Source: Carpediemonas membranifera BICM
Taxonomy: Eukaryota > Protista > Fornicata
Direction: 5' to 3'
Length of the DNA stretch: 64,000 nucleotides
Assembly (NCBI GenBank): GCA_019828565.1
Contig: JAHDYR010000005.1
Coordinates: 521,200 to 585,199 of the forward strand
Shown one piece after another: positions 1 through 64,000 of the stretch (the stretch's first letter is position 1; every line of letters begins with the position of its first letter). The position numbers and the translations under genes are program-made. The notes beneath the pieces were generated by a model that ran no database searches, was not told the origin of the DNA, and was given only the letters and a program-made list of their open reading frames with translations.

Positions 1-1
1 G

Positions 2-679
2 AGCTCACCCATCCACAGGGCTCTTATACGCGCGTGTGCAAGAATGGCCGGCAAATGCGAGCTCACTGTGGGTCGTAAGACTGGAAAGGCATACCCGGTG
101 ACAGTCGAGCAGCTGAAGAGAGCAGCAGCCGCGGCGCGCAAGACCAAGTCACCGGCGCTCACGCAGGCAGTAGCCTTCGGACTGACGTGCTTCTCCACCG
201 TCAGCAGATCAGGGGAGATAATGAGCTTACTCACGACCGACGTTCGGCGGGTGAGAGAGGGCTACGAGATCACTATTCGAAGATCCAAGACCAGGGATGA
301 GCCCATGGTGAAGCTGGTCCCACTACTAGCAGCAGGAGGCTTAAGCCCAGCCAAGTGGCTGAGAGCACACCTCAACGACATTCAGACGGAAGGACCCCTG
401 TGGAGATCCATACAGCACACCGAGAGCCTGCTGAGAGACAACTGCCTTCCACTGACAGCAACAAGGTGGCGCAGATGGGAGATGATCATGGACGTCAACG
501 AGGTCTTCAAGGCAACAGGACACAGCTTCAGACGTGGAGCCGTCGTTCACATGATCGATGAAGGGCGTTCCCCATTGGTTATTCAGGCACTAGGAGGCTG
601 GAAGTCGATCGATTCGGTGAATAGATACTGTGAAGAGGCCATTCGAATCTCACAGCATGCTCTGCAGAGAAGAACATAG
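2..679 (+). CDS. Tyrosine recombinase (YR) of a DIRS-like retrotransposon, 5'-truncated by the window edge
   Basis: The frame is open from base 2. Catalytic set visible: SRSGE (R), RRSKT (K), GHSFRRG (HxxR), LGGWKS (W), VNRY (Y). Clearly related to the YR at 12972-13867. Confidence 0.9.
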   Translation, partial: SSPIHRALIRACARMAGKCELTVGRKTGKAYPVTVEQLKRAAAAARKTKSPALTQAVAFGLTCFSTVSRSGEIMSLLTTDVRRVREGYEITIRRSKTRDEPMVKLVPLLAAGGLSPAKWLRAHLNDIQTEGPLWRSIQHTESLLRDNCLPLTATRWRRWEMIMDVNEVFKATGHSFRRGAVVHMIDEGRSPLVIQALGGWKSIDSVNRYCEEAIRISQHALQRRT

Positions 680-1127
680 AATATAGGACATAAGAGAGCA
701 TTGTAGCGATAAAGGGAGATGAAACGGAACGAGGGGAAAAGAATCAGGCAAGAGTTAGAGAAATGGATGTTTCTCGGATTCGGAACAGGAATTACATATG
801 CCACGTATAACCGGCACAGAAGGTCATAAGTGCAGTAGAGGAAGGCTCAGGGGTACCATCGCAAGGTTAGATGGCGGGATGCATCAATTTGGAATAGTCG
901 ATTATCGTCGACCAAATGGTCGGCATATCATCGATATGTAAGCTATCACGCCTCGGGCGTGGCTCACGCCCTGACACTGCTGGGTCAGGGTGTGTCAGAA
1001 CAGGATTCCGGGGACACGAGAAAGATGGCCAAAATATTTAGAAAATCTCGAAAGATATGATTGTGGATACGGTCTTGATCCGTCCCGATCGCGAGCAGAT
1101 CGTATCCCTCCAGCAGAAACCGTGAGG

Positions 1128-1259
1128 ATGGCCGAAGGCGACACGGATAACGCTGATCCGCCGCCTGTCACCATGGAGAGCCTTGCTGAGCTCATACAAC
1201 AGCAGCAGAACGTCATTACGGCACTCCGTTCGGAGGTTTCATCGGTTAAGGACAGTACA
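1128..1259 (+). CDS. Probable N-terminal fragment of a DIRS-like gag ORF, interrupted by the downstream LINE
   Basis: ATG at 1128 gives MAEGDTDNADPPPVTMESLAELIQQQQNVITALRSEVSSVKDST, an acidic start plus coiled coil. It can be joined in frame to the gag-like ORF resuming at 10691. Confidence 0.5.
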
Positions 1260-3050
1260 CGGGACCCGAGACGCCCGTCTCGTTACGTAGGAGCCGTGCC
1301 CGCGAGCAAGGGTTAGCCCAAGCAGTACACACCCGATGTTTAACCATCCGCCTCGGCCGAGCGAGTGAGTCCACCCGCAAGTACGAGAGACATCCCCAGC
1401 CGCCTGAGCAATGTCCAGCTACCGTCAATTGACAGCATCATGTAGTGATGCGACACACGATCGAGTGGCCAATGAGTCGTCGCTCATCTCGAAGCGGACA
1501 GTTCTAGTGCCGAATAGCCGTCACAGCAGTCAAGCCTTCGCAATGTCAGCCAGGCTTGTGACATAAGCTGTGCCGACAGTCATCTACTAGTGCAAGAAGC
1601 ACTTCATAGTATCCTGAGTCAAGCGTACTCAGCCTAACACCCAACCTGTACCGGAAGGTAGGTTACCCATGTTCAGTCAGCACCGGTGCGCTTTAACGTT
1701 ACATGTACATTTATAACTCGTCGAAACTACGTTCGTAGTTCATCCAATCGGTCTCACCAGGAGGTTAATCCTCGGTGGAGACGGCCAGTGAGCTGTGTCG
1801 AACAACGGAGCATCTTGCATGCTCTGAGTAGGCGCAGAGGCCAGGTAGGTTTTGTATAGCACATGAGTGTCTACAAGCCTTTGAGCTGTCGTTCGACATC
1901 TCTATTTTGCACCGCCTTGGCAGTTAGCCAGTATAGGGGTGTCGCTTACTTACATAGGGATCCCAACAACTTGATATATATCGCGATCCAGACCAGTAGG
2001 TCTGTGGACGGGTGGTAGTGGTCAGCTGAGCGTTGATCCACGGTGCGGTGAGTCTGAGGGAGTGCACGCCCGACGACAACACGGCTGTGTGTGACACCTT
2101 GGGACCGCCATCTAAGGTTCGGGTAATGGATGCTTTGCCGACGGGCTCTGCACACCTGAGCGTCCGGAAAGGCCATGTGGCAAGTACGGTTGTTACGGAG
2201 CATGTTCTGAGTCAGCTAGCGAGCATGTATGCTCTAGCACACGAGTGTCGTTCAACACTCTTCTATTAAGCTATCAGGTCTGAGCCAGGCCGATTAACGG
2301 CGCTCGCTGACAGCGATTAGTCATGATTACACACCAGCGAGTTAGAGCTGAGCCCAGTCGGGTGCTCATCGCTGTGCTGTTGTCTTGAATGGTTGTGAGC
2401 CTAGGCCATCGTTCGATAGGTAAGCCCGACTCATTCATAAGCCTGAATACACGGCAGGCAGTCTATGATAGACTATGATGGAACATGAGCCGCAACGAGT
2501 CAGTGGGCCAGGGTTGAAACCCGCAGTCCGACACGTCATCCCGGAGAACGGTTGTGTTCGGAGCAGTACCGTCGTTTGAATGGTATATGTCCAAATGGTG
2601 GACGGGTTAGACCGGCCCCAAGACCACAGTTGGAGGCGATGGGGTGGCCAAGCTTACGGTTAGAGGCTTGACCGATGAGACCCTGCATCGAGGACCGAGT
2701 TGTCCTATAGATGAGTGTCAGTAATAGAGTAGCCTGCTACCTTAAGCTTTTGCTTAAGTGTGGTTGGATACGTCCCAAGAGACAGTCCCTTTTCAAAGAC
2801 GTACAGCGTCATGCCATACGTGGCTATTATAGAGCCGTCAGAACAAACGCGCCTGACCAGTCTTTCGACAGGTTTGGTCGCTTCGTCTGGACCTTGAGCC
2901 CGACACGAAATGTTGCGCATGCACAGCGCAGTCATCTGTCGCCACAAATCGAACTAGTGTGGCTTTCTCCGGCTTCACCTTTACGTGAGCGCCGGGTGGT
3001 TCTCTTCCCAAACCCCTTTGAGCGCTTCAGACAGCTCAGATTTTACTCAG
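1260..3050 (+). ncRNA. Long hairpin-rich non-coding region, putative structured 5' leader of the LINE
   Basis: No credible long ORF. Many perfect short inverted repeats: 1267-1282, 1435-1451, 1614-1632, 1725-1740, 1808-1824, 1989-2004, 2243-2260, 2460-2474, 2741-2758, 2941-2963, plus a long-range stem 1796-1803/1891-1898. Confidence 0.45.
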
Positions 3051-3402
3051 CAATGACCTTTTTTCTTCCGGTTTCGGGGGTTTTTTAGTCTTCACCAGGT
3101 GGTTTCTCTTTCTGATTCGATCAGTTTCTTCGCCGCCGCAGCAACTTCCCAATCATTGCCTACATGTGTTACGGCCGTCACTTAGACGACCGTGGAGGGC
3201 AGTAACATCTACAACCCAGCCACCACATCAGTTCCTTCATCGCAGCAAGTACATCGGACAGCTTAGAGCCGAACGGTCGGCCGTGCGGTCCACATGTGGT
3301 GTCGGAATATCTTTTTGATATCTCAAAACATTATGACATCGAGCAACGACAGGTTCCGTCACATGTCGCGTCACCAGACGCAACAGCTCACCTTACATAC
3401 TT

Positions 3403-3756
3403 TTGTCAAGGCTCATCTCTATCAAGATGACCCTTGGAGGGGCAGTGTGGTGTGACTCAGGTCACAACAGGTATTATCCTGCACATTTGGTGCAGGATAT
3501 GGCAGTATTCTCTCTAAAGTCTTTATTGGTTCCCTTGTGTCCAGGACTGACCACAGTCCTACGCAAGGAACTACTCCTCATGAACGCTCGTGTGCAGGAG
3601 CTGCAGAGGAACGCCCGCAACGAGGGCTGGTCCAAGCCTCAGTCCTCCTCAATGCGCGAGGAAGCTGATTGGATCGAGCGCATATACCGTATGATGCGCA
3701 AAAAATTTTCCGCACCATGGGCAAAAGTAGTTCTGGCTACAGAGGCCCAATCTTAG
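3403..3756 (+). CDS. Short ORF overlapping the start of the LINE polyprotein (ORF1 remnant or frameshifted N-terminus)
   Basis: 117-aa ORF with a helical or coiled-coil character (LLLMNARVQELQRNARNE), overlapping the next ORF in the -1 frame. Confidence 0.3.
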   Translation: MSRLISIKMTLGGAVWCDSGHNRYYPAHLVQDMAVFSLKSLLVPLCPGLTTVLRKELLLMNARVQELQRNARNEGWSKPQSSSMREEADWIERIYRMMRKKFSAPWAKVVLATEAQS

Positions 3757-6700
3757 CGAAAGACACTGGTCCGCAACCACAAAGTACCACTGCTGCTCAA
3801 AGCAGTATCGCCGACCAACGCTTCCTGACGAGGAAGCACCTCAAATATGTTTCATCCGCCCCTCCTGTCCTCAAAAGACAACTACTAGCAGGCATTGCCT
3901 TTATTGGGGACCCCGTAATCATCCATCCCTTCAAAACTGAGCTTGCAACACACTCATCGACGGGCAATTTCGTCTCGGTGGCAATCCCAAACCTAAAACG
4001 GGACAACGCCCGCTATAAGCGGGCTAAGGATGCCTGTAATGACCTACTCCAAGATGCTGAGCACCTTGCAGCTGCATTTGGGCTCTCCATCCGGGAAGGT
4101 ATCCTCAAACTCTTTCCCCTCATTGCCTATGATCTTGTCCACACGGTTGGAACGCTTAAGGCTGCCCTAATCCACTGCAGGTTCACGGGACTCCCCCCAG
4201 CTAGCAGCATGGACTGGAGCAAGTTCGCAGATTTCATCTCCGCCAGATGCCCTACAGTGTTAGACCAACGGAACGATCCTTGGCCTCCAACCATATCCAC
4301 TGTCCCGAACTCTCCGAGCCTGACATGGCAGGCAGTCGGTCAAAGAGAGCCTCTTGGTCCCCGCATCGCTCACTCCGGCCGGCCCGGCCCCATTGTATCT
4401 CCGGATGGTCTCAACCTCACGCCGTTCATGGGCCTCGAGGTAATCCACTTACTGTATGGCGCCTCTCCCGTGTTGGGAGGACATGCGATGACTGAGCTTT
4501 ATGCCGAATGGGGTGGAGCCACAGCGGCCGACCTTCAGTCTTCCTTATCGAATACCTTATCAGACAGCCTTATCTCTCCCATTCGCCGGAAGGCCTATCC
4601 AGTCGATGACTCTACTATATCCATAAGTTCCTGTTCAAACTCTGATGTTGAGCTCGCAAGCCCGATCCCTGTTAGCGTGGAAGAGGTTGCGCGGCAGGTT
4701 CGGAAAGAAATATCGTCTTGCGAAGAGAACAGCATTTATCCATCATCCCCGATCGTAGCTGAGGAGCCTAACGCCCGTTGGGGCCCTCTCATGAGCATCC
4801 CAGTTCACGCCGACGGCAACTGTGGCCTTCACTCACTTGCTGTCTCTCTGGGTATGACGGGCCTGACGAGACGAGAAGCCGTGTCGAAACTTGCCTCCGC
4901 CATCCAGAATGGTACAGTGGATCTTAACTCCTCGTGGAGATCCACGGTGCGCACTTTAACCACACACACCACCGCTAGCGACATTGGTAGTGCCTTCCTA
5001 TCCACCACAGACCTCCGCAATATTGCATCGCTCTTCGGAAAAAATGTGCTTATTGCTCATCGATATGATGCCAACACAGTCTCAGTAACCATCCCAGCAT
5101 TATCCGAGTTCTCTACACTTCCTCTCAATATTGACGCGCTCAAAACGATGCTCAAAACCGATTACATCCTCATTAGACTGAGTGCTCTGCACTTCACGCC
5201 TCTTTTTCCGTCTGTGAGGAGCGCAGAAGCAAGGCGCCTGCAATATGCTGAATATCGTCCAAGAAGAGCCCCCTCTAGTGTGGCTCGCAACAACATCGCC
5301 GCTGGAGGCCTCGATAGCGCCCCCTCTAGTGTGGCTCGCAACAACATCGCCGCTGAAGGCCTCGATAGCGCCCCCTCTAGTGTGGCTCGCAACAACATCG
5401 CCGCTGGAGGCCTCGATAGCGCCCCCTCTAGTGTGGCCCGCAACAACCGTGATGGCGTCCATGGCGCTCTCATAGGCTTGTCTGGCAAGAGAGAGGGTCC
5501 TGTTTCTCATATCCTAGTGGTCGACTTTGAAGGACTAGGAACTGCCGTAGACCGCAGAGCCACCAAACAGAGTCGCGTCTCATATCCCGTAGAGGCCGGC
5601 GCCACACTCCTAGCCCGCGTCAAGGATCCTGAAACGGGGATAATGATGTGGGACGTCGCAGGGGTCCACTGGGGCGGCTTAGAAGTTGATATCCCAGCGC
5701 AGTTAATGCAGACAGCTTTATACCAAGCGGCAGTTGTTCATGGGTGTCCTCCCATGAGCTTCAGAGTACACCCCGACCACCCCGGGATCTCATTCCCCAG
5801 CCCGACCGACTGGCTTCACCACCTCACGGTCATAGTGAGCTCCCTCCCGAACTGCATCATGGTCGCCAAAGACCCGAGACTTGAGAACTCCGTCCTAGAG
5901 TCATGGGTCTCGGAAAGCGATGCCCCCTTCCTTGACAAGGTCTATGACATAAGTGATCTAGAGTCCATAGACAAAAGATCCTTTGGGCATATCCATGACT
6001 ACTGCCGTTCACCCGAGTTCTCTGAGGCGATGTCGATAGCCCAATGTCTCACAATGGTGAAGTGCCCCTGCCCGTACCACATTGGAACAGATCCAGGCTA
6101 CCATTGTGCTCTCAGTGACACTGTAGCTTTCGCGGCGGTACTGCACACAGTCTCATGTCTCGACCGAACATCTAGGGGAGCTATCACATCCACGTACTCT
6201 GAAATCACTGATGCATGGAGGAAAGACTTGGATGTCCTCATCGGCAACTGGTCCTCTCTCCTGCCCGACCTGGCCGTGCTACTACTCCAAGACCTCCACC
6301 TGCCAACGCTTGAGGAGCTGCACCACATCCTCAAGGAGTACGTAATAGCACCTAAGGGTGGCTGCTCCTTCCCCACAGGTGATAGGGCCAGACAGGCTAT
6401 GACGCGCCGTCAATTTATTGCAGTGCGGAGCCCAGCTCGGCGAGGGTGGGAATGGTTTGATCCTCTTGCCAAGATGATAGCGGTGGCGGATGCGGCAGGC
6501 ATAGTCCCTCCAAACAGCCTAGAACAGCCATTCATCAGGATAGCGACGGTGAATAACGACAGCTCCTTCAGCAATCAGTTGACGGCTCAGCAAGTTTACT
6601 GGGAGTGCCCTCCTCACCGAGACCTACCGCAATCTGCTGCAGAGCTTCTGGCTCTCAACGTTCCTCCCTCGGCAGACAACTCCAAAGGAGTAGTCAAGAG

Positions 6701-9700
6701 GTCCTACAGAGCGCCGGATCATTGGTTTCTAGTCCCGAGAATCCCCAACAAGCCAGTGCGAGGGCTCCGCAAAGTCAGACTGAGAGGGCCCATGACTCGA
6801 GGAGACATGGATGCCCTCATACAGAAGGCAGAAACAGCATGGGTCAGCGAAGCGTGGGACCTTTCTCCGGTGTTCAAAGCTCTCCAGAGTGCCCGAGCTC
6901 ACGACGGTAACTGGAGTGAGGTTGAGCCACCGGCTTCTTCCACGCCAGCTCCAAGCTTAGCCACGCGAGTCTCGCCTGCGACCTTCAGGAATCAGAGAGG
7001 GCGAAGTCAAGCAGGTAGACGACCAGTAAATGGTCACCTCTACTCGTGGAATTGCACATCACTCAACATCACCAAGATGACTCTTGCTCTAGTACAAGAC
7101 GTGGACATCATGGCCATTCAGGAGCTATGGTGGTGGGCCCAGTCCCCGGAGCTGCCCACAACGAATGACAAGGTCCTGCTATACCACGGAGTGATCAAGT
7201 CAGAGTCCGAGACAAAGCATCTAGGCGTAGGCATCATGCTGAGGAAGGAATTAGCTGAGCTCTGCACATACGTCGAGAACCAACCCCACTCTCCAAGGTT
7301 GATTCAAGCTGACCTAGGCTGCGTGTTTGTAACAGCTGGCAAACTGAAGGTCCGTGTCATGTCCATCTATAGTCCATGCACGGGAGCACAAGCCAAGAAA
7401 GAGTTCCACACTCTACTGTCCTCCGAGGTGAAGAAAGCTATTGAGCAAGGGCTCCAAGTTCTTGTCATGGGAGACTTCAACACGAACCTACTAGATCCAT
7501 CGACGCTGTGGGCTACCACCCTAAAGGAGTGTGGCTTGAGACTGGTAGTGCCCGACGGCCCGACCTTCATGGACAGAGTAATTGATGGCATCGCAGCAAC
7601 ACCTAAGCTGGCTGATCTCATCGAGAAGCCGCTCACAGTATCCCTTGAACCCAAAGGACACAGAGCGGTTGTAGCAAGATCAGGCATAACGGGTTACTTT
7701 CGCACGAGGAGCAAGGCAACAGCAGTCCTCAACGAAAGACATGTGGCTAACGTACTTGAATGCAGCAAGGATCATCGAAAGGCGAGGACTCTCCTGAGGA
7801 ACATCAGCCACCTTGATGTCGACCAAGCCTTTCAAAGCCTGACGTCGACTATCAACCGATGGGCGTTGGTGGACACTGCGGCCTCACATGAAGTGAGAGA
7901 AGTCGAGAGAGCAGAAGACTACGACCACTGGTTTGTCGCCGGAGAGCAGATCGGTATTTCCCCTGAACGGCTCTATGAGCTCATCATTGAGGATCATCGC
8001 CACCAACATCAGCTCAAGGAGAGGACGAGCAGAGGCCCCAAAGCTCTCGTGTGCTCTGAGCTATCATCAGCAATGCTATCAGTAGCGTTAGCATCCTCGG
8101 AGAGCCACGCCCACTCAACACTCAAAGCCTACCATGCCCGAGCCAAGCGAGTCTCTGAGAGCATGGATGTCATGTCCCCTGAATTCTTTAGATACGTCCA
8201 TTGGAAGCTTTTGAAGGGGCAGGCCAGAGTGTCTGGTCTTCGCAGAGACCTGGAAGGCTTACTCAGAGGACCCGGCCTTCCTGCTACCACCACAGTAGGA
8301 GGCAGAGTGATCACCAACCGAGAAGAAGTAGCCAAGGCCTTCGAGGAGTGGTATGCGTCAGTATCATATGTGGCAGGAGCAGTAGAACCATCCATCTCTC
8401 GCCCCGATATAGAGCTCGAAATCACGGACACTCTCCTGGAAGGGGCTCTCAAATCTGCCAAGAATAGATCAGCCCCAGGCAGTGATGGACTAACCCCGGC
8501 AATTTTCAAATATAGCCCAGTCCTCAAGGAGGCGCTCAAGACTCTGCTACAGAAGTGCATTGACCAACTCAAGACCCCAGCAGAGTGGCATACCGCCGTG
8601 GTAATTCCATTGAAAAAGCCCGGCTCTACTAGCGATGCTCCTGTGGCGTTCAGACCTATCTCCCTACTTTCCACAGCCCACAAGGTGCTCGGCACAATGA
8701 TGATCCGCACGATTGACCGAGACAACCCTCTTCCCCCTGAACAATACGGTGCAAGGCCGGGTGTTTCATCGGTTGATGCACTATGGGCTATTGAGCACGC
8801 GAGACGTGGGTTCAAAGCGACCCACATTGGGACTCTGGACGTGGCTAAGGCCTTTGACCGTGTCCCGAGGAGAGATGCATTGGACTCGTTGAGGGGGGAA
8901 CAGAAGGGCCATTGAGATGTTGAAGGAGATGCATTTGCACACAAGGATCTCTATGCGAGGTAGCAGCACTAGCGCCGCTACCAACACAGGAGTACGGCAA
9001 GGATGCACCACTGCTCCCTTCATCTTCACAAGATACCTTGCGGAAGTCCCTCACATCATTGCAAGCTTAACCGCTCTAGGGAAGGAAGCAATTGAGAAGC
9101 TTCCTCCCGACATAGAGACCCTGAGACGAGTGGCAGCAAGGCCGTGCGTTCCCTGGATTGTCACAGTCCTGTTCGTTGATGACATTACAATAGTAGCTCC
9201 CTCCCTTAAGTGGTTGGAGGCAGCACTTACGGCGGCATGGACATGCATGCTAGCGCTATCCTTGGAGCCCAACGATAAGACCACCTATGTCTCAGAGGAC
9301 GACACCCCCTCCCTCACCATCCATGGCAATCCAGTCATTAAGAGAGACGCGGTCAAGCTCCTAGGGGTCCTCTTCGATACGTCCCGAGACTTCTCCACCC
9401 AGAATAGGACTATGGGCGAAAGGATAGACAGAGAGCTACGACTACTGAGAGCTAGCGGCGTGATGCACTCCAAGTTCTGTCCTCGCATTGTAGAGGTCTA
9501 CACCCTCCCCAAGCTGCTGTACGGGTGGAGCGTCTGGGCTAATCATAAGGCTGTCTCCCAGGTAGGCAAGCTTGCATCGGCAGCCCTAAGGATCAGCCCA
9601 ACTGCATCGGAGGCGAAGTACCTGGAGCTAGGCTGGCTGCATCCAGAGGCAATGCTCCTGCTGGACAGATTCAAGCAAGGGGGTGAGATGGGCGAGAATC

Positions 9701-10315
9701 CATCCGGGCAAGGATCTCCCAGACTGCATTGCTGAGGCACAAGGCAGCCTTGGCCTGTCCCACTCCGACAGCCTTGACCTAGCAGCCTGTCGAGCAGCCC
9801 AGCTCTCTCACGACATAATCTGCCGTGGTAACAAAGTGGCTGTCAGGAGATACGTCACGGAGTCGGCACTCACCCGCCCTTTTACCCGCTCTAACTACCC
9901 GGCCAGGCAGCCATACCTCGACCATCTAACGGCTGGGCCAGCGAAGCGCCTCGCGATGCTACGGCTATCGTGTCTACCAATGCCAACGAGAGGGGCTCTT
10001 CCTGACGCGTGGCAGCCGGTCAGGGGAATCCTACAGGACCTGAAGGATGAACCGGAAGCCGCCGCAGCTCTTGAGGCATGTCCTCTCTGTCAGGGTGAGG
10101 CCATCGCCGCGGCTGTGATTGAGATCCTGACGTCCCCTACCAAGACCTTAGCAGTGCTGAGATCCAGGACGTGGGTTGTCCTGAACCAGACCCACTTGGC
10201 TAAGTGCGACCACTTCAAGATTAACCCCATCCTCCTTTTCAAGGACCCCCTGACCCTGAGCAGGCGTGACGACGCCAAGCTCACACATATGTTGAGTGTA
10301 CTTTGTGACGCGTGA
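3717..10315 (+). CDS. LINE polyprotein: OTU protease, DEDDh (MAEL/arenavirus-NP-like) exonuclease, APE endonuclease, reverse transcriptase, Zn knuckle; two frameshifts in G homopolymers
   Basis: OTU: VHADGNCGLHSL...LHFTPL (~4791-5205). Exonuclease: VVDFEG, YPVEAG, VHGCP, CPYH, HCALSD (~5508-6150). APE: SWNC, AIQE, GVGI, SIYSP, MGDFN, PTF..RVID, GHRAV (~7035-7670). RT: SAPGSDG, FRPISLL, QYGARPG, LDVAKAFD, GVRQG, LFVDD, LLGV. C-terminal CPLC...HLAKC. The frame breaks at G6 (8893-8898) and G5 (9679-9683). Confidence 0.88.
5268..5447 (+). repeat. In-frame 51-bp tandem repeat, 3.5 copies (APSSVARNNIAAGGLDS)
   Basis: Units start at 5268, 5319 and 5370, with a partial copy at 5421; near-identical. 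Lies between the OTU and exonuclease domains. Confidence 0.95.
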
Positions 10316-10690
10316 CTGGTAGGTTCCCTCGCTTACATAGGAAAACGCCACCGTCCTCCCCGGTCTCAGGACCTCCTCGATCATCGTCCTGAGGGAGCCC
10401 CATCGGGCTCGGAGCACAGAGTCCCGCAGCGCCAAGAGCTGGAAGTTGTGAGCTGGCCGACCCGCGTGGGTCATCTTTTTACCCTTCTTCGAAGGGGTTT
10501 TAGGCCCTCCTCTCCCTGCAGCTTCAGAACAGTACTCTTGGGCGCCGCAGCTCTGGCTTCCAATGTTATGAGAACCGTTGCCCTCCTGCGGCTGATCACC
10601 GCTCGTCTGGCTCGGGTTGTGGCCAGTGCCTGGAGGTGGACACCCCGGCACTGTATCAAAAAATAAACTCAAAAACTCAAAAACTCAAAA
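10316..10690 (+). other. LINE 3' UTR with stem-loops and an A-rich (CTCAAAAA)n tail
   Basis: Stems CTCAGGAC/GTCCTGAG, GAGCCC/GGGCTC, CCCTTC/GAAGGG and terminal CAGTGCC/GGCACTG, followed by TCAAAAAATAAACTCAAAAACTCAAAAACTCAAAA. Confidence 0.75.
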
Positions 10691-11000
10691 CCGTATGATG
10701 CGCTACGAGGAGCCGATCGACATCGACGTCATCTTGCTCGAGCTCTACGCACGCCACCGATCTCTCGACATCAAGGACCGTTACGGCTACCAGGCAGCCG
10801 CAGCTGTGAGCATCGCTTCAAAGGCTTTCATCGCCACCCCGCCGAGAGACGCCCAACACGCCGATGTTGCCACGCGCCAACTGGAGCTCGAGCAGCGCAT
10901 TCTTCACACGCTGGCAAAATTTCCCCGTCTGGCCCAGGCTCAGCAAGAGCGCTCCGCCTTCAAGGCGGGCAAGCCCGGACCGAAAAGAAGCCGCCAGTAA
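10691..11000 (+). CDS. C-terminal part of the DIRS-like gag ORF
   Basis: Helical ORF (RMMRYEEPIDIDVILLELYARH...AFKAGKPGPKRSRQ) beginning immediately after the LINE tail and directly upstream of RT. Confidence 0.55.
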
Positions 11001-12960
11001 CAAGCCATCTTCAAGATCTCTCACCACCTCTCACACTCGCACATCCCTCCTCAACGTCTCTCTCCTCCTCCGAGACTCCTCACATTTCCCACGATAGCCC
11101 GTCATCAGCTCTGGTCCGCCTCGGGAGCGCCCTCAGACGTGGTCTCGTGGATCGAGGCAGGCGTCCCGATCGAGATCACCGGGTCGCCACGTCAGCCCAA
11201 GCCCCGACCCCTATCGCCCGCGGCCTCCGAGTGCCTCCGACCACACATGCAGGAGCTCGTCAAGTCCCAAGTCGTGCGCATCTGCAGTCGCAGGCCTCGT
11301 CTAGTCTCCCCCATATTCACTACTCCAAAGTCCGACGGCTCCCCGCGACTGATACACGATCTCAGAACGTTGAACGACGTCACGAAGGAGCGGCGGTGTT
11401 CCGCCTTTTCGGCCTCAAGCGCCTCTTGGAGATCGTAGCCCCGGACGACAGCGCAGTGAAGCAAGACCTACGCTCAGGCTACTACCAACTCGGCGTGAAG
11501 CCATCGGACAGAACGCTTCTCGGCTTTGCCTACGCCAGTTCTACCAGTTCCAGGTGCTTCCCTTCGGCTGGACAGCAGCGCCTTATGTGTTTCAGCGCGT
11601 CATGATATCCGCCGCGTCCATCATATCCCACCGCTTCGGGGTGAAGGTAGCTGTATATCTGGACGACTGGGCCGTCCTAGCACCGCAGAGCCACCTCAAG
11701 CGTGTAGTCCCCGGTATCGTCAAGTGCATGCAGCAGCTAGGCCTCATCCTCAACCTGGCCAAGTCAATGCTGACTCCTGGCAGGGTGATAGAGTACCTAG
11801 GCTTCAGGGTCGACCTGTCCGCGAGACGCATCACTATCACGCAGGCGAAAGCCACCAAGTACGCGGCGAAACTGGACGAAGCTCTACTCGTGCCACCATC
11901 AGGGCGGGAGTGGCAGTCCCTCCTAGGCAAGCTCTCGTTCGCGTCTATCGCATGGCAGGACGGCAGGGCATGGCTTCGACCCCTTCAGGTCTCCGCAGCC
12001 CCCAACACTCCCCAAGCAGAACGAGCTCTGCAAGAGTGGGCCAGACGAGTGAGAAACGTGCCTCATCGGTCGTTCGACAGCCTTATGACCCTGTGGGGCA
12101 TGCATCCGGCGATAGATGTCACCGTTATATCAGACGCGTCGGACGAGGGGATGGGAGCTGTCATCCGGCAGCCGGGTGCCCCCGATATACAGCTGTCCCT
12201 TCCCGTGCCACCCTCACTAGCACACTCGCATATCACCGCCAAGGAGTTCCTGGCCTCGGTGACCGCTGTGCGCCTTCTGCTCGAGTCCTCGGGCTTAGAC
12301 CTGCAGGGCAGGGAGATAACGGTGTTCTCCGACTCGACGGCGGCAGTTGGTTGGCTCAACAAGCAGGCCTCCACTCGCGCGCCACCAGAGGTGGTCTCCG
12401 AGTCGCTGTCCTTCTTCACGCTCCTATCGGAGAGAGGCGTCAGCTTGAGGGCTCGACACACCGCAGGCCACCTGAATATAGCCGCCGACTCGCTGTCAAG
12501 GTTCACCAAGACGGACTGGCAAACCCCGGCGGGCGTGCTCCGCCGCATGTTAGACTCGTGGGGGCCGGCCGAGGTCGACTTGACTGGTCACCCCACGAAG
12601 GAGCTGCTCCTCCCGTCGTACACCAGCCGCTCCGTGCCGTTCACCGGAGACGGTCTGAACCAGAACTGGTGCGGTCGGAGAGTCTTCCTTGCGCCCCCCT
12701 GGGCCATGGTCCCAAAGGTGCTAGCCAAGCTTTACCGTATCATAGAGCCTCTAGGAGACCGAGACCCTCGACAACTACGCTCCGTAACGTTTCTGGTCTT
12801 GCCGGACATCAGGTCCGCTCCTATACTCGCCTTAAAAAGGCTGGCGCCCGAGAAGATGTACTTCTCAATCCCAGCACAGCCAGGGTCAGAGCTGCCAGGC
12901 GCCAATGGAAAGCACAGACTAGTCGCCCTGTGCCTTCCGACGCGATTGTCACAGGCCTAA
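11001..12960 (+). CDS. DIRS-type pol: reverse transcriptase, RNase H and Dam-methyltransferase-like domain (frameshifts near 11388 and 11533)
   Basis: RT: SWIEAGV, SPIF..PKSDGSPRLIHDLR, DLRSGYYQ, LPFGW, YLDDW, EYLGF. RNase H: ISDAS, ITAKE, FSDS, AGHLNIAADSLSR. MT-like: EVDL...DGLNQNW...FLAPPW. Confidence 0.88.
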
Positions 12961-12971
12961 GCGAGCATGCG

Positions 12972-13867
12972 ATGTTCGGTGGCCTCGCTCGGGCCACACG
13001 GCAAGACTACGCGAGGACCCTTGCGGGCTTCCTGGCCTACGCGTCCACACTCCCCCCGGTCGAGGCAGCCAAGCGCTGTGCTGACGAACAGGCCCACACC
13101 GCTGGAAAGGACCGCATCATGGCCAAGACCGGGGTGATAGTCAGGTTTGCCCACGTAAGGGCACGTGCTTCCAGACACCTACGCCCTCGCCGAGGACTTC
13201 TGGCCAATCGTAGCAGAAGCAGCTACGGCCTCGACGACAGCAGCACACGGCCCCGCGGCACCTGTCAGGCTCAAGTGGATCAATGCAGTCCTCACCCGGA
13301 CACCCGAGGACCTCATGTGCTACCAGTGGCGGCAGATAATGACATTCGCGCTGACGTGTTATGCCTCCGTGTCGCGCCCTGGTGAGGTCCTGGCCCTATC
13401 ACGCAGGGACATCATCGAGACCCCCGACGGCATCGTCATCACCATCCGGCGGACTAAGACCGGCATGACCAACGTCCGAAAGATGATTCCTCTCGCGCAG
13501 GGCGACCCCTGTCGCCAGCGACCTGGCTACATGACCACCTGGCCGCCATAGGGGACGTTGATGTACTTGAGCCTATCTGGCGGACGACGGACCAGTACGG
13601 CAACCTCGCTCCCGGTCACCGCCCGGTGGCATTCTCCGAGCTGGCGGACAGCTTCAAAAGCCAGTTCGGACATGGCGCAAGGCTCCACGGCCTTCGTCGA
13701 GTGCAGCAGCGGACATGATCTTGGCGGGCGTCCCAGTAGTCGTAGTGATGGCAAAGGGAACATGGAAGGATTCTAACTCACTATTGAGGTATATTGAGGA
13801 CACTATTCGGTTAGATAGAGTAACATCAAGGGTTTGCTTCACGCATCCCTCTGTTCGTGAGCTGTGA
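12972..13867 (+). pseudogene. Tyrosine recombinase of the DIRS-like element, frameshifted in this assembly
   Basis: Fragments in successive frames: GLARATRQDY, FALTCYASVSRPGE, TIRRTKTG, LHGLRR, KGTWKDSNSLLRY; stop at 13865-13867. Confidence 0.8.
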
Positions 13868-15647
13868 GAGGCTGAACAGATCTAAATGAGAGAGAAACAT
13901 GCGAATCCGCGCGAGGATTATGTTATAGGAGATAATGAGTAGCAAGGTAACTAGCTAGGGCTCCACATCGCCACCATATGGGTCATCGGCAGTTGTGGTG
14001 ACATAAACTGCACCCCAGAGAAAGGGGGCAGAGTGTGGTTGGACGACCGGGACAGGCCCCATGGAGTGGTCAGACAGGTAAGTGTATCACTGTCTGCCTT
14101 CAGACTGGTAGGTGAGCGGAGCGCCACGCCCAGGCTTCGGCTGAGCGGTCGAGGTTAATCTGATCGAATTGATTCCGATCAAATCGTCGCAGTTCAGGAA
14201 AGAGAGCAAAGAAAGGCAAGCATGAACCGCGACGCAGCCGGTGGGCTGCTATCCTCCCGAACGGGAGTGACTCCGGGGTCCCGGCCAACACGGCCGAGGT
14301 AAGCGGGCCCTGGTGAGAGGAGTTTACTACTTACACTAGAACACACAATCGATAATAAACTCTTCTCCCCCCTGTGGGATATAGACGTAGTCTACCGGAC
14401 CGTCTGCCCAGTCAGACGTACCGTCGTAGACGTAGACACAGTGCGCCTTGGGGCGCGGTCCACAAGGGTCCGAGTGGGGTGCCGATCACCCGGACCCAAA
14501 CCCAAAAGATTCGGGAGAATCTTCTAGATTCGGGGAAAATATTCGGCTGGTGACCTGGGACGTTTAAGCCAATTTAACCAAGGGGGGAAAACCTCCCCTG
14601 TTCGGCACATCCCTGGAAATGGCTGACGACGAGCAAGACGCTCAGCCTGATCCAGGAGTATAAATTTGATCTAATCAATTGGAGACTTCGACTGTAGTCG
14701 ACTAACAGTCGTGTGACCGTTGGGTACTCCCCTCGTACATCCGTGGCCCGGTACCTCAGACCCGAATTCAGACTCGAAATTCGGCTGCCAGGTACCTCCT
14801 GGCGCTCGCGAGCAAACGGTGGCCGGCTTCTCTTCGACCATTTCTTTCGAAGATGTGAAAATCAATTCATCAACTGATTACTGTCCAACCTCTAACCACA
14901 TCCAACCAGAGCCCTTACTGACCGGGCGTTCGGTGCCCACCACCGAGGGGCCGCAGACCTACGTAGAGGGCGAGTCCTGAAGTAAGATCCAAAAAATATG
15001 ACCGTTATGCTGTAACGATGAAATAAGGTTGTGACTAGTGCACAGTTGGAACCGTAGGCCCTTTTCACAAGGCATGCCGACCCTAGCTTGGTTTAGCAGC
15101 ATCACTGCCGATTCACCGCACTTTAGTCTGCGTTCAAAATCTTGTCAGCAACGGATAGCGATAGGTACATCCGTTTTAGCAGGACAAGCGAAACCGCGCC
15201 CGATGATTTTGGAATCTATTTTGCCTCTGACCACAACCCAACCGGAGTGCGGAACAAAGTGGTCGTTACTTTCTATCATCAGCATTTTTTGCCCTACACG
15301 TAAGTACGATACCAGTCCGATCTTCATTTAATGGTACGGTCAATGCGTCAAATTATGAGTGGGCTGAGCTAATCAATCAAGGAGACTGGGTCAGATGCAC
15401 GACCCCGGTAAACGCATATTGTCCCATTTCATGTTGCCGAGTGCCATTGGTACGAGTTGAAGCCTGTAGAGATTTATCAGCCAAGCACCTGCCCCATAGC
15501 CTCAAATCTCTGCTGCGCCGGTTGGCGGAGAATGGATGGCGATAGATCAGTTGGCACAAGATACAACAATCACAGGTGAACGCGACATCCGTCGCCTGAC
15601 AGATAAATAATCCGCATTTATACAGGGCCACATAAACGTGCGGCCAC

Positions 15648-18600
15648 TCAGATTGTCGAGGCGAGCGCGTCGAAACACTGGCGCAGGGCATCGGCCGTAA
15701 CGTCAGGCAGCCTCGAGCTGTCCCCCAGCAGGATGTAGTAGGGGAAGGGGTACATGTCGAGCACCGGGGTCCTCTGGATCGCCCCGTTGGCGAAGGTGAT
15801 CCGGATCCGATCGACAAGGTCTCCCTTGTTGAGCGCGATCAGCAGCGGCAACACGCCCTTGCTGATGAGCCCGCGGACCTTGCTGGCGACAGCGGCCTCG
15901 TCCTGAAGGATTGAGCCGTCCGATATGATAAGCAGCACCTGTCGGGGCCCGGCGCTGTCGAAGATGGACGACGCCGCGTCGAGCATGCCAGCGAAGTCAG
16001 TTGTCTTGTCCTCGAACTTGACGCGGTCGAGGATGCCCGGAAGATGGGCATCGGGCAGCAGCTGCTCGAGGGGGTGGTAGACCTCAGCGCCCTCGCCAAA
16101 GCCCACAACGCACACGGGTCCCGTCTCAAGGGCGTTGAGCGCGCTGGTTAGAAGCACAAGCGCCTCCTTGGCGAGGTCAGCCGATGCCTGCATGGATCTA
16201 GATGTGTCGACAGCGATCACCACGCTGTAGTCGCGCTTGGCGGGTTTGGTGCGGCGCAGCCAAATGTTGTTCTGGACGTACTGCGAGGCTACGAACTGCA
16301 CAAGCCTGCGCATGGAGAGGCGCTTCCCCGTCCTGAAGTTGCCGACGAGCTGCGACCGTTCCGTCGGCTCCAGCACAGTTGACAGCTGCTCCGTGAGGCG
16401 GTGGATACCGGGCTGCACGCGGTTCCGGATCGCCGCATAGCCCGCTGCGTCGACGCCGTCGTGAATCGAGACCTCGGTCGGGACGTGCTGTAGGGCGGCG
16501 CCGTCGGCCCGGGTCAGCTGGACAGCGCCGACCTTGATGTTGAAGGCCTGTGTCCGCTCAGCTTGGGCGATCGTTGGGGCCTCGGCCTCGGGGTCGGGCT
16601 GCTCCTGGTCGGCCCTGTCGTGCTCCCGGTTGATCTCATGCTGGCCGCGTCTTGCCTCGGCGACGGCCTCCTCGCCGGTGTCAGATTGGGCCGCGTCGCC
16701 GTCCATCTCGACGTCCTGGTCCTCCTGGTCATCGGGCTCGGCGTCCAGGAGGTTGACCTGCTGTACCTCCCGCTCGACCTCCCCGTCGTCGCCCTGGCCG
16801 CCGTCCTCTTCGTCCGAGCCCTTGCCCGTGTCGGCGTGCTGCGTGTCCTGGCCGTACGCCTCGTCCTGGTCGTCGTCCGAGGCGTTGTGATCCGCATCAC
16901 CCTCCCCGGCAACCTCGTCAGCTTCCATCTCCTCGTCGACGTCGGACTCGGGCTCGGGCTCGGGCGGGGCGACCTCCTGCTCGGCCTGCTCCATATCCTC
17001 ATCATCGTCGTCGAGATCAGAGACGTCGTCGAGCTCGAGGCGCTCCCGGCCGTTCTCGTCGTCGTCTTCGGTGTCAACCTCGGGGGCGTCATCGTCAAGG
17101 CCGTCGTCACTCTCGTCAGCGGCCTCGTCGGGCTCAGGCTCGTCGTCAGCATGCTCGGCCTGGTCGAAGTCGATATCCTCCTCCTCCTCTGACTCCCCGA
17201 TCAGGTCGGCCTCGCCGTCGAGCTCCCGGTCGCTGCCGGAGGCGTCACCGTCGTCCAGATCATCCTCGGCCCACTCGCGCTGCTCCTCCTGCTCGCCGCC
17301 GGACATGTCATCGTCCATCCGCTCGTCAATGTCCTCCTGCTCCTCCTCATCGTCATTCTCGTCCTCCTCGTTCTCATCGACCTCAACGTCCTGCTCCTTG
17401 CCGTCGATGTCACGTTCCATCTCGACACCGCCGTCGCTGACATCACCGTCGTCCTGCTCCTTATCGTCCTGGACCTGGTCGAGCTCGTCTTCGTGCTCGA
17501 TCTCGTCGCTGATGTCCTTTCCGGTGCCCTTACCGTCGGCCAGGCCAGCCCCCTCGCCGGCCTCCTCCTCCTCCTCCTCGCCGTCGTCCTCGAGCTCCTC
17601 CTCCGGGATGTGTTCGAGGACGTCCTCGTGCACCATGGACACCAGCATCGCCGCCATCGTCAGGGCCAGCGAGAGGGTCGGCCCGAGTGTGTCAGCCGGG
17701 ACGGGGGCCTCTGCGTCGCTGGGCTGGCGGTGCTGGGGTTCCGTTTCCGCGAGCAGACGGGTGATGGGGCCTGCGATGAGGGCGGGGAGCGCGTCCACGG
17801 TGCCCCTGTCGATAGCGTCACGGGCAACGTCCGTCCGGACCGCCGCGACCTGCTCGAGTCGGAGCCGAGCCAGGCGGGCGGGGTCAGGGGTGGGCGAGGG
17901 CGGGGGTGCCACGCGGGCCATAAGGGCGGGCAGTGAGACGAGGAGCCCGTTGACGGCCTGCAGGACGTGGAGCATCGGCGTATCAGTGCCCTCGCTGATC
18001 CTACCGGCCATGAACACGTCGTCCCACGGGCTGAACACCAGCAGCAGCGTGTACTGCAGCCGCTGCAGCAGGGCGCGGTGGGCGGGCGCGTCGCAGGCGA
18101 GCAGTTCGGCCAGCCCAGTGTAGATCTTGCCGACGTCCTCGGGCTCCCGCGTGTTGAAGGGCACGCGGGGCAGGCCCGTAGCCCGCACGGCCCCGCGGAG
18201 GGCCTTGACCAGGCGGGCCCGGACAGAGACGTCCTCTTTGTGCGTCCGAACGGCCTCCCAGCGGTCTGCGAGGTCCACAGCGACGGGAGATAGGTCTCCC
18301 ACGATGGCTGCGAGGCCTTCGCGGTCGAACGTCATGGTCCTCCCGTCGACATCGCCGAGGAACATGTCGATCGGCTCGCTGGTTGAGCCCCGGATCGAGG
18401 CGACGGCCGAGGCGATGTCTCTGCGAGTCTTGGCTTGACTCTGCTTGATGGCCTGAGCCTTGACTTCTCCCCGGTCTCTCGTGAGGTCGTACTTGCTGAG
18501 CTCGAGAGCATCCTCGAGCAGGCGGGTACCGGGGCCCTTGAGCTCGGCGTAGTGGCGTCTGAACGGCTCCTCGAAGACCATGTGTGCCCTGTAGAGCCCC

Positions 18601-21600
18601 TCAAACACACCGGCCAGACGGCAGTGGTCAGGCTCGGTCGCCAGCTGCATGCCGAGGGCTCGAATGGATGCCAGGCGGGCCGGCCACTGCGAGGCCACGC
18701 CGGAGCGGGCGAAGCGGCTGGCGGCAACGAGCACGCCACCATCAGACAGCACGGTGTTGTTGACGGTGGCCTCGATGAGCGTCGGGTACTCCCTTAGCAC
18801 GCTCGACCAGGCGTCCGCGTCGGACAGTGTCCGGAGGCCGCGCTGGCATGCCCGGAGCCGCACGCTGAGGGCCGTGGCGAGTGTGAGCAGGGGCCCCGTG
18901 TGGGACGCCATGCCGGCCCTCTCGACGGCGGCCTTGCCGTTGAGGGCGGCCAGCCTGTCATGCTCGATGCACTCGGTGTAGAGGCTGTGGAGGTGGTCTA
19001 CCATGGCCTGCAGCAGCGTGTCGGCGGGCAGCCCCACCACCTTGTCGATGAGGTCGACCACCGCTTGGATCTGGTACTTAGATCCGTCGGACCCGAAGTC
19101 AGCGTCGTACTGCTCCTGGATGGCCACTGCACGGGCTCTGAGGGCGCAGAGGACCTCCACAACCTGGGCAACCTCGGGGCCGGCGAGCTGGGGCCGCGGG
19201 GGTTGGGGCGGGAAGGCGAAGGGCGCGGCCGCGGACTCCTCGGGGGCATTCGAGCTCGTGGGCTCCGCGAGACGGGCAGCCGCGATGAATACGGCCTCGT
19301 CCTCGGCGGGTGTAGCGACGTTGTCCAGGGAGGCGAGCCCGGGGAGGTTGGCCGGGATCACGGTGTCGCCCTCGAGGACCCGGAAGATCGCCTCGGACAT
19401 GGCTGCGATGTGCCCCTGCATGGCCCGCAGGGAGTACCAGCGGGGCCCGGACCGGGGCTTGTCCTCACTGTCCTCGTCGTGGTTGTCCTCGTCGTCGCTG
19501 TCGTCGCCAAAGATGCGGAGCTCCTCCTCGTCCGTTGCGTCCTTACCGATGACGCCGTTGTCGCCCTTCTGCTCGTAGGACTTGCGGTCCTTGGCCTCGA
19601 ACACCAGGCCCCACGTGTGGACGAAGCCTGACAGTCGGGCGAGGACCCGCATCACTGGGAACGGCGATTCCCCCTTGGCGATGACCGCGGCGATGACGGC
19701 AGACAGCAGGGGCACCACGGACGGGTCGACCCGCACACGACGGCGCATCTCCTCGGCGCTGAGGTCCGGGAAGGCGTCAGTGAAGTTGAACCGACTGGGT
19801 CGGGGGTAACGGAGCTCAGCGGCCTTGATGGGCTCCAATGCCGCGAGCAGGCCAGCGTCGAGGTCAGCAGCGGTAGGACATGAGAGCAGGCGGCCGACCG
19901 GGGTGGGGGTCGGCGTCGTCGGGGCCGAGGACGCGAGGATCTGGCACAGGGCCGGGGCGACGGCGACTGCGTAGTCCTGCAGCCCGTGTAGTGCGTTGAG
20001 CCACGTCTGGAGGAAGAAGACATCGATGGCACCGGTCCCGGCGACCACGGAGAGGGCGTTGTGCAGCAGCCGCAGAGACACCACACCCGCCTCACGGGCG
20101 GGGACGAGCGACGGCTCGGGAACCTCTCCAGCGACGGTGAGCAGCGAGGCAGCCGGCTCAGTGAAGGCGGCCTCACAGCCCATGAGGGCGGCGCCCTGGT
20201 CGACCCAGACCCGTGCCATGGCGGAGACAGCCGCGGCCATGTCGCCGAACACGGTGGCCTGGGCTCCGAGGAGGAGCAGGGGGTCGGCGATGACGTCCTC
20301 TGTGCCCCCCACGGCCCGGGGGCGGGTGGTCGAGAGGAGGTCGCCCGGGGTGACGCCGAGCTTGGCGGCGTGGGTGGCGATGGCGTCATGCAGTTTGTCG
20401 AGGCTGAAGGCCGCGATGTCCGCGGTGCCCACGAGCTTGGCTGCCAGGTCCCGCCGGGCGGTGTGGCCCATGAGCGGCGCCGTGCGAACGGACGACGCCA
20501 GCGGCATCAGCACGCGGCCCCACAGCCGAGCGACGTCGCTGACGACGGCCTTGGGGTCCGCCAGACGATCGCCCGCTCCATCGATGGAGGCTAGCTGCAG
20601 CAGACCGAAGGCAAGCGCGCGGGCACTGCCAACGACGGACGGGTCCTCGAGGGCCTCGCGGACGGCAGGAGTCAGCCGGCCAGTGACGAGGCCGCGGAGT
20701 GCGACCCGTCTTTCCTGCGGGCCGCCTGGGATCCTGAGGGCGTCGCTGAACAACACGGGTTGGGGGTGGGCGATGATGGCGAGCCCGCCGATCCTCTGGT
20801 AGCCGTCGAGGGCGCCCTTGATCTCATCGGGCAGAGTGAAGTGGGTCCCGGCGATAGAGTCGGGGATCGACGGATACAGCGCCGTCAGGGCCGTGAGCAC
20901 GCCGAACGCCTGCGAGACGTCCGTGAGGCGGGTCGAGGCGGCGACGACGGCCCAGAGCTTGGCGAGCAGAGGGTGCATACCCTCAGCGATGGCCTCCGAG
21001 GTGCTCGCGATCTCCCGTCTGCGGGCGTCGAGGGGTGTTGACCCGAAGACCGAGACGTCGGGCCGGGCGATGAGGGTCATCGAGTGGGCCAGCACGCCGT
21101 CGGGGGACGTGACGGTGGCGTCACCGTCCTCCATAAACCTCTGGCACAGCGCCTTGTACGACTCCGCGGCGACCCACGTCCAGCCGTCCTTGCCATGCGG
21201 CCTGAGGTGGAAGGGCGTGGAGTTACCTGTGCCGAGGACGACGTCAAGCACAGCCGGGTCCGGGGCGATGTCAGTCACCGTGCGCAGTGCCGTGGCGACG
21301 GCCTGGCGGTCCGGACCGACCCGGCGGAGGAACTGCAGCGCCCTGAGGTAGCGGATGACGTCAGCCTGGGCCGAGTACGGTGAGACGGCCGAGAGGGCGT
21401 CCAGGGCACCGGGGCCGAGGCCGAAGTCCGCAGCTATGGTGAGCATGCGGCTGCGGTCGGCCGGGGAGAGGTAGATCTCCATCGATCTGTTCCGGATGGC
21501 CCTGGAGATCTCACCGTAAATCGGATCCATCAGCAGGATGATCTTGAACCGCTCATCGGCCTTGACAACCTCGTACCCGCCCTTCTCCACGAGCGGCATG

Positions 21601-24600
21601 GTCCTCTCCGCCTCGAGCAGCGGGTTGAGGCGATCGAGGACGGCGGTGGGGCACAGGTTGACCCCGTCCAGAATGACGCACTCGCCCCGCTGCATCGCGG
21701 TCAGCAGGGGGCCGTCGACCCACTCAAACGGGCCGTGCCGGTCGGCGGGCGGGGGCGCGGACATGCGGGCCAGGCGGACGGCGTCGGGGTGGGCCGTCTC
21801 TACAAGGAGGGCGCCGATAGAGGCATAAACGGCATCGAGCTCGTCGTAGACGTCCAGCTCACGGTGGACGTCCACAGCCAGGGCCGCCAGCCTGTCCTTG
21901 AGCTCAGCAGCGTCAGCCCCCAGAACCCTGAGGACGAACTGCATGGCGTCGATCCGGCGGAGGGCGCGTTGTCTCTCGTCGATCTGCTGGAACCCACCGA
22001 TCAGGTCGGACACGTCGGTGGCCCCCGTGAGGGTGATGACGCGCGTGGGGAGACCCATGTGGTCGGCAAGCATCGTGCTCAGCGTGCTCTTCCCGGTGGC
22101 GCTCGGCCCGATGACGAGCACAGGCCAGCTCTGGTCCAGAGCCCGGGCGGCGGACGCCATGGCCTCCAGGTTGAGCGGCAGGGTCTCGGGGCGGGTGGGG
22201 GCGGGGGTCTGAACCGGTAGGACCGTGCCAAGGATGTGCAGGCCCGTGTTGGTCCGGAACGGTGGCAGGGGTGGGGCCGGCCACACGAAGGGGGCGCCCA
22301 CGGTGGTCTCAAACAGCTTGCGGGCGGCCACGCGGTCAGACGGGGTCCGGAACCGGGAGATGTAGAGGGCGCCGAAGGCCTCGAGGGGGTTATCCGGGGC
22401 GAGGTCGATGAGCTTGGTCACGTCCCTCAGGTTGAACTCCCAGGGCGCCCCAGACCGCCCGATGCGGTCGAGTCCGGCGGCCGTGGTGGCCTGGGCAATC
22501 TTGGCGTTGACCTCGAGGCACTTGTCGAGGACGGCATGGTCGAGGCCAGGGAAGAGGCGGTAGACGATGGCGCGGAGGTCCTCGGTGGTGAGCTCGGCCA
22601 TCCAGACCTGGATGAACCGGTTGAGGAAGGACTTGGGCAGCCTCTTCCTCCCGCCGCCCTGGGACGCCGGGTTCTGGGCGGCGAACACCCTGAACCCGGG
22701 GGCCGCCTTGACGGTGCCGCTGACGGTGTGGACCTCGCGGCGGTGATCAAGCACAGAGTTGAGACCCTCGAGCACGGTCTGGCTGGCGAGGTTGATCTCG
22801 TCGATGAGGATCCACTTCCCGTGGCGCATGGCGTCCAGCAGGGGGCCGTCGACGTACATGAACGACCCGTCTTCCTGGGGAATAAAACAGCCGACCAGGT
22901 CGATGAGGTCCGTCTGCTCAGACAGGTTCACACGGATGAGCTCGTGCCCCGTGACTTGGGCGATTGCCGTGATCAGCGAAGTCTTGCCGACGCCGGGGGA
23001 GCCCTCGAGCAGCATGGGCAGATCCGTCTGCATCGCACGGAGGAGGCGGAAGGTGTTGGTCTTAGGAGTGGCGGCGTCGAACGAGTAGGGTACCTCAGGC
23101 TGGGGGGCGTCCGCGGGGATAAGCGAGTCGACGAAGAACGGGGCGATGCCGACTCTCTGCTCACTGGGGACGACGGTGAAGTCGGACTGGGGTTCGCAGC
23201 CCTCGGACACGACCACGGGGAGCTCGGGATGGCCATCGAGGACGAGCGCCTGCATGGCGTGGTCCAGGGCGGTGGGCGCGGCCATCGTGTTGGCGAACTG
23301 GCCATGTAGACAGGCGAACATCTCGGTCACTCCTGCGACGTCTCGAACGGAGAGGGTCAGCCCGAGCTCCAGCACGGTGGCCAGATCGGCCTCGAGCTTG
23401 TCCCGGATCTGGGCGATCGACGGGCACCGGTGGACGGCGACCTTGGCGAGGTCCGCGGGACTCGAAGGCGCGTCGACCCAGATCTCGGTGAATCTCGACC
23501 TCAGGGCGGGCGACAGCTCTCTCTTGCCGAAGTCGCCGCTGGGGTTCATAGTGGCGAAGACGCGGAACTGGTCTGCGGCGGTGATGACCTGCTTGGCGGG
23601 GTCGGTGCACTCTGGGATGGACAGCATCCGCTCGGGCTCCAGGACGGAGTTGAGCCGCTCGAGCACGGAGTCGGGGCATAGTGAGATCTCGTCGATGAGG
23701 AAGTAATCCCCGGACACCATGGCCGCGACGAGGGGCCCGTCGACCCAGGCGAAGGTCCGGTTGGGGCCGGCCCTGATGTCCCCGAGGAAGTCGGACGCCT
23801 CGGTGTGCTGGTGCACGTTAAGGACGACACACTCACCGGGCCGGCCGTCATGTGTGTTACACCGGGCAAAGGCCTCGACCGCGGAGGTCTTACCGCAGCC
23901 GGTGGGCCCGACGAGGAGGGCAGGCTCCCGGTACCGCCTGCAGAGCTCGAGACGGCCCGCGAGGAGCCTGATGGGGCCCTCCCACTGGATGTGCGGGGCC
24001 TGCCGGGCGAGCATGGCCACCGCACCCTCTGCGACGGACTCGAGGTAGTTGTCAACGGCCCGGAGGAAGTGGGGCCGGGTCCGGGCGACCAGGGCAGTGT
24101 CGATCTTGCCCTTCTTGCCCTCCTTGGGGATGGCCGAGTCGCCTGTGCCGCGGAGCAGCTCGATGCACAGCGTCCGGCCGCCGACCTGCACGAGGGCGCT
24201 GGCCAGGGCCTGCCGCTCGGCCGCCGTCCGCAGCTTGCCGGACAGCAGGACGAACCCGCGGACGAGCACCTCCCTGGTGGCCGTGTCGTAGCCGCCGGTC
24301 TCGGGGTCGCGGAGCCTGTCCCGCCACCGGAAGAGGTCGCGGAGAGTCATGACCGCCTCCGCACCCCGGAAGGCGTCGTTCTCCCGACGGACCCGCTGGA
24401 GAGTCTTGAGCGTCTTGATCATGAGCTGGTTGACGGATTCGATGACTACAGCCTGCTGGTCCAACCCGGGGAAGCGCAGGATCTCGCTCAGGTCGGCCTC
24501 GCTGTATTCCGCACAGTGTATCTCGACGAACCGGTTCCTGAATGCCCGCGATAGCCTGCTACGGCCGCCGTACGTGCCCGAGGGGTTCTGTGTGGCAAAG

Positions 24601-27311
24601 ATCCGGAACCCGGGGGCGGGCTTGACGGACTTGCCGAGCTCCGGGATGAAGAGCTCCTTGTTGTCATCAAGCAGACGGTTGAGGGCCTCGAGGACGTCGG
24701 AAGGGGCGAGGTTGAGCTCGTCCAGGATGAGCCAGGAGCCCCGCTCGAGGGCTGTGACGAGCATGCCTGGTCTGAACTCGAAGGCGCCGCCCTCCGTGGG
24801 TACGTATCGGCCGAGGTATTCCTGGACGTCGGTGTGGGCGTGGTTGTTGATGCGGAGGTACTGGTGGCCCGTCATGCGGGCAATGTGGCACACGACGGAG
24901 GTCTTGCCGGCCGACGTCGGGCCCTGGAGCAGGATCGGCTCGTCCCCCATGAGGGCGCGGCACACGAAGCGCATGTTGCGGGCCACGGTCGCGGTTACGA
25001 TGAACGTGTCGTCGGGGGTCAGCGTGGCGCCCTCGGTGACCAGCTTGGCCATGAGGGCGTCGGGCTCAGGCATGGTGTCGCCCGTGAACGGGTCCGCGGT
25101 CACCCCCTTGCCGGGAGTCCTGCCCAGCATCTGGTCGAGCACTTGTTTCCGGCCCTGGTCGACGGTGTTGGCCTTGACCGCCTCGAGGAATCCGACCCAG
25201 AGGTGGCTGACAATCTCATGGCGGACGGCGGTGCACGATGCGGTGTCGAGCATGGATGCGAATAGCAGGTCGACGCCGTCCATGAGGGCGAGGGCGAGGC
25301 GGGCGGGCAGCAGCAGGTCGTAGCTCCGACCGACGTCTGCCCCGCTGAGGCCGCAGTTCGACGTATAGAGCCCCCCGTGGTATGCCTTGCAGCCGTACTC
25401 GATGGCGCGACGCAGGGACCGCAGGGTGAACGTCGGGGTCTCCGTCCCCGAGATGACGCTCATGCCCGCGATCCGGTCCCGGTCAGAAAGCTTCAGGTAC
25501 AGCTTGCCCAAACGGTCCTCCAGGAACGAGAGGGGGGCGGCCCAGGCGGTGTCGGTCCTGTTGACGGTGAGGTAGTGCCTCGCGATCATGACCACGTCGC
25601 CCTCGGCCCTGGTCTCAGCGATGTAGAGCTCGACGAACCGGGCGCGGAGGGCGGGCGGGAGGTCCTTCTTGCCGGCGTCGGTGGCGGGGTTCATCGCCGC
25701 GAACAGCCTGAAGTCGGGGTGCCTGGTGACCGCGGTGTGCTCGCCCTTCTCCGTCAGCAGCACAGAGCCGCCGTCGACTAGCGAGGCAAGCTTCTCGAGT
25801 GTGTCGGCTGTGGCAAGATTGACCTCATCCAAGAGCACCCATGAGCCCTCCTCGAGCGCCTTGACGACTTCCCCCAGTCTGAACTCGAACGCCATGGCAT
25901 TGCTGTCGTGCGCCTGGGCCTTCGCCCGGACCTCCGCTGCCCGGTCCCGCAGACCGACGAACTCGGGCTTCTTGTCGGCCAGCACGCGGGCGAGGTTGAA
26001 GAGCAGCTTGGCCGCCTTGGCGAACTCCCCATCCTGTCGGGCCGCCTTGGCCTTGGCCAGGATGCCGTTGACCTTGGCGCGGGGGTCCGCCTGGTCGTCG
26101 GGCTCGGAGTTGTCCCGCTTCCGCTCAGGTCCGTCCGCCTTGGGGATGAGGTCGACGCCGTTGTACGCCTGAGCGACGGCCTCGGACAGCGCCGTGATCT
26201 CCATGGAGACGTTGACGGGCTCGAACCCGCCCAGAAGGTCCGAGGACGCCGTCTGCTGCGAGAGGTTGAGTACCGCAAGCTGCTTGCCCATGCACTGGGC
26301 GAGGTACTGGACAGCGGCCGTCTTGCCGAGCCCGGTCTCGCCCACGAGCAGGGCGGGCTCGTTGTTCGCCACACAGCCCATGACCTCGTACACGGTCTGC
26401 TCCAGGTGCTTAGTGAGGACCAGGCTGCCGTTGGTGATGGCCCCGAAGTCCGGGGTGCCGTAGTATGGCACCGGGTCGGGCGTCGTCGACAGGCTCAGGT
26501 CGGGCAGCACGCGGTCCCGGATCCTCTGCCGGACAGCCTCGCCGGGGATGAATGAGATCAGGACGTTGTTGAGCTCACGCCACACGAGGCGGGCTACCCT
26601 GTTGGAGCTGGGGCTGCCGTCGAACTGCACGCAGTCCTCGCCGTGACCAGGGAGGGTGGCAGGATCTCCAGCGTCCCTGGCGACACGCTCGATAGCTCTG
26701 AACAGGTCATGGAGGGAGGGGCCGCGCGTGCCCCGCTCCGCAGTAGGGTGTGCGGGGTCCCGGGCAACCTCGTCGACCTTCGTGAACATCCGCGCCATGA
26801 AGCCCTTAATGCCGGAGGTCAGGACACCGTCCATCGCTGGGAACCGGCCCGAGGATGGGTCTATGCTTGGGAGGATGACCCGGGCCCAGCCTGACGCCAG
26901 GGGACTGTCGGACGGGCCCGTGGCGAACAGCCGGAAGTCCGCGTGGGCCTGGATGCGCATGCCGCCACCGAAGTGGAGCTCTCGGTCTGATATGAGGGGC
27001 TTGAAGATGGCCAGAGCCTCGTCTGGGACGAGCTCGAGATGACGGAGGACTACCCAATGGCCTTCCACTACTGCATTGTGAAGGGCACCGAAACGAGCCT
27101 TAAACTCTCCTGGCTTGTCTCCCACAACTGTAGTACTGATAAGATCCGCGGATTCAAGAGAATCACTGATGTTGAGCGCAATGAGCTCCTTTTCAGGGGC
27201 ATTGGAGGCTTTCAAGAGCCTGATGGCTCGGTACTTGCCTGATGCAGGCGGTCCGCCTACATAGATTGCCGAGGAATCCTCTCCTACGAGCAATTCAAGC
27301 AGATCAGCCAT
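15648..27311 (-). CDS. MDN1: Midasin (Rea1/MDN1) AAA+ ATPase
   Basis: 3887 aa with six Walker-A-like motifs (GPPASGK, GETGLGKT, GPTSAGKT, GPTGCGKT, GSPGVGKT, GPSATGKS), a D/E-rich region and a C-terminal MIDAS/vWA domain (VDTSRSM, IWLRRTKPAKRDY). Confidence 0.97.
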   Translation of the reverse strand: MADLLELLVGEDSSAIYVGGPPASGKYRAIRLLKASNAPEKELIALNISDSLESADLISTTVVGDKPGEFKARFGALHNAVVEGHWVVLRHLELVPDEALAIFKPLISDRELHFGGGMRIQAHADFRLFATGPSDSPLASGWARVILPSIDPSSGRFPAMDGVLTSGIKGFMARMFTKVDEVARDPAHPTAERGTRGPSLHDLFRAIERVARDAGDPATLPGHGEDCVQFDGSPSSNRVARLVWRELNNVLISFIPGEAVRQRIRDRVLPDLSLSTTPDPVPYYGTPDFGAITNGSLVLTKHLEQTVYEVMGCVANNEPALLVGETGLGKTAAVQYLAQCMGKQLAVLNLSQQTASSDLLGGFEPVNVSMEITALSEAVAQAYNGVDLIPKADGPERKRDNSEPDDQADPRAKVNGILAKAKAARQDGEFAKAAKLLFNLARVLADKKPEFVGLRDRAAEVRAKAQAHDSNAMAFEFRLGEVVKALEEGSWVLLDEVNLATADTLEKLASLVDGGSVLLTEKGEHTAVTRHPDFRLFAAMNPATDAGKKDLPPALRARFVELYIAETRAEGDVVMIARHYLTVNRTDTAWAAPLSFLEDRLGKLYLKLSDRDRIAGMSVISGTETPTFTLRSLRRAIEYGCKAYHGGLYTSNCGLSGADVGRSYDLLLPARLALALMDGVDLLFASMLDTASCTAVRHEIVSHLWVGFLEAVKANTVDQGRKQVLDQMLGRTPGKGVTADPFTGDTMPEPDALMAKLVTEGATLTPDDTFIVTATVARNMRFVCRALMGDEPILLQGPTSAGKTSVVCHIARMTGHQYLRINNHAHTDVQEYLGRYVPTEGGAFEFRPGMLVTALERGSWLILDELNLAPSDVLEALNRLLDDNKELFIPELGKSVKPAPGFRIFATQNPSGTYGGRSRLSRAFRNRFVEIHCAEYSEADLSEILRFPGLDQQAVVIESVNQLMIKTLKTLQRVRRENDAFRGAEAVMTLRDLFRWRDRLRDPETGGYDTATREVLVRGFVLLSGKLRTAAERQALASALVQVGGRTLCIELLRGTGDSAIPKEGKKGKIDTALVARTRPHFLRAVDNYLESVAEGAVAMLARQAPHIQWEGPIRLLAGRLELCRRYREPALLVGPTGCGKTSAVEAFARCNTHDGRPGECVVLNVHQHTEASDFLGDIRAGPNRTFAWVDGPLVAAMVSGDYFLIDEISLCPDSVLERLNSVLEPERMLSIPECTDPAKQVITAADQFRVFATMNPSGDFGKRELSPALRSRFTEIWVDAPSSPADLAKVAVHRCPSIAQIRDKLEADLATVLELGLTLSVRDVAGVTEMFACLHGQFANTMAAPTALDHAMQALVLDGHPELPVVVSEGCEPQSDFTVVPSEQRVGIAPFFVDSLIPADAPQPEVPYSFDAATPKTNTFRLLRAMQTDLPMLLEGSPGVGKTSLITAIAQVTGHELIRVNLSEQTDLIDLVGCFIPQEDGSFMYVDGPLLDAMRHGKWILIDEINLASQTVLEGLNSVLDHRREVHTVSGTVKAAPGFRVFAAQNPASQGGGRKRLPKSFLNRFIQVWMAELTTEDLRAIVYRLFPGLDHAVLDKCLEVNAKIAQATTAAGLDRIGRSGAPWEFNLRDVTKLIDLAPDNPLEAFGALYISRFRTPSDRVAARKLFETTVGAPFVWPAPPLPPFRTNTGLHILGTVLPVQTPAPTRPETLPLNLEAMASAARALDQSWPVLVIGPSATGKSTLSTMLADHMGLPTRVITLTGATDVSDLIGGFQQIDERQRALRRIDAMQFVLRVLGADAAELKDRLAALAVDVHRELDVYDELDAVYASIGALLVETAHPDAVRLARMSAPPPADRHGPFEWVDGPLLTAMQRGECVILDGVNLCPTAVLDRLNPLLEAERTMPLVEKGGYEVVKADERFKIILLMDPIYGEISRAIRNRSMEIYLSPADRSRMLTIAADFGLGPGALDALSAVSPYSAQADVIRYLRALQFLRRVGPDRQAVATALRTVTDIAPDPAVLDVVLGTGNSTPFHLRPHGKDGWTWVAAESYKALCQRFMEDGDATVTSPDGVLAHSMTLIARPDVSVFGSTPLDARRREIASTSEAIAEGMHPLLAKLWAVVAASTRLTDVSQAFGVLTALTALYPSIPDSIAGTHFTLPDEIKGALDGYQRIGGLAIIAHPQPVLFSDALRIPGGPQERRVALRGLVTGRLTPAVREALEDPSVVGSARALAFGLLQLASIDGAGDRLADPKAVVSDVARLWGRVLMPLASSVRTAPLMGHTARRDLAAKLVGTADIAAFSLDKLHDAIATHAAKLGVTPGDLLSTTRPRAVGGTEDVIADPLLLLGAQATVFGDMAAAVSAMARVWVDQGAALMGCEAAFTEPAASLLTVAGEVPEPSLVPAREAGVVSLRLLHNALSVVAGTGAIDVFFLQTWLNALHGLQDYAVAVAPALCQILASSAPTTPTPTPVGRLLSCPTAADLDAGLLAALEPIKAAELRYPRPSRFNFTDAFPDLSAEEMRRRVRVDPSVVPLLSAVIAAVIAKGESPFPVMRVLARLSGFVHTWGLVFEAKDRKSYEQKGDNGVIGKDATDEEELRIFGDDSDDEDNHDEDSEDKPRSGPRWYSLRAMQGHIAAMSEAIFRVLEGDTVIPANLPGLASLDNVATPAEDEAVFIAAARLAEPTSSNAPEESAAAPFAFPPQPPRPQLAGPEVAQVVEVLCALRARAVAIQEQYDADFGSDGSKYQIQAVVDLIDKVVGLPADTLLQAMVDHLHSLYTECIEHDRLAALNGKAAVERAGMASHTGPLLTLATALSVRLRACQRGLRTLSDADAWSSVLREYPTLIEATVNNTVLSDGGVLVAASRFARSGVASQWPARLASIRALGMQLATEPDHCRLAGVFEGLYRAHMVFEEPFRRHYAELKGPGTRLLEDALELSKYDLTRDRGEVKAQAIKQSQAKTRRDIASAVASIRGSTSEPIDMFLGDVDGRTMTFDREGLAAIVGDLSPVAVDLADRWEAVRTHKEDVSVRARLVKALRGAVRATGLPRVPFNTREPEDVGKIYTGLAELLACDAPAHRALLQRLQYTLLLVFSPWDDVFMAGRISEGTDTPMLHVLQAVNGLLVSLPALMARVAPPPSPTPDPARLARLRLEQVAAVRTDVARDAIDRGTVDALPALIAGPITRLLAETEPQHRQPSDAEAPVPADTLGPTLSLALTMAAMLVSMVHEDVLEHIPEEELEDDGEEEEEEAGEGAGLADGKGTGKDISDEIEHEDELDQVQDDKEQDDGDVSDGGVEMERDIDGKEQDVEVDENEEDENDDEEEQEDIDERMDDDMSGGEQEEQREWAEDDLDDGDASGSDRELDGEADLIGESEEEEDIDFDQAEHADDEPEPDEAADESDDGLDDDAPEVDTEDDDENGRERLELDDVSDLDDDDEDMEQAEQEVAPPEPEPESDVDEEMEADEVAGEGDADHNASDDDQDEAYGQDTQHADTGKGSDEEDGGQGDDGEVEREVQQVNLLDAEPDDQEDQDVEMDGDAAQSDTGEEAVAEARRGQHEINREHDRADQEQPDPEAEAPTIAQAERTQAFNIKVGAVQLTRADGAALQHVPTEVSIHDGVDAAGYAAIRNRVQPGIHRLTEQLSTVLEPTERSQLVGNFRTGKRLSMRRLVQFVASQYVQNNIWLRRTKPAKRDYSVVIAVDTSRSMQASADLAKEALVLLTSALNALETGPVCVVGFGEGAEVYHPLEQLLPDAHLPGILDRVKFEDKTTDFAGMLDAASSIFDSAGPRQVLLIISDGSILQDEAAVASKVRGLISKGVLPLLIALNKGDLVDRIRITFANGAIQRTPVLDMYPFPYYILLGDSSRLPDVTADALRQCFDALASTI

Positions 27312-27472
27312 TGCGTGCAGTTTAAAGTCAAATCATTTGATTTGGTCAAGCGAGAGGCCGCATGCCGAACAGGGATGGTCTAATAGGGTCTACCAGACTG
27401 CTAGGGCCGCTGTTTGTCGATCTTAGATTCCGCACTTTTCGTATCATTCGTGTCGCTTTCTAATACTCAGAG

Positions 27473-29434
27473 ATGAGCGATATAGAGCAGTTGGACGTCA
27501 AACCGCCACGTGCCACACTGTTTTCCCGCGCATACTCCTATGATATATCCATTGTTATGCTCCTCTTTAGCCTTTCTAGTCTAATTGGCCTCATTCAGAA
27601 CATTCTGTGGGTCCTCATCGATCTATCGCCATCTATCATCTTCTCTGGCGCAGGAATTAGCCGCTTCATGTACGCTTTCATCTCCGGCATCAACTGCCTT
27701 CTTTCTTCCGCGTATTGCATGGGCGGCCCCCTACGATACAAGCACCGCGTCGCCATTGGCGTCCTCGCAACGCAGTCCGTGCTTAATGTACTTGCGTTCA
27801 TCGCCAACATGATCACGCTCGGCATCGGGCTGACGGACTACCTGTCCAAAGGCAACATCCCGTCCACGGCCACCGCATTCGCCGAGATCATCATGTGGAC
27901 GGTGTACGACGGCTTCTTCACCGTCCTCCCGGTCGTCCTCATCATCACCCGCCATGCCCGCCGCCTCCAGCCGTGCGTGTGGGGGCTCCCCTTCAACTAC
28001 CGCCTGTACCTCGCCATCCCGGCCCTGGCCGTCCTGGGGGCCCTCGAGCTGGCACAGCTGCAGATGGACCCGATCTACCTCAACTCGTCGAGCTCTATAG
28101 AGATCATTATGGCTGTCATCGGCGTCTTTGTCGCCGTCGGGCTCTCCATTGCCGCCAACATCATTCCAGGGCCACGGGACGGTTCTCGTCTCTCCCTAGT
28201 AACAAGGGAGGCGTCCCTCCTCATCCTGGGCGCCGTGGCGACGTGCGTGTCGTTCCTGCTCCGACTGATCGACACGGCCGAGACGCACGCCGTGATCGAT
28301 TACACCATCCTCATCGTCCAGGCCGTGTCGGGCATCACGGTCGTCGGCGCAATGTACGCGGCCGCTGCCAGTGCCCTGCCCTCGATCATGCAGCCTGTGG
28401 TGATGTCTGCAGTCCCGGCGGGCGTCATGGTGCTCCAGCCGACGATGAACAACGCGTACTTCATCCTGCTGTCCCGGACGAGTGAAGACGGTGTCGCCCG
28501 CCCCGTCCAGGTCATGGCGGGCCTGGTCTACATCGCCCTCGTCCCCGTCGCCACCGCCGTCGCAGTCCTCACCCTCACCCCGGGCCAGAAGAGGCTCGCC
28601 AAGGACCGCGATGACGAGGCCTTCACACACACACAGCACCAGCAGTCTGTGAACGCCTTCCTGGCGTCCCTGGCTGTCGAGGCGGACGTCCAGACGGCCC
28701 AGCATCAGCAGGTCTCTGTCATGGTCGTTGTGTGCGTGGGGCTCATCCTCTCGTCGATGTCGTTCACGGCGTCCAAGAAGGCCGGCATGGACGTCTGCCG
28801 CGACCTCTGGGGCTCCCTCGGGCCCACCCAGACTGGCCCCAACTATGCCATCATCGAGTACTACCACTCGACAGACGCCATGACGCAGGTCGCCGGGAGG
28901 TTCCTGGGGACGTTCTCCGTGCTTTTCCTGTGGGGCGGGTCTGTTGCCAGCATGGCGGCCATCGGCATCGTACTCAGTTTCATCCCGACCATCGCAATCA
29001 TCATTGCCAAGGCCCTCGACAACGTTGCCGCCCAGACGTTCGCCCTCGTCGTCGGGCAGTCCTCGATCGACCTGTTCATGACGTCCATGATCATTGGGTG
29101 CACGTCCGTCATCCGGGACGTCAACCGGGAGACCCTGCTCACAGGCGTCCACATCCTCGCTGTCGAGCACATCGGGTACACGTGCGGAGGCTTCATTCAC
29201 GACTTCGTCATCTCTATCGGCGACGGCAGGGTCGACGGCAGCGTCCTCATCGGCTTCGGCTTTTTCCGCGTGATTGCAGCCAGTGCGCTGCTGGCCCACC
29301 CATTCTTCTGGGTCGGCAGGGCAGGCCGGAAGTCATATGCCCATCTTGCCAGAGAGCGGGCGAGCCAATGGGTCAAGGACTTGGGCCGAAGGATGGTGGC
29401 GCACAGGGGCTTCGAGGTGATGGACGACCTGTAG
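27473..29434 (+). CDS. Multi-pass membrane protein, possibly transporter-like
   Basis: 653-aa ORF with host-like codon usage and many hydrophobic segments; no family motif recognised. Confidence 0.75.
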   Translation: MSDIEQLDVKPPRATLFSRAYSYDISIVMLLFSLSSLIGLIQNILWVLIDLSPSIIFSGAGISRFMYAFISGINCLLSSAYCMGGPLRYKHRVAIGVLATQSVLNVLAFIANMITLGIGLTDYLSKGNIPSTATAFAEIIMWTVYDGFFTVLPVVLIITRHARRLQPCVWGLPFNYRLYLAIPALAVLGALELAQLQMDPIYLNSSSSIEIIMAVIGVFVAVGLSIAANIIPGPRDGSRLSLVTREASLLILGAVATCVSFLLRLIDTAETHAVIDYTILIVQAVSGITVVGAMYAAAASALPSIMQPVVMSAVPAGVMVLQPTMNNAYFILLSRTSEDGVARPVQVMAGLVYIALVPVATAVAVLTLTPGQKRLAKDRDDEAFTHTQHQQSVNAFLASLAVEADVQTAQHQQVSVMVVVCVGLILSSMSFTASKKAGMDVCRDLWGSLGPTQTGPNYAIIEYYHSTDAMTQVAGRFLGTFSVLFLWGGSVASMAAIGIVLSFIPTIAIIIAKALDNVAAQTFALVVGQSSIDLFMTSMIIGCTSVIRDVNRETLLTGVHILAVEHIGYTCGGFIHDFVISIGDGRVDGSVLIGFGFFRVIAASALLAHPFFWVGRAGRKSYAHLARERASQWVKDLGRRMVAHRGFEVMDDL

Positions 29435-29518
29435 ACATGGGCCGTACTTATTGTATGTTCATAAAGCTAGATTACGGATAGGCCGGTCTGGTTCTGTCAA
29501 CGGCATCGAGCGACGACG

Positions 29519-31269
29519 ATGAGAAGTCACCCGGCAGTACAGCAGCTGGACGACCATATTGATGGCGTTGAGAGTGGAATGGAGCATATAAGCGCCGCGA
29601 TACTCACAAATGAGGACATTGATGCCCGCATCGCCCGCCTGGACGCCATACGCGCCAGACTCGTTGCAAAGCGCTCTTCCGAGACCAAGGGCCACAGAGA
29701 CGTCCAACGTGAGACTATGATTGCGTTGTACTCACGCATTCCGAGCGAGTGTGATGAAATGCCTGGTGATATTCCATCGCTCTTACGCGACGCAATCTTA
29801 CACGAGTTCGGCGAGGAGCTGGCGTCACAGGCGACAAGCACCAGCCATAGCACCATCGAAGAGGCGGCTGACACGCTTTCTGCCCTCGAACTCCACCATC
29901 ACAGCGCGATGACCTTCGTCGGCCGGGTCATCACCATACTCGACGGCATGCCCGAGCTGAGCATGAACAGGCCCCTGGCACCCGGTGAGGACCTCCCGCC
30001 CCGCATCTTCACGCTTCTCCAGGGCTCGGTGTGGGCGTGTCTGATGGGAGCTGGGGCCAACCCTGACCTCGAGCACAGGGTGCTGAAGAAGGCTGGAGAA
30101 GAATGGCCAAATGAGAGCAAGATGCATGAAAAGATCCGTAACGCCCTGACACCCGAGGCCAAGTGTCTCTGGTTCCTCTGTAAGAAGTTCTTCTTCACAT
30201 GGAATGCCGCCGAGAAGGACGGCGAGAGCAAGCTGGTCACATCAATAGATGACACCGGCGGATGGTCCTACATCCACCGCCTGTACATGGGCCGACTCTT
30301 CATGTTCAAGACGGACCGGGACGCCACCTTCACCAGGGCCAGTGAATGCCCCCCATCGTCGAGGTCTACGACTGCAACTGGACCTACATCGCACAGACAG
30401 CAAAGGGCCTGTGGGGCTGGGGCGAGAACGAGTGGGGCCAGCTGGGGTTCGAGGCGACGGGCCCGTTCCTCGACCCGACCCGCCTCACATTTACCGCCTG
30501 TCCCAAGGTCACCGAGCTCGAGGCCAGCCTGCCCCCCTGGGAGAAGCACCGCCTTGTTTCCAGCATCACACTGCAGTACTACCGCACCGCCATCCTCACT
30601 GTCGGGGGCGCTGTCATGGCTGGTCTGGCCAGCGAGCGGTTTGTCGGCCTGACCGAGTCTAGTAACCTCTTCCAGCCGGTCGCTACCCCTGCTGGATTCT
30701 TCCCAGACCGCATTATGGAGAACAACAGCACCATAGTCCTCTCCATGGGCGATCGGCAAGTCATCAGTGGGAGCAACGATTATGGTCAGCTGGGACTCGG
30801 GCACACCCATCAAATGACTGGGTTCGAGGCGCTGCCCTTCAGGGTCGACCAGATCATGCCCTTTCATTATTCCACCGAGTTCAACGTCTTCCTCAGCGGC
30901 GGCCAACTTCTCTTCACTGGCCTCGTGACCGCCCCGACAGTGCTGTCTGGCCTGCTGCCCGGATTTTCCAAGGATGACGACTGCCTCACAGCCACGCCGT
31001 TGCGGTTCCCGGAGTCGGCGAGGGCTTTCTGTTGCTACGACAACAAGCTTATCTGGGTGAGCGAAGGCCGGACACACGTCAGCCACACCATGGCTGATGG
31101 TCCAGGCCGGACGTTCACAGTGCCATTTGAGGTTGTGGCCGTTGCCGACTCAGCGCCCATCCGTCTCCGCCACGCCTCTGGCCAGTGGTTCAGCGCTGAT
31201 ATGGCCGAGTGCGACGTGCCTGTAGCGTGGGCGACCATCACCCCAGTCAGTGTAGACGCGTGGGTTTAG
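29519..31269 (+). pseudogene. RCC1/BLIP-II-like repeat protein with an N-terminal coiled coil, split by a frameshift near 30340
   Basis: ORFs 29519-30652 and 30346-31269 overlap. The downstream frame has RCC1 motifs LWGWGENEWGQLG and SGSNDYGQLGLGH. Pseudogene or assembly indel. Confidence 0.65.
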
Positions 31270-31554
31270 TAAATGTAGTTCATGGTCGCCATGCTGTAAT
31301 GGCGGCTGACCTCTGGGATTGACATCCCGCCCCGCTCAGACGAGCGATGCTCTCCCTGTCCCGCTTCACAGTACTAGGCTGGGATGGGAAGGCCAGCAGG
31401 ATGCCCCGTCCGTGAAAATCGTCTCGACCCAACAAGGCTGAACCCCACAATGCAGGTCCTGGGCCTCATAATCTGTCACTCGTAGGCATTTTCTCAGTGG
31501 ATTGATGCGGCGGCAGATGGAATCATTTTCAAATCGAACCACACGCTAGGAACC

Positions 31555-33114
31555 ATGAAGACTCATCTTTCCCCTGAACAAAAGAGAGAAGCACTCATTG
31601 AGTCGCTTACAAGTGCCAAGACAACACTGGGCGCCATCGACAGCGCTCTCAAGAGCGTCGCACTTCGTCATGAGAAGTCCATTTCGGGCCTGCAACGCGA
31701 GGTCACGATGCTGCGCTCCGAAAACTCCCGTCTGAGCTTTACAGACGTATCCTCCGCCCCTTCTGAGTGCGATAGCGTCCTCTCCGAGATGTCATCGCTT
31801 CGCCAAGAGCTTAACTCGGCTCGTGCCCGGGAAACCGTCATTATCCGGCGCCACGACCTCGAAGTGCAGGCCCTCACTAGTCGCATCGAGGAACTGACCG
31901 AGGAGATCGCCAGCTACTCCCTCGTCGGCGGCAAGAGCAGCAAGAGCGAGCCGAAGCCTGCCGACGTTGCCGCCATCGCCGCGGGGATCAGCACGCAGTA
32001 CGAGCAGGAGCTCAATAAGCTCAAGGCTCTTAACTACGCCAACATGCAGCGCTGGCACCGTGAGCGTAACGACCTCCTCGCCCGCATCGACGAGCTCGAG
32101 GCCGAGTTCGAGCAGGGCGCCCTCATCGGCGGCAAGGGCAACGCTGCTGTCACGGCCCACGTGAAGCCCACCATCCGGGAGTCCTCGACCCCCACGATGG
32201 ACAAGGCGACGTTGGACCTCAAGAAGAAGCTCGCCGCCGTGGAGAAGGAGAACGCCTTCCTCCGCAACGAGCTCAAGAACAACACCGTCGTCCACAACCA
32301 CGAGCTGTCCCGGCTCAACATGGCCCTCGAGGTCGCCCAGGACGAGGTCGAAGCCCTTCGCGGCGAGAGGGACACCGTCGCACTCACCGCCATGCGCGCC
32401 ATCGAGAACCACGCGCCCTCTCCCAAGCCTGCGCCCTGCTCCGGATGCGATAGCGAGCGGGACGAGCTCCTCAATCTCCGCCGCCTGCTGGCCGACGAAC
32501 GGACTGCCCACGCGGCCCAGGTGGGCAAGCTGCGCCGCCAGCTGGACGCGATGGAGAACAGCATCACGGTCCACACGACGTCCAAGTTCCACCCCATGGA
32601 CGTCGACGAGAAGGCCCAGCTGACGCAACTGCTCGACACTGAGCGGGCCAGCCACGCAGCGGCCATTGCCAGACTCAACCGCTCAGTTGATGACCTCACT
32701 GCGGAGAACGAGGCGCTCAAGGAGGACGCGCGGGTCGGGCAGATGGTGTCGCCCGCGTCGTACAAGCAGCTGGAGCACCGCGCCCAGTTGGCTGAGGGCA
32801 TCGCGGAGAACGCACTCAAGAACCTCAACGACGAGCGGGTGAAGACGTCAGCCACCATCCGCCGTCTCCAGGCCCAGCTCGAGGAGGCCGAGTCGAGCGG
32901 GTACGACACAGCCGGCGACGACGAGCGACTCGTCGTCCTGAGGAAGAAGGTCAGCGAGTACAAGGGCAGGATCGTCGCCATGCAGCAGGACCTCACTGCC
33001 GCCCGGGCCCTGGCCGCGATGCGGACGGAGGAGCTGCGCCGCAGGGACGTCGAGATGCTCCACGCCAAACGCCGGTGGGAGAGCGAGATGGAGCTCCTCG
33101 TGGGGTCTTCGTAA
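31555..33114 (+). CDS. Coiled-coil protein of unknown function
   Basis: 519-aa ORF rich in heptads and E/L/A/R, with an internal duplication (LLADERTAHAAQVGKL / LLDTERASHAAAIARL). Confidence 0.8.
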   Translation: MKTHLSPEQKREALIESLTSAKTTLGAIDSALKSVALRHEKSISGLQREVTMLRSENSRLSFTDVSSAPSECDSVLSEMSSLRQELNSARARETVIIRRHDLEVQALTSRIEELTEEIASYSLVGGKSSKSEPKPADVAAIAAGISTQYEQELNKLKALNYANMQRWHRERNDLLARIDELEAEFEQGALIGGKGNAAVTAHVKPTIRESSTPTMDKATLDLKKKLAAVEKENAFLRNELKNNTVVHNHELSRLNMALEVAQDEVEALRGERDTVALTAMRAIENHAPSPKPAPCSGCDSERDELLNLRRLLADERTAHAAQVGKLRRQLDAMENSITVHTTSKFHPMDVDEKAQLTQLLDTERASHAAAIARLNRSVDDLTAENEALKEDARVGQMVSPASYKQLEHRAQLAEGIAENALKNLNDERVKTSATIRRLQAQLEEAESSGYDTAGDDERLVVLRKKVSEYKGRIVAMQQDLTAARALAAMRTEELRRRDVEMLHAKRRWESEMELLVGSS

Positions 33115-33325
33115 ATGACTGATGATCAACAGATGAATGGTGTGTGTCTGGAAGGAAACTGTGACGACAGGGGGACCGTGAAGGAACTGAGCTGCAGCCG
33201 CGTTAGGCGGCCACACTGACGATTTTCTCTTATGAACCGCGGCATCAGCGACCTCGATGTGTCGACGGTGTGTCGCAGTCACGGAGTCGAAAATTCCAGC
33301 AAAATTCGAGAGCAGAAGCAAGAAA

Positions 33326-34381
33326 ATGTACCGCGCTCACGATATCCTCGGTCGCAGAACCACACACACTACACACGCATTCGGGCAAAATGGCGGCTCT
33401 CTATATGGTGCCTCTAAGCTCCCAGCGAAGAATGGCGACATGCAGTCCAAGTACGGCGTGAAACCCGCTCCATTCGGCACAAATAACGCCGCGCACATCA
33501 TAGAAGCCAAGAAAGACGCCCCTGCCGAGAAGGCTCCCGTGAAGTCCACCGTCGTCGACGCTCTCAACTCGAACGACCTGGAAGACATCGACCTCGTCGA
33601 CCAGGGCAACCCCCTGGCTGTCCCCGTATACGTCAAGGAGATCTACGCGTACCTCAGGCAGCAGGAGAAGTCCGACGAGTACCGGGTTGCGGCCGACTTC
33701 ATCACCCGCCAACCGTCCATCGACAGCGGCAAGAGGGCCGCCTGCATTGACTGGATGGTGGACGCCCACAGCCGCCTCAAGCTCGCTAACGAGTCGATCT
33801 TCCTCGCTGTCAACATCCTCGACAGATTCCTGGCCAAGAAGCAGGTTGCCGAGGCCAAGCTCCAGCTCGTCGGCACCACCTCTCTCTGGCTCGCCTCCAA
33901 GTTCGAGGAGAGCTACACACCCTCGGTCCGTTCGTTCGTTCGCCTGGCTCCTGGGGTCGACCAGAAGTCGATGTTCTCCATGGAGCGCATGCTGCTCAAG
34001 GTCACGGGCTTCAACCTCTCGAACCCCACGTCCATCACCTTCCTCCGCCGCTTCGCCAAGGTCGCCGATATGTCGACCCGCGACAGATACCTCGCCTTCT
34101 ACCTCGCTGAGCTCGCCAACCAGGAGGCCGGCATGGTCAAGTACCTCCCCTCCGAGGTCGCCGCCGGCTGTGTGATGCTGGCTCACAAGATTGTCCGCAG
34201 GCCAGCAGTGTGGACACCTCTCCTGACCAAGTACAGCGGCTACAGCCAGGACGACCTCAGCGCCGTCGTCAACGACCTCAAGGGCATCGTCAACCGTGTG
34301 CCCAGCAGCGGGCTCAAGGGCATCTACCGCAAGTACAGCGGCGACCGGTACGTCCAGGTCTCGCGCCTCATCTCGTATTAA
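33326..34381 (+). CDS. Mitotic B-type cyclin
   Basis: Cyclin box: YVKEIYAYLR, RAACIDWMVDAH, LAVNILDRFL, LQLVG...LASKFEE, FLRRFAK, PSEVAA. First ATG at 33326. Confidence 0.92.
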   Translation: MYRAHDILGRRTTHTTHAFGQNGGSLYGASKLPAKNGDMQSKYGVKPAPFGTNNAAHIIEAKKDAPAEKAPVKSTVVDALNSNDLEDIDLVDQGNPLAVPVYVKEIYAYLRQQEKSDEYRVAADFITRQPSIDSGKRAACIDWMVDAHSRLKLANESIFLAVNILDRFLAKKQVAEAKLQLVGTTSLWLASKFEESYTPSVRSFVRLAPGVDQKSMFSMERMLLKVTGFNLSNPTSITFLRRFAKVADMSTRDRYLAFYLAELANQEAGMVKYLPSEVAAGCVMLAHKIVRRPAVWTPLLTKYSGYSQDDLSAVVNDLKGIVNRVPSSGLKGIYRKYSGDRYVQVSRLISY

Positions 34382-34481
34382 TGGGAGTAATTAGGCGACC
34401 ATGCTGTTGTACGGCTGGTCTTTAATAAACTAGTATAAATAAATCGACCCCACCGGTTATACGATCGCATTGCACGCCTCT

Positions 34482-36815
34482 TTAATCAATCATGTACTGC
34501 AACACGCTCATGTCATCGTCACTGCGCTTGATGTACTCGTGATCAATGAGGTGCTCGAGACGGCCCTTCACCGCCTCGATGTCGACAGGGTTGAACCCGC
34601 CGTCAGCCACCATCCGCTGCACGCTGTCCACGACGGCGTCCATGGGGAGCCCGGCCGTCTCCTTCTTGAGCAGCTTGATCACAAACACATCGATGCGGGT
34701 GTCCCGGAAAGAGTCGTCTGTTGCCCGCCGCTGCTGCCGGCCGGCCGCCGGCTTGGGCTCAGGTGTAACATCCGCCTCGGTGATGAGGTTGACGGGGCCG
34801 CCTGTGTACCCGTCATTCAGGGCAAGATTGGCCCCACGCCGCATGACGACACCCGCATCGATCAGAGGCGCCACTGCTGCCATAAACTGCACTTCAGTCA
34901 CGCCGACAGCGGCGATGGCCTCCTTGAGCCCAATCGCGGGGACTGGCCCGAGCAACATGAGGATGAGGCCCGCGAGCAGGGGGCAGCGGACGGTCGTCTC
35001 GGCCCCGCCCAGGGTGAGGGCGAGATCGACAGTGCTCTCCTCGGCGCTGAACTCGAGCTTGTGGGTCGGGTGCCCGGCCGTGTGGATCGCCTCGAACGTC
35101 TTGTGGGCGGCCAGGAGGTCGTCCGGCAGCGTCGGCGCCAGGGCGTCGGGCAGGCCCCAGTGAGTCTGGTTCACGGCCACCATAGTCACGACGTCCTTGA
35201 GGTGGGGCGGCAGGGCGTCTCTCAGTGGCTGGGCGAGCACCTCGGCGTCGTCGACGTCCTCCTGCATGGCCTCGAGACGCTCGGTGTACGACTCGCCGCA
35301 CTCCTGTTTGAGTGAGGAGATCACGAGCGCCTCGATGTCCCCGTTGGACCTCTCGCCCCCCAGCAGCCGGCGTCTCATCGCGGAGCCGAACTCCTTCTCG
35401 AACATGTCCTTGTCCTCCAGGCGCCGGAAGATGGCGATCACAAGCCGCACGTGCGTCTGTATGTCTACACCGGGGTTGATCGCGGCCTTCGGGTTCGAAG
35501 CTGTCAGCAGGTGATCGAGGTGGGTTGCGACAGCACCGAGCACGATGTCCTGGTGCCGGAGAACCGCCTCACCCACCGCACCGCGGAGCCGGGAGAGCAC
35601 AGCGCTGTTGCCGCCGAAGCACCTGCTGGCGATGTGGGCCGCCTGGTGCAGGGCGGCGGTCGTCCTGAGCACGAGCTCGTCGGCGGCCAGACTCGCGGCG
35701 GCGATGGCGCTGACCCGGTCAACGGTGATGTTGAACAGCGTCTGCAGCAGGGCGGCGTTGCTGACGCCCATGAGGCGGCCGAGGGCGGTCATGGGGGGCT
35801 CCATGGCAGCGTCACCCTCGAACAGGGCGTCGACCATTGCCCGGAACGACGGCGCCTCGAGCAGCTCGGCCGTGCGGCGGGTTATGAGGACGTCGAGGAC
35901 GACAGCCCTGATGTCTGCGGTGATCCGGGGCGACCCGATGATCTCGTCCACGAGACCGGACTCGAAGTCGAGCACCCGCACCGCCTCGAGGTAGAAGGCC
36001 GCGCCAGGGTGGGCAGCGACCATGGCCTCGAGGGCAGCGGTGTAGTACTCTGCCGTATGGGCGGCGAGGGTTGCCTCGAGCTGGGAGTCGAGGAAGCCGA
36101 GGGCCGTAGCCATGTCGAAGATGAGCTGTAGCTGCTGGACTAGGTCCGCCTGGCCAGCCCCACCCTTGCGGGCCTCGGAGAGGAGGGGCAGGACCGACCC
36201 TACAAGGACGGAGAAGGAGGCCCGGGGCATGACGGCGTCGCGGAATGCGGCGATGCACAAGGCCAGGACAGTGGGACCGGGCATCATGTCAAGGTGGGCG
36301 AACACGGCGCACACGGTCTTCGTCAGCCGCTTGTACCGCGCCCACATGGCGGCGAGGTTGCGGACGGTAGCGGCGGGGGTTGTGGGGGTGTGGGCTGAGG
36401 CGACGTCACGGGCATGTTGTACCATGCAGGCAGAGAGATCGTCGCATAGTCTGGAGTGGAACCCGCAGCGGCATATGTGGACGACAGTATCGTAGAGCAT
36501 GGCGCAGGGCTGCTTGGTGATGGACGACAGGTCCGTCTGTGTGGCGGTCAGTATGGCCTTCAGATTGGCCCAGGACTCGGAGTAATAGTCCACAGATGGC
36601 ATAGGCGGAAGAATATCATTGACTGAAGGGTCAAAAGCAACCAGGAGGCCCTGGTTTTGGGACAAATTGAAAGAGCCGATCTCCGTCTGGAAGAGGACGG
36701 AGGGAGAGGACTGCATCTTGCGCTTCGTGACATACCCGGAATCAAGAAGGTTGGATTGCTTTCGTACTTTGCCCTTTGTCGCTTTTTGCATTAAACGCTT
36801 GAGCCCTTTTGCCAT
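34482..36815 (-). CDS. Cullin (divergent, CUL3/4-like)
   Basis: LEDKDMFEKEF...RRLL, LKQECGESYTERLEAMQED, and a C-terminal neddylation/winged-helix domain (IDVFVIKLLKK...LEHLIDHEYIKR). Confidence 0.88.
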   Translation of the reverse strand: MAKGLKRLMQKATKGKVRKQSNLLDSGYVTKRKMQSSPSVLFQTEIGSFNLSQNQGLLVAFDPSVNDILPPMPSVDYYSESWANLKAILTATQTDLSSITKQPCAMLYDTVVHICRCGFHSRLCDDLSACMVQHARDVASAHTPTTPAATVRNLAAMWARYKRLTKTVCAVFAHLDMMPGPTVLALCIAAFRDAVMPRASFSVLVGSVLPLLSEARKGGAGQADLVQQLQLIFDMATALGFLDSQLEATLAAHTAEYYTAALEAMVAAHPGAAFYLEAVRVLDFESGLVDEIIGSPRITADIRAVVLDVLITRRTAELLEAPSFRAMVDALFEGDAAMEPPMTALGRLMGVSNAALLQTLFNITVDRVSAIAAASLAADELVLRTTAALHQAAHIASRCFGGNSAVLSRLRGAVGEAVLRHQDIVLGAVATHLDHLLTASNPKAAINPGVDIQTHVRLVIAIFRRLEDKDMFEKEFGSAMRRRLLGGERSNGDIEALVISSLKQECGESYTERLEAMQEDVDDAEVLAQPLRDALPPHLKDVVTMVAVNQTHWGLPDALAPTLPDDLLAAHKTFEAIHTAGHPTHKLEFSAEESTVDLALTLGGAETTVRCPLLAGLILMLLGPVPAIGLKEAIAAVGVTEVQFMAAVAPLIDAGVVMRRGANLALNDGYTGGPVNLITEADVTPEPKPAAGRQQRRATDDSFRDTRIDVFVIKLLKKETAGLPMDAVVDSVQRMVADGGFNPVDIEAVKGRLEHLIDHEYIKRSDDDMSVLQYMID

Positions 36816-36950
36816 TATCGCTTAAGCTGCGAAAATGGACAGCGACCAACGTCACCTGGCTGTACCACCGTCAACCTGTCCATCACACCTCACGCTCAGA
36901 TTTTGACATGTGCAAAACCCGCCCGACAAAACCTTGTGTCAACCGAGCCA

Positions 36951-39600
36951 ATGGCCGCAGATAACTACTTCTCAACCACCAAACGTGGTGAGCTGCAGGT
37001 ATGTTTCGCCTAGGACACTGTTTATGCAGGAATGGCGTGATGAGCTGAATAGCAACAACAGCAATAACACGAAGATCCGCGAGACGCTCAAGAAGATCAT
37101 CGCTGGCATGACTGTCGGCAAGGATGTCTCTTCCCTCTTCTCCGATGTCCTCAAAACTATTCAGACCGACGATATGGAGCGCAAGAAGCTTGTATATTTG
37201 TACCTCATTAACTATGCCAAGACCAACCCCGACCTTGCCATTCTCGCCGTTAACACGTTCGTCAACGACGCCACTGACCGCAACCACCCCCTGCTCCGTG
37301 CGCTGGCCCTCCGCACGATGTCCTGCATCCGTGTGGAGTCCATCACGGAGTATCTGTCGGAGCCCCTCCGCCTGGGGCTCGAGGACACAGACCCGTACGT
37401 CAGGAAGACCGCCGCCCTCGCTGTCGCCAAGCTGTTCTCGATCGACCCCGAACTCTGCCGGGACCACTTCATGGAGCCGCTGAAGGGCCTACTGCGGGAC
37501 TCAAACCAGATGGTCGTCAGCAATGCCGTCGCCGCACTCACCGACATCACCCAGCAGGCCCGGGAGACGGTGTGGGCCGTCGACAAGGAGATGGCGGACA
37601 CGCTGCTCACTGCCCTGACTGAGTGCAACGAGTGGGGCCAGTCGTACATCCTCGACGGGCTCGCCACCTTCGCCCCGCAGTCCGTGGAGGACGCCGAGAT
37701 GGTCGCCGAGCGGGTGTGCTCCCGTCTGCAGCACGCCAACAGCGCCGTGGTTCTCTCAGCCATCCGGGTCCTCGTCCGACTCACCCGAGGCGGGGCCGAC
37801 TTCCCCACGATGGCGCCGGAGAAGGCCCAGGAGTTCCTCCGCCGGGCCCGCGCCCCCATTGTGTCGCTGCTGACGTCCCCGCCCGAGATACAGTACGTCG
37901 TCCTCAGGAACGTGCCGCTGCTGCTGTCAGTGTGCCCCGACATGTTTGCCGCGGATGCCCGGGTGTTCTTCTGCCGCTACAACGACCCCTCGTACGTCAA
38001 GGTCGAAAAGCTTGAGATCCTCTCCCGACTGGCCTCGGACCAGAATATCGACACTATTTTAGCGGAGTTTAAGGAGTACTCCCAGGAGGTCGACGTCGAC
38101 TTCGTCCGGAAGACCATCCAGACGATCGGCAGATGCGCTATAGCCCTCGAGCAGTCCGCCAACAAGTGTATGGCCGTCCTGCTCGAGCTGGTCGCGACCA
38201 AGGTCTCCTACGTCGTCCAGGAGGCCATCGTCGTCATGAAGGATGTGTTCCGGCGCTACCCCTCCCGGTTTGAGGAGGCCATTGCCCGCCTGGCTGAACA
38301 CCTAGACTCGCTCGACGAGCCCGATGCCAAGGCGTCTCTCGTGTGGATAGTCGGTGAGTACTCGGACCGCATCGACAACGCCGACGACCTGCTCGACTGG
38401 TTCATGGACACCATCGCCGAGGAGCAGCCGACAGTGCAGTTCCAGCTGCTGACGGCCGTCGTCAAGCTGTACCTCAACCGGCCGGCCGAGTCGACCCAGG
38501 CGATGCTGCACTCCGTGCTCGAATACGTCACGGAGAAGGCCGACGACCCCGACCTCAGAGACCGCGGCTTCCTCTACTGGCGCATGCTGTCGGCCGACAA
38601 TGGGTTTGAGATGGCTCGCCGGATTGTCCTCGCTGAGAGGCCGACGCTCAACGCCAAGCCCCACGAGCTCAACGAGACCCTGCGGGAGGAGCTCCTCAAG
38701 CACTTCGGGTCCCTCGCGTCGGTCTATCAGCGTCCCGCCGCGTCGTTCACGCTCGTCGCACAGCCCCAGGACGACAGCGACAGCGACAGCGAAGAGGAAT
38801 CCGACGAGGAGTCCGAGGAGGAGTCCGCCCCCGCCCAGACCCAGGAGGTCGACAACCTCGCCGACCTGCTCGGCGGCATCACCACCGCCGCCCCTCCCGC
38901 CACCACGGCCCCTGCAGCCCGCACGTTCAAGGACACCAAGCTCGCTGGTGTCGTCGCACCCGCCAACGGCAAGACCCTCGCTGTCATGGCCGGCTTCGGG
39001 CCCAGCAACGGCAAGCCCGCCCTCAAGGTGGCCGTGAAGAACATGGGGCAGGCTCACATCAGCGGGTTCCAGGTGCAGTTTAACAAGAACCCGTTCGGAA
39101 TGGTGCCCGAGAGCATGGCGATGGGCGTCCCCGGGGACAGCCTCGCGCCCGGCGCCGTCTCCACGGTTGCTGTTCCATTCACATTCGCCGCTGCCCCGTT
39201 CACCGAGAACCCCCGCCTGCAAGTGGCCGTCAAGACCAGCGAGGGCGTGGCCATGTTCGCCATCGACGTGCCGCTGCACTTCATCGCCGAGCCCGTCCCC
39301 ATGGACGCCGCCAGCATCCTCGCCGCTTGGCAGGCCGCTGGGAACGAGGACCGTGCGATCGTGCCCTGTCCCAAGTCCGGTGCTGAGGTCTGCTCCCTGC
39401 TGAACGAGGCTGGGATCCACGCCGTCGCCGAGGGTGACTCCATCCTGACGTCTGCCTCCCTCCCCAACGGCACCGAGGGCCGTGTGCCCTGGGTTTGCAG
39501 GGCCATGGTCAAGGCCGGTCAAATGGCCGTCGCCTCGAGAGGTGGGCACACTGGTCTCAGTTCGGCTGTGACGAGCACGATGAACGCAATTCTGGGGTAA
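36951..39600 (+). CDS. AP-1/AP-2 complex beta subunit (beta-adaptin); intron at 36999-37029
   Basis: Splicing a 31-nt GT..AG intron gives MAADNYFSTTKRGELQEWRDELN, matching the conserved beta-adaptin start. KKIIAGMTVGKDVS, KKLVYLYL, DPYVRKTAA, DPDLRDRG; hinge and ear domain. Confidence 0.95.
36999..37029 (+). other. 31-nt spliceosomal intron
   Basis: GTATGT...TTTATGCAG; removal restores the reading frame and the conserved N-terminus. Confidence 0.9.
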
Positions 39601-39671
39601 ATGTTATGAAGATCATGACGGAAAGTTTGAAAGTTTAAATAATGAAAACTGGGCCGCCAAGTGGTCCCTGC

Positions 39672-40205
39672 TTACAAGAGACGCTCGGGGAACGTGCAGC
39701 CGCGGTCAGGATCGCGCACCACGGCAGTGATGACGCCGTCGATCCCCTTGAGATAGAGGGGTCTGGTGGAAGATGGGACCGGGGCCGGTTTCTTCGTTGC
39801 CCTGCTCGCCATGGCCTGAGCAGAGAGTAGCTGGGGCCGTTCCTGGGCAGCCCACCGCCTGCCGTGCTCATCGTCCAGCTCCTTCGTTCCAGAGAGGTTG
39901 AACTGTCGACAGAGCGCAGCACGCATCTTTTGCAACCGAGATGCAACATGTTCACGCGTCAAACCATCCACGTCCATAGTCATAAGAATTGTTGTTGGCG
40001 TTGCAGACCGAACACCAAGCTGAAGGGCGGCCATTTCGAAGCGTGTGATGAGTTCTTTTGTCCAAACAATGCGATGGCGGATTTTCGAACCCTCACTGTT
40101 TGTTGGCGATGAAGCTCCTGAGCGATAAGCGTCTTGCATTGGTTTGTTTGAGAGAGATTGTCGACGGAGGGATCCAACGTCCTGAGATTCTCCCTTAATC
40201 CTCAC
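39672..40205 (-). CDS. GARP/SHAQKYF-class Myb-like transcription factor (start uncertain; first ATG at 40139)
   Basis: RIVWTKELITRF..A..QLGV.SATP..IL..M.VDGLTREHVASRLQKMR matches the GARP DNA-binding motif. Confidence 0.85.
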   Translation of the reverse strand: MRIKGESQDVGSLRRQSLSNKPMQDAYRSGASSPTNSEGSKIRHRIVWTKELITRFEMAALQLGVRSATPTTILMTMDVDGLTREHVASRLQKMRAALCRQFNLSGTKELDDEHGRRWAAQERPQLLSAQAMASRATKKPAPVPSSTRPLYLKGIDGVITAVVRDPDRGCTFPERLL

Positions 40206-40539
40206 GATCGGGCGAGATTATTGACCCTGCTCATCAGATAAAGTGAAACCTGATCCAACAGAGGTCGGGGGTATAATGACCGGCATTCTATGCGGCACAG
40301 TGCGCGGCAGGGGCCAGTATCCCGGCCCTACGCATTCTTAGCCTCACGGCAGGGCAAAATCAACAAGATTATCGACATCTGGCGTCTGATCATAAAACAT
40401 CCACCCACATAATATGGCATGCCATGAGGTCCATGCCATCTCCTGGCCATATTGGCAAAGCGTGTCAATGGTTTTTTATGCATCACCGGATCAGATCAGT
40501 CTGAAAAAAACACCGCGACTTTACTATCTACAACGAGGT

Positions 40540-42240
40540 CTAGCGCCTGGTCTTGCGGCCTCCCCCGAACCCACGGCCCCCGCTGGCCTGGGCCATGAAG
40601 GGGTTGGCCGAGTTGGACGACGTCGAGGGCGGTGGGGCGCCGAACCCTCCCGGGGCAGGTGAGGGCGCTGCCCCGAACGGTGTGCTCTGGCCGGGTGTGG
40701 CGCCGGGACCGAATGGCGAGGGGGCAGACGCGGCAGCGGGGCCAGAGGGGGCGAAGGGGTTTGAGGCGGGCTGGCCGAAGACAGAGCCTCCCGTTGGGGC
40801 GGGGGCGGGGGGTGCCGGCTGTCCGAAGGGCGATGGCTGGGCCGCGGGGGCTGAGGCGAAGGGGTTGGGCTTTGACTCCGGAGCCGGGGTGGGGCCACTG
40901 CCGAAGGCGAATGCGGAGGACGCCGGTGCTGCGGGCAGGCTGGGCTGTGGGGCAGGCTGCGAGGTGAAGCCGAACGTCGGCTTGGCATCCCCAGCAGGCT
41001 TGGCCTGACCACCGAACGCGAAGGCCGGGGCGTCCTTCTTGGGCTCGGGGGCAGCCTTGGCCCCGAATGAGAAGGCCGTGGCGGCGGGCTGGGTGGCGGG
41101 CTGGGACGTGAACCCGAACGTCGGCTTGTCCGCCGAGGTCGTCTCCTGGGTCGGCTTGGGCTGGCCTGAACCGAACGTGAAGCCTGCCTTTGGCGCCTCC
41201 TTGGGGGTTTCTGCGGGCTTAGCGCCTCCGAACGAGAAGGCTGGGACTTCTTTGGACTCGGCCTTCTGGGCCTCGGGTTGGACTGGCGCGGCGGGTTTGG
41301 CCGCTGCACCGAACGAGAAGGCAGGCTTTGGCGCCTCAGCGGGCTTCTCGGGGGCCTTCTCAGCGGGCTTGTCGGCGGGCTTCGAGCCAAAGGTGAACCC
41401 TGCAGAGGGTTTCTGGTCCCCATTCTTGGGCTTGGCACCGAACGAGAAGGCGGGGGCTGCCGCGGTGGGCTTGCCATCCTTCTCCTCGGGCTTTGCGGGC
41501 TGGCCAAATGCGAGCCCGGGCCTGGGGTCGGTCTTCTTGTCCTCGGCGGGCTGGGGCTTGGCGCCGAAGGAGAAGCCAGCGGGGGGAGCCGGGGCAGGGA
41601 CAGCCTTATCGTCGGCCTTCGTGTCGGGTGTGAATGCCACGCTCTTCTTGGCCGGTGCAAGCTCCTTCAGGACCGAGAAGCCGAGCGAGGGCACGTTGTC
41701 CTTGGTCCGGGGCGTCAGCTCGGGCGTCTTCGTCGGCCGCACGGGGGTTGCCTGCGTGCTAGCAGGGGCAGGGGCGGTAACCTGCACGGCGCTGTCGACC
41801 ATGACAGGCCGGGGCGTCTGGGACGACGGCTGGGGCGGGACGGGGGTGAAGGCCGCGGGAGAGCGCTCAACGGGCTCGGGTGCCCGCTTAGAGGTGATAA
41901 TTGGAGTTGCGGTCTCCTTCTCGATGTCGATCTCTGCCTCGAGGGCCTTGCGAGGACCTGCGGGCGATGCGATTGACTGAATGATCGAGCGCGCGGTGCC
42001 TGACATCAGAGCAGGCTGCCGACGGGCAAAAGATGATGCAGGAAGCTTGAACTTGTTTGGATCGAATCTCACCTTGGCGGAAACTTTGGGCGTCTTGCTG
42101 ATACGAACAATGCTAGAAGCAAGACGCTTGTGCTTCGTGTGCTTCGATTTCTTCTTCTTGATCGGCGGTTGCTGGGGGACTGCCATCTGCATGGGCACAT
42201 AATATCCGCCGTAGCCGTAACCGTAGCCTGGATATTGCAT
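40540..42240 (-). CDS. FG-repeat nucleoporin (Nup1/Nup153/Nsp1-like)
   Basis: Numerous FSFG, FTFG, AFG and PFG repeats with K/P/A/E spacers, and a basic C-terminus. First ATG at 42240 (MQYPGYG). Confidence 0.82.
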   Translation of the reverse strand: MQYPGYGYGYGGYYVPMQMAVPQQPPIKKKKSKHTKHKRLASSIVRISKTPKVSAKVRFDPNKFKLPASSFARRQPALMSGTARSIIQSIASPAGPRKALEAEIDIEKETATPIITSKRAPEPVERSPAAFTPVPPQPSSQTPRPVMVDSAVQVTAPAPASTQATPVRPTKTPELTPRTKDNVPSLGFSVLKELAPAKKSVAFTPDTKADDKAVPAPAPPAGFSFGAKPQPAEDKKTDPRPGLAFGQPAKPEEKDGKPTAAAPAFSFGAKPKNGDQKPSAGFTFGSKPADKPAEKAPEKPAEAPKPAFSFGAAAKPAAPVQPEAQKAESKEVPAFSFGGAKPAETPKEAPKAGFTFGSGQPKPTQETTSADKPTFGFTSQPATQPAATAFSFGAKAAPEPKKDAPAFAFGGQAKPAGDAKPTFGFTSQPAPQPSLPAAPASSAFAFGSGPTPAPESKPNPFASAPAAQPSPFGQPAPPAPAPTGGSVFGQPASNPFAPSGPAAASAPSPFGPGATPGQSTPFGAAPSPAPGGFGAPPPSTSSNSANPFMAQASGGRGFGGGRKTRR

Positions 42241-42273
42241 CGTTACCTTTTCGCACTTTAGGGTCAAACAATG

Positions 42274-42292
42274 TGTTTATACTGCGCAACAC
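42274..42292 (+). repeat. Left copy of the 19-bp subterminal direct repeat
   Basis: TGTTTATACTGCGCAACAC, identical to 43794-43812; both copies have AACAA just upstream. Confidence 0.9.
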
Positions 42293-42493
42293 TGCCCTGT
42301 CTCCCTCCTACTCACGTCTTAAGTCGGTAGGGGGATCGTCTTCTCCAGTGCTTCCACAAAGCGTCTTCTTCGTGGACGTCAGTACAGCTGCAAACATCAC
42401 AATCGCTCACACGTCGTCTCATTGTCTTCTATTCCACATTAAATTCACTTCTACACTTGTATATGCTGGTAATGGTGTTCATCGTCGGCTCAT

Positions 42494-43733
42494 ATGACAT
42501 CTTCATCAATGACCAGCTGCACACCTGTAGTGCGCAACAAGATGGAGATATATACGATCAAAGCCTCCATCAAGCAAGCTCTCAGACAGAACTACACCGA
42601 AGAACGGAGAGTGGGGGATTACGCCGCAGCAAAATATCTCTACTCATGCCTGCTGGCCCGGCTCGCGGTTGAATGCTATGCGCAGCGCCGGCAACTCCCC
42701 CTACATGACGCCGACTTCCACAACGGACTGCTCACTCATGTACGCGGCGGTCATCCGGGTCAGGCCTACGCGGCCATTGTGCAGTCGCTATCGGCCACAA
42801 CATGATGCGAGCATGCCTGTTCGAAAGCGAGCGAAATGGCGGGAGAAAGAGCGCCCCCGACTCGGGACCAATAGTGCTGAGGCTCCGCCCGCGCCGGATC
42901 CTGATGCCCACCTCATGGGGTTCGACCCGGGCGCAAGGTCCATCGGAGGGTATTACATCAGGCACCCCGATGGCACCACCAGCTCCGGCGTCCTCCCAAA
43001 GTGCGGATACACTAAGACGCCAAGTTTCGGCTTTGATATGACGGCCGCGTCGTTCAAGAGCACAAGACTAGTGAGTATCAACAACTCTATTAGGTTTGTG
43101 CTGGACAACGCGAACGACATTTTCGAGGCTGGAATGCGTAAGTCTTTCCGCCGAGTGCGCTTTGCGAACCACATCCTTCGCCAGAAGCACTTCGCCCGCT
43201 GCGGCCAACAGTTGGCTCGGGAGTTCGGTTGGCGTGGCCACCATCCTATCGCCACCCCCATTCGCCTGAAAGCCTTCTACGGGAGCTCGGGATTCACCAC
43301 GCCTGCTGGTATGTTCATTCCTTGCGCGCCATATCGAAAGTTCGCGAGAGAGATAGTTCCCCTTCTCAAGAGGTATAACATTGTCGTCGATCTTAACATG
43401 GTTAACGGGGATCGCACCACCGTCGTCTGCCCTCACTGCCACGCCCCCTACAAGCGAGTTCGTCCGCGTGATGACCAGCACGTTCACCCACATCGTGTGA
43501 TGCTCTGCGAAAAACCACAGTGCCGTGGTGCTCAGTGGCGCGCAACAGTTCCTGATGCTCTGAATGTTGATCATCGGGACAAGAGTGCTGCAGAAAACAT
43601 CCTGTGGCGTTCTCTTGCCACGGAAGATGAGCTCAGTGGCTCTCCGTTCAGTCGCACATCGATCCCGCGCCTTCCAACATCATTCCAGTATCATCAATTG
43701 GCTAACCGCCACCATTCGTCTGCTGACGGATGA
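42494..43733 (+). pseudogene. Fanzor1-like RNA-guided nuclease, internally deleted and frameshifted near 42790
   Basis: N-terminal piece YTIKASIKQAL...LPLHDADF (42494-42805). RuvC-I GFDPG (D at 42924), bridge-helix-like RFANHILRQK, FYGSSGF, VNGDRTTVVCPHC, LCEKPQC, RuvC-III HRDKSAAENI (D at 43578). Confidence 0.78.
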
Positions 43734-43793
43734 TATTGTACAGTTTGGTCACTTTGATCGTTCCTTTCAGGCCCTGTCTGGAGGTTCGAACAA

Positions 43794-43812
43794 TGTTTAT
43801 ACTGCGCAACAC
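43794..43812 (+). repeat. Right copy of the 19-bp subterminal direct repeat
   Basis: Identical to 42274-42292. Confidence 0.9.
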
Positions 43813-44031
43813 GAGCCGCGCGGTGAGCTATTGTTAACGTGAGGTTGTACGTAAAGACTTTAGGGACATCCAAATATCACCTCTCACACATCGCCCCATC
43901 TTCCGGTCGTTATGACATGCCCGAGTTCGCCCCTCAGCTCACAGATCGCCTTTACTCCATTCCAATGCTCATCGTACTCCCAGCACATAACCGAAGCGTC
44001 AGAAGTTTATGTCCAACATAAACCACACATC

Positions 44032-45759
44032 TCACACGAACCTACCCCTGAGCTGCTCCAGGCTGACTGCGTCGAACTCCTTGGTCGGCAGCATTGCGAG
44101 GCCGCCGGCCTCCTGGCTAGCCTGCAGGGTCGACTCATCAAGAGTCGATACGATCCGGTCTGTGCTGACTGAATCTGACTGCGGATCCGACTCCACGTCG
44201 ACCGGCGTGTCACCCAGAGTCTCAATGGACATCTTGAGGCGCTCCGAGATCTCGTAAATGTCAGCCTGCACGTCGGCCCGGTCGATGAGACTGTCTGCTA
44301 TGCCCACGAGCTCGGCCTTGACCTCCTCGCTGACGGCGTCGGGTCTGAGCGGCAGCAGGCCCATGATGAAGAGCCCGACAAACACCCGTACCTCGCTGTC
44401 ACACGGCTGGGTGAAGATCGACACCGCCATCGGCAGCAGGTGTAGCAGACGCTTGCCGCACCGAAGATCGTCGATGGAGATGTTCACAAACAGGGCGAGT
44501 CCATGCCGCACGCCGGCCAGGGACGCGTGGCCGGACGCCACGGCCTCGAGAGACTGGGAGGCGAAGGGCTGGCTGGCGCTGTCGGCCCGGCTCGAGTGTG
44601 ACAGCACGCCGAGGACCTCCGAGAACTCCGTGACGAGACGTGAGCGGAGTACCTGCAGCCTGGTGCTGGGGGACGTCTTCGTGAAGTTGACCAGGACCGC
44701 CAGGATGGTCCGTTTGACGTCGCCCGTGAGGATGCTGACTTGCTGGTCCGTCAACGCCGGGCCCTCCTCGGGGGGTGCCAGACCGAGGTCGTCCACGAGG
44801 TAGTAACACGACAGTAGCCGGTCCACCGCGCGGGACTGGGGCCTGCCCTTCTTGTCGGGTACGGCGGAGTCCAGCAGCCGCTTCTTGAGGAAGGGCTGCA
44901 GGGTTATGTGCTCGAGCACGTTACACAGCGCCTTGACGACGAAGACGGTCTCCAGGGAGGGCTGGATCGGCACGTGCGGCTGGGCGTGCCCTGGGGTGTA
45001 GATCAGGGAGACCAGGTCCATGAGTCCCAGCAGGACAGAGCCCACGCCGACCTTGAGGTACGCCCGCATGGCCGGCTTCGAGCACTGGAGCAGCCTTTGG
45101 AGCGCCGTGAGGCAGAAGAACTCGGCTGACCCGCTGGGGCTGAACTCCTCGACGAGCTTGGCCACCCGGGGCTGGAGGGCTTTCATGGGGAACTGTGGGG
45201 TCAGCTCAAGCGTGCCGGCCGCCATGAACGCCGTCGAAGCCAGGGTCTTGACGATGAGCGACATGATACGGTCCATCCAGCCCTCCTCCTCGTTGTCCCC
45301 GATAGTCTGGACGGCTGCCGGGTCGATGGTGAGGTTGTGGAGCAGGAGGGAGATGAGGATGGGGATGTCCGGGGTCGACACCGCCCCGGCGTCGAACAAA
45401 CCGCACAGATCGAAGATCGCATTGATCGTGCGCGGACTGTCGAAGATCTTGGACCTCGTGTCGGCGTCAGCAATGGCCTTAACCATGGCAATGGCGACGC
45501 CGATGGCCACACTGAATTCTTTGGACTCCTCAAAGACGATAGGATGCTTACGGATGAATGTAACCAGTAACCGGACATGCTGTGTGATGTTTTCGGGCAT
45601 CATCAGGAACTCCCTGTTGGAATCAGTCTGGGATGAAGCGAAAGCATCCTCCACGTCCGTTGTGGTCACGGAAACTGGCTTTGCTGGCGCAGGCTCGAGT
45701 GCCGTTGCCTGTTGTGATGATACCGCGCGTCTACTCATACGGACACGCCTCGCCGTCAT
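44032..45759 (-). CDS. ARM/HEAT-repeat protein, possibly WAPL-like cohesin release factor
   Basis: 575-aa helical ORF. Motifs LCNVLEHIT, ILAVLVNFT and GLALFVNIS recall the WAPL C-terminal domain. The CDS is solid; the identity is tentative. Confidence 0.55.
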   Translation of the reverse strand: MTARRVRMSRRAVSSQQATALEPAPAKPVSVTTTDVEDAFASSQTDSNREFLMMPENITQHVRLLVTFIRKHPIVFEESKEFSVAIGVAIAMVKAIADADTRSKIFDSPRTINAIFDLCGLFDAGAVSTPDIPILISLLLHNLTIDPAAVQTIGDNEEEGWMDRIMSLIVKTLASTAFMAAGTLELTPQFPMKALQPRVAKLVEEFSPSGSAEFFCLTALQRLLQCSKPAMRAYLKVGVGSVLLGLMDLVSLIYTPGHAQPHVPIQPSLETVFVVKALCNVLEHITLQPFLKKRLLDSAVPDKKGRPQSRAVDRLLSCYYLVDDLGLAPPEEGPALTDQQVSILTGDVKRTILAVLVNFTKTSPSTRLQVLRSRLVTEFSEVLGVLSHSSRADSASQPFASQSLEAVASGHASLAGVRHGLALFVNISIDDLRCGKRLLHLLPMAVSIFTQPCDSEVRVFVGLFIMGLLPLRPDAVSEEVKAELVGIADSLIDRADVQADIYEISERLKMSIETLGDTPVDVESDPQSDSVSTDRIVSTLDESTLQASQEAGGLAMLPTKEFDAVSLEQLRGRFV

Positions 45760-45962
45760 CCGAATTCGCCTGTGTCGCTTCCGTGTCGACTTGCTCGAGT
45801 CGAGAAATTCAAGCGCTGATTTGTGGGCGTATGGATGCGTGTGGGCGTGCCAGCCAGAGCGCTAAGCTACCTCGCTTGATTTCTGGCTTCTTTGCGCGAC
45901 TTGAGAAAATGACTCTGGTGGAGTCGAACGCTGAAGCAGCGAGAAGTGGTAAAGAACCGGGT

Positions 45963-47498
45963 ATGGTCTCTTACTTGCTGTTCGAGTTCGCTAACGGGTA
46001 TGCTCTCTTCGATGTGGAGGCAAATGACGTAATTGGGCACTCTACGAAGGAAGCTCAGAAGGCTATGTCTGATTTTGGCCAGTTTTCGCAGCGCGTGAAG
46101 TATCTGTCTGGTGTTCAGTTCGAGACGCAAGAGATCGCCGTTGAGAACATCTGCGCCATCAATGAAGGCAAGGTTCACGACGTTCTCAAGCGTTTCCTCA
46201 ACACCAACCTTCCCCACGATAAGTGCACCCTCATGATCAGCGACAAGACTCTTGCCGCTGACATCCAGGAGCAGCTCAAGCGCCCCAGCCTGTCCTGCAA
46301 GACTGATGCCAACTCTGCCCAGATCATTCGCTTTGTTCGTGCTCACTTCAACACCTACCTCCGGACCTCCCTTCCCGAGGTTGACGTCGACGCCGGTGAG
46401 CTCGGTCTCGCTCACGCATACAGTCGCCACAAGGTGCAGTTTAACGCCAACCGCGCGGACAACATGATCATCCAGGCGATCAACACCGTCGACCAGCTCG
46501 ACAAGGACATCAACCAGTTCACCATGAGGACCCGCGAGTGGTACTCGTGGCACTTCCCCGAGCTCGCCACGTTCACCAAGGAGCCCGCCGGCTACACAGC
46601 GCTCGTCCTCCTCATCGGCGACCGCACGGCCTTCATCAACCGCCTCGAGGCGGAGGAGGCCGAGCTCACCGAGCAGGTCGCCGCAATCATGCCCGATGAG
46701 GGTGTTGCTGAGAAGATAGTGAACGCCGCCCGCCTCTCCATGGGCCAGGAAATCGCCCAGCAGGACCTCGAGACCGTCCTCACTTTCGCATACCGCCTCG
46801 CCGAGCTCATTGGCTACCGCCGGGACCTCCTCACGTATCTGGAGTCCCGCATGAACGCCGTGGCCCCCAACCTCTCGGCCCTCATCGGCAACGTCGTCGG
46901 CGCCCGCCTCATCGCCCAGGCCGGGTCCCTCACGAACCTCGCCAAGTGCCCCGCATCGACCATCCAGATCCTGGGCGCCGAGAAGGCCCTGTTCCGCGCC
47001 ATCAAGTCCCGTGGCAACACGCCCAAGTACGGCATCCTTTATCACTCGTCCTTTGTCGGAAACATCAAGGCCAACTTCAAGGGCCGCATCTCTAGACTGC
47101 TGGCGAACAAGTGCTCCATCGCCTCTCGGGTGGACTGCTTCTCAGACGACCGGACGGACGCCTACGGCAACGCCCTCAAGGGCCAGGTCGAGGAGCGCGT
47201 CAAGTTCCTCCTTACGGGCAAGCCCCCGCAGAAGAACGTCGACGTGATGCACCAGATCTTCCTTGAGCGCCGCCAGGCCATGCAGGAGGAGGCCGCGGCG
47301 AAGGGAGAAGCCGTGCCCGCCGTCGAGCCCAAGGAGGAGCCCGTCGAGACCCCTGAGGAGCGCGCTGCCCGCAAGGCTGCCCGCAAGGCGAAGAAGGCTG
47401 CCAAGAAGGCCAAGAAGGAGAGCGCGAGGGACAAGAAGGAGAAGAAGCGCGACAAGAAGAAGGAGAAGAAGGTCAAGGCTCTTGCGGACGACGAGTAA
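45963..47498 (+). CDS. NOP56: Nucleolar protein 56 (box C/D snoRNP)
   Basis: MVSYLLFE..GYALF, GLAHAYSR.KVQFN.NRADNMIIQ, REWYSWHFPEL, PASTIQILGAEKALFR, NTPKYG, GRISR.LANKCSIASR.D, and a KKE-rich tail. Confidence 0.95.
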   Translation: MVSYLLFEFANGYALFDVEANDVIGHSTKEAQKAMSDFGQFSQRVKYLSGVQFETQEIAVENICAINEGKVHDVLKRFLNTNLPHDKCTLMISDKTLAADIQEQLKRPSLSCKTDANSAQIIRFVRAHFNTYLRTSLPEVDVDAGELGLAHAYSRHKVQFNANRADNMIIQAINTVDQLDKDINQFTMRTREWYSWHFPELATFTKEPAGYTALVLLIGDRTAFINRLEAEEAELTEQVAAIMPDEGVAEKIVNAARLSMGQEIAQQDLETVLTFAYRLAELIGYRRDLLTYLESRMNAVAPNLSALIGNVVGARLIAQAGSLTNLAKCPASTIQILGAEKALFRAIKSRGNTPKYGILYHSSFVGNIKANFKGRISRLLANKCSIASRVDCFSDDRTDAYGNALKGQVEERVKFLLTGKPPQKNVDVMHQIFLERRQAMQEEAAAKGEAVPAVEPKEEPVETPEERAARKAARKAKKAAKKAKKESARDKKEKKRDKKKEKKVKALADDE

Positions 47499-47683
47499 AG
47501 TTATCGGTAATTGGACTGCGGGAGAGCGGGGGGCAACATGACGGCCGTTGTGGGCTTACCGGACACACAGAAGTCTACCGGACACATTCCGCTCTCGGTC
47601 CCGTCGCTATTTGATGCATGACTCGATTCTGAGTCGTAAGAATACGGGCGGATTTTTGCTTTCATTGTGGAAAAGAGAACACA

Positions 47684-50600
47684 ATGGTAGCTGATTCACT
47701 AGTAAGCCCACAGTATGAACGGCTTTCGCAACGAGAGCAAATTTTGCAGTGCCCAAGCATGTACCTCGGCAATACGGGCTTTGAGGGCGAGAAGATGATG
47801 ATCGTGCGGCCAGAGGATCCCGAGGCTGTCATGCGCGTCGAAAAACTGCAACATGTTCCCGCTCTTCTCAAGATTTTCGATGAGATTCTCGTCAACGCCG
47901 CTGATGAGGCTATCCGCAAGTCATCCGCCAAAGCAGCCGACCGCGTGAAGACGATCTTCGTCCACATCTCCGAGGACACCATCACCGTGGCCAACGACGG
48001 CACCGGCATCAGCACGTCCGAGCACAAGTCTGGGATCCTGAACCCCGAGTTGATCTTCGGGCACCTCAACACGTCGTCCAACTACAACCGCGCCGCAGAC
48101 CGCATCACCGGCGGTGTTAACGGCTTCGGTGCCAAGGGTACCAACATCTTCTCCGACCACTTCGAGGTCAACGTCAAATACTCTCAGTCTTCCAAGAGCG
48201 GCGTCAAGGCGTACTACCACCAGGTGTGGACCAGCAACATGGAGAACATGACGGTCCCTGCCGCCAAGTCCCTCTCAACCAAGGCCAAGTGCGACAACAT
48301 CGACCCGGACCTCATGGCCGAGATGAGCAAGAAGAGGGGCTACTGCATCATCTCGTTCAGACCAGACTACTCCCGGTTCGGCGAGGAGGACGACCCGATG
48401 GACACCCTGGACGACTCCCACAAGGCCCTGTTCGTGCAGCGCGTCCACGAGATCGCCGGCTGCCTCGACGCGGTGTCGGTCTGGCTCAAGGTCGACGGCT
48501 CCGAGGCCTTTGACGAACCCACGAAGCTCCCCAACGGCTTCCACCCCTTCATCAAGCGCATCACGTGCCTCGAGACGGCACCCGACGGCGAGGAGACGCT
48601 GGGCCGTGGCAAGACGGCGGTGTCGGTGCAACAGGTCATGGACACCGACGAGGACGGCAAGCCAGACGCCCAGGTCATGACGTTCACACTCCGGGGCAAC
48701 AAGCCCGAGTCCCCTGCCTGGGACATCAGCATCGTCAAGGCTGGGCTCCTCGGGTTGCCGTCGGTCTCCTTCATCAACAACATTAACATGTACCAGGGCG
48801 GCGCCCACGTCAAGGCCATCAGCGCGCAGATCCGGAAGAAGCTTAGCACTGCCAAGAACGCCGTGAAGGAGGACGACATCAAGACGTGCTTCAAGGTCTG
48901 TGTTCGCGCCACGGTGGTCGGGCCCGTGTTCGACGCTCAGAAGAAGCACAGCCTCGTCTCGTTCCAGTACAACACCGACCCCGAGAAGGCCAAGACCAAG
49001 GGCAAGCAGGCTGACGGTGGCGAGACGGTCCGCTGCGACATCCCCGAGCTTCCCAAGGGCCTGATCGACAAGATCATCGCGGACTTCAAGATCAAAGACC
49101 ACCTCAAGTCCCGCAGCTCGACTAAGCAGACTAGAGCGCTGAAGGCGACGGACGGCAAGCGGACGACGAGGGTCATCATCCCCAAGCTCGAAGACGCCAA
49201 CTGGGCCGGCACTAGTCGCAGCAAGCAGTGCACGCTGATCATCACGGAGGGTGACTCGGCCAAGTCCCTCGCCGTGGCCGGGCTCTCAGTCGTGGGCCGG
49301 GACCGGTACGGCGTCTTCCCCCTCAGAGGGAAGGTGCTCAACGTCAGGAACGCCAAGCCCGAGCAGGAGGCCAAGAACGCCGAGATTGCGGCGATCAAGC
49401 AGATCCTGGGCCTGTCAGAGAACGACTCGACTGCCATGCACGCCAAGCTCCGCTACGGCAAGCTCATGCTGATGACAGATCAGGATGTGGACGGCTCCCA
49501 CATCAAAGGGCTCGTGCTCTCCCTGTTCGACCACAAGTGGGCCACCCTCTGCAAAGCGGGCTTCCTGCAGGAGTTCGTGACGCCCATCGTCAAGGCTACC
49601 AAGGGCGGCGAGGTGCGCACGTTCTACACCCTGCCCGAGTATGAGTCCTGGACCGAGAACGAGGGCGCCAAGGGGCAATGGCGGGTGAAGTACTACAAGG
49701 GGCTGGGGTCCTCGTCCGACCGCGAGGCCGTCGAGTACTTCAAAGCCATCGCCCACCACACGATCGACTTCACGTGGGCCTTCCCCAAGGACGAGAGCCG
49801 CGACAGGTCCTACAAGAGCGACTTCGCCGCATCGTCGGCCGAGCTCAAGAAGGTATTCAACGCCGACAGGACCTCCGCGAGCAGCTTTGCGGACGAGCGG
49901 AAGAAGTGGCTGGCCACTGCGGATATGGACGTGTTCGTCGACCACAACGCCGTCGCCAAGACGAAGCTGCCCATCCACACGTTCGTCAACAAGGAGCTCG
50001 TGCTCTACTGTCAGGAGGACAACTTCCGGTCGATCCCCAGCGTCGTCGACGGCCTCAAGCCCGGCTCCCGCAAGATCCTCTTCGCCTGCTTCAAGCGGAA
50101 GCTCAAGGAGCAGATCAAGGTGGCCCAGCTGGCTGGCTACGTCTCTGAGCACGCCGCCTACCACCACGGCGAGGCGAGTCTCAGCGGGACGATCATCGGC
50201 ATGGCCCAGAGCTTTGTCGGGTCCAACAACATCCCCCTGCTCATGCCCGAGGGCCAGTTCGGCTCCAGGGAGCAGGGTGGGAAGAACGCGGCGTCTCCCA
50301 GGTACGTCCACACGCGGCTGTCCGACATGGCGCGGCTCATCTTCCCCGAGGACGACGACCCACTGCTGGACTACCTCGTGGACGACGGCCAGTCCATCGA
50401 GCCCGCATTCTACGTTCCTGTCATCCCCATGGTGCTCATCAATGGCGCGGCGGGCATCGGCACGGGCTGGGCCACTAACATCCCCAACCACTCCCCGCTG
50501 GACGTCATCGACGCCGTCAGACGCAGACTACACGTGGCAACGAGAGAGGAGGCTGGGCTGCCTGGCCTCGCCCCCTGGTACGTCGGGTGGACCGGCACCA

Positions 50601-52627
50601 TCGCGGCCAAGGACAACGTCGCAGACGGGGAGCCGCTGACGTACGAGCACACCGGTCGGTTCGATGAGGTCGACCCCGACGACGACGGCAACGTGTGCCT
50701 CGAGATCAGCGAGTTGCCCATCGGGACCTGGACCGAGCCCTACAAGGAGCTGCTCGAGCAGTTCCTGCAGGGCGTCTATATCAGACGGAAGTCGGCGAAG
50801 GGCGCCTGGCAGCTCGATGTCCCCAAGCGCGAGGACAAGGCAACAACTGCAGCCGCAGCGGCCAAGAAGAAGCCCGCCGCCCGCGGCAAGGCGGCCAAAA
50901 AGGACGACAAGTTCGACGAGACAGTCAACGACGAGAACAACAAGGCGTTTAAGCTTGCCGACATGACCCAGCACCATGGGCTGAACACGGTGCGGTTCAA
51001 GTTGTCGGTGACCAAGCGCATGTACGATGTTGTGCGGCAGACCATTGGCTGGCCCAAGCTGCTGAAGATGAGCGGGTCGATCAGCAAGACCAACATGGTC
51101 GTGTTCGACCGCCACAACCGCATCGTGGAGTGCAAGCGGACGGATGAGATCATCGAGCAGCACTACCAGGTCCGCAGCGAGATGTACCAGCGCCGCATGG
51201 ACCTCCTGCTGCTCACCCTGCGGCGCCAGTTCCTCACACAGACCACGAAGGCCGCCTTCATCAACCTCGTCAACGCCAAGGAGCTCGACACCCACAGGCC
51301 CGAGGCCGAGCTCATCCAGGAGTTGTGGGGCCGCCAGCTGCTGCCCGATACGGACTCCAGGACCAAGATTCTCGCAGCGGCAGGGGCGGGGGAGGTCATG
51401 CTGGCTGTGGAGAACGATGGGCCTCGGACTGAGTTCACCCAGGCCTTCTTCAGGGCGGCCAACGCGAACAAGGCGGCCAAGAAGATCGCAAAGCTCAAGG
51501 CAAGCTGCTACAACAGTCTTTTGGACATGCCCATCAGGACTCTCACGAAGGAGCGCGCCCAGAAGCTGCACAAGGACGCCGCCGCCACCAAGGCCAAGAT
51601 TATCGAGCTGGTGGGCAAGACCCCCAAGGATCTCTGGCTCGCGGACCTACAGGCGCTGGAAGACGCCCTGATGGAGCGTGACTCGTGCCCCGGCATCACG
51701 GACCTGACGGTGGTGGACCCCTCGCCCTACACGGAGAACAGAATGCCCCTTGGCGTGCTAGAGAAGCAGTACGCGGATGTCATCGTCAAGAAGGAGCGGA
51801 AGACGTCGGAAGAGGCAGAGAAACGCGTCAAGAAGGAGACGGCAGAGAAGGAGACCAAGGCCAAGGCCGAGGACAAACCGGTCAAGCGGAAGGCAGCCAA
51901 GGCGACGACGAGGAAGGTCAAGTCACCCGCATATGACGGCAGCGACGACGAGGAGACCGCGGAGGAGTGGGACAGCGACATGGCGATGGACGAGAGCGAG
52001 GAGGACTTCGCCACTCCCGCGCCCAAGCCGAGGGCCGCCAGTAAGAGGACGCGGAGGGCGCCCATCCCGGAGCCAGAGTCTGACAGTGACGCCGGGACTC
52101 CTGACTCTGCAGCGCAGTTCCCGTCGATCAAGCAACGCATCGCCAAGGCGACCCAGGAGCTCGACTCGGAGGAGGAGGCCGCCACGCCAGTCCAGACCCG
52201 CCCCAGGGCACGGAGGGCCCGGGCTGCTGCTGTGAGCTACTATGACGACAGTGACAGCGAGGCCTATGACACTGACGACTTCGACGAGGACATGACCGAA
52301 CCCGAGCCGACACCGGAACCCAAGGCCAAGAGACCTGCCCGCCGGACGATGGTGATCGACACCGACGAGAGCGAGGAGTCCACTCCCGCTCCCAAGAAGG
52401 CCGCCAAGAAGAAGGCCGCCCCGAAGCGTGGGGCCAAGAAGCAGCCCGTTGTCGAGGTGAGCGACACCGAGGAGGAGGAGGAGAAGCCGAAGCCGACCAA
52501 ACGGAAGGCCCCAGCCAAGCCAGCTCCCAAGGCCCCTGCCCGCAAGACCCGCGGTGTCAACCTCAACTTTGGTGGTAGTTTTGGAGACTCCGCCAGTGAC
52601 AGCGGCAGCTCGGAGTTCGAGTTCTAG
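47684..52627 (+). CDS. TOP2: DNA topoisomerase II (type IIA)
   Basis: FDEILVNAAD, TSSNY, GG.NGFGAK, LIITEGDSAK, PLRGK, MTDQDVDGSHIKGL, YYKGLG, DGLKP, YHHGE, ASPRY (catalytic Tyr), charged C-terminal tail. Confidence 0.98.
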   Translation: MVADSLVSPQYERLSQREQILQCPSMYLGNTGFEGEKMMIVRPEDPEAVMRVEKLQHVPALLKIFDEILVNAADEAIRKSSAKAADRVKTIFVHISEDTITVANDGTGISTSEHKSGILNPELIFGHLNTSSNYNRAADRITGGVNGFGAKGTNIFSDHFEVNVKYSQSSKSGVKAYYHQVWTSNMENMTVPAAKSLSTKAKCDNIDPDLMAEMSKKRGYCIISFRPDYSRFGEEDDPMDTLDDSHKALFVQRVHEIAGCLDAVSVWLKVDGSEAFDEPTKLPNGFHPFIKRITCLETAPDGEETLGRGKTAVSVQQVMDTDEDGKPDAQVMTFTLRGNKPESPAWDISIVKAGLLGLPSVSFINNINMYQGGAHVKAISAQIRKKLSTAKNAVKEDDIKTCFKVCVRATVVGPVFDAQKKHSLVSFQYNTDPEKAKTKGKQADGGETVRCDIPELPKGLIDKIIADFKIKDHLKSRSSTKQTRALKATDGKRTTRVIIPKLEDANWAGTSRSKQCTLIITEGDSAKSLAVAGLSVVGRDRYGVFPLRGKVLNVRNAKPEQEAKNAEIAAIKQILGLSENDSTAMHAKLRYGKLMLMTDQDVDGSHIKGLVLSLFDHKWATLCKAGFLQEFVTPIVKATKGGEVRTFYTLPEYESWTENEGAKGQWRVKYYKGLGSSSDREAVEYFKAIAHHTIDFTWAFPKDESRDRSYKSDFAASSAELKKVFNADRTSASSFADERKKWLATADMDVFVDHNAVAKTKLPIHTFVNKELVLYCQEDNFRSIPSVVDGLKPGSRKILFACFKRKLKEQIKVAQLAGYVSEHAAYHHGEASLSGTIIGMAQSFVGSNNIPLLMPEGQFGSREQGGKNAASPRYVHTRLSDMARLIFPEDDDPLLDYLVDDGQSIEPAFYVPVIPMVLINGAAGIGTGWATNIPNHSPLDVIDAVRRRLHVATREEAGLPGLAPWYVGWTGTIAAKDNVADGEPLTYEHTGRFDEVDPDDDGNVCLEISELPIGTWTEPYKELLEQFLQGVYIRRKSAKGAWQLDVPKREDKATTAAAAAKKKPAARGKAAKKDDKFDETVNDENNKAFKLADMTQHHGLNTVRFKLSVTKRMYDVVRQTIGWPKLLKMSGSISKTNMVVFDRHNRIVECKRTDEIIEQHYQVRSEMYQRRMDLLLLTLRRQFLTQTTKAAFINLVNAKELDTHRPEAELIQELWGRQLLPDTDSRTKILAAAGAGEVMLAVENDGPRTEFTQAFFRAANANKAAKKIAKLKASCYNSLLDMPIRTLTKERAQKLHKDAAATKAKIIELVGKTPKDLWLADLQALEDALMERDSCPGITDLTVVDPSPYTENRMPLGVLEKQYADVIVKKERKTSEEAEKRVKKETAEKETKAKAEDKPVKRKAAKATTRKVKSPAYDGSDDEETAEEWDSDMAMDESEEDFATPAPKPRAASKRTRRAPIPEPESDSDAGTPDSAAQFPSIKQRIAKATQELDSEEEAATPVQTRPRARRARAAAVSYYDDSDSEAYDTDDFDEDMTEPEPTPEPKAKRPARRTMVIDTDESEESTPAPKKAAKKKAAPKRGAKKQPVVEVSDTEEEEEKPKPTKRKAPAKPAPKAPARKTRGVNLNFGGSFGDSASDSGSSEFEF

Positions 52628-52884
52628 CTGTGATAAAGATCGATTTGACTGCGATGGTGGTTTATCGTTGCCTGATTCATAAGATTCTTGTGTGATGGGA
52701 AAGTGATTCTTGAATCTGTTGCGGTATCTGATGCCGCGGCGGTTTTACCAAAGACAGACTTACCAGACTCAATAGGTCCAGCGCCTCGAGATGACCTGCG
52801 TTGACGCCGATTGCACGCAATCAGATCGCGATCAATTTCTTCGATTTTGTGAAGACATTCGGCCTGCGAACTAGCCAGGGCAAG

Positions 52885-53352
52885 ATGAACACCAGTGAAA
52901 CATCACCATCTGATAAGCGTCATGACCCATTCTCTACTAATTTCCAGCCTCTCATGAAGGAACAGCGTCCAGCAATCTCTTTTGGGGCGCCTGCGAGCGT
53001 TCACAAGAAGACGGGCCTCGACATGTTCAAGCCTCCGCAGCAGAAGCCTCAAAACAATGCAAGCACTCTCTTTTCAAAGCCTGTTGCTGAAAAGAAGGCG
53101 CCAGCGCTCTTCAAGGACACCACCGTCACGGGGACCCCGCACAACAGCTCCGTCCACAGCAGCAGTAAGTGCGCGATGTGCGGCAAGTCCACAGTGCTCG
53201 GCTTCACATGCAAGTGCGGGCACATGTACTGCACGAAGCACCGTCTGCCCGAGCACCACGGGTGCACCTTTGACCATGGACTGGCGGAGAGAAGCAAGCT
53301 CGCCAAGGCCAACCCGGTTGTTGCAAAGAGTCAGATAGACACCAGGTGGTGA
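52885..53352 (+). CDS. AN1-type zinc finger protein
   Basis: CAMC...GFTCKCGHMYCTKHRLPEHHGC and LAKANPVV; first ATG at 52885. Confidence 0.9.
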   Translation: MNTSETSPSDKRHDPFSTNFQPLMKEQRPAISFGAPASVHKKTGLDMFKPPQQKPQNNASTLFSKPVAEKKAPALFKDTTVTGTPHNSSVHSSSKCAMCGKSTVLGFTCKCGHMYCTKHRLPEHHGCTFDHGLAERSKLAKANPVVAKSQIDTRW

Positions 53353-53652
53353 TGCAGGGAGTTTTATGATCTCGTTTATGCAATTAAATGTCAGCGCCTT
53401 GTTGATAGCCTTGATAGTTGGTCGAGGCCAAGAAAAGGACTTGACGTGTGGAGGAACATCGCCAGTGTCTGGTGGATCTGGCCGTCTATGAGCCCTCTCG
53501 CTGCTCACAAGACCACCGCTCGTACTGGTTAATATACCTCCCACATCAGTGGTACGCCAGTATCACCACACCGCACTGATGTTGTGTTGTGTTGTGCCAG
53601 GCCTATAGGGCAGGAAAGATGTTGATTTTACCGCGAGTCAGGAGACTATCTT

Positions 53653-54352
53653 CTAGATGTCGGTGCCAAAGTAGCGCTGGGTAAATGGTCGTAGGGGTAC
53701 AAACGTCGCCGAAGTCGCCGATACCAGGGCAGATGTACTTGCGCTCGTCGAGGCAATCGTCGATCTCGCCTGTAACGACGCGGATCTGGGGGAAAGCGCC
53801 GCAGAAGGCGTCGATGCCCTCCGGGCACGAGATGAGGTTGACGAAGATGATGTGGTCCTCCTTCACGCCGTGGTCGAGCAGGACCTTCACCGCCGCCATG
53901 GCGGACCCGCCGGTGGCGAGCATGGGGTCGAGGAGCAGGACGTGTCTGTTGGCGATGTCTCTGGGCATCTTCTCGTAGATCAGGACGGGAAGGGCGGTCT
54001 CCTCGTCACGCTGGATGAGGATCTTGCCGATGCGGACCTCCTGGATGATGTTGGAGAGAGCCTTCTCCATCGACTCGCCGGCACGAACGATCGGTACACC
54101 GACAAGCTTCGAGCAGAACTCGGCGCCAACGTATTCAAGGCCCATAGGGGTCTTCACGGTGCGTTCCTTATAGGGAAGCTTCGCAAGAGCGGCCTCGACG
54201 AGCATGGTGATCAGGCGGTCGCTGTCGAAGACGAACTTGCGTCTGCTGGTCTCCGAATTGCGGATAGAAGCAAACAGGCATCTTACTTGACCGTTTGAGG
54301 GAAGTACTTCAACGTTAGGGTACTTGGCGAGAAGCTCCGGGTGTTTTGCCAT
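53653..54352 (-). CDS. UPRT: Uracil phosphoribosyltransferase; 28-nt intron at 53677-53704
   Basis: GVPIVRAGESME, RIGKILIQRDEET, LLDPMLATGGS. Splicing restores the conserved PGIGDFGDRYFGT end with stop at 53655-53653. Confidence 0.95.
53677..53704 (-). other. 28-nt spliceosomal intron
   Basis: Minus strand GTTTGTACCCCTACGACCATTTACCCAG lies between the codons for DFGD and RYFGTDI. Confidence 0.9.
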
Positions 54353-54644
54353 TATGCTCGTCCTCACGTCAAGGGATTTCCTGGAGATCGAGTTGATCCG
54401 CACCATTTCAAATCTAACTGAATAACGCGGGGTTCTGGCACGGCATCCTTCAGGCGGACTCGATCGCTTTTTTCGTCGCAGAGGCGGGCTTGATGCAAGA
54501 GAGCTTGGGCAGGTCGGACGAGCTAAGAAACCAGAGAGTGAGGCGGCAGTCCAGCTAAGCCTGGATCATGGATCAAAAGAGCTACTAGAATCCAATAAGC
54601 TTCACGTTATTGCGCTGCTTGGGTTCTTTCCTTCTGTATCCCTG

Positions 54645-56789
54645 TTGATTGAGTCAAATATTCTTACCCGTGAAATATCACCGCTAACTCGACCCCAGCT
54701 CGCATCTGCCACCCGTCTACCCAATGTGGAGGAAGTTGAGTCCATGGTGCAGGGTACGGAATGGAACAGATCTTCGCACGCATCGGCGATGAGGCTCGCG
54801 AAACTGATAACACGACGCAAAGAACGGGGTAGAAGCGGGTTACTCTTGCAGACAGAGCAGGAGAATAGCTTCGATAGCTTCGATTTCAGCTCCTCATCAT
54901 CCATCGGCACACCATTATTCGATTCCAGAAAGCGGTTGAGCACATTGGACATGACAGCTAATAATGTGACGATCACGACCCGCGCTGTGGTCTCTGTGGA
55001 CGAGCAGAGTGGCCGCAGGATGGTGAACCAATATATTATCGGACGAACTGTCGGCATCGGGGCATTCGCGAAGGTCAAGACCGTGCTCGAGAGGCCCACT
55101 GGCCTGCGGTATGCGGCTAAGATCATTGATCGTCGGGAGCTAGCCAGGAAGGGCCAGGTCTCTGCCCACGACCCCATGGACGATGTGTACAACGAGATCC
55201 TCGTCCTCGGTCGCATACAGCATGACCACGTCCCCACACTGCACGAGGTCATCGACGACCCGTCCGTGTCTGAGCTCTACTACATCATGGATCTGATTGA
55301 GGGTGAGACGATGCACGTCGGGACGACGATAGGGCTGGCTGAGGGCCGCGCGCTTGTTCGTGACATAGCGGGGGTGCTGCGGTACCTACACGGCAACCAG
55401 ATCGTTCACGGGGACGTGAAGCCCGACAACATTGTCCACAGCGACGGCCGCTTTATCCTGCTCGACTTTGGCACGAGTCGCACGATCAACGCCAGCTCGG
55501 ACTTCCTTGTTCGGACCGTCGGCACACAGGCGTTTATGGCGCCCGAGATGACAGCCGAGGACGGGTACAACGGCAAAACTGCTGACGTCTGGGCACTTGG
55601 AGTGACCCTCTTCACCCTTGTCTACGGGGCACTGCCGTTCGACGGCGACACGCTCGCAGACCTCCTGCACGACATCGAGACCCGCCGCCCGATCATCCCG
55701 CCGCTGGAGGACCCGCTGTTGGTTGACCTGCTGCATGGGCTGCTGGCCAAGGACCCCATGCACAGGCTCAGGGCCGACCAGGTGCTGTGGCACCCCTGGG
55801 TCAAGCGGCAGAGGCCCAGCAGCCTCCGCAAGTTCCACCTGAAGGTCCAATTGGAGGGGAGGTCTCGAATGGTCCGGGACCACCGCGCTATCCTGCGGCG
55901 CCGTTCGGTGATCAGTCTCTCCCCTGTCCAGCGGGGCGGGTCGAGGGACACGTTCGACAGCTCGTCCTCGCACCTCAGCCTGGACGTGCTGACGCCAGTG
56001 AAAGCCCCGCCCCGGCCCCGCCACCGCACCGAGTCTGTGTTTAGACCTCAGAAGCCCGTGCTCAACAGGTTCGAGGTCTCGTTCAACGCCGACTCGTCCA
56101 GCGACGGTGAGCTGTCCGATGCACCTAAGGAGCTCGACGTCGTCCGGCTGAATCCTGGCACAACGGTGTCGCCAGTGCCCATCACAACCTCTCTGCGGTT
56201 CTTCGCCACGCCAACCAACCGCCGCAGCCCGAGCCCCGTGCCCCGCAAGCCGTCAATCGTGTCGTCCGTGGCCGTCGTGTCGCAGCGTCTGTGGGGCAAG
56301 GTCGACCTCGAGAGCCGGCTCCGGATGGACGTGGCCAAGACGTCCACGGGGCTGGTCTTCACGGACCAGGGCACGCCCGTGACAACGACGCCGCTCACAG
56401 CCCGACGGCCAGTGCCCAATGTCACGGCCGACACCGCCGTCAACATGCCCCTGCCCGAGACGGTGGTTGGGGCCCCGGCCTCGGACTTCGGCGACTCCTC
56501 GTCCTTCCAGTCGGACTCGTTCGATTCTCTGACGGGAGACGACGGCATCGCTGCGCTGAGCGACGTCGAGGGCATCGAGAACCTTGGGCAGCGTAGGTTG
56601 GGCTTTGAGGACGACTTTGATGTGGCCAGCGTGTCGTCGCAGTCGTGGTCGGAGATGGAATCTGGAGACGATCTCCCCGATATCATGAATCTGCTGCTGA
56701 ATCAGGCCGATCAGATCGAGATCATGCTGATGGCCTGGAACAGCGCACGTAAGCCGCCGTACTGCATGCCCAAGGCCTGCGGAGTGTAG
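54645..56789 (+). CDS. Ser/Thr protein kinase, CaMKK-like (start uncertain)
   Basis: VNQY, GIGAFAKV, AAKII, LHEVIDDP, HGDVKPDN, DFG, GTQAFMAPE, DVWALGVTL; long Ser-rich tail. Confidence 0.9.
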   Translation: MIESNILTREISPLTRPQLASATRLPNVEEVESMVQGTEWNRSSHASAMRLAKLITRRKERGRSGLLLQTEQENSFDSFDFSSSSSIGTPLFDSRKRLSTLDMTANNVTITTRAVVSVDEQSGRRMVNQYIIGRTVGIGAFAKVKTVLERPTGLRYAAKIIDRRELARKGQVSAHDPMDDVYNEILVLGRIQHDHVPTLHEVIDDPSVSELYYIMDLIEGETMHVGTTIGLAEGRALVRDIAGVLRYLHGNQIVHGDVKPDNIVHSDGRFILLDFGTSRTINASSDFLVRTVGTQAFMAPEMTAEDGYNGKTADVWALGVTLFTLVYGALPFDGDTLADLLHDIETRRPIIPPLEDPLLVDLLHGLLAKDPMHRLRADQVLWHPWVKRQRPSSLRKFHLKVQLEGRSRMVRDHRAILRRRSVISLSPVQRGGSRDTFDSSSSHLSLDVLTPVKAPPRPRHRTESVFRPQKPVLNRFEVSFNADSSSDGELSDAPKELDVVRLNPGTTVSPVPITTSLRFFATPTNRRSPSPVPRKPSIVSSVAVVSQRLWGKVDLESRLRMDVAKTSTGLVFTDQGTPVTTTPLTARRPVPNVTADTAVNMPLPETVVGAPASDFGDSSSFQSDSFDSLTGDDGIAALSDVEGIENLGQRRLGFEDDFDVASVSSQSWSEMESGDDLPDIMNLLLNQADQIEIMLMAWNSARKPPYCMPKACGV

Positions 56790-56905
56790 GGAAGCATTTA
56801 TTACTCTATCACTGTATACATACCATATCTTTTCCCGTAAATATTTTGGCCACACTTTTAACAAGGACGATGACCGAGCCAGCCGGACAGTGCAGTATAA
56901 GGCTC

Positions 56906-59398
56906 CTATGGCTTATAGATGTACAGCTCCTGGTCGTCCGCCGACCGCTCCAGGTACTCGTGCTCGATGAGGTGTTCGATGCGCTGCTTCATATCCCGGG
57001 GCTGCGGGTTGAAGAAGCGCTTCACCTCGTCGCTGATCTTGAGCAGCAGGTCGTGGTGCCTCATCTGGCGGTGTCCCTTCATGATGCGGACGATCGCACT
57101 GTCGATGCTCAGCTCCCGCTCCAGCCCGGTGGCCTCGACGGCGTCTCTCTCCGCCTGGCGTGTGATCTTGATCGGCTGGACCCCGATCTGGACCTTCACG
57201 CTCGTGCTCTTGAACTTGGTGTTGACAGACAGCAACGCGTCACACCGCCTGCTCAGGTCGATGATGTCGTCATCCGTCACGGGGCTGGTGATCTTCAGCA
57301 GCGTCGACAGCCGGAACACCTTCTTGCCAGTGCGGTCCTTGACCTTCTTCGGCGTGAACAGCTGGAAGAGGTGGGCGGCGATGACCTCCCGCGGGATGCT
57401 CGACACGAGGCCGATCACAGAGGACACGGGCACGGGGCCGGGGGCCTCGAGGACGTGCATGAACACCGCGTACTGCAGGGGCGTCATGGACACGCTGTAC
57501 ACCCGCTTGGACTCGGCGTCGGGCTCGGGCTCGAACTGGATGTGGACGGCGCCCTTGTCGGGCAGGAAACGCACCTCGACCTTGTCGTTCTTCGCCATCT
57601 CCTGGGCGACGAGGTGGTCAGCGCAGCCCTGCAGCGCCGCGGGGTAGGGGAAGCTCTTGGCCGGCTCGATCGCCCAGTGCTGCTGCTGTATGAGCAGGGG
57701 GGTGAACTCAACGCCGTCTACGGCCGTCGTGGTGCGGCGGGTCGAGTGCTTGCTGATGTCCGCGATCATCTGGCGCATGTCGTGGATCCGCTCCATGTCG
57801 AAGTACTTGTCCTGCTCCCCTATAGCCTTGAGCATGGCGTTCTCCACCTCCAGATTGCCCCCGTCGAGAAGACGGTCGGCTAGATTCCTCTTGTGGTTCA
57901 CTATGAACTGGTCGCGGTCATGGATGGCGATCAGCGCGTCGACAACGTGCTCGGCGACCTTCTCGATCTCAACGACGTCCTTTGTTTTCTGGAGAAGCAA
58001 ATGTACGTATTTCGCCAAGTACAACGGAAGAATGAAGTCACCGTCCTCGTTTGTGAAGAAGTGCCTCGGGTCTGCCTTGACGAACACGGAGAGGGCGTCG
58101 TGGAACACAGCCCGGTCGAGCCCGCCCTTGATGATCTGGTTGAACGGGGGCAGCACCACAGTCACGAGGCCCCGGCAGAACTCCTTGAGGGCGCGCTCCC
58201 GGTCGGGCTTGTCGACCGCGATGAACTTGGCGATGTACTTCTCGGCGAGCTCCTCGACGGACTTCTTGAAGCTTGCGACGACAGAGGCCTGGATCTCCCC
58301 CAGGATGCTGGTGCGGCCGACAATGACGTCGGGGTTGGTCTCGCTGGCTTCACGGGCAATGCGGTCCGCCGTGACAGCGAGGTTAGTGATCTTGGCGACC
58401 GTCGTGACGGCCGTAGCGTCCTTGAGCACGACGGACAGCACGCTGCGGAGAGAGCGGTCGCCCGACTCGAGCAGGAAGTCCGTATGGGCGTCTACCAGGC
58501 CGGACATGCAGGAGAAGAGCATCTCCGCCTCAAGTGACTCGAAGACCTTGGACTCGTGCGACAGCAGGCGTCTCTCGGCCGCCACCCGGTCGAACACGGT
58601 CTCGACGTAGTCGGGCACGGTCAGCTTCTCTCGCAGCTCCTTGCCGGTCCGGATCCAGAAGCCTTTGGCCTCCTCCATGAGCGGGACGCCGAACAGCTTG
58701 ATGAACTGCGTGTTGTCCGCCGTCTTGGTCATCTGGCCGGACACCTCGCGGGGCCGGGGGGCGGCGGGCTTCTCGGACAGCAGCCGCTTGTACGCCTTGA
58801 ACGCGTTGATGATCTTTTGGACGTCGACGTCGGCGTCACCGGACCTGAGCCGGGTGACCTCCTGCTGGATGAACTTGATGACGTCGTCCTGGTACTTAAC
58901 ATGCACCGTCTGGTACAGCGCGCTCATGGTCTCGACGCTGTCGTCCGCGCTGCTCTTGTTCTTGGAGTAGGAGTTGTATGCACTGCCGATGACGTAGTTG
59001 AACATGACGTCGAGGCACTCCTGGAACGATCCCGCCTCCTGGACAACCGTGTACAGCCCATCGACGAGCTCGTAGCCCGATCTCTCCCGCATATGGTAGT
59101 TGTCGAGCATCACGTAGTACTTCTTCAGCTGGGCGAGGAACCAGCGCTGAGCCTTGTCAGACTCGCTTCCTCGGTTGCGGACAACGACGTAGATCTTCTT
59201 GTTGAGCTCAACAAGGTCGTTGGAGTGATCCCGATAGCCAGACTCGTTACGAAGCAGGTATTGTTGGAAGAACTTGTCCATGGCATCCTGTACGATCGGA
59301 TCCATCGTGTTTGCCGCTTCATCTTCTTCGCGAAGGCCCGCAAGAACCGAGCTAGGCTCATATGTCCGGTTGGATTGCTCTTCACGGCGGGGAATCAT
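56906..59398 (-). CDS. Cullin (divergent)
   Basis: LAKYVH.LL, DRDQF...HKRNLADRLL, neddylation motif IDSAIVRIMK, MKQRIEHLIEHEYLER. Confidence 0.9.
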   Translation of the reverse strand: MIPRREEQSNRTYEPSSVLAGLREEDEAANTMDPIVQDAMDKFFQQYLLRNESGYRDHSNDLVELNKKIYVVVRNRGSESDKAQRWFLAQLKKYYVMLDNYHMRERSGYELVDGLYTVVQEAGSFQECLDVMFNYVIGSAYNSYSKNKSSADDSVETMSALYQTVHVKYQDDVIKFIQQEVTRLRSGDADVDVQKIINAFKAYKRLLSEKPAAPRPREVSGQMTKTADNTQFIKLFGVPLMEEAKGFWIRTGKELREKLTVPDYVETVFDRVAAERRLLSHESKVFESLEAEMLFSCMSGLVDAHTDFLLESGDRSLRSVLSVVLKDATAVTTVAKITNLAVTADRIAREASETNPDVIVGRTSILGEIQASVVASFKKSVEELAEKYIAKFIAVDKPDRERALKEFCRGLVTVVLPPFNQIIKGGLDRAVFHDALSVFVKADPRHFFTNEDGDFILPLYLAKYVHLLLQKTKDVVEIEKVAEHVVDALIAIHDRDQFIVNHKRNLADRLLDGGNLEVENAMLKAIGEQDKYFDMERIHDMRQMIADISKHSTRRTTTAVDGVEFTPLLIQQQHWAIEPAKSFPYPAALQGCADHLVAQEMAKNDKVEVRFLPDKGAVHIQFEPEPDAESKRVYSVSMTPLQYAVFMHVLEAPGPVPVSSVIGLVSSIPREVIAAHLFQLFTPKKVKDRTGKKVFRLSTLLKITSPVTDDDIIDLSRRCDALLSVNTKFKSTSVKVQIGVQPIKITRQAERDAVEATGLERELSIDSAIVRIMKGHRQMRHHDLLLKISDEVKRFFNPQPRDMKQRIEHLIEHEYLERSADDQELYIYKP

Positions 59399-59534
59399 GA
59401 AGCAATGGGGATTTGTCGACACGACTGTAATACATGATGGGCATGGATACCATAAATCAGCTGTCTGGGAAGAGAGAAAGGGTGATAACTATAGGGTGTC
59501 CCTGAGTGGGGATAAACAGACGGATAGCCGCCAC

Positions 59535-60797
59535 TCATCCGACAGACGCGGTCCGCTCGACCTTGGTCCGCAGCTCCCCGACCTCTGCCTGACGCCGCAT
59601 CCGCTCGTTCTCGAGGTGCTTCCTCTCCGCCTCCAGCCGCGCCATCTCGACGACCAGCTGATTCTTCTCCGGGTCGACCTCCCGCTTGGCCGCAAGCACG
59701 CCAAGGCCCTCGAGCTGCGTCTCCAGAACCTCCGCACGCTTCTGGGCCTCGTGCAGCTCCCGCCGCAGCCGCTGTGTGGTGCTGGCGGCCTCGTTGAGCT
59801 GCACGATGCTCTCCTTAACGGCCATGTGGGCCCGACGCCCGTCGATGCCAGTGGCGCTCAGCTCGGCCTCCTTCGTCTTCAGCTGAGCGTCCAGCGCCTG
59901 TGCCCGCTCCCGCCAGGCCAGGCAGGACTCCCGCTGGGCTTTGAACTTGGCGATGGCCGTGGCGAGGCTGTCGGCCAGGGCCGGGTCCTCGCTGGCCTCG
60001 GGCCGGGACGACTCGAGGTCACTCATACGACTCAGGGCGTGCTGCCTGTCGTTCTCGGACTTGCTGAGTGCCCCCCGCAGTGTCTCGAGCTCGGCGTCCT
60101 TCTCCTCGGTCACACGAGACAGCTCGGCATCGAGGTTGTCCCGCTCCATCGTCATCGCCCGCAGCTCGGCCCGCATCCCCTGCGCCTCCTCGGCCTTCGA
60201 GGACCGCGCGGCCTTCATCTCCTCGGTGAGGGTGTTGTGGCCCGCCCGGGCCTTGTCGATCTGCTCCGACAGGTGCTTGATGCGCCGCTCGTTCTCCACA
60301 CGCATCCCCCGCACTGTCTGGTCGAACTCCCGCTGCATGGCCTGGCGCTGCTCGTCATGAAGGCTGATGAGTCTGTTGAGCTCCGACTTGAGGCTCTGGT
60401 TGCCGGCCTCCACAGCTTTGAACTGGTCGAAGATCTGGCTACGTTCGCTACTGTACTCCTCGATCACGGCCTGCTGCTCGCACAGCTTGGACTGCGCCTC
60501 TTTGAGCCGTGTGGACAGAGACTCGATGGTCGCCTCGGCCGCCTCGGTACGGAGGCACTGGGCGTCCAGCTCTCCCCTAAGCGAAGCGTTGGCGTATGAT
60601 AGCTGTTCTACGGAAGAAGACATGTCTACGGTTCGCGCAGACCTGGAAAATTTGTTCGTAGACTGGCCAGCGCTTTGTTTGCCGGCCTGTGATGTGTATG
60701 GGACAAACTGATGCGTCGATTCATTCGCCCCGTAGTGTTTGATCTCTTCCTGAAGATGGCGGGCCGTACGCATCTGCGCGTCCATCTCCTCACTCAT
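59535..60797 (-). CDS. Coiled-coil protein of unknown function
   Basis: ~420-aa ORF rich in E/A/L/R/Q heptads, with host-like codon usage. Confidence 0.8.
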   Translation of the reverse strand: MSEEMDAQMRTARHLQEEIKHYGANESTHQFVPYTSQAGKQSAGQSTNKFSRSARTVDMSSSVEQLSYANASLRGELDAQCLRTEAAEATIESLSTRLKEAQSKLCEQQAVIEEYSSERSQIFDQFKAVEAGNQSLKSELNRLISLHDEQRQAMQREFDQTVRGMRVENERRIKHLSEQIDKARAGHNTLTEEMKAARSSKAEEAQGMRAELRAMTMERDNLDAELSRVTEEKDAELETLRGALSKSENDRQHALSRMSDLESSRPEASEDPALADSLATAIAKFKAQRESCLAWRERAQALDAQLKTKEAELSATGIDGRRAHMAVKESIVQLNEAASTTQRLRRELHEAQKRAEVLETQLEGLGVLAAKREVDPEKNQLVVEMARLEAERKHLENERMRRQAEVGELRTKVERTASVG

Positions 60798-61243
60798 CAA
60801 GATGTTTTGTCTCAGGATTTACGGCAACGTAAATGGTCGTCATAACGACTACATGGGCCAGTGGGCGGGCTGCCAGTGACCGGCTACTGGGCGCGGCAAT
60901 ATGACTGCCCCGAGGCCTCACCAACGGCCATCTACTGTCCATGACCCAGCGAGCACCGCCCTGAGCTGCACGGCGTCACCCTACAGACAGGACACTCACC
61001 GATGGTTGCCAAGCAGGGGTCTTAGGCTAGGTGTCTGGTCCCTGACCTTGACTCTTGTCATAGTTCAGATCTGACGGCGGCGTCTTGATGGCGTGATGAG
61101 TTAAGCGAATGAATGCAGCCGCATATGAACACCACTAGCATCTCCTGATGATAATCCACTGTGATATCGTTGTCCGGCCGCCTGTCGGGGTTCGCAGTGC
61201 GGATCTTTGAAGACGATCATCTCCCTCTCGTCTCACAGAACTG

Positions 61244-62242
61244 ATGGGCGCAGATAGGCACAATAGGACGAAACTGTACAAGGCTGCTCGTTCTGAGGAC
61301 TGCAGAACGCTGGAGCAGCTGCTTCGGCGCGGTGAGAACGCCGACTATGCCCGTGAAGACCGGTGGCCGCTCACTGGCACGCGGCGACACCAGGGCTGGA
61401 CAGCGCTCATGGTAGCGGCCGCCAACGGGAGGTTTAGGGCTGTCCATATGCTGCTGGATGGGTCCCGGGGCTGGAAGGCAGCCGACCCGAACGTCGTGGA
61501 CGCCAAGGGCAGGACGGCACTGCATGCCGCCGTGTGCTCTGACAAATACGACACTGGCATCGTGCTGGAGCTGCTGAGGGCCGGGGCGGACCTGGACAAC
61601 CAGGACAGGGCGGGCAACACCGTCTTCCACACCCTGACGAAGCCCCGCTACCAGAAGAGGGTCGGGCGGATATTCAACGACCTGCTGCCCCACAAGCCAT
61701 TGCTCAACCTCCGCAACTGCCGCGGGGAGACACCCCTGACGATGGCCGCCAAGAGGGGGGCTGTGACGTTCGTCCGGGCCATCGTCACCTGCCCCTGCCC
61801 CATGGTGGACCTCGACGCCCGGGACGACGACGGCAACACCGCGCTGCACTTGGTCAGCAGGGTCCGGGGGACGGACGAGGTCGTCAGCCTGCTCGTGCTT
61901 GGGGGGGCCGACCTCGAAGCCCAGAACTACTGGGGCATGACGCCGCTGGCCCAGGCGATGGTGCGGTACAACATGTTCTACGACAGGCCGTATGTCTCTG
62001 CGCTGCTGACCCACCTCGCCCGCCCCATGGTGGAGGGCACCGACTATGGGTGGGGCCTGTTCGAGATGGACGAGACCATGAAAACGCGGTATAAGACCGC
62101 ACTGCACGCGCAGCAGTTCGGGTCCTCCTCGGTACCGGGCACGGCGAGGCAGTCGGCCAACCTGGACAGTGATGACTCGAGCGACGACGAGGACGCTGTG
62201 GGGTTTCTGACAATCGGCGATGCTGGGCTGGCTCCGGGCTGA
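61244..62242 (+). CDS. Ankyrin repeat protein
   Basis: GWTALMVAA, GRTALHAAV, GNTVFH, GETPLTMAA, GNTALHL, GMTPLAQA. Confidence 0.93.
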   Translation: MGADRHNRTKLYKAARSEDCRTLEQLLRRGENADYAREDRWPLTGTRRHQGWTALMVAAANGRFRAVHMLLDGSRGWKAADPNVVDAKGRTALHAAVCSDKYDTGIVLELLRAGADLDNQDRAGNTVFHTLTKPRYQKRVGRIFNDLLPHKPLLNLRNCRGETPLTMAAKRGAVTFVRAIVTCPCPMVDLDARDDDGNTALHLVSRVRGTDEVVSLLVLGGADLEAQNYWGMTPLAQAMVRYNMFYDRPYVSALLTHLARPMVEGTDYGWGLFEMDETMKTRYKTALHAQQFGSSSVPGTARQSANLDSDDSSDDEDAVGFLTIGDAGLAPG

Positions 62243-62350
62243 GTGCGGCCACGTCGGTTCGTGGCTTTACGACGCGACTTCTTGACCTCACAATCGATCA
62301 GACCAACACGGGTCCAACGAGCCCCGGTCTTAAGGGAAGATAAAGGCGCC

Positions 62351-64000
62351 ATGGATGGTTTAATAACACTAACAGCACAGCAGATTGATCTGAAGACGCG
62401 TTCATCGCCTATCCGGGCCGCTGAACTCAAAACTCTTCCTGTGATCCCACCAACGCTGAAGAAGCGCCGAAAGCCGAAGAAACCGAAACAATCTAAGCCA
62501 AAAGAGCCCGAGGACTTCAAGCTTCCCTCCGGTCTGAGCGGTGATGGTGTTATGTACCGCTCGACTTCGCTGCCACGAATTCGCCGCGCCAAGGTCACCT
62601 GTAAGCCGCCAGTGCCGAAGCAGCGGGTGAAGAGAGCTATCAGCAACCCTATGCGAACCCCCACCCCGCGCCGGTCCCGGAAAACGCTCCCCACGCTGGA
62701 CCACGATTTGCCCCTCGTCGAGGACGTCCCCGTGCCGCGCACAACGCCCGACAGACCCCCTCGCCGACTACTCAAGCCACTACGCCGGCCAGCCTGGAAG
62801 TCCACCGACACGCTAGCCGAGGGGGGTGCATGTGTGGGTCATTGGGAGGCCGTCCGCTGGTACGAGCGTGACCCCGCGGACACCGGGTCGGCGTCGGCAC
62901 CAGCAACTAGGGTGCAGCTGTTCGACTTCGTGGCGTCCCGCTCGACGGCAGACCCCGCCCGAGTCCTGAAACAGCGTGCCAAGTTCCTAGAGGCCAGCGG
63001 TCTCGAACCCGGGACGAAGCTCTTCACGCTCATGGGGCCGTATGAGGATCTCAGGGCGGCATTGAGGCGGCGAGGCTGGGTCGAGTGCCCTGAGGCCCGG
63101 GAGACACTAGCGTCCGACCTCATTGTTGCCGTGAAGTCGGGGCTGATTGCCCCGGACTCCCTCCCCCCGACCGTGATGCACAACCACTACGCCGGATCGA
63201 CCGGGCTGACCACGAAAGCAGGCCTGTGCCGCAACATCCGGGACCTCCCGTGGTATGAGCCCGCGGACCATCGGGCCTTCTTCCCCCTGTCGTTCGACCT
63301 TGGGGCCAGCGGGGACGTCGCCATGTTCAAGCGGGCGCAGGCGGTGTTCGGTGCGCTGTCCATCCTGGAGGCGGCCCTAGTGAAGGCTGTCGCCCCCGCT
63401 GCCGTCGCCGCAGCTAAGGCCGTCCTCCACCAGATGTCGTGGGAGCGCCACAACAGGTCGCCGTCAGGGGGCAAGGAGGTTCCCATGGCGATCCCGGCTG
63501 ACTGGGCCGAAGTCGCAGGGTTCGTCAGTAGGAAGCTACCCGCCGCCCCCTCAACCCTGTCCGCTGATGAGGCCGGGGACGTCCGCTCACTGCTGGTCGG
63601 GTACCGCGCCATTGACCCTGCGGCTGTGCTCACAGTCGGGCAGAACGCGTGGGTCTGCAAGCCGGCCGGGAAGAGCAGGGGGCGGGGCATACTGTGCCTG
63701 GACACGCTGGCGGGCATCCTGGCCCTGGCGGGCTCGGAGACAGAGCACTACGTCGTCCAAAAGTACATTGAGCGACCTTTGTTGATTCATAACCGCAAGT
63801 TCGACTGTCGCGTGTGGTGTCTGGTGACTTCTGTCTCGCCCTTCACGGTCTGGGTGTACGACGACTACTACCTCCGCTTCTGCTGCGAGGACTTCTCCAT
63901 GGATGACCTGGCCAACACATACGTCCACCTCGCCAACAACAGCGTCCAGAAGAACAGCACAAACTTCGACAACATCGTGCCCCCGGACGCCGACCACCTC
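62351..64000 (+). CDS. Tubulin monoglycylase TTLL3/TTLL8 family, runs off the window end (absent from the ORF track because there is no stop)
   Basis: Frame from ATG 62351: FTLMGPYEDLRAALRRRGWVE, NHYAGSTGLTTKAGLCRNIRDLPWY, WVCKPAGKSRGRGI, VVQKYIERPLLI..RKFD.R.W, YLRFC, VHLANNSVQK. Confidence 0.9.
   Translation, partial: MDGLITLTAQQIDLKTRSSPIRAAELKTLPVIPPTLKKRRKPKKPKQSKPKEPEDFKLPSGLSGDGVMYRSTSLPRIRRAKVTCKPPVPKQRVKRAISNPMRTPTPRRSRKTLPTLDHDLPLVEDVPVPRTTPDRPPRRLLKPLRRPAWKSTDTLAEGGACVGHWEAVRWYERDPADTGSASAPATRVQLFDFVASRSTADPARVLKQRAKFLEASGLEPGTKLFTLMGPYEDLRAALRRRGWVECPEARETLASDLIVAVKSGLIAPDSLPPTVMHNHYAGSTGLTTKAGLCRNIRDLPWYEPADHRAFFPLSFDLGASGDVAMFKRAQAVFGALSILEAALVKAVAPAAVAAAKAVLHQMSWERHNRSPSGGKEVPMAIPADWAEVAGFVSRKLPAAPSTLSADEAGDVRSLLVGYRAIDPAAVLTVGQNAWVCKPAGKSRGRGILCLDTLAGILALAGSETEHYVVQKYIERPLLIHNRKFDCRVWCLVTSVSPFTVWVYDDYYLRFCCEDFSMDDLANTYVHLANNSVQKNSTNFDNIVPPDADHL

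Follow-up and report, generated by a model that had tools for sequence, protein, structure and literature searches.

A LINE of Carpediemonas membranifera with a probable Maelstrom-type nuclease and a probable OTU protease ahead of APE-RT: a candidate anti-silencing retroelement

Introduction

Maelstrom has its native role in silencing. What use would a LINE have for a nuclease of this kind? The question is raised by a locus in a 64,000-nt stretch of the Carpediemonas membranifera genome (the window). A preliminary description proposed a single frame from 3717 to 10315 that encodes a two-part counter-defence module, consisting of an OTU protease and a Maelstrom/arenavirus-NP-type exonuclease, ahead of APE and RT.

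Results

The element is an APE-type non-LTR retrotransposon (LINE). Its APE lies upstream of a non-LTR RT with an FVDD motif (PF03372, then PF00078), which is the order of APE-type LINEs, and the two RT halves matched PF00078 with E values of 9.7e-8 and 1.5e-8. In the PDB the RT matched L1 and R2 only, and the best match of an RT half was L1 ORF2p (E about 1e-7; R2 at 0.23). Within 1-16000 there were no long direct or inverted repeats besides an internal 51-mer, and thus no long terminal repeats; a long target-site duplication was not detected in this interval either. The element shares APE followed by RT, a repeat tail and the lack of terminal repeats with other APE-type elements such as L1. 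It differs from them by a single long ORF, in which about 1100 aa including the OTU-like and nuclease domains precede APE, and by keeping only half of the C-terminal CCHC. The EACPLC motif is common to the element and to ORF2 of two relatives (L001 and L002, see below), but the element does not retain the later His/Cys of their CCHC.

The features are listed in Table 1. The proposed single frame applied only in part: the OTU motif, the nuclease, APE and half of the RT are in frame +3, while the remainder is in +1 and +2. Frame +3 starts with an uncharacterised N-terminus, followed by the OTU-like domain, a repeat, the nuclease, a linker, APE and the first RT half. It ends within the RT, which resumes in +1 (8893-9735), and the C-terminus is encoded in +2 (9632-10315). 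The codon signal switches from 3 to 1 to 2 at both frame changes. The two G runs at these positions are the only ones of at least 5 nt within 3601-10400. Programmed frameshifting was rejected, since relatives carry the same RT region in a single frame. Pfam and PHROG searches of the linker gave no match. As judged from LINE anatomy, the element likely ends with 10316-10690, including 3.2 copies of the tail repeat (10665-10690). No second copy was found within the 64-kb window, Rfam searches of the window and L001-L003 gave no match, and no tRNA was found in L001-L003. The element lies among DIRS-like elements.

Table 1. Features of the element (window coordinates; residues numbered from the Met at 3717)
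Feature	Position	Strand	Details
Main open frame (+3)	3717..8915	+	1732 aa from first Met; stop at 8915
Probable OTU-like cysteine protease domain	4790..5205	+	D366-G-N-C369 (4812-4823), H492 (5190; LHFT 5187-5198)
In-frame 51-nt tandem repeat (17-aa linker)	5268..5447	+	3.5 copies, 97% identical
DEDDh nuclease, probably Maelstrom-type	5490..6170	+	motifs, homologue alignment, structure model
Linker region, unknown fold	6171..7019	+	38-42% identity to P0001
APE-type endonuclease	7035..7670	+	SWN, IQE, GDFN, IDG, GH motifs; Pfam PF03372, E 4.6e-7
Non-LTR RT, split between frames +3 and +1	8430..9390	+	FVDD at 9172-9183
G6 run, first frame change (+3 to +1)	8893..8898	+
G5 run, second frame change (+1 to +2)	9679..9683	+
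C-terminal region, frame +2	9684..10315	+	EACPLC at 10073-10090
Likely 3' UTR	10316..10690	+	AATAAA 10662-10667, then A-rich 8-nt repeat tail

The nuclease motifs named in the preliminary description were re-found: DFE at 5523-5531, YPVE at 5583-5594, C-x2-H at 6069-6080 and HCALSD at 6102-6119. VHG is also present (5736-5744), but its His is kept in only two of five carriers of the domain. Chance occurrence was rejected, as shuffling the ORF 2000 times gave the nuclease pattern in no case and the OTU pattern in three, with both patterns written after seeing the sequence. The catalytic set comprises D603, E605, D719/E723, H796 and D801, and the predicted zinc set E626, C785, H788 and C797. Judged by spacing, the ExoII position is likely Glu (E723) and not Asp, giving a DEED variant; D719 and E723 are both invariant in all five carriers.

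A structure model built from five homologues (pTM 0.65, mean pLDDT 58; pLDDT below 50 at model residues 62-102 and 188-196, including C785) had the predicted DEDDh fold, while the single-sequence fold reached a pLDDT of 33.6. The model was compared to 48,161 chains, of which the best 50 were listed. Maelstrom took ranks 1, 2 and 7, with 9nhc_F (Z 9.8, rmsd 3.9, 166 aligned), 4ybg_A (Z 9.3, rmsd 4.2, 167 aligned) and 5af0_A (Z 8.4). The top matches were all DnaQ-like, and the S. aureus DinG exonuclease (Z 9.2) was within 1 Z of the top, followed by ERI1 (8.7) and RNase T (8.6). The arenavirus half of the proposed type was more distant: LCMV NP-C (4o6h; Z 7.6, 127 aligned) and Lassa NP (3r3l; Z 7.3) ranked 20 and 23, about 2 Z under Maelstrom, with the lowest rmsd (3.5) and the highest identity (21%), respectively, among the best 50. 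Foldseek, which had been suggested as a check, gave a divided answer. Among the matches listed, 4ybg had the highest query TM-score (0.44), but RNase T was first by E-value (38 matches at E<=0.001) and arenavirus NP was absent.

Sequence searches were less informative. At E<=10 none of the five carriers matched a Maelstrom or arenavirus family of Pfam, and we therefore call the domain Maelstrom-type and not a Maelstrom orthologue. Searches of NCBIfam, PHROGs and Pfam with the nuclease yielded nothing meaningful, and PDB sequence searches gave chance-level matches only. The nearest named Atlas clusters were RNase_T, Rv2179c-like and RNase_H_2 (score 0.90). We concluded that 5490-6170 is almost certainly a DEDDh nuclease, and that it probably belongs to the Maelstrom/NP zinc subtype.

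Bombyx Maelstrom holds zinc by the tetrad E137/C290/H293/C302 (PMC4408791). The element has the same spacing of a strand-2 Glu, C-x2-H, a last Cys and a catalytic position four residues later, with E626 on predicted strand 2, C785/H788, C797 and D801 as counterparts. By motif the strand-2 Glu is present in all five carriers, but in the MAFFT alignment the Glu of the window element and P0001 falls outside the column of the Glu of P0002-P0004. MAFFT aligns only two of the five at this Glu, and its equivalence across carriers depends on a motif written afterwards. Protist Maelstrom nucleases such as Entamoeba EHI_192630 likewise have catalytic and E-C-H-C-type residues at similar spacing, and the DEDDh fold is common to these, to the animal Maelstrom structures 9nhc_F, 4ybg and 5af0, and to the element. 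Differences are that Maelstrom is a host gene and the element nuclease is transposon-borne, that identity is 10-14%, and that the element likely has Glu at ExoII; Pfam found no HMG box in the element. The C-terminal exonuclease of arenavirus NP has the same fold and one zinc site, but only this part (NP residues 375-544) aligns, and the element is non-viral and has no NP core domain.

We also examined which other proteins carry the nuclease. The five carriers are the window ORF, P0001 (also C. membranifera) and P0002-P0004 from loci L001-L003, and come from three sources only; L001-L003 are mutually 70-80% identical in DNA. All five sit in APE-type LINEs, in two layouts. In the window element and P0001 the nuclease is an N-terminal part of one polyprotein, fused to APE, and P0001 also shows by eye a short repeat directly ahead of it. 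In L001-L003 it shares ORF1 with a coiled coil, and APE and RT are encoded downstream by an ORF2 of their own; neither the window ORF nor 680-3716 contains a detectable counterpart of the ORF1 regions that flank this nuclease. A host Maelstrom gene adjoining a LINE was rejected, as in two sources one reading frame spans the nuclease and APE. The catalytic D-E/H-D residues and the C-x2-H...C zinc set are intact in all carriers. In the two-ORF relatives dN/dS was similar in the nuclease (0.15 and 0.11) and in APE (0.14 and 0.12), and amounted to 0.24-0.44 in the rest of ORF1. The nuclease is thus an inherited LINE module under purifying selection in relatives, and not a one-off.

No nuclease relatives were found in 40 viral and 114 prokaryotic stretches or in phage records. 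No stand-alone relative was found among 6130 candidates of 134-433 aa. A word-index search with the single domain as query found none among 1516 candidates; P0002-P0004 are within the length range of that search and were missed, so searches of this kind are insensitive.

The OTU-like catalytic set was confirmed at the place proposed for it, with a D-G-N-C Cys loop and a downstream His. Atlas embedding neighbours of the region pointed to PF02338 (score 0.93, 191/256 features in common), which is present on 19-35% of the members of those clusters. The region had no Pfam match at E<=10 and no PDB sequence match. OTU proteases usually have Asp or Asn two residues past the His; here this residue is Thr. 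From motif and embedding neighbours, 4790-5205 has a good chance of adopting an OTU fold. The expectation that other copies share both domains was borne out for the nuclease (5/5 carriers), but the OTU motif is missing from all three two-ORF relatives, so nuclease and OTU are not an obligate pair. Between P0001 and the window ORF, the BLASTP alignment covered only residues 547-1329 of the latter. Ubiquitin-system cysteine proteases are also fused to transposon proteins in Ginger1 and Helitrons (OTU; PMC2836005) and in NeSL and Utopia non-LTR elements (N-terminal Ulp1; PMC4640811). NeSL and Utopia combine Ulp1 with a restriction-like endonuclease, in contrast to a probable OTU with APE here, and an OTU within an APE LINE was not encountered in the literature consulted.

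Discussion

We put the probability that counter-silencing is the main job of the nuclease at roughly 0.4, which makes it the leading one of several candidate functions. On this reading the domain would be a catalytically active 3'-5' exonuclease of Maelstrom type with RNA as its presumed substrate. In an amoeba, a protein that combines DEDD with ECHC has exoribonuclease activity (PMC4408791). The nuclease of the element is likely carried in its RNA-protein particle, where it would degrade the triggers of host silencing, namely double-stranded or small RNAs. The LINE ORF1 protein is an abundant RNA coat, and a nuclease borne on ORF1 is therefore a parallel to NP, which coats RNA as well. NP is the nucleocapsid protein of arenaviruses and its exonuclease suppresses host immune signalling (PMC7968707). 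The OTU protease, if it is one, may strip ubiquitin off element proteins; a host factor directs human L1 ORF1p to the ubiquitin-proteasome (PMC10123124), which makes this use plausible. Alternatively it may cut the polyprotein and free an ORF1-like part. Of the two-part counter-defence module, the nuclease assignment holds and the OTU assignment is probable, but the module as such is weaker, as the absence of OTU from three relatives means that the pair is not obligate. More tentatively, a protist LINE lineage may have recruited a nuclease of Maelstrom type, ancestral to a transposon-silencing factor, as its own suppressor of RNA silencing on the ORF1 coat, and one branch may have added an OTU and the polyprotein layout. 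Counting against counter-silencing, host DEDDh nucleases (TREX1, PML) restrict L1 and do not help it (PMC10123124), and for rotifer retroelements with DEDDy nucleases no clear relation to copy number was seen (PMC5408684).

The main alternative is that the nuclease does housekeeping in retrotransposition, by trimming the 3' end of the element's transcript to the repeat tail for priming or by clearing RNA after first-strand synthesis. The same fold and conservation data fit, short repeat tails end the window element, L001 and L002, the window element joins the nuclease to APE-RT and P0001 joins it to APE, and 3'-end processing was proposed for the rotifer DEDDy ORFs (PMC5408684). We consider this rather unlikely as the main job: in L001-L003 the nuclease is in ORF1, apart from the RT. 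To our knowledge most repeat-tailed LINEs have no such nuclease, so a 3'-trimming step is not obligatory. An improbable reading is that the enzyme is a generic exonuclease similar to DnaQ, DinG or ERI1, which may act on DNA such as flaps or cDNA ends, and that the Maelstrom likeness is an effect of a weak model. The near tie with DinG, the first place of RNase T in Foldseek, the Atlas neighbours and the lack of a Maelstrom HMM match would agree with it, but three Maelstrom entries are within the top seven, and C-P-x-H and H-C-A-L-x-D are invariant in 5/5 carriers with Maelstrom spacing.

That the nuclease restrains retroelements, limiting the copy number of its own element or degrading RNA or cDNA of competitors, appears quite improbable, as self-limiting elements are expected to lose competition (argued in PMC5408684). 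Such a role would suit the suppression of L1 by host DEDDh nucleases (PMC10123124), the native silencing by Maelstrom, and the neighbourhood of DIRS-like elements in the window and of LTR and polymerase-B elements, which adjoin L001 and L002. Very improbable is a non-catalytic module serving as the RNA-binding domain of ORF1. Animal Maelstrom is inactive, has lost the DEDD residues and binds ssRNA (PMC4408791). The position in ORF1 of three relatives and the likely Glu at ExoII are in line with RNA binding only, but D-x-E (ExoI) and H-x4-D (ExoIII) are invariant in 5/5 carriers at 25-52% identity, and DEED variants are known from other retroelement and viral nucleases (PMC7968707, PMC5408684).

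We found no LINE with a Maelstrom-type nuclease in the literature, with Repbase and Dfam outside the search. Until now, active nucleases combining DEDD and ECHC sets had been described in arenaviruses and as host genes of protists. As a LINE module that is inherited, under selection and present in two layouts, the nuclease offers a small enzyme for testing enzymatic anti-silencing by LINEs, and bears on the relation between Maelstrom and the arenavirus exonuclease. If counter-silencing is correct, the LINE would encode an enzyme that suppresses silencing, the MAEL/NP fold would have a third home, in a mobile element, and the nucleocapsid-plus-exonuclease design would be the same as in arenaviruses. 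Even RNA trimming alone would be an accessory activity for which we found no report in LINEs.

Retroelement-borne 3'-5' exonucleases with a DEED change also occur in bdelloid rotifers, where Juno/Vesta LTR and Athena/Terminon retroelements carry DEDDy ORFs (PMC5408684). These are RNase D-like and encoded by a separate ORF3 in LTR or Penelope-like hosts, whereas the element described here is a LINE with a DEDDh nuclease of Maelstrom type. Two of them, Vesta2 and Vesta5, are described as having a Cys-His-Cys motif (PMC5408684).

A Maelstrom-Type Nuclease in LINEs

A protist LINE lineage carries a real and selected Maelstrom-type accessory nuclease, in two layouts. Across the five carriers (the window copy and proteins P0001-P0004), D-x-E, D-x3-E, C-P-x-H and H-C-A-L-x-D were invariant. 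The nuclease pattern, written after seeing the sequence, occurred in 0 of 2000 shuffles of the ORF. By motif, the strand-2 Glu was present in all five; MAFFT aligned it across two only (four settings). The spacing of the predicted zinc set was that of Bombyx Maelstrom (E137/C290/H293/C302), which has R306 at the last catalytic position (PMC4408791). A Pfam search of the nuclease gave no Maelstrom match.

The model from the five-sequence alignment had a mean pLDDT of 58 and a pTM of 0.65, with low confidence at 62-102, 188-196 and 225-240. The preliminary description had named top structural hits to Maelstrom or arenavirus nucleoprotein (NP) as support for its claim. Maelstrom was among the top folds: Drosophila Maelstrom (E 3.4e-4) had the top query TM-score, 0.44, among the Foldseek matches listed against the PDB, and in VIA-align (48,161 chains) Maelstrom took ranks 1 (Z 9.8, rmsd 3.9, 166 aligned), 2 (Z 9.3, 4.2, 167) and 7 (Z 8.4). 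However, RNase T was first by Foldseek E-value (2.7e-5), and the DinG exonuclease (rank 3, Z 9.2) tied with Maelstrom in VIA-align. ERI1 reached Z 8.7, RNase T Z 8.6, LCMV NP Z 7.6 (rmsd 3.5, 127 aligned) and Lassa NP Z 7.3. We class the nuclease as Maelstrom-type, not as Maelstrom itself.

The nearest clusters of window 5490-6299 in the Atlas of embedding neighbours (0.92-0.93) were unnamed 240-252 aa proteins, mostly from Bacteroidota and Methanobacteriota, which are possibly prokaryotic relatives of this nuclease type.

Relatives and Selection

An exhaustive search of 1.84 billion representative proteins yielded three nuclease relatives at E<=0.001, and a fourth came from a subsequent profile search (4 of 7997 candidates scored). 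Separate searches turned up no relatives that were stand-alone, viral or prokaryotic, but searches of this kind are insensitive, and one missed known relatives. P0001 (Carpediemonas membranifera KAG9391364.1) is a single chain with nuclease, linker and APE, 43% identical to the window copy over 796 columns; its RT was not seen. P0002-P0004 were placed on the related LINE loci L001-L003 (3 of 169 pattern matches). There, a 1200-aa ORF1 contains both the nuclease and a coiled coil, and 430-580 nt separate it from a downstream APE-RT ORF2. Given this layout and the P0001 chain, all five carriers found belong to APE-type LINEs; three sources are represented among them, and L001-L003 share 70-80% DNA identity.

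For L002 vs L003 and L002 vs L001 (the latter with dS near saturation), dN/dS was 0.15 and 0.11 for the nuclease, 0.14 and 0.12 for APE, and 0.09 and 0.11 for RT; elsewhere in ORF1 it was 0.24-0.44. In ORF1 of L001-L003, conserved regions of ~250-270 aa on either side of the nuclease (dN/dS 0.24-0.39) had no family match.

The long inter-ORF spacers (L001 5000-5430, L002 7460-7930, L003 3900-4475) were conserved among all three loci (L001 vs L003, 77% identical over 164 nt) and could possibly hold an internal promoter or translation signal. A block in the 800-nt 3' UTRs (L001 9195-9538, L002 11545-11894; 77% identical over 355 nt), a candidate RT-recognition structure, precedes the TTC-repeat tails that terminate both elements. 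Adjoining these LINEs (L002 739-2202 and 1-909; L001 9806-10660) were a fragment of a protein-primed type B polymerase (PF03175) and pieces of LTR retrotransposons, RT-like or integrase-like with a chromodomain.

Structure of the Element

The OTU and nuclease motifs were recovered in frame +3 where the preliminary description had placed them. Its single frame for 3717-10315 held through APE and the first half of RT, but the remainder is split between two other frames (table).

Features of the window LINE (+ strand)
Feature	Position	Frame	Detail
Main open frame	3669-8915	+3	first Met 3717; 1748 aa stop to stop
APE domain		+3	Pfam E 4.6e-7
RT, first half		+3	Pfam E 9.7e-8
RT, second half	8893-9735	+1	Pfam E 1.5e-8
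C-terminus	9632-10315	+2
Likely 3' end	10662-10690		AATAAA and A-rich 8-nt repeat

A codon model trained on 3717-8891 placed the coding signal first in frame 3, then in frame 1 and then in frame 2, with changes at the same points. The overlaps contained the sole G runs of at least five (3601-10400 has 11 runs of G or C in all), and relatives had the same RT region uninterrupted in one frame. Since these observations agree, the LINE was likely one ORF of ~2200 codons originally; the frame changes may be assembly errors or decay.

The last APE motif (window 7656-7667, P0001 and ORF2 of L001-L003) kept its His and lacked the usual preceding Asp. Ahead of the ORF, 1316-3669 (2.3 kb) had no ORF >140 aa, was pyrimidine-rich near 2950-3130, and showed no Rfam match or similarity to ORF1 of L001-L003.

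The OTU-Like Domain

The OTU-like pattern, also written after seeing the sequence, occurred in 3 of 2000 shuffles. Pfam and PDB sequence searches gave no match for the segment. Its Atlas neighbours (0.93, 191 features shared) carried PF02338 on 19-35% of cluster members. Motif and neighbours together suggest that the window copy likely has an OTU, with Thr at the third triad position. Absence of the two domains from other copies had been named as evidence against the proposal. ORF1 of L001-L003 has the nuclease, with no OTU motif and no similarity to the window outside the nuclease.

Possible Function of the Nuclease

The ORF1 protein is the abundant RNA coat of LINEs. The nuclease may be an exoribonuclease, active in the LINE particle, that would remove double-stranded or small RNA triggering silencing; we give this reading a probability of about 0.4. 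It draws on Maelstrom and arenavirus NP as nearest folds, on the ORF1 position and on the activity of an amoeba protein with DEDD and ECHC (PMC4408791). Processing of the element's own RNA is a less probable role. A generic or DNA exonuclease is unlikely, a nuclease restraining its own element or competitors slightly more so, and a domain limited to RNA binding appears least probable. Counter-silencing is a plausible, directly testable hypothesis.

Full-text searches, largely of open-access papers, turned up no LINE that carries a Maelstrom-type or DEDDh domain, and the most specific queries retrieved no paper. Precedents come from rotifers, whose LTR and Penelope-like elements have DEDDy ORFs (PMC5408684), from Ginger1 and Helitrons, which have an OTU (PMC2836005), and from NeSL and Utopia, which have Ulp1 (PMC4640811). 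Under the terms searched, passages of PMC8516963 and ten of its supplements did not mention retrotransposons, Argonaute, Piwi or Dicer.

Genomic Setting

The window is intron-poor, with unbroken long ORFs from 15.6 kb on (midasin-like AAA protein, topoisomerase II, cullins, adaptin, cyclin). Going by one homologue, the host is likely a Carpediemonas-like protist. DIRS-like pieces flank the LINE (tyrosine recombinase, 2-679; RT/RNase H, 11374-12960). The downstream pieces within 10690-13800 (gag-like, RT/RNase H, recombinase) were likewise split across several frames. Short flanking ORFs at 975-1316 and 10596-11000 may be halves of one interrupted DIRS gag. Two cullin genes (34485-36821 and 56909-59488) share the window with the OTU-bearing element, likely by coincidence.
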